From contig CBFFRQ010000085.1 of NCBI GenBank assembly GCA_965644315.1, forward strand, positions 1-56,464: a stretch of 56,464 nucleotides of DNA, read 5' to 3'. Numbering within the stretch: position 1 is the first letter of the stretch; each line of letters begins with the position of its first letter. The stretch comes from Caecitellus pseudoparvulus (lineage: Eukaryota; Protista; Bigyra: Bicosoecida). The notes under the pieces were generated by a model. It made no database searches. It saw only the letters and a list, made by a program, of their open reading frames with translations, and was not told the origin of the DNA. Of this stretch, positions 1 through 56,464 are shown one piece after another. Made by a program: the position numbers and the translations under genes.

Positions 1-3000
1 CTTGCAGACCCTGTCCGTAACTCAATGTTTCCGGCGCTGGTGGTCGAGTACCCCGTGCTGAGGGTGACGGCACCAGATGAGTCTGCAGCCCCAGATGAAA
101 GACTCATCTGTCCCGAGGCCTCCACCGACTTGCCGGTCCAAAGTTTCAGACTGCCGGACAACTTGTGCGCAGACGATGTGTGAACAGTGACGCTACCCGA
201 TGTCTCCTCACCTCTACCGGTGCGAAGGGTCATTTCGCCAGATGATTCAGCCTCTGATGCTCTGGTCTCAATTGAAATGCCGGAATTGCTCCCCCATCCG
301 CTCGATGCGACTGAGATTGCTCCTTCCCTTGACTTGAAAGATCCACCCTCAAGAGCAACCTTGCCTTGCCCTGGTCCAGTAGACTGTGCTCGCAGTCTCA
401 GCGATGACTTAAAACCTGACGCAGACATGTGAACTGCAGCATCATGCTCACTTTCAGAGAATAGCTGAAGGGAGCTGTCATGCGTAGATGCAGAGCTGGA
501 AAGGATCATTGCCGCAGCCTCGGTCTGGCTGGAAGCAGCCAGCTCGAGTCCTGGTGACAGACCTGAAGATGTCCCAAGCAGCTGCACATGGCCCGCACTC
601 TCCGAACCGATCGATATTCTGCCTTGTTTTCCTCTACCTGCTATCCCTGTCACAACGGATACGTTCCCTGAGGCTTCAGAGCCAGACCCTGTTCCGATGA
701 GCACTTGTCCGCTGTCGTTGGAAGCGCCAATTCTGATAAAGCCGCTTTCATTACTTGATCCAGTTGTCAACTTGATGCTGCTGCTAGTTTTATCCCGGTC
801 TGTAGTGCCAAGCGAAAGAAGGCGGGTGTCCTTTCCACCCAAGCGGATCTCTTCACTAGCCAGGTGCAGCAAGCTGTTCTCTCCTTCTGCAACAAAACTT
901 GCTCCGTCCGAAGCTGACAGCACAAGTTCTTCACTACGAGTTTCAAGCAGTCCTCCAAGCTTTGTCGGGGCATAGCCAGTACTGAGTGCTAGATTTCCCC
1001 CCCGTGCTGCTCCTGAACTGGCCTCGATGTTGACTGTCCCACTTCCTCTGTTATTCGTTCCTGCCAGAACGGAAACATTCCCGCCTGCAGAGGAGCTAGA
1101 TCCAGCTTGCAAGAGCACCGCACCAGGGCTGGTCCCAGTCCCTGCCGTGATCCTGACAGTAGCTGGCCCCTCTGGCGAGGCGCCTGCTCCCACGTCGACG
1201 TCTCCAGCACGGCCTGCCGCATCCCCAGTCTGCAACTGAATCGTGCCTGATCTTGATTGGCTGTTATCAGCCCTCAGAACAACATGCCCTGGGCTCTGAT
1301 GGCTCGAAAGTCCTTGGATTCGCACTGCATCGCGCTCATAAGTGCTCGATCCACTCAATTCTACTGAACCCCCGCCCTTTGCTGCGGCAATGATGCTTCC
1401 CCCATGAGCTCCCGTGCCAGCGGTGCTCATGAGAGAAATGTTCCCGCCGCGTTCGTTGGCAGTTCCGGCAAGAATCTGGACATCTCCACTGTCCTTGATC
1501 CCTTGACCAGCACGGATGAAAACCTCTCCGGCAGTTGCTCGTGCGGCTCCGGAACCGACGGTCAGTGCAAAACTGCTCTCCATTGCCGAATCTGTCGCTG
1601 AAAGGGACAGCGGCCCAGACATGTGCCCCTCCCCCGTTGAAAAGCTGATGCTTTTGTTGGCCGACAATGACAAGCGATTGGTGCTACCCTCAACATCACC
1701 AGTGACTTCACCTGCGTGCGTCTGCAGCAGGAGCTGTCCAGTGGACGCACCCTGCCCAGACACAAGTGAGATCAAATTCGAGCTTTGCAAGCGAAGTTCC
1801 CCGCCAGTACTGGAAGAAAAGCTTCCTCCTGCCTGCAATTGAACATCTCCTCCGTCATGGGCACCTCCGCTGGACACAACAACTGAGCCGCTCGACACAC
1901 CAGCGGAGCCGGCTTCAATGCGCACGGAACCAGACTCTTCTTTCGCAGCACCGGATCGAAGCAAGACAGATCCTGAGACAACACCTTCGCCTGATGAAGC
2001 TGAGACTGCTCCGGAGCGTTGGCCAGCAGCCAAGCTGCCGAGCATGACTGATCCGGACGTCTTCTCCGCGCCTCCAGAAGCCACAAGAACACTGGACGTA
2101 TGGCCCTGAGATGAATGTCCGGTGGTGATTCGGAGGTCTCCTCCCTGATTTGCGGAAGATCCAGCCTGGACAATGACACGACCGCCTGACTTCGTGCCAC
2201 CTTGACTTTCCAACAAGAGCTCGCCTCCACGTCCTCCTGCCCCCGCTGCTTCAAGTCGCATTGTACTCCTTCCGCTGCCGGCCGAGTTTGAAGCCAATGT
2301 TAGATTCGTTGCCTTCATGCTCTCTGTGGATATGACCAAAGATCCATTGCTTTTCTGGGACTTAGATGACAACGACACGCTCGCAGACCCGTGCGCACTC
2401 TCGGCCGCCATGCCAAGGCGTGAGTTGCCAGCCGCCGAACTACTCGAAAGAATCAAGCTGGAGTTCTGCTCGCTTGCTGCTGCCAATGATAAAACAGAGT
2501 GGCTTGTCCGGCCTCCCGCTCCAAGCTCAAGGTTGGACCCAGAGACCCGAACTGAAGCAGTATTCGAGTCTCCCACGGTAATTTCACCTTTCGATGCGGT
2601 GTCTGCTGTGCGGAGTGCAACTCTGCCTGTCGCATCTCGACCGCCGATCAACTCAACCTTCCCCCCGTTCAACCCTGCACTGTCACCTTCTGCCGAAAGT
2701 GTCACGTCTCCGCCATTCCTTCCACCACTTCCCGCAGAGATGGCGACTCTGCCTCCTGAGGCCTCACCCGGTCCAGCAAGTACTTGAACACCAGTCCTTC
2801 CTGATCCAGCCCCACTTGCCAGAAGCCTAACTGAGCCACCTTCTGCATCAGACAGGCCTCCTTGAAGTGAAACTGAGGCTGAAGCACCTGAAGTGACTCT
2901 GACATGTCCGCCACTGGTCCCTTGGGAGCTTCCTGCTTCAATCGCGACCATGCCTCCCACCCCCCGGGCTTTCCCGGACTGAATGGACACATTGCCTGCC

Positions 3001-6000
3001 GCCTCAGAGCCGGCTCCTGCTGCGAGCACTACACTTCCTGACGTTTTCGTTGCATGGCCTGAAGCAACCACCACCTGCCCTGAATCTCCTGAGGTTGCTT
3101 TTCCAGAGGCAACGCGAATGCCTCCGGAGGACTGCCTTGCGTCGTCAGTTTCAAGGAGAAGCCCAAAGTTTGACGATGTCGAACCACCTCCTCCCAGAAT
3201 GGACACACTTGCATCACCTGCTTGAGACACTGCTGCAATGCTGACGGATGCCGTGGTTCCGTGGGACGACGAGTCACCCACTGACTTGGCACTCAGCTCC
3301 AGCGCCGGCTCAGGAGTACTGGCGTGTCCACCTGAAATAAGGACCCGCCCGTTTTCTTCCGCATGAACATGAACATCTCCTCCATTTCCTTTGCTTGAAT
3401 CGCCACTAAAGAGCCTGACACTTCCTGCTTGCCCTTCGCTTGAGTCACCTGAGCGGAGCACAATGCTCCCTGAGGAAGCAGCAGCTTGTCCTGACAGTAA
3501 CTGGACAGCTCCACTCACTTGGGCGGCCCCACTCTGTATACTGACACTACCTGAATCCTTGTTTGACGCCCCCGAGCCAAGTACCGCGTCTCCGCTGGGC
3601 CCCTCTGCAGCGTCCCCTGATACGTGCCTGAGGGTTCCACTTGAATCGATGCCGGAACCAGACTGCACTGTTACCGCTCCAGATACAAGGGATTCTCCGC
3701 TTTGAATGCGTACCGAACCTGAAGAAGACAGCAGGGAGCCCCCGGAAGCAAGAGAGACTGGTCCAGACTCGTGCCCAGTTGCGTTGCCCGAGCGCAAAGA
3801 AACAGAACCAGATGCGCCAGACTTTGCCAATCCTGATGCGATAAACATGTTACCACCTGGCGTCAAAGGTGACATCGAAGAGCCGCTAAGCAACGAAAGG
3901 GTCCCACCGTTGCCTGCTGCGCTGCTGCCGCTTCGAATTGATACCAAGCCTGCACTGCCCTGGGAAGAGTCCCCGCTGGACAGGCGGAGCGGCCCGCTTC
4001 GAAGCGTGCTGGGGCCGGTCGCGATCAAAATACCGCCAGATTGCCTGCTCGAGGGAGTGGAAATTACTACTGCCCCAGTCACGTCCTCTCCTGCGCCACT
4101 TCGAACGACAACGCCCCCACCTTCGCCGCCTCGCGCTTGCCCGCCACGCAGCGTAACATTGCCGGCAGGCTGTCCACCCATGTGAGCACCGGCGGTCATT
4201 TCAACACTTCCAGCGACCGATGCACTTGATGAAGCTGCTCCAGCTACAATCTTTATCGCCCCACTTGCTGCTGTGGATGCGGCTCCCGCTCCAGCGAGTA
4301 TTGTAATGTCTCCGGCACTTTGGGCAACTGCATCACCAGTAGACAGAGTAAGGGCACCCGAACTGTCAGCGGGTCCTGTTCGCATGGAAACTGAGCCCGA
4401 TGATTGAGCAGCCTTGCCAGATGACATGCTCAAGCCACCAGAGCGCACAGGGGAGTCAGCAGTGGCAAGGTTGACGGCCCCGGACTTGCCTGACGATGCC
4501 GACCCAGATGCAACTGTCACATTCCCGCCAGTACCGTTCATGGATGCTGCACTCCCAGCACCGACTACCACATTGCCACCTTTCTCCAGGGAGCTTCCAG
4601 CATGGACGGAAATGTGACCGCCTTGTGCCCCCCCGGAATCACCCACTTGAAGAACAATGTCACCAGCCGCGCCCCTTGAACTGCTTCCCGTCTTCACGTG
4701 AACTGAACCTGACGAGTCTGAGCCAATGGCGGTCTCAATGCGCACCTCTCCCGACCGTTGGGCCCCCTTGCCAGAAGCGATGCCAACTGCCCCACCCGAA
4801 CCTGAAATTGATGGACCCCCTGCAATACGAACAGTGCCCCCTTCTGAGCTGTCAGTTGAAGCAGTCCCACCAACGAAGGATACGTTGCCACCTCGCATGC
4901 TCTTTCTGGCGGCAGATGACATAACAGAACCTCCTTGCAGCGTGAGGGACCCCGGCTGGCTGCGTTGGGAGGATCCTGCTGAGATGCGCACGGAGCCTGA
5001 CTCGCCATTCGAAGATGATCCAGTTGCGAAGAACAGGCCTCCGCTGGACGCAGCACTGGAGCGCCCTGAGACCAGTGATATGTCTCCACTGACCCCTGCG
5101 TTCCCCGTCGACACTTGAATCCCTCCACTCTGTCCAGAGCTTGAAACACCGGTTGTCACGCTGATACCGCCTGATCTCAACGAAGCTTCGGCTGTCTCCA
5201 GCCGCATTGCCCCAGATGAAGCTGCACCTCTCCCGGATGAGGCTGATACGTTGCCTCCCACCCCGCCTTGCCCGTGCGCATCTCCACCTTGCAAAAGCAA
5301 GTTCCCAGCGGTTCCTCCCTTCATTGACGTGTCGCCACCAGCGAGTCGAACATACCCTCCTGAGGAAAGCGCAGCACCAGCACGAATGAACACTGAGCCT
5401 CCGCTTTCAGAGCCAGTATCGCCCCCTTTCAAATCAATCTGCCCTGAGCGAGTGGGCGCCCTCCCTGTCGACAAACTGACACTGCCTGAACCCACCGCCG
5501 CTGAGCCTGACCGAATCAAGACAGAGCCACTGACTTTGCTTCCTTGCCCAGAGGCCATTGTTGCGTTTCCACCGCGCTGGCCTTGACCGCTAGCCAGGAA
5601 CACGCTGCCACCTGCCTGAACTGCGTGCCCTGCTTCAAGTCGAAGGCTGCCGCCCTCGCCTCTAACGCTGCCCCCAGCAAACACGCGAACGGAACCCGCC
5701 CCGCCAAATCGGGATGCTCCTGTCTCCATTCGCACTCCACCTGATGCCTCTGATGACGCACCTGTGCTGATGAGCACGTGGCCAGATGATGCCCCTTCAC
5801 TAGATCCGGAGCTGACAGAAACATTCCCTGACAAGCCACGCGAGGAATCTCCCGAAGCAAGCATGGCAGGGCCGGACCGTCCGCCAACACTCACGCCACT
5901 TCTCATGTACAGCGCTCCACCTGCTTCTGCGGCAGAAGTTGACCGACCAGCCATGATTGTCGCCATGCCGCCTTTGCCTCCCGCTGCGAATCTGGAGGAA

Positions 6001-9000
6001 GTACCGGCCCCAGCGCGCAGCAAAACATCTCCTCCACGCTTGCCTGGCGCGGCGGTCTGGCCTGCCAATAGCTCCAAACTGCCACCAGTTGCATCGATTG
6101 AAGAGCCAACTGAGAGCACAAGAGAGCCTGCTTGCCCACCAGCAGTGCTTCCAGAGGTGAGCGAAAGGTGTCCAGCATTCCCTGCGGGTGCATCGCCAGT
6201 TGTGATGGAGATGGTGCCAGAGGAAGCCGCCTCCTCAAGCCCGCCTGCAGTTGCGACGAGCACTGAACCACTTGATGCGCCCGTGCCAGACTCGAGAGAG
6301 AGGTCTGCTCCGCGGCCGGTTACACTTGATCCAGAAAGCAAGGCCACATCTGCTCCAGATGAGTCTGCACTGCTCCCACCTCGAATGGAAATAAGCCCGG
6401 CGCGTCCTTGCTGTGATGCACCAGTCCTCAACTCCACAAATCCAGACTCGCTTCTGGACGAATCGCCGCTTGCAACGGCCACAGTCCCCGACTGCCCAGA
6501 TGCAGAGTCAGCAGAAGCAACAAGCACTGAGCCAGAGTGACCACGAGACGAGGACCCGCCAGAGAGAGAAAGAAGCCCCCCATGACCTGCTTCTGCTACC
6601 CCTCCAGAAAGGAGAACAGTCCCTCCCACCGCACGGCCATCCTCAGACAGAGTTGCACCGCCATGTAACAGTACGTCTCCGCCGTCTCCACCGTTGACAG
6701 AAGACTGTGACATCCCCGCACCACCCCGTACCTCCACTCGGCCTCCAACCGAGGACGCAGAGTCAGAAGTCCCGGCTTGGATGAGAACATCACCGGGAGC
6801 GCCTGAGGCGCTGGAGCCTGCACGCACTTCAACACCCCCAGCAGCTCCTTCAGTGGACATGCCAGACTGAAGAAGCAATGACCCACTCTCTCCACCATTT
6901 GCTTGACCGGACTGGAGGAGGACAGCTCCGCTTGAGCCCGCTGCCGTCGCGCCAGCACTTGCGATCTGCACGGACCCACTCGACGTTGCGGTGCTGCTGC
7001 CACTTGAAACAGACACATCACCACCTTTTCCAACATAGGCCGGACCGCCCCTCAGCAGTAGTTGACCACCTGAACTGAAAGCTCCACCGTGTGCTGCACC
7101 GCCAGCAATGACAACGCCTCCGCCAGACCCTTCGCTAGCTTGAGAAGCTGCGAGAGCATCGCCAGCCACAAGTCGAAGGCTGCCTCCAGAGCCTTGCGCT
7201 GCAGAGGAGCTTCCTGCCTCAATTGTAGTATCAGCTCCGTCGTGAGTCAGAGACACTCCAGGCTGCAAGGTCACCGTGCCAGCCTTGCCTTGAGCGCTAC
7301 CAGTCGACAACAGAACGGCACCCGAAGCCCCGCGCTGGGCCTCCCCGCTCGCTAGAACGAGTGATCCCGACGCAAGTGTGCCCCTGGCAGTCAGTAAGGT
7401 GACCCCTCCACTTGATGAGCTTGAACTTGATCCTGATAACAGAGACACTGCCCCACCCTGATTGGCAAGACTCATGCCACCTTGAAGAGTGGCGTTCCCT
7501 CCAGGAGATCCAAACGCAGAGCCAGCCTCCAAAACAAGTTCTCCTGGAAGTGCATACCCGTGGCCTTCCCCTGCTTTAAGGAGAATGCTACCCGAAGTCG
7601 ATCCAGCTCCAGCAGCACCTCCGGCAAGCGCCTTGATGCTGCCTGCAGCGGCTTGGAGTGAAGAGCCAACTGTACCCGCCTCAATGCGAATGTCACCAGC
7701 CATTGATGATGACGAGCCAGTGGATAGGCGCAGGTGGCCAGATTGACCAAGGTCTGCACTGCCCGTCTGCAAAATTACTGCCCCAGAGCTTGTGGCTGAA
7801 GCACCCGACACGATGGTCACGTCCCCCGATCCGCCAGTCGTGGCATTCGAAGAACCAGCGCTAAAAGCACCAGACACACCCCCTTCTGCTGCCTGGCCGG
7901 TCACAATGCGCACTGCTCCGCCGTGAGATTCCTCAGAAGTGGCGTCTCCACCTTCAATGCTCACACTTCCGCCCTGGACCAGGCCGGCCCCTGCACGAAG
8001 GGACACACTGCCACCAGCCACTGTCCCATCGCCCCCCTGTATGCTGACTTGAGAGCTCTCCTGTGCAGATGCACCGGAGGCAATGTCAACACTGCCTGAT
8101 TGCTTGGCAGCGGGGGCGGATTGGAGCGTCAAGTTCCCTGACACTTGAGCCATGCCGTGACCAGACACGACACTGATCGATCCCCCCTTTCCACTGCTGG
8201 AAGCACCAGCAGCCATGAGCACTGATCCGCCAGTGTTGGCACCATCACCACCCAGCACGTGCACGCCCCCTCCATTGCTCACAGCTCCAGTCTGGAAACC
8301 AGGCTGGCTGTTGCCTGCGGCCAGCGTCACGTCCCCGCCGGAGCCTTGGGAGGCTGACGAGTGCCCTGCCAACATAGAAATGGACCCGCCTCTTGAAGCT
8401 AAAGAGCTTCCTGCAAGAATTTCAACGGATCCTGCCGGTCCACCTTGAGAGTCTCCGGTGCTCAATAGCAAGCTGCCAGAGCTGCCTTGGTCAGCAGACC
8501 CAGTGGCGACGCGAATGGAACCACTGCTCACCCCAGCCCCCACGCCTGCTGCTGAAGCAATGTTCACAGCACCAGAGACGCCAACCATGGCAGATCCAGA
8601 CTCCAGTGAAGCGTTGCCGCCAGTACCATACACTGCAGCTGAGCTACCGGCAAGCAGCTCCAGGGACCCTCCGTGGCTTGAGTTGCTGCCCCCTGCCGCG
8701 ATCGTGACCTGCCCTCCACTGCTCGAGTCCGATGTGCCTCCAACAATGCTCACAGCGCCAGCTGCTGCCCCAGTTGTCGCTACAGTCGACAGCAGCACGC
8801 CTCCACCACCACTTCCAGAGCCTGCAAGAATGCTCATGCTGCCGCCTACAAGGGAGCCGCTGCCACCTTCCAACACAACATGGCCGCCTTTGCTGCCGCC
8901 TATACCTGCTCGGATCTGTACACTGCCAGCCTCCCCATGTGCCGCGCTGCCGGCACCCAGAACGATGTCTCCTCCCCGCTGCGAGGTCGCCTGCCCGGTC

Positions 9001-10020
9001 CAGGCACTGCCGGCATGCACTCGAATGGAGCCAGCAGGCGCATCATCTGCTGATCCAGCACTCAGCACAACGCTGCCGCCGGCGCGTCCACTTGCCTGTG
9101 AACCTGTTGCACGCAGTTCTACGCTGGGGGCCTCCACGGCGAACCCAGCCTGCCCCAGCTCAAGGGCAAACTGGCCTTCCTGCCCCTTGGCGGACAACGC
9201 TCCACCGCCAAACTCAGGGTCGGGCTCAACCAGCAAGTCTCCAACAACCCGGCTCACTGGTGTCAGTGAGGCTGGGCAGGGAGCCTCATACACCGTGCCA
9301 TGGCAGTCAGAGGAAAACGTCTCGGCGACCGATAGGCACACCTGCTTGCTGGCACACCAGGCACATTCCTGGGAGGAAGCACAAGAGTTGCAGTCCAAGA
9401 GACCTCCACAGTTGGGTTCAACTGTGAACAGGCAATGTGGAAGGCATTGGTGTTGAGCGTCTCGCAAGTTGCTGTGCAGAGGGCTTTTGCAAGGTCTGCG
9501 CGCGTGTGGCACAGCCCGAAACGCTCCGCAAGCGCTGCGGAACTGGCGCCGGAGGCAGAGGCAGGGCAGGTCATGTTTGAGGATTCAGCACTGCCGTATG
9601 CAGCCGGCGCAGGCTCCCGTTGCATCCAGCCGACAACGCAAGACGCAGAGGCAGGTGGGCACCCTTACCTGGGCATTGGTCACCACTTTGCAGCCAATCG
9701 GGGCAAATGAGCTCGAGTGGGCCGTCTGCCGTGCCTGGCAGGCAGCTCAGGGTGCTCATGCAAAATCCGCACCCGTCTGTTTCCACACACCGCTGGCACG
9801 GTTCAACTTTCTCCCTGGGCAGGAGAGAGGCATTCCAAGTGAGTACTGGGTACACTGACTACTCTGGTGCGTTCCAGTGCTGAGGACCGGCGCAACGAGG
9901 CACGCACCAGAAGGGGGAAATCTCGTCAGCTACAGTGAACGCATGGCAGCTGCTCGCCTCCGCGTGCTCTGACAGCAAAGCCAGTGCCAAAAGAAGCAAC
10001 ACAGCTGGGAGGGCTGGCAT
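1..10020 (-). CDS. Giant secreted protein (>3200 aa, 3' end outside window): signal peptide, two PSI-like Cys-rich modules, then a very long array of ~14-16 aa Gly/Ser-rich repeats (GG-[SD]-V-x-[IL]-x-[SAT]-G)
   Basis: Hand-spliced exons 10020-9908, 9814-9669 and 9421-<1, with GT-AG introns and consistent phases. They give MPALPAVLLLLALALLSEHAEA-SSCHAF..WEKVEPCQRCVETDGCGFCMSTLSCLPG..CPVEPNCGGLLDCNSCASSQECAWCASKQVC..GGSVVLSAG.. The + strand shadow ORFs from 187 to 8458 all lie in one frame, and the ORF track lists no terminated ORF in the coding frame. Both fit one stop-free exon running off the edge. Confidence 0.88.
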
Positions 10021-10300
10021 TCTGGCCTCCCTTTTAGTTGAAATGCAGCCTCCTTTGCCCCAGCGGGGCGGCCAAGGCTGTGGCGAACGCAGCCGAAGCT
10101 GCGGCAGCCTGCTCAACATTGCGCACGATGACGCACGCTTCTCTGTCCGCCTGCTTGGTGAGCAGGGCGCACAGTGAGATGCTTGCAAGCACCAGCAACT
10201 TAAGAAGTGCAAGTGCTAAAGACATCCGTGCGAGACACACAGATGAGAATGAAATGCAGACATGACGGGAATGCATTCAGGGTGCGTGCAGGCGCCATGA

Positions 10301-11141
10301 TCAGTAGAAGAAGCCCAGGATCTTTCCGCCAGTGTGCTTGCTGTGTGCCTCTGCGTGGTCCATGATGCCCTGAGATGTGGTCAGCACGACATGGCCGAAC
10401 TGGGCAGAGCAGGGGGAGAGAGCAGTGCAGATACTGTCAACCGGCAAGACGTGCAATCGCGACGCCCCCACCGGAACGGAGCAGCGCATGGGCGGTGCAC
10501 GATGCACAACGTACCTGGCGGGATGGCAGCAGGTTCGCCACAACCTTCTCAGAGTCAGATGCCTTGACATCGAAGCGAGGAGACACGACACCGCACTTGT
10601 TGATGCGGCCGATGAGGTTGACGACAACCTTGCCGTTGCGGTGGTCATCCACGATGGTGATGTCACCAATGTAGCCGTGCTTCTGCATGACCCGCAAGAA
10701 CTTGATGATGACCTTGGAAGAGGGGCGCAGCATGCACTGGCGCTTGCCGCGCTTCTCGGCGTTGTACAGGGACTTGAGGGCGTCAGCCAGCACATTCATG
10801 CGCACCTGCGAAGGAGACAAGGCACCACAGGTAAGGGCGGCATATCACATGCATGGTGAAGAGGGTATACTGCTGGGTTGCTGCAGCGCATGCCAGCAGG
10901 TGGCAAGCAGACACCCCACACTGCAGCAGAGGCGGAGGCGAAAAGCGGAAATTGGACCAGCCCAGGCAACCCGACTCGGCACCAGCAACGTTCGAAGGCG
11001 CGTTCATGCAGTAAGCCTGGGCCCACGTGAAAGCTGACAACGCGCTCTTGGCCAGCCAGTGTTTCTAGCCTTCAGTCAGGGTAGCCACCACAGGTACATC
11101 TCGCTGCCGGGGTAAGACTCATAACACACGCGACGTACCAT
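10301..11141 (-). CDS. RPS15A: 40S ribosomal protein S15a (uS8), 130 aa, 3 exons
   Basis: Exons 11141-11139 (ATG only), 10805-10515 and 10399-10301 give [87 protein letters not shown], exactly the canonical length. Confidence 0.97.
10944..10954 (+). promoter_or_regulatory. Recurrent motif WGCGGAAATTG, copy 1 (RPS15A intron 1)
   Basis: AGCGGAAATTG seen directly; one of six copies. Confidence 0.5.
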
Positions 11142-11466
11142 GGCTGATGAAGCTGTGTTGAACAGGGCAACAACTAAACTGCAACAACGCGCAGTTGCCA
11201 AAGGTCACTGGAGACGGTTGCGATACCACAGGTTCAGAAAGTGGTCGTCCTCGGCCTGAACTGGAGAAGACTACTGTTAGTCTCGTAAAAATGAGTTACA
11301 TGAATGATGCAAACATGCATCTAAGCCAGTGGATCCTTCAAGGCGGAGCAACCACAAATTAAACTAGAAACAGGACCAATCCATCCTTACTTGCACCGCG
11401 CATGTGTCTCAAGCTCAGGATGCACCACCAGTCTTGTCCCGCGTTTCGCCGGCGTTTCGACAGAAC
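11142..11466. promoter_or_regulatory. Probable bidirectional promoter between RPS15A and DCAF13
   Basis: 325-nt head-to-head spacer, visibly more AT-rich than its flanks; contains CCAATC (~11376) and CGCGTTTCG (11440). Confidence 0.55.
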
Positions 11467-12952
11467 ATGAAGATCAAAACCATCTCCAGATCGGAATCAG
11501 GGAACACTCGGCAGAGTAAACTGCACACAAGTCAGGTACACAAGAATGTTGCGCCACATTTGCATGGCTTCGAGGCTGCCCGCGAGGTACGTGCTCCGGC
11601 AACGCCACCGGCAGATGTCACCCGGCATGCTGTGGCTCATTTTGTATCACTCGCAGTACAAGAGGACGCTGAACGCAGTGAAACTTGAGAAGATGTTTGC
11701 AAAGCCATTTCTTTGGGCGATGGACCAGCACACGGATGGCTTGACAGCTTCCGCGGTGAGCCCGACGTCCAACGTAGTGTACCTGTCTGGGGCAGCTGAT
11801 GGTGAAGTTCGGGTCTGGGATCTGGCTCACAGGTCCTGTGTGTGGAGAGCGGCTGCCCACGACGGCTTCGTCAGAAGCCTCACAGTGGCCCCCAGTGGTG
11901 CAGCATTCTTCTCCTGTGGTGATGACGGCTGTGTGAAGCAGTGGGCGCTCGGCTCCCAAGCCGGAGCTGCAGCTGCTGGGGCAGCTGCTGCTGCGACATC
12001 CAGCTCTGCCACCTCCACGCACCCCCACCCACCGGGCGGAGCTGGTGGGGAGCCTGAACCCATTGGCGTCTGGAGCAGTGAGGGTGCCCTGCGCAGTGTG
12101 CACGCACACCCTTCGCAGCCCATGTTCGTCACAGCGGGCAGGACTGGTGTCGCTCTGTGGAGCGTTGAGCGTAGCGCGCCCTCCGCGACCTTCTCGTGGA
12201 GCGCAGAAGCAATGAGCTGCGCAAGGTTTAACCCAGCTGATCCGCACATGGTTGCAGCTTGCGGCGGCGAGCGTCGCGTGACTCTCATCGACACTCGCCA
12301 AGCAACACCTGTTCGAGCAGTGGAGCTGACCACCAACGGGAACTCCATCGCCTGGAACCCGCGAGAGCCGATGAACTTCCTCTTGGCATCGGAAGACCAC
12401 AATGCGTATACATTCGACATGCGGCACATGGCAGCAGCTGCGCTCGTCCACAAAGATCACGTTTCGGCAGTGCTGGACGTGGCCTGGGCGCCGACGGGGC
12501 GTTCGTTTGCGACAGCATCATACGATAAAACTGTGCGCCTGTGGGATGCAGCCAGCGGGACATCAAGGGCCGCCTACCACACAAAGCGCATGCAGCGAGT
12601 GTTCACAGTCGAGTACACGAGTGATGCACAGTATGTCGTTTCGGGGTCGGACGATGCCAATGTGAGGGTGTGGAAGGCTGATGCATCAGCTCCCCTGGGC
12701 AAGCTGGCTCCCCGTGCGCGGGCCAAGCTGAATTACCAAGCTTCGTTGAAGAAGCGCTACGCTCACATGCCTGAAGTCAAGCGTATCGCTAAGCAGCAGT
12801 ATGTGCCCAAGCCCATCGCCAAGGCGCAGAAGAGGCGCCGCGAGGCGTCGACGAAAGCTGCGAAGGCTCTCGCAAATATCAATCGCCACAGCAAGGTGCC
12901 GCGCAAGGCAGAGCCAGCAAGGACTGAGGCCATCATGTCGGAGCAGAAGTGA
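11467..12952 (+). CDS. DCAF13: DDB1- and CUL4-associated factor 13 / Sof1 (U3 snoRNP WD40 protein), ~471 aa
   Basis: Exons 11467-11586 and 11657-12952: MKIKTISRS..HGFEAARE|YKRTLNAVKLEKMFAKPF, WD40 repeats, WNPREPMNF, YHTKRMQRV, SGSDDANVRVWKA and a Sof1 C-terminal domain. Confidence 0.95.
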
Positions 12953-12985
12953 TGCGAGCCTTGGTGTGCATTGGGTGCTGGCAAT

Positions 12986-14400
12986 TCAATTGTAAACCAT
13001 GTACTTGGGCGTGGCACTGAACTTCTTGTAGGCCTTGATGACCTTGTTAATGGCATCCAAGAAGTCCCGCTCGGAGACGCTCTTGCGCCTTGAGCGAATC
13101 GCGAACATGCCTGCTTCTGTGCAAACAGAGCGCAGCTCGGCGCCTGTCGTGGAAGGGCACAAGCGAGCGAGGAGCTCATATCGGATGTCCTTGTCGACGT
13201 TCATGGACTTGGCGTGGATGCGGAAAATGTGTGCCCGGCCCTCGAGGTCTGGCAATCCAAACTCAATCTTCCGATCAAGGCGCCCAGGTCGCATCAATGC
13301 TGGGTCCAGGGTGTCCGGCCTGTTGGTTGCCATGAGAACCTTGATGTTCCCGCGGCTCTCAAAGCCGTCCAGCTGGTTCACGATTTCCAGCATCGTGCGC
13401 TGCACCTCTGAGTCACCGCCAGAGTCGCCACCAAAGCGAGTGCCGCCGATGGCATCCACTTCGTCAAAGAAAATAATGGCTGCTTTCTTCGTGCGGGCCA
13501 GCTGGAAGAGCTCCCGCACCATGCGGGCGCCCTCCCCCACGTACTTCTGCACAAGCTCACTGCCGATGACACGGATGAAGGTGGCGTCCGCCCTGTTTGC
13601 CACAGCTCTGGCAGACAGTGTCTTTCCCGTGCCTGGAGGACCATACAAGAGGACACCTTTGGGCGGATCGATTCCGAGCGTTGTGAAGCGCTCTGGGTGG
13701 AGCAGGGGAGTCTCCACCACCTCCCGCAGCTTTTCAAGCGCATCCTTCGCGCCACCCACGTCGTCGTAAGTCACGTCTGGCTTCTCCTCGACGGTCATCA
13801 TGGTCACTGTTGGGTCAATTCGCGGTGGAAGTGGGAGCTGGATGGAGTACTTCGCTCGTTCGACTCCCACTCGCATGCTCTCCTCAATGTCTGTCGGAGC
13901 AACGCGCTCACCGAGGCCCACGACATACTTGGCAATTTGATGCAGGTTGATCATGTACTGGGGATCGTCGGTGTCTGCGTGCAGGATCTTCGTGCAGCGT
14001 GCGACCAGCAGCGGGCTCTCTTCCTGCATCATGCGCTTGTCTTCCACGAGGTCCCAGCGAGACGGCGGCGCGAGGCCAGTGTCCGACTCGGTCACACCTG
14101 CACGCACAGAGGCTGCTGTAAAGCTCTGCTCAAAAAGCCTGCTGCGTAGGTCACTCACCGATGAGCTCCTTCACTTTCTTCATGTGAGACACGATGTCGC
14201 TCTCAAGCTGCTTGATGTTCTTGGTATATGGCCCCAGGCCCTGCGAAGGGTGTGAAGCCCCTGCGTGGTGAGCCAAGGCCTGCCACGCAGCCGTGCTCTC
14301 GCGGACGGCGCACATAGCTCTTGAGCAACGCAATGTCGCCCTCATCCAACGCAGCTCGCTCCTTGACCGCTGGCTCCCCTTTCGTAGCTTCCTTCGGCAT
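12986..14400 (-). CDS. PSMC2: 26S proteasome regulatory AAA-ATPase subunit 7 (Rpt1), ~426 aa
   Basis: Exons 14400-14314, 14240-14159 and 14097-12986: [12 protein letters not shown]|GLGPY..IG|[16 protein letters not shown], Walker A GPPGTGKT, Walker [10 protein letters not shown]-terminal [10 protein letters not shown]. Confidence 0.97.
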
Positions 14401-14733
14401 CGTGGCGCGATGGGAGGGCAGGCCTGTCAGTCAGTTTGCGTTTCACAAACGCCGCAATGGCGTGGTGCGAAACGCGGTGATTGTCGACTGCAGCGACGGC
14501 AAAAAAAGAGGCTCTAGTGTGCCTCCACAGTCCGAGTGTGCGAAACAAAGCAGTCCACGCGCTGGAAGGGAGGGGGTGTATTTTGAGTGGTTGACCATTT
14601 GGCTGCCTGCCATGTGTCACAGCAGCGTCGGCCGTCTGGCGCACCGGCCACAACTCGAACCGTAGAGCACCGAGTCTCACCACTGATCCAAACCCGTAGC
14701 GTTGTGCTGAGGCCTGGTCACCAGTTGCACACC

Positions 14734-16551
14734 ATGCTTTGCATGACCTGGATTGCCCTCGCGGGGCTTGCGTGCCTCGTGTCTGCGGAAGGAGAGCCCG
14801 CCAACGGCAAGGCGGTCTCAGCGGAACCCACTGGGCCAGATGCATCCCTCGCGAAGGCTGCAACCTCGGATGACTTTCGTGGGAGGTATGTTTTCCTGTC
14901 GACATTCCAAGAAGCTGGTTCCTTGGCGGACTCAGGAGTGAGTTGGCTGCACAGGGCCGATTTCCGCAAGTGGCATGGAACCTGCTTGCTTCCTGCCGCG
15001 CACAGTGGATCCCAAGCTCAAATGCCGCATTCGAAGGCCAAGAACTGACATTGGCTTCTGTTTCTGATAACCCTGGAATGAGCGATGAGCGTGTGCGTGT
15101 ACTTGAGCTACCAGAAGTCGCGGCGCTGCCGAACCCCTCCAGAGCCACGCGTGCAGAGCCTGGAGTTCTCCAAGGCAGCGAAGCGGTACGGTGTTTCTGC
15201 GCCTCTTGAGTCAGAATTTGTGCTGGGGGAAGAGGCGTTCCACTTTCAGTACGAAGTGCGGCTGACCCAGGGCCTGTCCTGTGGTGGGGCGTACGTGAAG
15301 CTGGTGGCGGCTGGCAACGAAGGCAGCTTTGCAGCAGAGGACCTGACGCCTACCACGCCATATTCAATCATGTTTGGCCCTGACGTGTGCGGTGCCACGA
15401 ACAAGGTGCACTTGATCTTGCAGGTCCGGAACCCCATCTCCGGAGACCTCGTGGAGCACCATTTGGTGGATGCACCTCTGGCGAAGGCCTCGGACAAACT
15501 GTCACACCTGTATGGGCTCACCCTGAGGCCCGATGGCTCCTTCTCCATCGCTATTGATGGTAAGGCAGTGAAGTCGGGGAGTGTCCAGGATTCTGACGCC
15601 TTCAAGCCCCCGCTGCAGTGCCCCCAAGAGGTCCCAGACCCAAGTGACAAGAAGCCTGCAGACTGGGTGGAGCAAGCCAAGATTCCGGACGCCTCTGCAG
15701 TGAAACCAGATGACTGGGACGAAGAACAACCCCGCACTGTGCCTGATGAGTCCGCTACGAAGCCGGATGGTTGGCTGGACGACGCACCTTCCACCATCCC
15801 TGACCCTGACGCTGAAAAGCCAGAGGACTGGGATGATGAGGAAGATGGCGAGTGGGAGGCCCCCACCATTGATAACCCTGCCTGCGAAGATGCCCCTGGG
15901 TGTGGTGAGTGGGTGCGGCCCCATAAACCCAACCCTGCCTATCGAGGCAAGTGGTCCCCGCCGCTTGTTGACAACCCCGCGTACAAGGGCGAGTGGAGCC
16001 CGCGCCTTGTGCCCAACCCTGCATTTTTCGAGAGCCAGGGAGTGAAAGACCTAGCCCCCATCACTGCCGTTGCAGTGGAAGTGTGGACGATGTCCGCAGG
16101 CATCATGTTCGACAACTTCCTCATCACTTCGGATGAAGAAGCAGCCCATCAGTGGACCACAGGCACGTTTATGGTCAAGTCCGCTGCCCAGCAGGCCCAA
16201 GTCGAAGCACACAAGTCCCAGGCAGCTGCGGCAGCTCGGGCCGCAGCATGGGAAGAGGGGGGCGTGCTGCCTTGGCTTCAGCTCGTGCTGGTGGAGGCTG
16301 CGCAGTGGGGCATGCAAAACCCTGCCCTTCTCACCATCACAGCCCTTGCACTGGTTGGCGGAGGCGTGTTCATGTGTTTCACTGGCAGCCCAGTCTCTGA
16401 CGATGCAGACATTGACAAGGCTTTCACCAAAATGGACGCTGACGTCGCTGATAGTGAAGATGAGGGTGAAGACTTGCCAGGGGCTCAGGGTGAAGCTGGC
16501 GAGGAAGCTGCACCAGCTGAATCGCCTCTTGGTGCTCAGGAATCCGATTGA
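14734..16551 (+). CDS. CANX: Calnexin (ER lectin chaperone), ~561 aa
   Basis: Exons 14734-14937, 15006-15092 and 15157-16551: signal peptide, CGGAYVKL, IMFGPDVCG, P-domain repeats KPADW/KPDDWDE/KPEDWD/GEWEAP, a TM helix near the C-terminus and an acidic tail. Confidence 0.93.
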
Positions 16552-18111
16552 CGTGCTTCCGTCGCGGGAAAGGGTGACTTGTACACTGTGACCCCGCTGA
16601 TGACGATGGGGCGTTTGGGGGTGTCGGCCGAGCTGACGGGAGCAGCTTCGATGCTTTCCAATGCAGCCAGCCCGCCCACCACCTCACCGAAAACGGTGTG
16701 CTTGCCATCCAAGTGAGGTGCTGATGCAAAAGTGATGAAGAATTGCGATCCGTTCGTTCCTGGCCCTGAGTTGGCCATAGACACGATGCCTCTGCCATGG
16801 TGCCTCAAGCGTGGGTGAATCTCATCTTGAAAGGTCCCCCCCCAAGCGCTCTCCCCACCAGTCCCTGTACCAGTTGGGTCACCCCCTTGCACCATGAAGC
16901 CGGGGATGAGGCGGTGGAAAACCGTGCCATCGTAGTAGCCTCGCTGTGCAAGCGTGAGGAAGTTGTCGCATGTGGCGGGAGCCTTCGAGCAGTGCAACTG
17001 CAGGTTTAAGTCCCCGTGCCCCTTAACATGAACTGACACAAACGCTGAAGAACCCGCTTTCGAAACAGCCTTCCACCGCTGTGCGAGGAGCTCGTCGGCT
17101 GACAGTGCTGTCACGGCCTGCTGCGTCACGGGCCCCCGTGAAGACGAAGTGAACGATGCCGCCATGTCACCTGTGCTGGCATGCCCCCCCGCAGTCGACG
17201 TCATGCCCAGAGCCTTGAGCAGCTTCTGGCGGTCCTTCTGGGTCTCTGAGGCAGTTGCTTGGACCATGTCCCGTGCTCGCTTGGCAGACTGCGCAATGGC
17301 TGGAGCAGCGGCAGCTACGGCCTCCAGCGTGTCCTTGATGGCACCCCGAGGAGCTAAGCCGCTCGCCCCAACTCGCTGTCCCATGAAATGAGGCGAAGCC
17401 TCCTCTGATCCCTGCCGGGGGGGCTGTGCCGAGCCTTTAAGGTACTTGAATGACCCCACTTGCCGTAGAGCTGCACAGTCAGGGTCTGCAGGATTCTGCA
17501 ACGTGATGATGTCCGCTTCAGGATCGAAAGGCGTGCCGTCTGTGAGGTCCGTGTACGTCCTCGGCTTGAGGTTCAGAGCTTTGACTGCTTCATACGAGTA
17601 CACCCGCCCAGTCGTGCGGATGGCAACAACGTGGCTTGTGGAGGAGAAGGCTTTCCCGAGCACAGGGCACTGCCACTTTCCCTCCGCGTTCTTCGACATG
17701 GTCAGCCTAGTGAGCTGCTTCCCTGACAGGGCTTTGCCAGTGACAGGATCTGCATGGTGCTTGCGAATGAACGGGACGACGTTGAGCAGGTCGTACACAA
17801 CGCCATCCGGTGTGCACACTGGCGTCTGCGCAAGAAACAGTCTGCGTTTGAACAAAGCGGATGCAAGTTGCCCGTCGTGGTAGCGAGGGCGCACCTCAAA
17901 TGGAGCCATAGACAGGGCACAACACTCGAACGGCAGGGCTGTGGTGTCAGCGCGGGTAGGGGTGATATTGGGGCAGGGCTTGCTGGGGGGCACAATTTCC
18001 GCACGCACGCCTGGTGTCTGCAGCCCTGCGTCGCTTCTTCCCACCATACTGCGTCTTCCACTCTTGCTGGGTGATGTACAATCTATCTTTTGAATGCTGA
18101 TTCTTCCCCAT
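16536..18111 (-). CDS. PPIL2: U-box cyclophilin PPIL2/Cyp60 (E3 ligase + PPIase domain)
   Basis: Exons 18111-18009, 17938-17895 and 17825-16536: MGKNQHSKDRLYITQQEW..YGGKK..PLPFECCALSMAPFE|TPVCTPDG, GKWQCPV, and the cyclophilin motifs FHRLIPGFMVQGGDPTGTG, SMANSGPGTNGSQFFIT, HLDGKHTVFG. Confidence 0.94.
17993..18003 (-). promoter_or_regulatory. Recurrent motif WGCGGAAATTG, copy 2 (PPIL2 intron 1, next to the donor)
   Basis: The intron starts GTGCGTGCGGAAATTG. Confidence 0.5.
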
Positions 18112-18531
18112 CTCGTCAGACTCTGATGCTCAGCAGCAACGAGCAAGACGATTGCCGGGGCACGCAGCAAAAGCCGCAGGGTCGCTACCAACTTCAGGTG
18201 CTCCTCAAGAGCATATGCGGAACCCAAGGCTCGTTCCAATGATTTTTGGTGGAAGGGTGGAGTACTTTGCGTTGTAGGATATCGAAATGAGGCGTTTTAG
18301 TGAGGGAAATTTTGAGCAATTAGAAAAAAATGTTCGTGCCACGAGAACCTTGCGCCGATCCCGACCGCCCTGTGGCTCTTCGCTAGTCTGTGCAAGCAAA
18401 AAGCAGAGAGTGTGCTGGAGTCGTTCAGCAGCGGACTCTCCTACCCAGGCTCCGAAGATCTCTACCTGGGCGCACAACCAACTTCAAAGCATAATGTCCA
18501 TGAACACTGAAGTGCATTGTGTGCATGCTTC

Positions 18532-20453
18532 TCACCCCCGTGGCACGACACTTGCGCGGTACACGCCCAAAACACCCATCTCCTCCTCTAGCACCTCCAC
18601 CAGCGCACGCATGGGAGACGTCTCAGTGAGCTGATGTGCTCGAGCCAGACCGGGGGGGATCACTGCTTCTGTTTGGCGGCCCGTCTTGAACACGACTTTG
18701 CACAAAATGGAGCCGTCCCCTCCGAACTGGTCGGCACCTTCCAGGCGCCAGGCATTGCGCACCATTTGCTCAAAGTACTCGTCAGTGTCCACACTCGCCG
18801 AGACGTCTCGGTAGTACCGCTGAAACTCTTCGAGCGACACGACGCCGTCCTGGTCAATGGTGTCCCACTGGGACAAGAAGTCCGACAGGACCTCCTCCTG
18901 CGTCATCTTGCCTTGCAAGACCTCTTGGTGGTGCGACGCATCATACAGCTTCTCCAAATCTGCAAGGGTCACCTTGCCGTCGCCAGTGACATCAAGCTTT
19001 TCGAAGGCTTCTTGGACGACAGCGAGACGAGCCGGTGACATGTCCCCCCGCAGGGCCACCAAAAACTCGTCGAAGGAAATGACGCCGTCCCCGTTGGTGT
19101 CGAAGGCATCCAGCAGCATCGTGAACTCCTGGTCTGAAATGCGCACCCCGTAGTCGTACAAGCCCCACTTGAAGTCCTCCCTGTCCAGGCCACCATCCCC
19201 GCCGTCGTCGATGATGCGGAACATCCTGCCCAGGCCACGAATGCCGTGCACTCCGTTGCGCTCCAGCAGGACAGCCTTCACCTTGTCCATGATCATGGCA
19301 GGCGTGAGCTCCACAAAGTGCCGGTCATCAACCGCCGCCTCGGGGGTGCTCGCCGTGACAACAACCCACCGGTTCTGCGACTGAGCCGGGCGGCCCTTCG
19401 CACTGGAAGTGATGGTGTTGGGCACGTACTTAAAGGCGTGGGCCACCAGCTCGTTGCCAAAGTCAGTGGGCATTTGCAGGTCCAGCGAGGCGGCCAGCGG
19501 CCGATTCGTGGCGCGGTGCATGACTTGGACAGCGGAGCCGACAGGGACTGGCGTCCCTTCCACCGCCAGCAAGTCTCCGTCGGCAGGCACGATGCTCCAC
19601 AGGGAGGCACTGTCTGGGACGAGGGACATGCACACCTCGTTGCGGTTGCCCGAGCCTGAGCCGGTGATGTTGTCCGGCCGCTCAGACACGAGGTAGTACG
19701 GCGGCGCCACCACAGACGTCGTCGGGTCAGCCCGCAGGGAGGGGTTGGATGCAAGGGAAAACACGTCCCCGAAGCAGACGATGTCCCCAGCCGCCTTTTC
19801 TGCCCCTGGAGGAGGGGCAGCGAAGCGGCTGCCTCCTCCTCCACCTGCAGCTGCCCCTGCGGGGGTTGCGGTGTCCCCCATCGCTGCACGGACGACTGCT
19901 CGAGCAGCCTTTGGTGTGACCACGAAGACGTTTCTGGCCACGGGCTCTGACGCTGAGATACAAGTGGCGGCGGTCGTGCCCTTGGTGTGGTCAACCGTTT
20001 GCCACAAGTTGCAGGCCAGGAAGTGAGTGTGCACCTCCGAATGGAAGTCCTCTTCTTCAGTCTTAAGCTGAATGCTATCGCCGTAGCGCAAGAATCCATC
20101 GGGGGCATACGAGTGAGGCACCTGCGAAGCCAGCGCCACAAAGGTGCACGATCTTGCATCGAGCACGCATGCTTGCCCTGCTGTGAAGCCCCACAGGCAG
20201 ACGACCATCACAGAGAGCAGTGGGACGGCGGCAGTAGAAGTGCAGCAGAGGAGCAGGTACTTACCGTCTGCATCATGATGCTGCCCTGCCTTTGCTGCCG
20301 CAAGGAGAGGAGTTGCCCCCTGCTCCGCTTCAGCTCATAGTCCTTGGCTGCGAGCTCTGCTTGGGTATGGTCTTCAGAGTAGTTGCCGAGGAGAGCATGT
20401 GAATACCTTGGACCCCCCGTGAGCTGCTGCTTGGTGAAGCCAGTCCCTGCCAT
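18532..20453 (-). CDS. CFAP161: CFAP161-like axonemal microtubule inner protein fused to a calcyphosin-like EF-hand domain, ~592 aa
   Basis: Exons 20453-20265 and 20121-18532. The N-terminal part (LGNYSED, KDYELKRSRGQL, DGFLRYGD, PVARNVFVV, EGTPVPVG, HRATNRPL, TDFGNELVAH, NRWVVVT) parallels CFAP161/C15orf26. The C-terminal part (GIRGLGRMFRIIDDGGDG, FDTNGDGVISFDEFL, AFEKLDVTGDG, FQRYYRDVSASVDTDEYFEQMVRNAW) is calcyphosin-like. Confidence 0.8.
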
Positions 20454-20502
20454 GTCCGACTGCCTCGCGTGTGAGTCGTCGGGTTGTTGCTTGCAACAGC
20501 TT

Positions 20503-20513
20503 CAATTTCCGCA
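20503..20513 (-). promoter_or_regulatory. Recurrent motif WGCGGAAATTG, copy 3 (~50 nt upstream of the CFAP161 ATG)
   Basis: caatttccgca on the + strand. Confidence 0.55.
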
Positions 20514-20955
20514 GCCGCCTGAGCTGCAGTGCATGCGTGAGGGTTAGCAAGTCTGGGTTTGGTGGGGAGGGAATGGCCTGAAGCGGCGGGTGAATCTACG
20601 GAAAGTATTTTGAGCTGTACAGGGTCGCTGCTCGGTGGCTGGAGGACCCGGCTGCGCCGCGTGCCAGACTGCGCAAGCGGAAGTCATGGCTGCCTGCACC
20701 ACTTTCGCTGCCCGCACAATTCGACCAGGCGCTCGAACATCAACTCCGAGAAGGCCCCACACCACCCAGTTCCTGTGCAGGCTGGCGTTTTCTTGGTGTG
20801 TTCGGGCCCGTGTATCTTGTGGGCTGACCTGGTGCTTGTGTTGGAGTGTGTGGGTGCGGGAAACGCACGAAACGCGAGCAGGGCAAGGCACCGCCCCACT
20901 GGAAGCTGGGCGCTGCAGCGTTCTTGAGGAAGAGGACATCAACCGATGTGCAAGT

Positions 20956-23900
20956 ATGCGATTGAGTGTTTGGAGCGCTACTTGCTTGCTACTTCCAGCG
21001 CTGTGTGGGCTGTGTGGTGCCCTCGAACGACAAGGTAAGCGGCGACAGCTTTGCTGAAACGCGGCCGAGACGCAAGCCGGAGCCAAGCGACCACCTTCAC
21101 AGAAGCTCAGTGGGTAGACGCCGGGAAAATTACGTTCTCGGACGTCTCCAGTACAAGAGCACGCCTGCAATTCCATGTGAATGGCGGCAGCAGGTGCGCC
21201 ACGCCTTGCTCCCGCGCAGTGCTGTGACGCCGCACACACAGGCAGACTTTGGCGCACCCCTTCTTGCAGTACTGTGAGGGACTTTTCTCTTGAACTGCGG
21301 CTGTCTAGTGAACGGCAGTGGAAGCAAGCCACTTTGCTTCCAGAAACGGGATCTACCCTGAGCGCAGTTGAAGTGCAGGTGGTCCGTACTAGAGCCCCGG
21401 TCGGAGGAGCGATCAGGGCAGGGACATTTCGATTGCAGAGCTTGCAAGCCCCGTCTGAAAACAGAGGTCGCGAGCCCGGTCGCGTGTCCCAGCCGCTTTA
21501 CTGGAATGCTACTGCGTCAGAGATGCGGCGAGCGGTTGAAGGTTTGCTCGGTGGAGCCTCCGCGCACGTCTCGCGCACACAGGGGGACGCCCCGGGGGAG
21601 TATGAGTGGAAGGTAATCTTCCCCCCACTTTCAGCCATCCCACATGCGCCTCTTTTAGGGCTAGGCAGAGTCCCTGAGCTGATGCCTGTAGACGTGGCTG
21701 GCTTCCCTGCAGGCTCCAAGCCCCACGCCGTGTCCGTCCTGACGGTCAGGGACTCGACCACTACGAATCCCGCCTGCCACCAATCCTGTTCAGCAATCGT
21801 AACTGGGTTAAAGGCCAGCTCCCTGTACTTTGCGAGGGTGATATTTCGCCTGGGCAGCGGCTCAGCAAGTCATCAGGTGTACGCTGCAGAGCCTCTGCGA
21901 ACCCTGGCCGTTGGGTCACCAGGACGCCCTGCTGCCCCGCAAGTGATGCACCGTTCAATGGCGAGCACACGAATAAAAGTCTCTCTTCCAGATCCTTTGA
22001 TTGTAAAACAGGGTGTGTCTGGGGTGGTGGTGGAGGTGTGTGAGGCAGGTGCTGCAGGGGTCTGCGAGCTGCACAGGCAAGAATTGGATGCGACGGGGGA
22101 GGCTGACCAAGCGAAGCGTGCGGGACAAGTGCTGAGCCTCCCTGGGCTCCCTATGAGCACCTCAATCTCGGTAAGGCAGCGCTGGTTCTCGGGCAGCAGT
22201 GTTTCACCGTGGTCGCCTTGGACGCAGTCGCTGCCAACTCCCTCCAGCCACCACCCGCCAGCCATACGGGGGCCTGTCACTGTTTGGCTTGACCCGCCCG
22301 GAACAGGACCAAGTCTTGTTCAACTGCATGTGCAGATGGCTGGAGAAATCGACGTTTCACGTGCCGCGATTCGGGTGCAGGCCAGATACTCAGCTCCTGA
22401 GAGCCCCTTGGGTCCGTGGGAAGACCTGAAGGTCCTCCGCACTGCGCCTGGATTGCCACGAGCCCCACTGGGGCCGACACACCAGACTATGACAGTGAAT
22501 GCTACTGCTTCGTGGCTGTCATCTCCGTTTGTTGCGGCGTTCCGGGTGGGCTTTGACGATCGAATCGGGGGCGTTGACTGGTCCGAACCTGCGACGTCAA
22601 TCTCCACTGAAGTTGGTGGCGGCGGTTCGACAATGGTGCGAGAAGGTGCCCTATTTCCCTCGGAGGGGCCCCCATTCTCGGCACAAGACCTTTCTGGGGA
22701 GCAAATTGCTCATACCTCCGCAACTCATGGTGGCTGGGCGGGTGCCCTGGGAAGCCCGGCTCCTGGCGTGATTGACTCGCAGCTCTCGAAAACAGTGGGC
22801 CTAGGAGGGGAGCATGGGCAGCGAGGGCATGATGGGGCAGTCGTTGTGCAGTGGAAATCAAGTCGAGTTGCCACTATTGTCCAGCGTGTGCTGTCGATTG
22901 CAGACCCACCGCCTTCATCCCAACGCCGTTCTTCACTCGACGTGCCCGCCTCAGTGTCAGACGACGTTCAGGATGGGAGTGCAGCTGTGACGCACGTAAC
23001 AATCCACGCCTGGGGTGCAGGTGGAGGAAGCTCTCTGGCGTTTGGGCACGGGGGGGCAGGTGGCTACGTGAACGGTACATTCACGGTCAGTCATGGTCAA
23101 GTACTGCACGCTGTCATCGGCAGGGGTGGCTCTGCAGGGTCTCCAATGCGCTCCGGCAGCAGCAGCAGCAGCAGCAGCAGTAGGGGTGATGAGAAGCTGT
23201 ATGGTTCCGGTCAAGGCTTCGCAGGAGCCGGGTGGGGCGGCGAAGCCACTTGGGTTTGGCTCTCTCAGGCAGGACAAGGCCCGACACTGCTGCTCATTGC
23301 AGGAGGGGGTGGAGGAGGCGGAATGGCCAGCGCCTGTTGTGCGAATGGCGGAAACGCAGGAAGTAGGCTGCGCAGCGCGGGAGAGGATGGCATGTCACCC
23401 CATGGCCATGCATACTCGCAGCCGGCGCACTTAATTGGTGCGTCAAACCTGAACACGACGCCGGCTACTTCCTCTACTCTTCATTCGTGGATATCTACAA
23501 CTCCTGCATCCACGCCAGGATCAGGTGGGTCTGGACAAGGAGGCAGTGCAGGCCGGACAGGCACACAAGATGGTGCTGCTCAGGGGACTTGGCGGGCAGC
23601 GACCGCCGGGGGGTGGGGGCAAGGAGGGCATGGGGGTGCAGGCCGAGTAGGTGGTGGCGGCGGCGGAGCAGGCCTTGTAGGTGGTGGCGGAGGAGGGGGT
23701 GGCCTGCAGGGAAGCGGTGGCGGCGGTGGGTCTTCATTTGTTGCAGTGAACAGGGACAGGGCTGAGCTGGCAGGAAGCGCCCCCCGCCTGTCCGTGCATG
23801 CAGTGGCGAATTCGCCAAGCAGTGCACTGGTCTCATGGAGCCATGGGCCTGGAGCAGGAGACGGTGCAACTCAGCTTCATCAGTTCGTCGTGGAGGGAGC

Positions 23901-26358
23901 ACTGGGGTTCACATCTGAGGAGTGGCTTGAGCTGTGCGTTGTGCGTTTTGGAAGCCACCACTGCGTGTGGCACGGCCTCGCTCCTGGGCAGCAGGCAAGG
24001 GTGCGAGTTCGCGCAGTGGGGCACGGCGAAAAGCCCAGCAGCGAGTGGGCATATGCACTCATCTCCATGCCCTCTGTAAGGCGCCAGCCATCTCGTTGGC
24101 AGCCCATGTTCCCTTTGCTGGAGGTGTCAGAGCGAGGCGGGGCGGTGGGGGCTTCAGTCGCTCCGCCCCCAAGCTCTGGAGCCAGCATCACTGAAGTATG
24201 TGACGGCTTCATCATGTTTGGGGGACTCTCTGCTGGAGAGTCCTGCGATCGCACCCTGTCAGCCGCCTGTAATCTGGGTTCTCAAGTTTCCAATGATCTT
24301 TGGAAGCTGGACCCTGTGTTGAACACCTGGCAGGCACTGGCTGTAGTGGGGGGCATCAAGCCTTCAGCGAGGCACAGGCATGCAGCATCAAATCTGCAAG
24401 GTCAGCTGTGCGTCTTTGGCGGGGCCGCGACGCCGTTTTCAGCTTTGCACGGCGGGGGCGTGCCATCTTTTCTTTCTGACACGTGGTGCCTGGACCAGGG
24501 GCACACCCAGCAGCGGCAAGGGACAGCAGTCGCCTTCTCTCCAACCCCAGGCATTGGAGCCCAACAGATGTCTAGTGTGATGGAGATAGAAGGCCAAGGC
24601 CCTGCCGCAGTGGTCGAAGTGGAAGAAGCCCTTGCGCGGGCTGCAAATAGCTCATTGTCACATGCCGAGCAAGGTCTGGCCTCTGCCGCACTCCTCCGTG
24701 GGCTAGACTTGGAGTGCACAGCAGACATTATGGTGGTCGTGCAGCTCCAGGTGTCTTGCCCGGTGACGCTTAGCATCTCGTTGTTTGGCCCGTCTCGCCG
24801 GCCTCATTCTAGTGCTGTGCTTGGGCCTCGTAAGCACCCACAACCATCTGCAAGGGGAATCCAACTGTTGCGTGGCAGCTTCCCCGCCTGTGAAACAGGG
24901 GCGACCAAGTATCGCAATGTGACCATCTCTTTCTCTGACGATGCGACGGACCTAGCAAGCATCCCCCAGAGCGCCAGCGGCCAGCAGTGCCAGCATGTCA
25001 ATGCGTCAGGTGGTGTCCCGGCTTGTCCTGCAGCAGACGTGCACCAGCACATGTCCGTACTGAAACCCGTAGAGCCACTGTCGTCGCTGCTTGGGGCCCC
25101 ATCCGCGTCAAATTGGACGCTTCAGGTGACATCCGCTAACCTCTCCACGATCAGGGTAACATCGTGGACGCTGCAGCTCCGAACTCGTCCCTGCACAAGG
25201 CAGGCGCGCTGGTTCAGGGTACACACGCCTATGACGCCACCAGCTCGAATGGATGCGACAGCGGTTGTGGTGCACGGGGAGTGGTTCGTGCATGGTGGCT
25301 CGGCAGGGACCCCGCTGCAGGACATGTGGAGGTACTCACCGCAGCTCCTTGATTGGGTGCAGCTGCGCCAAGCCAGCCCTCCTCACAGACTTCGCTTTCC
25401 CTCTCCCAACATGCGGTCCACAGCACTAGGACGGGCTGCGGTTTTGTCTCCCTGGGGAGTGCTGACTTTCGGGGGGCGTCCAGGGGCTGCACGGGGGCAC
25501 TCCGCGAATCAGGTCTGGCAGTACTGCCCTCGGCACAAGGTATGGAGCGTGGCAAGTAGCACGGCAAGCGAAACGGGCGAGACCCTTACCGAGACAGGCA
25601 CCGGTCCTCACCAACGCACTATTGGGGCGGACATGGAGCCCACTTCAACACTCCTTCCTCAGCACGCACGCAGCAGCGCATCCAGGACTGCCGAGTATCC
25701 GCAACCCGACGTGCAGAGAGCACCAATCGGGCGGGCCTCACAGGGTGAAGCACCAGTTTTTGCCAGGCCAGCTCGACGCGCCTTCGCAAGCCTGGCGCTG
25801 GTGGGAGTATCGGAGACACCCCCGAGGTTTAAGTTCAAGCGGTCCCCTGCTTTGTTGGTAGCTGGAGGCTTGGGTGAAGGCGGGCTCATGTCAGATTTGT
25901 GGACATTTGACCTTGCTGGGGTCGCTGTGCACACCATGCAAGGTCATGCTGAGCAAGGGCGCTTGTGGCAAGCTGCCCCAGGCGACACAGTAGAGCAACG
26001 CCCTGAGCTGCTCACATTGCACATAAGCGGTGCACCTTATCTCGGGACCAGGAGCTCTCCAGGCGATGCAGGGTGTGAGCAGGGCGTACGCAGGGGCTGG
26101 TCTGCGTTGCAAGGGGAAGAATTCGTGCACCTTCGGCATTGGTGGCAGCGCCAGTGCTCGTGGCGACTCACCGATAATGTCACATCCCCCGCCACATCTC
26201 TAGGTTGGGAATCTCAACAATCAGGCAGCGTCAGGGAGCTTGGGCCGTGTTTTTCCACCGCGGCAGGCGAGGAGGCAAGTGAGAGCACGTGCACCTTGGA
26301 TGACCTGCTGCTGGCCGCCTTGTGCGAAGGGAGGTTCCAGTCTATTGGAGCGCTCTAG
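20956..26358 (+). CDS. Large secreted mosaic protein (~1750 aa): FN3 domains, ALK/LTK-type glycine-rich domain, Kelch repeats, proprotein-convertase P-like domain
   Basis: Exons 20956-21034, 21103-21193 and 21270-26358. Signal MRLSVWSATCLLLPALCGLCGA; FN3-like VTGLKASSLYFARV and WHGLAPGQQARVRVRAV; Gly-rich IHAWGAGGG..GGAGGYVNGTFTV..LLLIAGGGGGGG; Kelch FIMFGG..NDLWKLD..PSARHRHAA..LCVFGG; P-like LKPVEPLSSLLGAPSASNWTLQV. Confidence 0.72.
23158..23180 (+). repeat. (AGC)n microsatellite encoding poly-Ser
   Basis: Run agcagcagcagc... seen directly, in frame as SSSSSSSS. Confidence 0.8.
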
Positions 26359-26623
26359 CAGTACTTGGGCTCAATCAAGGCATGTGGTGGGGCACTGTGG
26401 CAGGGTGAAATTGGCTTGGATGCATGGAATGCAGTAGCAGCTGCTGCTCTGCACCTCACCATTTGTGCATGGCGAGGCAGTGCACCTATTGGCCAAAAAC
26501 GTCCTCAAGCTAGCATGACGCGGGGGAGTGTGCGGGAAACAGCACGAGTGTCCATTTTCTGTGCGCATTGACGCTGCGCCGAGGGTGCGTTTTGGGGACG
26601 CTTGCCAGGTCGCCCCGGTTCAC

Positions 26624-26634
26624 TGCGGAAATTG
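26624..26634 (+). promoter_or_regulatory. Recurrent motif WGCGGAAATTG, copy 4 (~55 nt upstream of the RPA43 ATG)
   Basis: tgcggaaattg seen directly. Confidence 0.55.
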
Positions 26635-26688
26635 GTCCCTGAGTTCGTTCCTCTCGGCTGGCACTGGGACCCACACTGGGAGCGAAGG

Positions 26689-27547
26689 ATGGCTGCAAGC
26701 TCTTTCCCTGGCCTGCAGATTGTGGAGGTGAGGAGGTGCTGCGTGCATGAATGCTGTACTGCGCGAGGTGACTGTGGCCTGAACACTGCCACTCGCTGCT
26801 TGCGCAGGCTCGGGTGCCAGTGAGCGTGGCGCCGAGTTACGGCGGACACGCGGGGCTCGCTGTGGAGGAGCAGCTCAACGACATGCTCATGAAGTGCGTT
26901 CGGAGCTACTGGCCGCTGAAGCCGCTGGCTGGCGCACCCAGGGCGCCAACCTGCCCGTTCACAGGTACCAGCCCGACTTGCAGGGCATCCTGCTCTCCAT
27001 CGCGAGGGTGTCGCTGCCGGCAGCGGCCGTGACGCTCAGCGTGTCACCCTTCGCGCACATGACTGTGAAGGTGCAGGGGTTGCTGTACCGCCCAGTGCTG
27101 GGCAGCACGGTGCCGGTCAGCATTGACTTTGTGAGCGAGGGGCACATCGGGGGGCTCCTGCTTGGCGTCTTCAACGTGGCAGTCCCGAAAGACCTGCTGC
27201 CAGCGGGCAGTTCCTTCGACGAGGCGGCAGATGAGTGGGCGCTGGGGTCGTCTGGCGCCAAGGTCGGAGTGGGCAGTGTGCTGTCACTGCGCCTACTGGA
27301 CATGAGTGTGTCGGAGGGGGGCCTGAGCTTGCTGGCCACCGCGCGGCCTGCCGGGCCCACAGAAGCAGCTGTGCCGGCGGAAGTAGAAGCGCCCAAGGCC
27401 AAGGTGCAGGTGGGCGGTGCCAAGCGCTCGCGGGAGGCTGATGGCGCTGGCACGCCTGAAGGGGTGGAGGCCGGTGTCACCACGAAGCGTTCCCGCAAGG
27501 AGAAAAAATCGAGCAAGAAGAAGTCAAACAAACACAGCAAGAGGTAG
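26689..27547 (+). CDS. RPA43: RNA polymerase I subunit RPA43 (POLR1F)
   Basis: Exons 26689-26727, 26808-26893 and 26965-27547: VSVAPSY..VEEQLNDMLMK|YQPDLQGILLS..SPFAHMTV..LLYRPVLG..HIGGLLLGVFNVAVPK, plus a Lys-rich C-terminal tail. Confidence 0.8.
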
Positions 27548-27906
27548 GGCCGCCGCTGGTGGTACGCCATGCGCCGTCCTGGCTGGCATGGCATTGGGTG
27601 GGAGTGTGTGGACCAGCGTTGGAGGGGGGGGGGTGGCTCAGTCCGCGCGTTTCGGCTCAGCCAGCCGCCTCCCACACCCAAACTTCCCGCACACAACAAC
27701 CACAAATGCACTTGAAGTATCGATGAGGGCAGCTGCATTGTCCAATCCCTCTTTTGCACGGGAGGGCGCCTGCTGCCTGGAAGCGTGCGGTCGCGTGCGA
27801 CGCGCGTGCACTGTCCTGCACCACTGGTCGCTTGGCAGCTGTCTGCTGGCGGCACAGAGTGGCAGGGCGAGCAGGGCAGGGCACGTGACTAGTACAGGGC
27901 ACAGGA

Positions 27907-30771
27907 ATGGCAGGGCAGCCATGGTACTACTACGCCCCCTTCCACGACCTGGTGGTGGGGCACCCGGCGCCAGCCAGCATCATCCCGCAGCACTTCCTGT
28001 TTGGGGAAGGCGGCGCGACAGCCAAGGCTGCCCGGGGTGTGTGTGGCCCCCTCGCCTCCATGCTCATCCAGTCCCTCGCCAGGGCAGTGCAGCGGGATGA
28101 CCTGGTGCTGCTGCAGCGCCTGCTGCTGCTGGCCAGCAAGGTGGACGGCAGCAGCAACTGGTTCCTGAACACAGTCCTGAACGGCGTGGACGCGGTGGGG
28201 TGCACCCTGCTGCACCGGGCCGTGACGCTGGCCACCACCAGCAACATGGTCCTGCGGGGGCTGGAGGGCGCCACGGAGCCTTCGGGGGAGCCCTACATGG
28301 ACGTCCTGGCGCTGCTGGTGCAGGCGGGCGCGGACGTGAACGGGCGGGACATCCGGGGCGCCACGCCCTTGCACTACGCGGCGGTGAGTGGGAACCTGCC
28401 CCTGACGCAGATCCTCCTGCGCAGCGGCGCAGACCCCACCCTGCTCATGGACGACGGGACGTCCCCTCTGCTGGCGGCGCTGCAGGCAGGGGCGGAGGAC
28501 GTCGCGCGGGTGTTGCTGGGGGAGACACGCAAGGCTCTGCGGCAGGCGGGGGCAGGGGCGGGGGAGGCGGGCGGGGGTGCCGGGCGAGCGCAGACGCAGC
28601 CCCGCACTGGCGCCACGGCGCGGCTGTTCATGCAGCCGCCGCCGCCGCCCGGCGCCTTGGGCTCCCTCCTCTTCCACGCCGTGGCGGGGGGCGACCTGGT
28701 CCTGTTCGTGTACTTGACTGCCCTCACCTCCGTGCCCACAGCCACCACGCGCCCTCACCCTGCGTGGTGGTTCGCCGCCGCGGCAGGGCACGGCGCCTTG
28801 ACAGGGGTGCTGCTGGCGGCCACCCACGCCACCTCCCGCATCGCCCCGCCCGCCATGCTGTCTGGCGGCGGCCTGGAGGCGGGGGCCGCCGAGGAGCACC
28901 GCCGGGTTGCCGCCACTGCCCGGCGGCCAGGGGGCGCGTCGCCAGGCCCCGGCGGCGAGGCGCCCTGGGGCCTGGACGACAGCGTCCTCGAAGCGGCCAA
29001 GCACTGCATGGATGAAGTGGTGCTGCCGCTGCTGGCATCCCCCGCGCAGTTGGTGGGGGGGGGCGACGCCGCGGCGGACGCCAAGGCAGCGCCCGCCTCC
29101 CCCTGCCGCGCAGTGGCCACGTCCACCACCCTGTTCCTGCTGCCGCCGGAGGGGCGGCACGGCGGCGATGCGGCACTGGAGATCGGCATGGACCTCATCC
29201 TGCGCCTGGCGCTGGGCGGCGGCGCCAGCAAGCCTCGCAAGGCGGCAGCAGGGCGGGACCCCCTCCCAGTGCAGGTGCGTGACGCGGGGCTGGCGCCGTG
29301 GGATGCCCTGGACAGCGGCCGCCTGGCGCCGCTGATGGCGTGGCAGGCCAGCACGCGGGTGCTGGCGGCGGCGCCACACCCACCGGGGGCACGCCCCCTG
29401 CCCCGCACAGCCCTTGCCTTTGCGCTGGGCGGCATGCTGGGCGCCACGCGGCGGCGGGGGCACGGCAAGCGCAGTGCGTGGGAAGAGACGGGTGGCGCCC
29501 CCCCCGTGGCCGGCCTGGGCAGTGCGCTGCACCTGCCCTCCTCGGGGTGGGCAGGGGGCGACAGCGTGCCCCCCCCCACCGCCACGGTGCGCCTGCCAGC
29601 GCTGCTGGACAAGCCGCCCAGCGGCAAGGGCGGGGCAGGGGGCACCCTCACCCTGCACGTGAGTGTGGGCGACCCCGTGACGCTGGTCTTCCCAGACACC
29701 CCCCTGGCTGCCGCCTGGGCTGCCTTCCTCACCGCCGCCGCAGTGCAGCGCAAGGAGGCGGCGCACGTGCGGGCGGCGGTGGCACGGGGGGGGCGCTGGC
29801 TGCATGGCGCCACACACACCCTGCGCAGCCATGTGGCACAGCAGCGGCGGGAGCGCCGGCGGTGGCTGCGCGGCCTGGCGGGGGCTGCTGCAGGGGCGGC
29901 CTGTGCGGCGCCGCCCACTGCCGGGGCCGTGTCTTCAGACGCACCTGCTGCCGGGCGACGCCCGTCTGCTGGCGGGCAGGCTGGAGGGGCGCAGTTGGCG
30001 GGCATGTTTGCGATTGAGGAAGGCAGCAGCAGTGAGGGGGAGGAGGGGGGGCCGCTGCAGGTGCTTGTGCCGCGGGAGGGCGCGCCGCCGAGTGGCAGGG
30101 CGGGCCGCCGGCGCCAGCCACCGCCCCCCCCTCCCGTCAAGAAAACCCCCCCTGCACCCCCCCCTGGGCGCAGTGCCCGGGACTCCATGCTGCCCGTGCG
30201 CCAGGCGGCCACTGCGCCGCCAGACCTGCCAGACCTGCCAGACCTGCCAGCTGGCACAGGGGCTGTCAGCGCGCCAGGAGCGGGCAAGGCTGCCGCCCTG
30301 CCGTCGCTGCCGTCGCTGCCGTCGCTGCCCATGCCGCCTGGGGACGGGCGGGGCGGCCAGCTCCCTGGCGGTGGGGGGTTTGCGGCGCGGGGCGGCATGG
30401 CCACGCGCCGAGGTAGCTACGTGCCTGCAGGGTTCGGCGCGCAGGCGGCGATGCGGCGGCCGCGGGGGCGGAAGGAGGAGACGAAGGCGGCGCCGGCCCC
30501 TGCCCCCCCTGCTGTGACCCTGGCCACCCTGCGGCGACTGAGTGTCGTGTCTGCCACCAACACCGCCGCAGCAGTGGCGGTGCAAGCGGCCTTCCGAGGG
30601 TGGTGGTGTCGGCGCCTGCTGGCCAAGGGCCAGTGGACCCGAGTGCGGGACGAGGACGGCGACGTGTATTGGTGGAGCGGCGCGGGGGAGGTGTCGTCCT
30701 GGTGGCCGCCCCTCTCCGACCCTGGCTTCGACTACGCCGCTCTCGCGTGGAAGGCCCGCCTGCCCGCCTGA
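27907..30771 (+). CDS. Ankyrin-repeat protein with possible degenerate PH-like domain, Pro-rich region, IQ motif and C-terminal WW domain (954 aa)
   Basis: Ankyrin GADVNGRDIRGATPLHYAAVSGNLPLTQILLRSGADP; IQ AAAVAVQAAFRGWWCRRLL; WW QWTRVRDEDGDVYWW..SSWWPP. Confidence 0.75.
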   Translation: MAGQPWYYYAPFHDLVVGHPAPASIIPQHFLFGEGGATAKAARGVCGPLASMLIQSLARAVQRDDLVLLQRLLLLASKVDGSSNWFLNTVLNGVDAVGCTLLHRAVTLATTSNMVLRGLEGATEPSGEPYMDVLALLVQAGADVNGRDIRGATPLHYAAVSGNLPLTQILLRSGADPTLLMDDGTSPLLAALQAGAEDVARVLLGETRKALRQAGAGAGEAGGGAGRAQTQPRTGATARLFMQPPPPPGALGSLLFHAVAGGDLVLFVYLTALTSVPTATTRPHPAWWFAAAAGHGALTGVLLAATHATSRIAPPAMLSGGGLEAGAAEEHRRVAATARRPGGASPGPGGEAPWGLDDSVLEAAKHCMDEVVLPLLASPAQLVGGGDAAADAKAAPASPCRAVATSTTLFLLPPEGRHGGDAALEIGMDLILRLALGGGASKPRKAAAGRDPLPVQVRDAGLAPWDALDSGRLAPLMAWQASTRVLAAAPHPPGARPLPRTALAFALGGMLGATRRRGHGKRSAWEETGGAPPVAGLGSALHLPSSGWAGGDSVPPPTATVRLPALLDKPPSGKGGAGGTLTLHVSVGDPVTLVFPDTPLAAAWAAFLTAAAVQRKEAAHVRAAVARGGRWLHGATHTLRSHVAQQRRERRRWLRGLAGAAAGAACAAPPTAGAVSSDAPAAGRRPSAGGQAGGAQLAGMFAIEEGSSSEGEEGGPLQVLVPREGAPPSGRAGRRRQPPPPPPVKKTPPAPPPGRSARDSMLPVRQAATAPPDLPDLPDLPAGTGAVSAPGAGKAAALPSLPSLPSLPMPPGDGRGGQLPGGGGFAARGGMATRRGSYVPAGFGAQAAMRRPRGRKEETKAAPAPAPPAVTLATLRRLSVVSATNTAAAVAVQAAFRGWWCRRLLAKGQWTRVRDEDGDVYWWSGAGEVSSWWPPLSDPGFDYAALAWKARLPA
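30217..30327 (+). repeat. Two short in-frame 9-bp tandem repeats, (ccagacctg)x3 and (ccgtcgctg)x3
   Basis: They encode PDLPDLPDLP and LPSLPSLPSLP; seen directly. Confidence 0.7.
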
Positions 30772-30784
30772 CGCTGCGGCGCCG

Positions 30785-31460
30785 TCAGGCCAGGGCGCTG
30801 CTGAAGGTCAGCAGTGCCGCCACCAGGGTGAACCTGCGCAGGGGGTCAGCCAGGGACAGCGGCAGCGCCGCCCGCAGGCCGAACTCCCGCACTGCGAAGA
30901 TGGCCACGCCGAGGGCGAGGAGGGCAGGCGGCCCGGTGAGCCCCTCTGCCGCCACGGCGGTGCACACGCCGCCTGCCAGGGCCAGGAATGCAGGCACCTG
31001 CACCAGCTTCGTGTACGTCTCGTTGCCGGTGAAGAAGGCCATGAGGGCAGCGGTGGCGGCGGCAAGGAGCACGTCACCCTCCCGTGCCAGCAGCGGCGCT
31101 GCCCAGGCACCCGCGGCGGTCTTGCTCAGCACTGCCAGGCACATGACGACGATGGGCAGGGCGTTGGCCAGCTGCCGGAAGAAGAAGTGCAAGTCCGTCA
31201 GCATGCCCCAGGGGCCGTACCGGGCGATGCCCACGGCGCTGGCGGCGCCGACAATGCACCGGGCTGTGAAGAGTTGCTGGCCCCGGCCAGAGGACAGGTC
31301 TGTCACGCTGGCAAGGTACACAGCACACAGCAACACGGCTGCCTCCCCGATGGCAAGCCACATGGGGGTGTTGCTGCTGGCGGCAGTGGTCTGCATGGGT
31401 GGGCGGGGTGTGTGGCAACGGCAGCCTGCCTGAAATCCCGCTGCGGCTCACCTTTGCCAT
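30785..31460 (-). CDS. Small polytopic membrane protein (~204 aa, ~6-7 TM), function unknown
   Basis: Probable exons 31460-31452 (MAK) and 31390-30785 with a 61-nt GT-AG intron. Hydrophobic helices throughout and GC3-rich codons. Confidence 0.65.
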
Positions 31461-31846
31461 GCTCCTGAACACCGGCGGGGTTTCGCACAACAACAGCAGC
31501 CCAAGGCTGACGAGAGGAGCAGGGGTTTGGTGTTGGGGGGCGGGCGGGGAAGTTCGGTGCCTCGACGTCGCCTCGCAGGTGGGTTTAGCCTGCGCGCAGC
31601 CGGTGCTGGAGCGCAGGTGGTGCACGGGTGAGGGGGGGTGCCATTCGGCCCTGCAGTCTCGCCCCCACCCCCAAAACACATGCAGCACACACCCCGCCAG
31701 ATGAACAGAGCTGACAGGATTCCCCAGTTCCCCTGACCGCCCCCCACCACTGCCAAGGCAGTGCCAGCGGCTCCCAGACGCTACAGTCTTCTGCTGCCAG
31801 GTGCAGTGCACTTGGTCAGCCACGCCATCAGGTGTCGAACCGAGCC

Positions 31847-32877
31847 ATGGCAGCGAGCCACGCGATGATGCGGGTGCGCATGTTGCAGAAACACATTGCA
31901 TTGGCGCGCCAGGCGCTTAGGCGGCAGGTGCACGCCGCCAGTGCAGGCGTACGGTGCGTGGTCAGCAGCGTTTCTGTGTGGCGTGCGCCACAGCGGCAAC
32001 GTGTCTCGTCAGCGAAGAGCGCCGTGCCACCCACCCCCTCCCCCTCTCCGCTCCCCACAGATCCTTTTCCAGCTCAGAGCAGGGTGGCGAGAAGTTCCGC
32101 CATGTCGGCGCCCGCAGCCCGCGCTTCCTGGACCTGAAGCATGACCCCGACTCTGACTGGCAGCCCAAGGATGACGAGAGTGACTACGAGTACCCCGTGT
32201 ACGCGGACGAGCACGAGCATGTCAGCACGGCGACGTGGCTGAAGTGGCTGCTCACCACCCTCCTGCAGGTGCTGGGCGCGCTGGCCCTCGTCGGCGGCGC
32301 CGCCAGCACCCTGGTGTCCCACGCCCTGGCCAAGAGCCAGGCGCTGGAAGACGCGACGGCTGTGCTGGCGGGGGCACAGCGGGACGCCGAAGAAGCGGCC
32401 ATGTTCCTGGACACCATCACGGAGCTGGCGGCGCTGGTGGAGGAGGCGCTGGGCGACTCCCCCGACGCCTGGGGCGCGGGGCCGGAAGCGGACCAGGAGT
32501 CAGGGGAGGCAGCCATGGCCTCTGCCACCCTGCGCAGCTCCGAGTGGATCCGGCGCCGGGCAGAGCTGGCCACGCTGCGCCTGGACAAGGTGGGCCCCAT
32601 GGTGCGGGAGCTGGCGCTGCTGCAGGAGGCGGGGCAAGGCACCCTGGCGCCCCTGCTGGCCACGCCCGCCCTGCTGCCGCGCATGGTGCTGCTGGCACAG
32701 GGGGAGGAGGACGTGTACACGGCCACATACCAGTGTGAGGTGAGCGGGCGGCGCCTGGCGGAGCAGCGCGCAGATGTGGGCAGCTGGATTGAGGGCATGA
32801 GCGTGGAGGGGTTGCCAGGCATGCTGGCGGCGGCCCAGCAGCGGGCAGCAGCGCGGCGCCTGGCGGAGCGGGCATGA
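31847..32877 (+). CDS. Hypothetical mitochondrial single-pass membrane protein (~307 aa)
   Basis: Exons 31847-31953 and 32061-32877 give an Arg-rich, acid-free presequence MAASHAMMRVRMLQKHIALARQALRRQVHAASAGVRSFSS, then an acidic patch, the TM segment WLKWLLTTLLQVLGALALVGGAA and a helical domain. Confidence 0.6.
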
Positions 32878-32922
32878 GGGGCGGCGCCCCGCCCCCAGCG
32901 ACGGCGGCAGTGGTGGCGCGCC

Positions 32923-34210
32923 TCATGCCTCCCCTGTGCTGCCGGCGCCCAGGTTGATGCTGGCCAGCTCCGCGTTGACCTGGTCCCCCGTCAGCACCGG
33001 CGGGTACGCCGCCACCGCCTCCGGGTCCTCCCCGAACACGCCCAGCGGCTCCAGCGTCGCGTCGGACGCGATGTGCGTGAAGCAAGTGGAGGAGATGCGC
33101 CACAGGGAGCGCCCCGCCTCAGCGGCTGCAGTGATGGCGGCAGCGGTCTCGTCCACCACCACCACCTCGTGGAAGCCCGCCTTGACGTGGCCCCCCGTCA
33201 GGTACTCCATCTGCTTGCCTGCCTGCATGAGCAGGCAGCCGTCAGGCACCGTCACGCGCAGCTTCGTGCCCTGCCGCGTCCAGATGAACAGGCCTGGGAA
33301 GCGCGACTTGCCGTGCACGGTGATGAAATTCAGGTCGTAGTGGAAGCCTGCCAGCACGGTGCCCTTGGCGCCGAACTTCTTGAAGTCGCTGGCAGTGGGC
33401 GCCAGCAAGTGCGCGCCGTGCTGCATGCGGTCAGAGAAGGCTGTCGCGCCCAGCCCGAAGCCAGTGGCGGCCATAGTGGCGATGTCTTGCCCTGCCCGCA
33501 GCAGCTTGGCGCCCCACCCGTCCATGGTCTCCTTCCACGCAGGGAAGCCCGCAGGCACCACTGGCTCCGCGTTCAGCTCGCCGAAGGCGGTGTCCTTGGG
33601 CCGCTCCCCCACCCGCCAGAAGAATCGCCACTTCACGTCGCGCTCAGGCGGGCACAGGGACAGCGGCTTGTCGGCGTCCTTGTACGCCCGCATGCGCTCG
33701 CAGTGGTCCTTGGGCAGCTCCGTGTTGCTAGGGGTGGCGCCCACTTGGTAGCTGCGAGGGGGAGGGGGAGGACTTGCGGCCGCGGTGCGATGTGACGCTT
33801 GCGTGATGTTGGGCGCCCAAGCAGCGTTGCCGCTGCGCTGCGCTCGCCGCAGCACCCACCTCAGGTCCTTGCGCACGTCCTTCTTGCGCTCCTCTTCAGG
33901 GGACTCGAAGTACTCCTCCAGCAAGTCCAGGAACCTGTGCTTCCCCGCACCACCGGCCGTGCATCAGTTGGACACCAGCGCGCGCCAATTTCCGCACGCA
34001 CCCATTGTTGTCTGCCTCCGAAACGCGCGGGTCGCGCACGATCAGGATGCTGTACTCGTGCAGCGCCTTTGCAACCTTTGCGCACTCCTCATCGTACGCC
34101 TTCTGGCTGGCCTCGTCGCCCTCCTTCAGCTCCAGCAGCTTGTTCAAGTCAATGACGGGCACGTGGCCATCAGTGGTGGGCACAGCACCGCTCGCAGCTG
34201 ACGCAGCCAT
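32923..34210 (-). CDS. 2-oxoglutarate/Fe(II)-dependent dioxygenase (IPNS/DIOX_N-like)
   Basis: Exons 34210-34002, 33934-33860 and 33751-32923: VPVIDL, HxD triad GFHYDLNFITVHG, distal His GFHEVVV and RxS motif WRISST. Confidence 0.88.
33986..33996 (-). promoter_or_regulatory. Recurrent motif WGCGGAAATTG, copy 5 (dioxygenase intron 1, next to the donor)
   Basis: The intron starts GTGCGTGCGGAAATTG. Confidence 0.5.
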
Positions 34211-34591
34211 GGTGTCGGCAGGGGGCTGGGCAGGTCGTGGGTGGGGACGCAACGAACTCGATTCGCGGGGCTGGGGAGGAAAGTCGTGCTCGTGGATTGG
34301 GAAAGTGCCGTGGGTCCACGGCTGTCGCTGGCTTGCCGCCTGAGCCGCAGAGAGAGTGGTTGCCTGGGCATGATGCAAGGGCGCGCAAAACCACCAAGCT
34401 CTGCCCACAGGAAGTGCGAGGGCACTAAACTCCACACACTGTGCCTTTTTCTGCACCCGCCCGTCTCACCGCAGGCGGACTGGCTGGAATTGCTGCCGCA
34501 GTCTTGTGGTGTTGCCTGGCCAACCCCGAGTTGGCAAGCAGCGTCTGAGCAGAAGTGCGGCGGCCGCACCTGATGCAGTGAAAGACGGCAC

Positions 34592-37500
34592 ATGGGCTGT
34601 GCTTGTAGCGCGGCGGGCTCTGCAGCCTCCTCGGCGTCGCCAGAGGACGTGGCCAGGACTGAGCATGGCCAGGGGCGCGTGTTGGACAGGTGGAATGGAC
34701 GGGCGGGTGATCTGGCCCGTGTCTCTCGCACGTTCGTGGAGGCCAAGGGAGACTTGGAGACGCTGGACAGGGACGCCTTTGTGAAGCTGTTTGACCTGCA
34801 TGACTTCCCAGCGGTGCGTCACGTGCTTCGGCGGGTTGGCAGAAACGCAGATGTGAAACGCCAGTCCCGCAGCTGCCAAGCCCAGCACAGCTACGCCGCA
34901 GCTGCCGAGGCGCTGCAGCGGCATGCATGCCGCAGACCTCAGCAAAACACCACGGTGCTCCCTGCCCTCGCAGGCGGCTGTGGATGCAGCCTTCCGCGTC
35001 TTTGACAAGGACGGCTCTGGTGCGGTGGACTTCCAGGAGCTCTGCTACGCGCTGTCCTTGTGCTTCCTGTCTGGCCAGGAGGAGCGCCTGCGTTTCCTCT
35101 TCAACATGTTCGACACGTCGGGCAGGGGGATCATGAGCCAGGCGCAGGCGGCTGCCCTGCTGCAGGCTGCCCTCAAGTCCCTGCAGCAGTTCGGCCTGGC
35201 GCCCACCAGTGCCCACGGCGACGACTCCGAGAGGCTGTGGCTGGAGCAGCAGCTGGCAGCGCTGCAGGATTGCATGCCTCCGCCCACGGGTGGTGCCCCA
35301 AGCGCGCCACCCGGCAGTGTGACCTTCGACGCCTTCCGCCAGTGGGCTGGCCGGGGCCCTGCCGCAGACCACATGCTGAAGGCTTTTGACGTGCTGCCTT
35401 CCCCACGCAAGCAGCGCCTGGCGGTGAAGGTGGCTTTGGGGTGTGCCGGCTTCCGTTCAGCCGACGTCTGGTACGTGCTGCCTTCTGCCTGGTGGCGGCA
35501 GTGGGCGCAGTTCACCGCCTTCCACGAGGTGGACGATCGGCGGGAACTGGCTGAGGAGCTGCTGCCGCACTGGGGTGGGGGCTTGTCGCAAGCCCCACCC
35601 GGTGAGGAAGGCGGAGATGCCCCCCCCCTTAACCCAGCCACCAACATCCCCCCCGGCTGTGGCGTGCCCTTTGTCCACGAGGCGTACCGGGTGGTGCACG
35701 AGTTGCCCGCGGCAGGAGGGGCCAAGGAGGCCAAGGAAGAGGAGGAGGAGGGGGTGCCCGCACCAGTGTTGGTGCCGTCTTCTCCCCCCGTGCGGCAAGT
35801 GAGCGTGGGACACGGGGGGGTCATGCCAGGACCCATCGACTGCTCCGCGCTGCTGGCGCCGGCCCCCTCCGCCAGTGCCAGCCCACGGCAGCTATCAGCA
35901 GAGCTCCGGTCGGGCCTCGTCCCAGACTACGATTTTGTCTTGCTGCCTGCCACCGTGTGGCGCTTGTTCGTGCGGTGGTACGGCCTGGCGAAGGGAGTGG
36001 GCGCCGTGCCGCGCCGGGTCCTCTGCGACGCTGGCGCCCTGTCCGTGGAGCTGTACCCGCCTGTCCTGACCTTCCTGCTGGCGGCACACGACGGCCGCCC
36101 CGACCCACGCACAGAGGTGTCTGTCATGGTGAGCCGCAGCACACCGCTGGCAGCCCTGCACGCACTTGCACGGCAAGAGTTCGGGTACCACCCGCTGCCC
36201 CTGCCAAGCGACCCCCCGCACGCGGGCGCGCTGGTGCAGGCGCTGAGGACCACTTGTCACGCCCAGCCGGTCGCCCAACCAGTGCAGCTGTTCTTGCAGG
36301 AGTTCTCTCCCTGCCCCTGGCAGGCTGCCGAGCCGCTGGCGCTGCAGGTGGCGTCGCCTACCAAGCCCCCCTCTGTCACGGCCAGAACTATTTCGTCATC
36401 AGATGTCGCCAGGCTCAGGAGCCGGCTGTGGCTGGCGCTTCCCCAGGCTGACGCAGCGGATAACCCACCGTGGCGCCGCCTGCACCCTTGCCCCAGTACA
36501 GTCCTGCAGCAGCACATCGCCGCCCTTGCGCAGGGCGCGGCGACAGACTGCTTGCCCGCCCTGCATGCAGGCAACACGCCCATTGCGCTGGCTGGGCTTG
36601 GGTCGGGTTCCCGGCTGATGCTGGAGGTTGCCATGCCCCCCCAAGCCCACGCCCGGGACCTGCACGCCAAGGCCTTCTCGGCGTCGTTTGGCTGGTTCTG
36701 GCCGTGTGCGTTGCTGGACTGCGAGGCCTGGGCCGAGGATGACCGGCCCGGCATGGTGCCTGCCAGCCAAGAGGTGCACATTCCCCTGCCGCGCATCCCG
36801 GTGCCCGATGCGGCAGAGGGCGTGGACGAGGGCACTCCAGCGCGATGCCCGGCTGGAACCCTGCTCCTCCACGCGCCTGTGTCTTCGTGGCGATATGGAC
36901 GATGGGCGGCGCCGTGGATGTCGCACCCACTTCCACCACAGAAATCGCCGGGCCTCCTGGCCGGTGGCAGCGTCAAGGTGTTTGAAGTGCTGCCGCCGCC
37001 GCTGCCTGTGCCCCAAGCAGTGGACGTTCTTGTGGACGGCCAGTGGCAGGCGGGGAACGTGGCAGCGGCACCCAGCGAAGCGGCGAGCCAGTCCCCCTGG
37101 CGCCTGAAAGTCCTAGGCAGCAAGCGTGGCAGTCCAGCCACCGAGGTGCACGTGCCACCTGAGCAGGTTCACGTGGCGCCGCCAGGCTGGCGGTGCGCCA
37201 CCCCGCCCTTCACAGGCAAGCGCTGGGGCCCTGGGCACTCCAAGCATGGGGCAACTGTGGCACGTGCGTGGAGGGCTGTGCTGCAGCGTGAAGACACACT
37301 GAAGGGGGGCGCAAAGCGCGCCAAGGGCAAGGCGTGGTGGGAGGGTCTCTGGTGGGCCAGGCGGCCCCGCAAGTCTGCTGCCCGTGAGCGCCCGAAGAAG
37401 GTCGGGCCTGGCAGGGAAACGACGACCACTGCCCAATTTGCCGACACGGCCGAAGGCAGCGCCACGCAAGTCGTCCCACTGGCTTCAGCCCACACTGCCC

Positions 37501-40500
37501 ACCACCGGCGGGCGGGCACGGGGCATGGAGGGAAGGATGGAGAGTCAGTGCAGTCCTCCGTCCACTCTGCCGTGAGCGGAGCATCGGCCGCCAAAGCTGG
37601 CAGTGTAGACACTGCTGCATCCTCACGGAAGGAAGCTGGCACTGTGGGCTCGACAGGCTCCGCAGCCGGCGGCGAGGAGAGTGGGCGGGCGAGCGGGTGC
37701 GCCGGCTTTTCTCAGCAGCCGACGGACGTACTGGAGGAGCACGCTTGGCGGGCTGGCACCGACCCTGACCTGTGGGGCTTTGACACAGCTGCTTTCTTGT
37801 GGGGCGAAGAGGGCCACCTTGCGGCCGAGGGGGAGGAAGCGCCCTCTGCCGAGGCGCTGGTGTTGCGGAGCAGGTGGTGGGTGGTGCGGGTGGCCGAGGA
37901 GTGGGCTGTGCATGTGGACATGGCCCCAGCCATGCAGAGCTCGTCAGAGGGCAGCGCCAAGCTGCTCGCTGCAACCACGAGCAATTCCGCCACCGCAGCC
38001 GTGGCACAGGGAGAACTCTGGGGCACAGGCGGAGGCGTGGTGTTGCAGGGAAACCACAGGCAGTCCCGTCTCCTTGGAGGCGCCACTGGGCTGGCAAACC
38101 TCGGCAACACTTGCTACATGAACGTGATTCTGCAGTGCCTTGCAGCTACACCACTGCTGAACCGTTTCATGTCATCAGGCAACTTCCGGCCCGAGGTAAA
38201 CTCGTCCAATCCGCTTGGGTCAGGTGGACGACTGGCGCGCACCCTGGGTGAGCTGCTGCACGTCATGTGGGCCGGGACTCACAAGTGGGTGTCCCCGTCC
38301 AGTTTCAAGGAAGCGCTGACCACTGCAAAGCCATGGTTTGCCGGGCGCGAGCAGCACGATGCCATGGAACTGCTGGGGCAGCTGCTGGATTGTCTCCACG
38401 AAGACCTCAGCCGTGTTTCCACAAAGCAGCGAGAGGAAGTGCTGGCGGCTCGACGCCGCGTGTCCAAGTCACAAAGCCAGGCAAAACAGCCCACAGAAGG
38501 ATCCAAGGGCACGGCAAGGGCGGGAGGGGCACCCCCACCAGCCTTTGAGGGCGCGCACGTTACAAGTGAAATGACGAGCGTGCCGCGTGATGCAGAGGGC
38601 GGGCGCCCCACGCCCTCTCACCCGGGAATTGCCTCAGCGGGCGGCCCCCCGCACAGTGTTGAACGGGTAGCTTCGAACACTGAAGCCAAGGATGCACCGC
38701 CAACACTCACCTTTGACGCAGCAGCTCCTGATATCCCCGACGGGCAGGGGGAGTCCAAGCATGCGTACGACTCCAAAGAGGACGAGCCGTCCCCTCGACC
38801 GCCCCCTTCAGGGAGGGGCCCTAGCTTGGCACACCCCCTCGATGTGTCAGCTTGTGTCCATGATGCTGTCGGACACCGACTGGGGCGCAGCGGCTCCCTG
38901 GCCTCGGTGGACCTGTCGGGTGTTCCTCCCAGCTCCGACGGGCAGGGGCACGAGCCGGTGGGCGTGGCTCTTGGGGAGTACTCCTTGCTCAAGAGCGACC
39001 CAGCCACCCTGCTGTCCCACGCGGAAGCTGCAAATCAAAGCTGGGTGCAGCACTTGCTGCTGAACCGTTCCGCGGTGGTGGACCTTTTCCAAGGCCAGTA
39101 CCAGGCCCGCACCGTATGCCAGCATTGCAGGTATGAGTCAGTGTCATTTCAGCCGTTCATGAGCTTGACTTTGCCCATACCGACGTTTTCCACAATGCCA
39201 CTGGAAGTAGTTGTGCACTCCTTGTCGTGTGGGTGGCAAGGGGGGGCTGTCCGCCCAGCAGGGGCTTGGGTTTCGCCTCCAACGCAAGGGCCTGCCATGC
39301 AGGCCGAGAAAAGTATCGACGTCGGTGGCGATTCACAAGGCTTTGAAGCCATTGCGCCAGCTCTGCGATGCCCCGTTCCAATGCGAGGCGCCTTGCTCAT
39401 TCGAAAGCATGTGACCTTCGCTGATGTCGTGCGGCAGCTGCAGGGCGCTGTCTGCAGTACACAAGGCACTCTGTCAGGCGATGCAGGGGGCTTGCTGGAC
39501 TTTCAGCTTGCCGAAGTGAGGAGCCACAGGTTCCTCCGCGTCTTCCGAAGCTCCAGCACCGTATCCCCTTCCCTCAAACTTCGCGACGATGCACTTCTCT
39601 CCTTCGACGCCTGCGAGTACACGCCGCCCAGCCAGCGCCTTCAAGGCGAAGAGCAAGCTTTGCCACCGAAGCTCGTGGCTATTCATAAGCCCCTGCATTG
39701 GTGTCAAGTCGCAGGCCATCCGGCATTGCCATATCCCCGGCAAGGCCCCGACAGCTGCCCAGTTGGTAGCTCAACTGGCCACGCAGCTGGGCAAAGCGCA
39801 GAGGCCTCCAGCAAGGGACTACAACACTGTGCTGTGGGAGATCGCGTGGATGCAAAGGACTCGCAAGGTGCTTGGTATCCTTCGACGGTTGTGAACAGGT
39901 GGAGCGACGCTGGGCAGACGCTCGTGCGCATTCACTTTGACTACTTTCCAGTCAAGTGGGACGAGACTTTTGTGCTCCCAAGTACTAAGCTCGCAGTGCT
40001 GGGGAGGCACACTGCCTCGGCATGCCTCCTGCCCCAGCCCTTTGCTGTGCCAGAGGCAGGGCTGAGTGTGGCCTTCGCGTCGCCTGCGGCCTCTACCACT
40101 GCCTCCTCCAAGAAGACGCGGCTTCAAGAAGCTCTGGTGGCAGTGCAAGTAGTTCACAGGGCCCCCCAGCACCGCACGGTGCGCCGCACAACCCGGCGGG
40201 AGGTTGAGATCGTGACCCCCACGAAAGTCAGTTTGCCGGACAGGTCGGGAGCTGCAAAATCCGAAACGCGCACCTCCCGCACGACGCAGTGGCAAGACGT
40301 TACGGAAGATCAGCGTGTCACATCGTGGCATTGCTTTGGGCAACCGCTGATGCTGCACTTTTCGTCTCTGCTCAGTTCTTGCCAGGTCGCTGAGTTGGTT
40401 GCGGCCCATGCAGGACGCTTCATGGCCTCGAACATCTCGGAGGCTCCTGCGCAGCAGCTGGCTGATGGCACGGCAGCCACCCTGGCCTCGTACTCGTCGG

Positions 40501-41915
40501 AGTATCTGAGCCTCATGAAGACAGTCGCTGCAGCCAGCAGTGTCGAGGGGCAGGGCAGCCGCGGCGATGCACAGGCTCTGTCAACAAGCGACCACGCAGA
40601 CGACCAACAGCAGAACGCCAGTGTATTGACTGCCGTGGAACTGCGCTTGGAGTGCGTAAAGCGGCTGTTCTCACACGCCCCTTTCGAACTCCGACTGGTC
40701 TCGGAGCGCGACTTGGCGTCCAGCAGCAAAGGCACGCTTCTGAAGCCGTCAGTCCAGCCTCTGAACCTACTGAAAGGCTCCTCCATTGCCGTGCACTGGC
40801 ATGATCCAGCAGCCTACTCCGCAGTCGCACCTCTGTTTTCGTGTGTCGGCTTGGTCCCTGCGCCGCCTTGCCTGCTGTCGAAGCATCTGGTGCAGGGTCT
40901 GCGCGCCAGTGGTGTGCTTGGCCAAGCCTCCGCAAGCGAAGACGAGTGTACTGCCTTGGCAGCAGCTGCCCACCAGGCTGTGCGAGGTAATCTTGCCGTT
41001 GGAGCAGCTGCTGTCCCTGTTGTGTTGCTGGGCTCGACACAGCAGGTGCTGCCCGAAGGCGTTGAGCTGGCACCTGCCGTGGTCACCGCCCTACAGAGCG
41101 CGGAAGGTGGTGAGGCGGCAAACCATTCGTTGCTTCCTTCGTGTGGATCTACAGCCGTGCACGCGAGCTTGGGGCAAGTGCGAGCGCTGCAAGCCCATCG
41201 CTTGCAGCGCCGAGCAGGGGAGGGTGCGCCGCCCAGCCCGGCCTGTGAGTCGACGCCGAGCCAATGGGTCGGGAACCCCGCGACCACCATTTCTCTGGAA
41301 TCGTGTTTTGACGCGTTTACAAAGGTTGAGAAGCTACCGGCATGGAGGTGTGAGCAGTGCTCCGAGACAGGGGGCGTGCGCAGCACAGCGCTGTGGCGTC
41401 TGCCAGACATCCTCGTCCTGCAGCTGGCCCGATTCCGCTTCAATGAGTTCGAACGAGAAAAACTGCACCACCCCATTGCCTTTCCCGTGGACCACATGAA
41501 TGTCGCGCCGTGGGTGGCGCCAGCTCCCCTCCTGCATGAGGCGCTGTCTGGGGAAGCAGCAGGGAATGGCCCACCTCAACGGCTGGCGCAGTCCTCGTCG
41601 ACGGCTTCAGCGCCATCATTCGCGGAGATGCCTACAGACTTCACCAACATGCTGCGGGCAGAGTACGACTTGTATGCAGTGGTGCACCACCACGGACAGA
41701 TGGGATCAGGGCACTACACCGCCGTGTGCAAAGTCCCCCTTTCAGGCGACGGCGGTGACGGAGACGCGTGGCTCCGTTTCGACGACAGGCACGTGGAGGC
41801 GGCGCCTGACCCCAGTGAGTGTATTTCCCCCTCAGCTGCGTACGTGCTGTTTTACCGCAGGCGGCACTTGTCGCCTCGGAACGTCATCAGCCTGAAGGGC
41901 GCTGGCATCGCATGA
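34592..41915 (+). CDS. USP32-like ubiquitin-specific protease with N-myristoylation motif, EF-hands, DUSP and split USP domain (~2390 aa)
   Basis: Exons 34592-34813 and 34974-41915: MGCACS start; EF-hands FRVFDKDGSGAVDFQE and LRFLFNMFD; DUSP WYVLPSAWWRQW..PGPIDCS; Cys box GLANLGNTCYMNVILQCL, QHDAMELL; His box YDLYAVVHHHGQMGSGHYTA; WLRFDD. Confidence 0.9.
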
Positions 41916-41986
41916 GCTACACGCCCCCGCGTCAGCACCAGCGTCGCTGCGCAAGCGCTCCACTCGCCTATGCCTCCAGCCCCAGC

Positions 41987-44900
41987 CTACTTGTGAAGCA
42001 TGGAGGGTGTCCTGGACGGGTCAGCCTCTGCCCCATCGTCCACCGGCCAGTCTTGTCCCGTGCCGGCCAGCGCGCCGGCTGCACCCATGTGTGCTGAATG
42101 CATCATGGATAAGTCATCCCAGTAGCCTTGCACTCCGCTCTCCCAGTCGCCGTCGGAGAGCGCGCCATCGGCGTCATCCTCCTCCCATCTGCTGGGGGCG
42201 ACAGTGCCGCCCCCCCCGCCCAGCTCAGTGACGTCCAGCCCCACAGCCTCGCTAAGCCTGAATCCCAGGCGCCCTGGGGATGCCTCCAAGTCGGAGCCCG
42301 CCCCGGCAACCGCCAGACCACCGTCTCGCCAGGCATCTGATGCTGACAGGTCAGACATGCCCGACTCGGCCAGCCCAGGGTTGTACCCGCCACTGGCCAG
42401 CGCCATCCACTCCTGTGGTGGTGGGGCTACTCCACGCGGTACATCGGTCGCGGCAGCCGCACACCACTCCTTGTTGTGCAGCATGAAGCGCCGGCTTTGC
42501 AGCGCATCTGCAAGGTGGATCTGAGGCGCATCTGGGTCTCCCTTCACAGAGTTGCGCAGGGCATCAATGCTCGTGGCAAGGGCACCGTCGACCGCCGCTG
42601 CCACGCGTTCATTGGCGTGCAGCGCAAACTCGGCAAGGCGGGGGAGCAGATCCCCTGCGCAGCCTGGCCCAACGACCGCTTGAAAGACTGACGGGAAGTA
42701 TGCCAGCCTGCGCAGGACATCTGCAATTTGTGCGACCAGCTCCACATCGGACGCTGAGTCTTGCAGCAGCCCAGAGAGGTGCGGGAGGCAACGGGAAGAC
42801 GCCAGGACAGACGCGCCCCTCTCATCCAACGCGGCAACCTGCATCACCATCACAGCAGCGAGCACGACATCCCCCTGCGCGTAGCCAGGGTTGCTCGCCT
42901 CCTCCAGCACCCGCAGCATGCCATGCTCTGTCAGGAGCGTGACGACACTCCAGCCGTCCGGCAAGTCAAGTGGCGTCAGGTGCGCCAGGAGGCGCAGCAC
43001 CTCTGGAACGACGGCCTCGTCAGGCGGGGACATGAGCAAGCTCAGAAGCTTGGGCACCAATGGCGCCCACAATCCCTGCATGCTGTACTCAAACGTGTCC
43101 AGTAGCGGCGCGTCGTCTTCCTCGGCCGTGTCAGCCAGCTGCCACTTACCCCGCCCAACGATGTCCTGCACGACCGACGCCTCCAGGCGCAGCAGGTCGT
43201 CATCTGTCGCCTCTGCTTCGCCATCGACGCCGTGTACGGAATCAGCATCTTCGTCCGAGGTGAGGCTCACCTGCTTCCGCGCCGCTGCCCGGCGCAGGTC
43301 GATGCCCAGCAAGTCGGCTTCCGTTTGAGCCCTGGCCACACGCATGCGTCGGAGGGCGCGCGCGTGTGCACCGGCCTCCACTTCATCCGCAGCACGTGCC
43401 TGGGTGTCATACGTCCACACAGCGACATTGACGAGCACCTTGAGCAATGGCCAGTCGCCAGAGGAGAGCGCTCGCTGCAGCAGGGCGCCCAACGCACCCC
43501 GCCGGCGCGCCACGACTTTTGCCCCCGCCGGGGCAGCCGAGACATTTGTGATTAACGCGAGGAGCTCTGGAGGCAGTGTAGGGGACGGCATCTTGAGCAC
43601 CATTTTCAAGATGGTCTCAGCAGCGCCGCACTTGGCCAGCGCACCCCTCGCAGCAGGCACCTCGGAGAGTTTGGCCATGAGGCGGAGGGTGAAGCGGCGC
43701 AGCGCTGGGGTGCTCAGCGCTGGTGCTAGGCGCTCCACGAGGCCCTTGGACACCATGTCCGCGGCCAATGCTGGCTCGAAGGCCATGTTGTACAGCAGCC
43801 GTGTGAGGGCATTTGCGAGGGCTTCCTGCTGTGGCGGCCTCGGCAGCAGGGACACGAGGCGGGGCAGCGCGCCCAAGTCGCTCATGTCAGCAATGTTCTG
43901 GGCGACCAGGCTGAGCTTGCGCAAGAAGACAGTCACCAGCATGATGAGGTCGGGGTAGGGATGCTCCAGCATGGGCACCAGCAAGCCCACGATGCCGCGC
44001 TTGTGCAGGGCTTTCTCCACGTGTACGTCCTCAGCTAAGTTCAACAACAGGTACAAGGCGGGGAAGAGCAGCTTCTCCTGGCGCTTGCCCAGCAGCCGTG
44101 ATCGCACGCGCTCGCGCAGGATATCCACCTTGCCATCAGGCAGGGGCTTCATCTTGAGCGCAGCTGCTGCCATGTCCCGCGCTCGCTGCAGCTGGCGCCC
44201 TTCCATGCCCGTGGCAGAGGCGGCCTGCTGTTCATCGGCAGAGTCATCTTCGTGCCCTTCTCTGTCTTCGTCATCTGCTTCCTTGCCTTGGCTTGCGCGT
44301 GCTTTGCGGGCTGCTTTGTTTTTGGCGCGTTTCAGGCGCACGAGCTGGTCTGCTGCGGCGCGGAGGTCAGCGTCTTCCTGCCGAATTGCAGCCTCCGCAG
44401 CGGCATCTCCTGCTTGCTGTGCAGCCGCGAGGGCGGCTAGACGGCGCAGGTCCGCGCTGCGCGCTGCGTGGCGCTTGTGCTCCAGCTCCACCACCTGCAG
44501 CGTCATGTCCACGACGCCATGCTCGGTGAGGGTGGCGTGCAGCTGGGAGAAGTGAGACATGGCATAGAAGATCTGCATGAGCACGGTCGTGACGTCGGTG
44601 TTCTTCTTGAAGTCCTCCCGCAAAGTGCGGCTGAGGGCCCCCAGCACAGTTGGGTTGCCCACAACTGCTTCGATGGTGGCGGGGTCCCGCACGAGGGCCA
44701 GCAACAGCCGCAGGGCCTGCAAGCGCAGCGCAGGGTCCACTTCATATATCCCCTCCAAATAGTCCTCCACACGGTCAGGGTGGGCCTCGGATTCCGCCTC
44801 AAGCCGCGCTGCCCCTGCTTTGGCCGCCTCGGCTTGCCACTTGTCCGAGTACTTGGCCTCTTCCTTGCGTCGCTGCCGGGCAGCGTCTGCGTCGATGGGT

Positions 44901-45616
44901 TCGGCATCCTTGCTTTCAGAGGGTTGGATTGCCTTGGTTGACGGGGTATCGGCATCTGCTGCATCTGTGCGTGGTCGTCGCAGCGGCCTCCGCGGCCCAC
45001 TCTGCCCACCGCCAGCCGCAGGCATAGGCGCTTGCGACCCAGCGCCAGCCGCGGCAGACGTGCCTGGCTGCGCGGCCTTATGCGACGAAGCGGGCACCTG
45101 GGCTGGCTGTGGTCGGCGCTGCACTTCTCTGGGGGCACTCTTGCCCTCAGAAGCAGCCGGCACTTCCCGGCTAGGCGCTGCTGCTGCCTCTTGCTGCGAC
45201 ATGACTGCCATGCGCAAGTCCGAGATGGCATGCATGACTTCGTCAATGCGGTCCTCGGAAATGATGTGGGAGCACTTGGAGACGATCTGATTAGCCAACT
45301 TCTCCACCTTGGAATTCGGCCCCAGCGTTTTCAGTCGGATCCTGCGAGGCAACCCGGTGCGGCCGTTGGGAGCTCCCCACGCAGATGGCCAAGGTGGCAG
45401 CAGCTCACCGTTTCTGAGTCGGTTTTTCTTTCCTGGACATCTCCTCGCCGAATTCATCATAGGATACCTTCACTGAGGTGTAACCCAACAGCACAGACGG
45501 GTCCGTCGTGTCGACTGCGGGGCGGCGGGAGCCCGCGTTTCACGTTGGCAAGCAGTGAAACGCTGGCGTGCACACCCACTCGACACGGGCCCGGGCATGA
45601 TGTGGGTCTTGTCCAT
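41987..45616 (-). CDS. KIFAP3: Kinesin-associated protein 3 (kinesin-II / IFT accessory subunit), ~1165 aa
   Basis: Exons 45616-45580, 45514-45409 and 45341-41987: ..KRIRLKTL.., EDYLEGIYE, LGALSRTLREDFKK, FYAMSHFSQLH, KRQEKLL..YLLLNLAED, FLRKLS, RRFMLHNKEW, all typical KAP3 motifs. Confidence 0.9.
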
Positions 45617-46386
45617 GGCAACTGATGAGATAAATGCACGCAGAGGGTCTCGGGAGTGCAGCCCTAGCGACAACGGGTGGGGCCGGTGTAAAGTTCTCGA
45701 GGCTTGAGAAAGCCAGGTGGCCTGGGCTTGCTGCGGCTCTTGCTCCCGCGGGACGTGGTCCGTCCGCACAACCTCACAGCAGCTAGCTGCTGAGGATTCC
45801 GAGCCCGCAGAAGCAAGCTGATAGCAGCAAACCTCTGGTACAGACTCCAGATTTCGAGGACCGGGGTTTTGGACCCTTCTTGTGAGTGTGGCTTGGGATG
45901 CCGGCGATGGAACTCTTTTTTTCGTGGCGTCCCCCAGTATCCTGACCTGCAGCTCGCACACCACTCACTCAGTGCAGGGGCTGGGAGGCCCATGCTACTG
46001 AAAGTTCTCACTGGATGGCAAGGGCTCCAGGTGCGCCGATGGCGCATGGCGCTTCGGCGGCTTCGTGCCCCCGTGGATATGCGCTAGCCGCCAGCACGCC
46101 TCGCGAAGCCAGACCACAATCTTGCGCAGTGTTGCTGCGGAGGGTGCTCTGAGTCGCCTGTCAGGCGGCCGGACCGAGCAGTGGCCCACCAATCAAAACC
46201 CTAACCCAAAGCGAATGTGACGAAGCCCTCCAGGACCAGACCACCTGTGTGCTTGTGCGCTTCATTGAGAAAACCGGGAGGACAGCGCGTCAGGTGCCAC
46301 CGCTTGCACTCGTGTCCACCCACTGACCACGCTTTTCCAAGGCCGCGAGGCCAGACGGCCGCGGCTTTCAAGTAAGGAAGGCCCTC

Positions 46387-49300
46387 ATGGACACACCTTG
46401 TTCTCACAGCCAGCCGTCCGGGCGGCGCCCTGCCGCCCACACCATTAGCTTTTGCCGCGCAGCGCTGCTGCTGACAAGAATGCCTCGCAGCCTCCGAGGC
46501 ACGGCGGGCTCCTCGCTGGGGCAGCTGGCACCCCGCACGATGGTAGCCATCATAGGCTTGGTATCTATGTGTATTTTTGCTTCTGCCCGTGTGACTGGCC
46601 TGGAGGGTGTCTCGTACTTGAGCTACGAGCCAGTGCCTGCTGCTGCACTGCACCAGCCTGCCCCGGCACACTTCCACTTGCCGCTTCGTCACACGTCCCC
46701 AGGCGTGGGTGTGCAGCTTGTGCACACGGACCTGTCCACCCAACGTGGTTTCCACCGCTTTGACTTCAACCTGTCCTTGTCTGGGCCGGGAATCCTGCCT
46801 GGCTCGCCCCTGGATGCATCTCTTGCATATGAAACCAGCTGGCTGGTCGCCGCCGACTGGGAGGTGCCCGGGCTGAATTCGACTGTCCTCAGCAAGCCTT
46901 GGGCCACAGAGGTGCACGGTTCAGCCCCAATGGATCGCAGTATACACGGGCTGCAGAATGAGACGTGCGGGGCGCTTCCTGGGGGGTGCAAGTCAGCGAA
47001 CAGTTGGCTGGCAGTGCGCCTGGCGTTTCGCCCTGCTGCCGCCGAGCCCGTTGTGTCCTTTCCAGGCGTGTGGGGCTGGAACGGACTCCGGTGGGTACGC
47101 AACGATGCAGGGGCAAGCTGTGCGGGCGTGGTCGTCGGGCACCCTGTCCGCATGGCCACCGGGGTGTTCAACCACTCCACGGTGGCGCCGCTTGGGGTGT
47201 GGCCGGCCGCCCCTGGTCCAGCGTCTGCAGTGTCCGTGCTTGTGACCGTGCACTGTGTGAGCGAGGGCTACGTGGCACCCAGAGGTGCAAATCACCTGCT
47301 GCATAGAGAGCTGGGCGCCGTCCCGGTCAGGCTCCGGGGAGGGGGAGTGCTGGCCCCGTCCCTCAACGGCTCCACGCCGGCTTGGTATGCTTTCACCTCT
47401 CCTGGCACCCTGGAGGCTCGGGGCGTCACTCTGCTGCACCCCTCGAACGTGCAGCAGTATTCTGTTAGTGATTATTTCGCGTGTGCTCTCTTTGGTTCCA
47501 ATTCCAGTCTGCTGTGCTGGGGTGCCAACTGGAATGGTCAGCTCGGGTACGGGCACGATGATGCTGTGAGTGACACACAGCCCCCATTCAAAGCTGGCCT
47601 CCCGCGCCTTCCTGCAGGGGAGGTTCCAGTGCAGGTGTCGGCGGGGTCCTCTGATACTTGCGTCGTGTACGCCTCCGGGCGAGCGCAGTGCTGGGGGTGG
47701 GATTCCTCCGACGGCATCCTTGGCCATGGTCTGGGGAACGGCTGGGATGAGACTTGGCAACCCTACCAAATGCCATTCTTGCAACTGATGGGGAATGGCA
47801 CGTCGACAGTCCAGATTGAAGTGTCGTCAAACCACGCATGCGCGCTGCTTGTCAGCGGGCAAGTGCAGTGCTGGGGAGCTGGCAGCAACGGCAGGCTTGG
47901 GTATGGGACGACCTTCAGCACCGGGAGGAGTCAAGTGCTGTGGAAGCTGGGGCCTGTGTCGCTGAACGGATCAGAAACTGCAGTCAGCATTGCGGTCATG
48001 AGTGCTGGAAGCTGTGTGCTGATGTTGGAGGGCAAGGTGAGGTGTTGGGGCAGCAACTATGCGGGGGAGCTGGGACTCGGCCACACACGCCTTATCGGCG
48101 ACGACGAGCCTGCTGGCCAGGAGGACTTTGTCTCCTTGTCTGGGGTGCCTGTGGATCTGAAGTGTGGACAGGCGCACTGCTGCGTTCTCCTTGCAGATGC
48201 CACGATGCAATGCTGGGGCAGAGGCTCCTCGGAGCAGCTGGGGCACGGCATTTACATTTCCAGTAGTACCTCCCAGAATGTGGGGGATAACGAGCTGCCA
48301 TCTGATGTCGGCCCCATTCGGGGCATGACCGGCATCGCTCAGATTTCCACAGCAGCTTACGGAACGTGCGCAGTCTTTGCAGATGGCCGCTATTCTTGCT
48401 GGGGCAGCCGCAACTACAACTCCATGGGGCCGACTCCGTATGGCATGTCTACTACGGTCGCTGTTGGTGCGTACCCGTCTGCTGAGGCGCCAGCACCCAT
48501 CGTGACGCTGCAGGCGACAGGGTCGGTGACCTGTTTCACTACAGCGAGCCAGCCCCTGCTCTGCATGGGTCGGAACTTTGAGGGCAACCTCGGGCAAGGA
48601 GACACGGCGTCCAACGTTGCAGCTCCCTCAGCTACTCAGCCAGTGCAGTTGGTTGAGGGGCCAGAGGTGGAGGTTGTGCCTTTGGGGTACCTGCCGCTGC
48701 TGGCGTCTCCGTCGACACCGCACATTCGCAGGTTAGTGCTGGGCGGAAACTTCCTGTGCTTTGAGGACTTTTCCGCAGACCTTCGTTGCCGTGGTAGCCT
48801 CTATGGCGGCGTAGCCGGGCTGGGGGGCAGCGTATCACCTGCTTGGAGTGAGCCGCTCGAAGCCATTCACGCACTTCGCCTCCCCGACGCTGCCACGGCA
48901 TTCGCCACCGGGTACCAGCACATCTGCATGCTGTTCGAATCAGCGTCCAAGCTGCGATGCTGGGGGCAGAACTCTCGTGGCATCTTCGGAGTCGGTCCAG
49001 ACGTGCCGGTGTGGTCTTATTTGGGGAACTCGGGGAGGGATCCGTGGGACGCCCTGCGCCCGCTGGACTTCGGTGAGCCCATTGCTCAGTTGGCGAGCGG
49101 AAACAACCACATGTGTATCATCCTCGCTCACACACGACAGCTGCGGTGTTGGGGCGGCAATTGGGACGGCCAGCTTGGGTTCGGGCATGATGATGACATC
49201 GGCACAGACGCTCGAGTGGACAATGCGAGTCTTGTGCAGGCAGTCCCCATTCCCTGGAACGCCACTCATGTTCAAGCAGGGGATGTGCATACGTGCATCA

Positions 49301-52300
49301 TCAGCACGAATGGGACTATCCATTGCTGGGGGGACGGGCGGGATGGAAAGCTCGGGACGCCACATCGATCGTGGGATATTGGGGACACGGAGGCAGTAAA
49401 TGCCTTGTCTGCACCGGCTTTGAACATGTCAGGGAGCCCCGTTGCATTGAGTCTTAGTAATAGCCATTCTTGTGCGCTGCTGGCGGAAGGAAGTGTGCAG
49501 TGCTGGGGGGCGGGGGATAATGGCCGGCTTGGATACGGCGACACGTCTGACATTGGGCGGTATGACACGCCTGGGTTTCGAGGCCCCGTTCCTTTACCTG
49601 CAGGCGAGGTGGTGGCCAAGGTTTGCACGCTCAATAGCGCCACGTGCGTTCTGCTGACAGAAGGCAGCGTGCGTTGCTGGGGCGCAGCCTCAAATGGGCA
49701 GCTTGGCCTGGGCACGTCTGAGTCACTGGGGGACGACGAGCTGCCAGGTACCGCCCCCAAGCTCACCTTTGACCGGGCAGTTCTGGACTTGGCTTGTTCT
49801 CCCTCCTCAGTCTGTGTGCTGTTGGCTGGCGGCATGTCCAGCTGCTGGGGCTACAATCCCAACGACATGTTTGGGTACAACACCGACAACAACGTGGTTG
49901 GAGCCAGCTTAACGTATTCAGACTATGCACCCACAGGCCCAAGTTTCGTCTTGCGCACCTGGCTTGCGGACATCCGGGAAGATGACATGGCGACTGCCAT
50001 TTGGCTCGGCCCGGCTAATGCTGCGGCAACCGCTCCAGTGGCCCGCTTCGAGCTGCGGACTGAGGCTCGTGGCATGAGAACGACCAGCTCAGCAGCTTCC
50101 ATCCCGCCGTGGCTTTGGGACAGCATGACAGGGGCCCACCGGACCAACGTGGCTGGCATTGACGGTGATTTGTTCTCTGTTTGCGCGGTGTCAGGGCTGC
50201 CGACTGTGCAGGGAGCACCTCGCGAGGGAGCTTTTGCGTCAGTCCAGCGCACAGTCTGTTTGTGGCCCTCAGATTGGTACCTGCCCCCCATAGTCGCTGT
50301 TTCAGCTGTGAGTCCGATCGGCATCCCAAAGCTGCCAACGACAGGCGGGGCCAGTGTGGCGTTGACTGGTCGCTTCTGGGCCTTGCTCATGTTCAGCAGC
50401 TGGCATGTGTCCCACATTTCCATCGGGCAGGGCAACTGTTCTGAGCCAGTGGTGCAAGGCACCCGCATGTCTTGTGTCGCGCCAGCCTTGACTGAGGTTG
50501 CGAATGCCTCCAGCTTGACGGTCTCTTTGTCATACTTCAGCGACGGCACTCTCATTCAAGCCACTGCTGCTGAGTCCCTGGCTTACTCTGTGCCAAGTGT
50601 TGTGTCTGCAATGCCTGAGCGGGCCGCGACCACACTGGCATTGGGTGGGGGTGAGCTTCTACTCTCTGGGCAGAACCTTGGGCCAACGTTCCTGCGCGAG
50701 GACAGCCACAGCCTGCCGCTGAGCATGGTGAGTGTGTCTGTCTGGAACGCTACTGTTGGCGGCAGCTTAGTCGGGCACTGCGATGTTTCTGAGTTCTGGA
50801 GCACGGGGTTGGTGTGTCTGATGCCGCCGCGGGGGCACTTTACTCAAGTGTACTTTGAGGTGCACCTTGCCGGACAGGGGTCAGGGCAACCAAGGCTGGC
50901 CTCTGTCTCCTACGACAGTCCTGCGCTGACGACCGTGTCCCCTACACAGCTGCTTGCAAGGCCGCCGGGAGGGCCGCCGCCCCTGACGACCTTGAACTTC
51001 ACTGGCAGCGGGTTGTTTGTTGGGAGACCAGGGGCTCCTGCTGGCGGCCTCGGCCAGGTCTCGGTCCAGGTGGCTGGCTTGGAATGTGGCTCAGTGATTG
51101 TGCGGTCTCCCAGTGAGCTCACATGCGCTGACTTGCCCCTGCCCCTGTCCAGCCCGCTCCTCCTCGGGTCAGATGCGTTTGTCACAGTCCTTCACGGCGC
51201 GTTTGCCGTCACTTCGCGGGGCCTGCAGCTGGAAGTTCTCCCCCCCGCAACAGTGTCTGGCGTACAGCCGCCCATTGTTTCAGCGGCAGGGGGAGCTGAG
51301 ATTGCCATTCTTGGCTCCGCGCTGGAGACTGTGGAGGGGGGAAGCCCGCCCCAAGTCATGATTGGCGGCGCCGCTTGCCAGCTGCTTTCACACTCGGCAA
51401 CGCAAGTCAGGTGCCTCGTGCCATCGGCAGCTGCCAGTGGATTCTCAGGGCGCGCACCTCTAGCACTTGCCTTGCGTTCGGGCCTCATGGTGGAGTACCC
51501 GAACGGCATTCTCTTTTCCAGTCCAGAGCTACTGTCTGTGAGCAACGCGAGCATCGTGGCAGGGCAGCCGGGATTCCCCGCCCCACGTGCCAGCATGGGG
51601 TTCACGGGTTTGGACTTGATTGACGGGAACGGCTCCTCCACCTTCTTCATTGCAGGGCTCTCGTGCACTGCCTTGGGCGGACGCCTCAGCCTGGACCCCA
51701 GCGGGCGTCAGGGCAGGTGCAGCGACTTTGACACTGCGCTGTTGCCGTCTGCGACGCCAGGCGAGATCTTCCAGGCCAACGCATCACTTCTCACTGCTTC
51801 AGGCCTGGAGGCACAGCTGCCAGCGGGAGCGGTGCGTGTGCTTGGCCCGCCCACGCTCTCTCGAGCATCCCCTGCGACTGGCTACGAAGGGGACATTATC
51901 ACGCTTTCCGGGCAGAACCTTGGCGTGAGCTCTGCTGACATCTTGAATGTGTCTGTGGGCAGCGTGCTCGTGAACCGCTGGACCCGCCTCAGCTCCACGG
52001 CCCTGACCATCGAATTGCCAGCCCCCGCGAGCGAAACCCTGGCTGACTTGTTGAACTTGCCGCTGGCCGTGCAGTTGACGAGTGGGTGGGTTGCACAGGC
52101 GCCGGCAGAGCAAAGCTTGAACATGTTGCTTCCAGCAAGGCCTCCTCGCACGGCACCCACGCAAGTGTGCCCGTACCGCGAAGCAGATGGGGCGGCACGC
52201 GTTGTGTTTGTGTGGCGAGATGATGCTGTCACCTTGGTCAGCCCGGTTACATCGTGGCAGGTGCACTTTGGCAGCAAGGGCATTGGGAGCAGCTCGCACA

Positions 52301-54462
52301 ACTCCACCCTTCGAGTGGTGACCGTCGAGTCGTCCGCTCCAGGAGACATAATTGCCCCCGCCCTGACAACAGCCTGCCGCTACGCTGCCGAGGATGCCCT
52401 GTACACTGTTGACATCCGCTTGCTAGATGTGCCTGTGACGCCCTTGTGGGTGCAGGTGTCAGCAGGCGTAGCAGACGGCAACGGTGTGACGTTGGCAGGA
52501 CCCCGCAGCCCCCCTGCTGGGCCGCTATTTACGGTCTGCAGCAGAGAGCAGTACCTGGCAACACAATTTGCCTACGAAGGTGAGTGGGACAGAGCTGTGT
52601 GCGCACCTTGCCCCGAAGGAGCGGTGTGCAATGGCCTTGCCTGGGACCACATGACCAATGCGGAAGGGTACTTCAGGGTGCCATGGTCGACGCATGGCTT
52701 GCTGTTTGAGAAGTGCCCCTTGCCGAGCTCGTGCCCGTCAAAGCTCGTCACCGCCCCCTCGACACCCAGCAACTTCTCTGCCATGCCGAACGTCCCCCTG
52801 CACTGCAAGGAGGGCCATGCAGGACCCCTCTGTGTAAAGTGCGACATCGGCTATGGCTCTGTCGGCGCGGGGGATTGCGATGTGTGCGGCGAAACGGGCA
52901 GCGCAGCAGGGGTCATGATTGCCATGGTTTGCCTGCTGTCGGCGGCTGCGCTGTGGGTGGTGCGCGGGCAGCTGCGCACTCGGGGCTCCCAGAAGAAGGA
53001 CCACAGCGTAGTGAAGAAGGTGCTGCTGAACCACCTACAGCAGATTTCGCTCATGTTGGCCTTTAACCTGGACTGGCCGAACCCGCTCTCGGCCATCTTG
53101 GGGTTGACAGATGCAGTCACCAGTGGAGTGGGGCAGCTCGCCTCGCCTGACTGCCTGAGGGAACAAGAGACGGCCAATTCCGCGGGCTCCGCCTTTCGCC
53201 TCCGCGTCATTTCCTCCATCGCACTGCCTGCGATGCTGGTGTGCCTCTCTGCATGTGTGGCACTCATTCGCATGTGGGCTGGCAAGTCCTCGCCAACAGA
53301 TGTCCGGCGGCAGCTCATCGTCATGAGCCTTGTCCTGGGGTTCATATTCTACACCCCCCTGACGCGCACGACCATGCAGCTCTTCAGCTGCACTCGTGTT
53401 GGTGGCCAGCTACGGCTCGTGGAGGACACGGACGTGCTGTGCGACAGCCCAGGGAACCAAGCCTGGGCGTTGGGCGTGGGGCTGCCACTGTTGCTCCTGT
53501 ACGTCATCGGGCTCCCGGCGATCATCGGGGGGCTGCTGTGGCGCAACCGGCAGCGCCTGTCGGAGGTGAGCGTGCGGCGCACCTACGGCTTTTTCTTCCT
53601 TGGCTACAAGCCGGAGTTCTACTGGTATGAGCTGTGGATCATGGCAAGGAAGGCAATTTTCGCGCTGTTGCTTGTCGCCCTGAGCCCGGCAGGTTTGCTC
53701 TGGCAGCTCACAGCAGCCATTTCCATTGTCTTGGTTGCTCTCGTCGTTTCTGCATGGCTCCGGCCGTTCCGCCTGGAAGTGTTCAACGCCCTGGATGTTT
53801 GCAGCATGGTGCTCGCCCTGGCGACCCTGACTGGCGGGACAGCCCTCGTGCAGTTTGCCCCGCAGTTCGTCGAAGTCACGTCGCAGTACAATGGAGGCAA
53901 ACCCGCCCAGTATGCGGTGACTGTCGTGCTCACCATTCTGAACTCGGCTTTCCTCGTATATGTCGTTCTGTGGTGGGCCCGGGCGCTGTACGTGGGCGAG
54001 GTGAAGCCTGCCATGGCCCGCACGAGCGAGTCCAGGCAAAAACTGGCGGCAATGGGCAAGGCATCCATCATGCGCATCATCGGCACTAGCTCACGTGGTG
54101 GGGGTTTTGAGGGCGACTTGACCGACGTGAATGGCCGCCGAGTTTCCACAGTCACGCGCAGACAAACGAAGTGGAGCATAAACCCGCTCAAGTCCACCAA
54201 GTCACTGTCTCAGGGTGCCTCTGGCTCAGTGCTCCCCGCTTCATCTGTCCGCGCCAGTCTGACGCGCCAGTCTTCAGTCACATCGACTGGAAATAGGCGT
54301 GGGCTTGGCGCAACCATTGCCACCTTTGACGAAGACTTTGCGTCCGTGGCCCCCGGCACAAGGACCAGTGTGCGAAAGGGCGGTGTCTCGAGAGTCCGCC
54401 TAGGCAAGGCGCGCTCCACGGGTAGCCACTCCACAGACTCCAAGGCCACTCCTCGGGGATGA
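46387..54462 (+). CDS. Giant receptor-like membrane protein (2691 aa): RCC1/BLIP-II repeats, IPT/TIG domains, Cys-rich module and ~9-TM domain of the protist TRP-like/GPCR-related type
   Basis: Intronless ORF; hydrophobic signal-like stretch MVAIIGLVSMCIFASA (alternative start 46540). Roughly 14 CWGxNxxGxLG-type repeats; IPT-like PATVSGVQPPIVSAAGGAEIAILGS and PTLSRASPATGYEGDIITLSGQNLG; CAPCPEGAVC..CKEGHAGPLCVKCDIGY; TM domain with KVLLNHLQQ..LDWP, QLFSC, YGFFFLGYKPEFYWYELWIMARK, LRPF..FNALD. Confidence 0.85.
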   Translation: MDTPCSHSQPSGRRPAAHTISFCRAALLLTRMPRSLRGTAGSSLGQLAPRTMVAIIGLVSMCIFASARVTGLEGVSYLSYEPVPAAALHQPAPAHFHLPLRHTSPGVGVQLVHTDLSTQRGFHRFDFNLSLSGPGILPGSPLDASLAYETSWLVAADWEVPGLNSTVLSKPWATEVHGSAPMDRSIHGLQNETCGALPGGCKSANSWLAVRLAFRPAAAEPVVSFPGVWGWNGLRWVRNDAGASCAGVVVGHPVRMATGVFNHSTVAPLGVWPAAPGPASAVSVLVTVHCVSEGYVAPRGANHLLHRELGAVPVRLRGGGVLAPSLNGSTPAWYAFTSPGTLEARGVTLLHPSNVQQYSVSDYFACALFGSNSSLLCWGANWNGQLGYGHDDAVSDTQPPFKAGLPRLPAGEVPVQVSAGSSDTCVVYASGRAQCWGWDSSDGILGHGLGNGWDETWQPYQMPFLQLMGNGTSTVQIEVSSNHACALLVSGQVQCWGAGSNGRLGYGTTFSTGRSQVLWKLGPVSLNGSETAVSIAVMSAGSCVLMLEGKVRCWGSNYAGELGLGHTRLIGDDEPAGQEDFVSLSGVPVDLKCGQAHCCVLLADATMQCWGRGSSEQLGHGIYISSSTSQNVGDNELPSDVGPIRGMTGIAQISTAAYGTCAVFADGRYSCWGSRNYNSMGPTPYGMSTTVAVGAYPSAEAPAPIVTLQATGSVTCFTTASQPLLCMGRNFEGNLGQGDTASNVAAPSATQPVQLVEGPEVEVVPLGYLPLLASPSTPHIRRLVLGGNFLCFEDFSADLRCRGSLYGGVAGLGGSVSPAWSEPLEAIHALRLPDAATAFATGYQHICMLFESASKLRCWGQNSRGIFGVGPDVPVWSYLGNSGRDPWDALRPLDFGEPIAQLASGNNHMCIILAHTRQLRCWGGNWDGQLGFGHDDDIGTDARVDNASLVQAVPIPWNATHVQAGDVHTCIISTNGTIHCWGDGRDGKLGTPHRSWDIGDTEAVNALSAPALNMSGSPVALSLSNSHSCALLAEGSVQCWGAGDNGRLGYGDTSDIGRYDTPGFRGPVPLPAGEVVAKVCTLNSATCVLLTEGSVRCWGAASNGQLGLGTSESLGDDELPGTAPKLTFDRAVLDLACSPSSVCVLLAGGMSSCWGYNPNDMFGYNTDNNVVGASLTYSDYAPTGPSFVLRTWLADIREDDMATAIWLGPANAAATAPVARFELRTEARGMRTTSSAASIPPWLWDSMTGAHRTNVAGIDGDLFSVCAVSGLPTVQGAPREGAFASVQRTVCLWPSDWYLPPIVAVSAVSPIGIPKLPTTGGASVALTGRFWALLMFSSWHVSHISIGQGNCSEPVVQGTRMSCVAPALTEVANASSLTVSLSYFSDGTLIQATAAESLAYSVPSVVSAMPERAATTLALGGGELLLSGQNLGPTFLREDSHSLPLSMVSVSVWNATVGGSLVGHCDVSEFWSTGLVCLMPPRGHFTQVYFEVHLAGQGSGQPRLASVSYDSPALTTVSPTQLLARPPGGPPPLTTLNFTGSGLFVGRPGAPAGGLGQVSVQVAGLECGSVIVRSPSELTCADLPLPLSSPLLLGSDAFVTVLHGAFAVTSRGLQLEVLPPATVSGVQPPIVSAAGGAEIAILGSALETVEGGSPPQVMIGGAACQLLSHSATQVRCLVPSAAASGFSGRAPLALALRSGLMVEYPNGILFSSPELLSVSNASIVAGQPGFPAPRASMGFTGLDLIDGNGSSTFFIAGLSCTALGGRLSLDPSGRQGRCSDFDTALLPSATPGEIFQANASLLTASGLEAQLPAGAVRVLGPPTLSRASPATGYEGDIITLSGQNLGVSSADILNVSVGSVLVNRWTRLSSTALTIELPAPASETLADLLNLPLAVQLTSGWVAQAPAEQSLNMLLPARPPRTAPTQVCPYREADGAARVVFVWRDDAVTLVSPVTSWQVHFGSKGIGSSSHNSTLRVVTVESSAPGDIIAPALTTACRYAAEDALYTVDIRLLDVPVTPLWVQVSAGVADGNGVTLAGPRSPPAGPLFTVCSREQYLATQFAYEGEWDRAVCAPCPEGAVCNGLAWDHMTNAEGYFRVPWSTHGLLFEKCPLPSSCPSKLVTAPSTPSNFSAMPNVPLHCKEGHAGPLCVKCDIGYGSVGAGDCDVCGETGSAAGVMIAMVCLLSAAALWVVRGQLRTRGSQKKDHSVVKKVLLNHLQQISLMLAFNLDWPNPLSAILGLTDAVTSGVGQLASPDCLREQETANSAGSAFRLRVISSIALPAMLVCLSACVALIRMWAGKSSPTDVRRQLIVMSLVLGFIFYTPLTRTTMQLFSCTRVGGQLRLVEDTDVLCDSPGNQAWALGVGLPLLLLYVIGLPAIIGGLLWRNRQRLSEVSVRRTYGFFFLGYKPEFYWYELWIMARKAIFALLLVALSPAGLLWQLTAAISIVLVALVVSAWLRPFRLEVFNALDVCSMVLALATLTGGTALVQFAPQFVEVTSQYNGGKPAQYAVTVVLTILNSAFLVYVVLWWARALYVGEVKPAMARTSESRQKLAAMGKASIMRIIGTSSRGGGFEGDLTDVNGRRVSTVTRRQTKWSINPLKSTKSLSQGASGSVLPASSVRASLTRQSSVTSTGNRRGLGATIATFDEDFASVAPGTRTSVRKGGVSRVRLGKARSTGSHSTDSKATPRG

Positions 54463-54687
54463 TCGGGCATCAGCCGAAGGGTTGGCAGCGGGAGAAGGGT
54501 GGCGGCTGGCTGGAGTGTTGTGAGTTGCCCTGGTGTTTTTGCTGGAGGACATGGCATCAGTCTCCATGCAGCTTGGGAAAGTTGCGTAATTCAGATCGAC
54601 CACAGATTTAGACGTCCCTTTCTGAGAATGTGTATCTTGGCGCTGGTGTCTTCGACCGAGCTGCGTCGCAACGTTCAACGTGTCACG

Positions 54688-54698
54688 AGCGGAAATTG
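54688..54698 (+). promoter_or_regulatory. Recurrent motif WGCGGAAATTG, copy 6 (~110 nt upstream of the last gene's ATG)
   Basis: agcggaaattg seen directly. Confidence 0.55.
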
Positions 54699-54807
54699 CT
54701 ACTCCACCAAAACGCAGGCAAGCCAGCGGCCGCCGAACCGGAAAGTGTGCCGCAAGTGCTTGGCGCAACGCGCATAAAGGAGCATTTCAAACAAGAGAGG
54801 AGCAGCC

Positions 54808-56464
54808 ATGGTGAGTGTACCTTCCGTCTGGACGCGCGAATGCAGCTGACAAGGATTGAGGCAGTAGCTCAAGTGCTTGCCAGATAGCGGCACTTCAGCT
54901 GGCTTTGGACTTGTAGAACGTGCTCACGCCACAGGCAGCGGAAAGCGGGTGGAAAAGCTCATTGCTAATTGATTTCGATGATCTTCCGATTCTTGAATCA
55001 CCCCCGCGAGGAGAAGCACCGGAGCGCTGTGGGAGAGTGGTAGCTCTCCAAGGGCTTGCAGCGATTGGCCGAGGGGAGCAGCCTTCGCGCAACCCCCTCC
55101 CTGAAGGGGCTGAAGCGCGTTTGGAGGTGCTACTGAAAGATGCAGGGATAGCTTTGCTCTCCATGGCCAACAGGCTCAAGGAGCAAGAGCTTCGCGGTGA
55201 ACTGTGCGATGCGCTGCAGCATCTGTCATTCAGGTGCTTCTCTGCGATGGCATTGCAGCGCATAGTCGATGGCGGTAGCTCCAGCAGTGGAATCCCTGAA
55301 GAAGCGGTGATATGGGGCCCCATTGAGGGAGCGTGGGGAAGCGTTCGGGATGGAGGGCAGAGCGTGGAGGGTGCGCTGGGTGACTTGACACGCTGGTGGC
55401 TGGAGCACCAGAAGTCACCCGTGTCATCACACGCAACAGTCAGCCCCTTGCCTGAACACGCAGGGGAAGAAGACGCCTTCAACGCTGCGCGTGACTCTGT
55501 CGAGCAACAGGCTGCCTGGCTGAGCGAACCGGAGGCTGGCGAGTTGGGATGCAGCAAGGCTGGGGGTCACTTGAAGGAAGCGGCTGAAGCAGCAGCGGAG
55601 CTCCGAAAGGTGGTGGCTAGTACTGGCCACATTGGTGGTAAGAGGCTGGTGCCTGTGAATGGTCTAGACCTTCAGAAGGGCTTGGAGAGCTTCGATGCCA
55701 AGCATGCAAGTGTGTACCGCGCTCACGACTGCATCATTCAATCGTACCAGACAGAAGACGAAGACATCATCAGCTGGGCGCGAAATTTCATGGGTGGCGC
55801 TGTCTCCATGAACGCTTGTGTGCACGCTTCATTGTTGTCTGAGAAGGCTCGGCTATCAAGAGGCCTGACACGGCTGAGCCAGGCAGTACACAGCGTTTCT
55901 CTCGTGCACACCTGCAACGATATGAGAGCGGAAGACCCCCTGGGACCCATTTCAAGCATATCTCTGCAGCTTCAGTGTGAGCGAGCGTGGCCTTTAGCTG
56001 GGTTCATGGAGGACGAGGGCTGGTCCAGCGACTTGGGAGCCCTGCCTCGGCAGCAACTGTGTGTAGGCATTCTGAGCGTTTGCGCAGTGGCCGAGGCATG
56101 CGGTGTGGGCTTAGGGGAAGTGAGTGTGGAGAGCTTTGTCGTGGCCGGGGTGGGATCTGACAGTGTGGGCGAGCTGGCGGATGCACTACACGAAGGTAAG
56201 TGCCAGGTTCTGCTGGGAGCCTGCTCAAGCGCTTGGACTGAAACGACGCCCGCCAGGTGGAAGTCAGCACTGGTTGGGATCTTGCAGCAGGTTCTTGATG
56301 TCTCTGTTGGCAGCTCAGGTGCTGCGGGTGACGTTATTGCCTCTACTTGGGAGCGCGACCATGCCGAGTTTGCGACCGTTTTTGGCATCCTGGAGGCAGG
56401 GGGCAACACATGCTGCAGGGCAGCTTTCTCAGTGGCATCAGCCGCCATGGCCATGAGAAGTACT
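54808..56464 (+). CDS. Hypothetical protein, 3' end outside window; possible degenerate protein-kinase fold
   Basis: Probable ATG-only exon 54808-54810 (gccATG|GTGAGT), intron to 54934, then an open frame AAESGWKSSLLIDFDDLP... with no stop seen up to the window end. It is absent from the ORF track because it is unterminated. Confidence 0.6.

Follow-up and report, generated by a model that had tools for sequence, protein, structure and literature searches.

The head of a giant secreted repeat protein, probably the precursor of a self-cleaving triple β-helix fibre

Introduction

What kind of protein begins with a signal peptide and a pair of cysteine modules, continues as a glycine/serine-rich repeat for some three thousand residues, and is still open where its contig ends? 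The question is posed by the minus strand at the left end of the DNA analysed here (C85:1-56464; ‘the window’, meaning the whole stretch of 56,464 nucleotides), which comes from a 30.6 Mb, 215-contig eukaryotic assembly. The answer we propose is that the 3,226 residues encoded in the window are probably the N-terminal part of a secreted precursor of ~30,000 residues, and that this precursor makes an extracellular, self-cleaving triple β-helix fibre driven by ICA domains (Peptidase S74).

The closest known system is TLP-12. This eukaryotic triple β-helix glycofibril has been solved, and its candidate genes of ~20,000 aa with an ICA occur in Amoebophrya and other alveolates (e.g. A0A8J1ZHD7, 19,853 aa) (10.1101/2025.09.30.679562). 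ICA domains are known to trimerise, to fold the triple β-helix upstream of them and to cut the chain before the catalytic Ser (PMC3742443, PMC8326128).

Results

The minus-strand frame 9584..3 runs for 3,194 codons without a stop and leaves the contig end; given the local base composition, an open run of this length is expected by chance at ~1e-52. A sequence-only reading of the window had proposed a giant reading frame here, missed by the list of open reading frames, and the frame is indeed present: it escaped the list because the tool omits frames that run off an end. No in-frame stop was found on the minus strand from 9419 to 1, and the frame stays open to the contig end. The gene consists of three exons, and the part of the protein inside the window, 3,226 aa, agrees with the same reading’s claim of more than 3,200 residues and one long repeat exon. 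Exon 1 (9908..10020, minus strand, as are all features of this gene) encodes the start codon, the first Cys of the mature N-terminus and, between them, a signal peptide (residues 1-22) that is hydrophobic (hydropathy peak 2.95), ends in A-E-A and occupies the same place in homologues, so that the ‘clean’ signal peptide of the earlier reading holds up.

Intron 1 (9815..9907; 93 nt, GT-AG, phase 2) is supported by its phase, by an in-frame stop inside it and by the junction codon, which encodes a Trp conserved among homologues. Exon 2 (9669..9814) encodes PSI domain 1 and aligns over its full length to nine homologues; it is followed by intron 2 (9422..9668; 247 nt, GT-AG, phase 1) and by exon 3, which starts with PSI domain 2 (9270..9421). 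Homology searches were run exon by exon and not on the spliced sequence; exons 2 and 3, aligned apart, nevertheless land 1 residue apart in 8 of the 9 homologues, which supports intron 2 independently of RNA. Judged by their sequence, both introns are GT-AG introns with phases that match across the exon joins, and at this level of evidence the gene is confirmed as real and as the head of a giant secreted protein. Upstream, window 10301-10795 (minus strand) holds what we take to be a uS8/RPS15A-like ribosomal protein gene, the end of which lies ~280 bases before the start codon of the giant gene.

Both Cys modules match Pfam PSI (PF01437) weakly, with 15.2 and 15.5 bits against a cut-off of 23.1 (E 0.02-0.03; 0.028 for the first and 0.023 for the second). 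The second module is modelled at pLDDT >90, and its model resembles plexin and integrin PSI domains (Z 5.0-5.5, rmsd 2.0), the plexin match (plexin A4, Z 5.5) extending over 47 residues; its Cys/Trp pattern and predicted fold indicate a divergent PSI domain. The two PSI-like modules noticed earlier are thus borne out, by below-cut-off Pfam matches for both and a confident PSI fold for the second. Between the PSI pair and the repeats lies a conserved neck (9120..9269), defined in 38 sequences by short β strands and an invariant Gly and Pro, which in its fold weakly resembles the stalks of phage spikes and endosialidase (Z 2.7-3.1). Exons 2-3 have no EGF-family match (E 0.1), neither the head nor the repeats have a sequence match in the PDB, a PHROG search returned nothing for the window part of the protein, and the head is absent from the viral contigs searched. 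A DUF2917 match in the window fell below its cut-off and was disregarded.

The rest of the frame (1..9179) is a body of ~206 Gly/Ser-rich β units, open at the contig end, that we delimited by unit splitting, motif counts and autocorrelation. With 21% Gly, 20% Ser and 13% Ala, the body falls into 206 units, mostly of 13-17 aa, with the autocorrelation maximum at 14-15; the ~200 imperfect units of ~14-16 aa described from the sequence were therefore a close estimate. Each unit has a Gly-Gly/Ser turn, two alternating aliphatic residues, a small residue and a Gly. Across the 206 units, Gly stands at 82% and 74% of its two positions and aliphatic residues at ~90% of the two alternating ones, and the strand motif occurs 139 times as compared to 15.5 ± 3.9 in shuffled sequences. 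No internal DNA similarity was detected within the window repeats, nor does this part of the repeats contain a membrane helix or an S74 domain. The view that the array is old survives for the window part but not further down the giant genes, where there are recent 5.3-5.9 kb and 369/459 bp arrays at ~99% identity.

By eye, we also spotted Gly-poor, Ser/Ala/Leu-rich blocks that break the repeats (window 3300-3150, 2540-2250, 930-770 and 560-390, minus strand), and a similar Gly-poor block before an S74 domain on contig C214; these blocks are possibly a second stalk type or a hinge. The monomer model gives the repeats no intra-chain sheet, at a repeat pLDDT of 50-70. A model without intra-chain strands fits one chain of an intertwined trimer. 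Shape matches of the repeats are weak (VgrG-type spikes, TM 0.38; pyocin and endosialidase stalks) and consistent with a triple β-helix.

A search of the same genome revealed related giant frames on contigs C20 and C214. One of them, paralogue B, is complete at C20:276,950-185,339 (~30,500 aa in seven overlapping frames) and comprises a signal peptide, a PSI pair, repeats, a small Cys-bearing domain and a Ser/Thr/Pro tail that contains no membrane helix. Its frame is broken at six points; the break that was examined comes down to one base in a run of G, likely a sequencing error. A GC skew of -0.2 to -0.39 (plus strand) spans the whole giant gene at C20:185-277 kb, and strong skew of this kind offers a quick way to spot such giant genes in assemblies. 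C214 carries a ~76.2 kb minus-strand repeat frame that is headless and open at both contig ends. Finally, a 369/459-bp array ends within the last 4.1 kb of C20 (316-320 kb), which also hold a second tail; this tail is colinear with the paralogue B tail at 42-50% identity.

The 369/459-bp (123/153-aa) array is found at C214:1-34000, C20:189400-230300 and C20:320167-320533. The lower 34 kb of C214 (1-34000) are 99% identical to the C20 array, and the upper 42 kb have no DNA match in the C20 gene. Near-identical arrays below upstream parts that do not match at the DNA level point to a recent conversion, or to an assembly join through the array, and the lengths of both genes are for this reason approximate. 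As for the likeness of the arrays itself, it may reflect concerted evolution of tandem genes or a chimeric assembly.

How far, then, does the window gene (A) extend? The own-genome search returned only two heads; there are four S74 domains in two bodies, C214 is open at both ends, and C20 has a second tail. Counting heads, ICA pairs and tails in this way, we infer that gene A most likely runs from C85 through C214 to the right end of C20, encoding at least 29,984 aa, and that it most likely stands in tandem with paralogue B, ~40 kb upstream and on the same strand. C85 and C214 have no sequence overlap. The segments of the joined A measure 11,927+, 1,959 and 16,097+ residues, as compared to 10,844, 1,757 and 17,936 residues in paralogue B. 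The extent seen in the window thus needs correction: the whole protein is probably ten times longer (~30,000 residues).

Two Peptidase S74 domains (PF13884; 52-64 bits, above the cut-off) are present in each body, that of A on C214 and that of B on C20. The S74 region of C214 has the MYRF ICA structure 7DC3 as its best solved match (E 7.5e-13) and also matches phage tail-fibre families; the predicted fold of the ICA region is too poor to use (pLDDT 38). The catalytic Ser-Lys dyad is kept in three out of the three own-genome copies read (four copies in total); five orthologous loci keep it in their first ICA, and it is lost in some distal copies. In those of L034 (15011-15100) and L039 (12158-13350) Ala or Asp replaces the catalytic Ser; these copies are otherwise well kept and might serve folding only. 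Six loci have a head and an ICA on a single contig (C20, L034, L038 from Phytophthora boehmeriae, L039, L043 and L044), and outside the own genome the first ICA follows after ~2,000-3,000 residues. In both the joined A and paralogue B the ICAs are internal, with 16,000-18,000 residues downstream of the last one.

The family was gathered with a profile of PSI 2 and the neck, word searches having given just 1-2 matches. This profile retrieves 211 clusters (50% identity), 145 of them at E 1e-10, and Gly/Ser repeats follow the head in 18 of the 22 matches long enough to judge. The members assigned to a species, Aphanomyces astaci RLO13579.1, Chrysophaeum taylorii KAJ8603997.1 and Phytophthora boehmeriae KAG7388534.1, are truncated hypothetical models, all from stramenopiles, so that the design is seen in water moulds and golden-brown algae. 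A head tree built in quick mode had low support and did not place the host. Family length varies ~sixfold, from ~5,300 aa in L034, which is nearly complete and has three ICAs, to ~30,000 in the window gene; nothing in the own genome matches the C-terminal domain of L034. Repeat look-alikes in the Atlas include one oomycete-led and one chlorophyte-led cluster, so that the family may not be confined to stramenopiles. PPTG_10509, a cell-body-enriched PSI protein of 206 aa with two membrane helices, is, judged by its description, an unlikely orthologue. A literature search that covered few subscription papers found no description of a PSI-PSI-neck family, which appears to be conserved and undescribed.

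Among the other genes of the window are two flagellar ones, encoding the kinesin-associated protein KAP3 (41987-45460, minus strand) and an EF-hand protein with a CFAP161-like domain (18532-20211, minus strand), which argue that the host is flagellated. The plus strand has three long single frames: RCC1 repeats with TIG domains (46387-54462; 2,691 aa), an EF-hand/DUSP/UCH deubiquitinase (34923-41915; 2,330 aa) and an fn3 and Kelch protein (21181-26358; 1,725 aa). GC content rises from ~60% to 75-77% over window 27900-33000, around an ankyrin-repeat ORF (27907-30771), and a comparable GC-rich island lies at C20:275-290 kb.

Discussion

S74/ICA domains that keep their dyad, set within the repeat bodies, point to a self-cleaving triple β-helix fibre with a total length of perhaps ~1-2 μm. 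Of the two shapes that the sequence-only reading had offered, a long β-solenoid or a triple β-helix rod, the ICA domains in the repeat bodies of the family lend strong, if indirect, support to the second; that reading needs the correction that the chain is probably cut into pieces. On our model, three chains would be joined in the secretory pathway by their ICA domains, which would prompt the repeats upstream of them to fold into a triple β-helix and would then cut the chain before their own catalytic Ser. Gene A would in this manner yield an N-terminal fibre that is capped by PSI domains and has no fewer than 11,900 residues per chain, followed by ICA-headed fibres, one of ~1,960 residues and one of no fewer than 16,100; ICA cutting of paralogue B would release pieces of 10,844, 1,757 and 17,936 residues. 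Our guess is that the small terminal domain folds the part after the last ICA. The Ser/Thr-rich exterior of the fibre is probably glycosylated. A rise of 4.8 Å per unit corresponds to that of one β strand. For TLP-12, the rise is 9.6 Å per repeat (10.1101/2025.09.30.679562), and at 4.8-9.6 Å per unit the predicted length is 0.1-0.2 μm for the window part and 1-2 μm for the whole.

Could the repeats instead form a single-chain β-solenoid, in which the S74 domains merely trimerise or cut locally? Thousands of repeat residues lie beyond the last ICA, out of reach of any ICA that could initiate their folding, and the distal ICA copies of L034 and L039 have lost the catalytic Ser, as this alternative would have it. 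We nonetheless consider it quite unlikely: one hydrophobic strand per 14-15 residues would close a single-chain core only with difficulty, the monomer model shows no stacked sheet, and every characterised ICA acts on a trimer (PMC3742443, PMC8326128). The joining of the contigs invites a different objection, namely that the window gene is a separate, shorter and ICA-less paralogue and C214 part of another copy of the C20 gene, either allelic or misassembled. The missing overlap between C85 and C214 and the 99% identity of the lower 34 kb of C214 to the C20 array are in its favour, but it leaves the upper 42 kb, which have no DNA match in the C20 gene, to be explained; furthermore, heads, ICA pairs and tails number two each in the genome, and the segment lengths of the joined A mirror those of paralogue B, which makes this objection very unlikely to be right. 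Least credible of all is that the gene is decayed or encodes a disordered, mucin-like tether of Gly and Ser. A Gly and Ser content of 41%, the low model confidence for the repeats and frame breaks in several environmental orthologues could be cited for it; the strict periodicity of the aliphatic pairs (139 against 15.5 by chance), the 3,194 open codons, the conservation of the head in 145 clusters and the retention of the catalytic dyads speak against it.

A self-cleaving triple β-helix fibre would work like TLP-12 and the phage tailspikes, and the window family is a member of neither group. With TLP-12 it has in common a giant protist protein, short Gly/Ser repeats and an ICA; the triple β-helix fibril is solved for TLP-12 and inferred for the window family. 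TLP-12 has a strict 12-residue repeat (Gly1, Ser2, Ser5) and one C-terminal ICA, whereas the window family, the named members of which are stramenopiles, has a period of 14-15, internal ICAs in twos or threes and a conserved PSI-PSI head; the window, the C20 array and L034 contain 0 copies of the tandem 12-residue repeat (Gly1, Ser2, Ser5). In phage tailspikes and tail fibres (K1F endosialidase, 3GW6) an S74/ICA domain with a Ser-Lys dyad likewise stands directly after a β-rich stalk, but there the ICA is terminal and discarded, while in the window family it is internal with thousands more repeats after it, and the window gene differs further from those of phages in being nuclear and in having introns and a signal peptide. 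MYRF and MrfA (7DC3) also have an internal eukaryotic ICA with the same dyad, cut before the Ser. The Mas1-3, Ocm and Sig proteins are similarly secreted, Cys-rich and from flagellated stramenopiles; they have EGF-like domains and form the shaft, as compared to the PSI domains, β repeats and ICAs of the window family.

Secretion, fibre shape and the lack of an anchor in the paralogue B tail argue for an extracellular structural fibril. As to where it sits, we give about an even chance to some other surface or secreted fibril and hold a flagellar-hair location to be a tentative possibility; the odds of a general surface or secreted glycofibril are no lower than those of a flagellar-hair filament, and an extrusome thread is possible. 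One specific version, that the fibres are the fine terminal filaments or the length-setting core of tripartite tubular flagellar hairs, with internal cutting giving several filament lengths, is rather doubtful. The three species-assigned members all come from stramenopiles with hairy flagellated stages, as the life cycles of Aphanomyces, Chrysophaeum and Phytophthora include, the window carries the KAP3 and CFAP161-like genes, and the predicted fibre size fits the dimensions of the hairs: flagellar hairs measure 0.3-1.5 μm, and non-tubular ones are 0.5-1.8 μm long and ~10 nm thick or thinner (10.64898/2026.09.11.750887). The known Mas proteins are placed in the hair shaft (10.64898/2026.09.11.750887). 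Set against this, the window family has no EGF-like Mas module, its length varies ~sixfold, and a table of Phytophthora zoospore membrane proteins lists no S74 protein, a weak point since that table is membrane-filtered. Broader still, and in our estimate unlikely, is a stramenopile-wide gene that encodes the fine filaments or the length ruler of tubular hairs as one polyprotein, up to 30,000 residues long, that cleaves itself, the length of each filament being set by phage-type chaperones.

With the PSI-PSI-neck head as a simple marker, the family can be defined and linked to a way of folding and cutting that is already known, and it supplies sequence candidates for unassigned environmental glycofibrils. 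Through internal, repeated ICAs, what is a terminal chaperone in phages would become a means of cutting a single titin-sized secreted chain into several fibres whose lengths are set. As Phytophthora and other stramenopiles that can be cultured have members of the family, knockout, antibody and cryo-EM tests are feasible, and such tests could show what the fine filaments of stramenopile flagellar hairs consist of.
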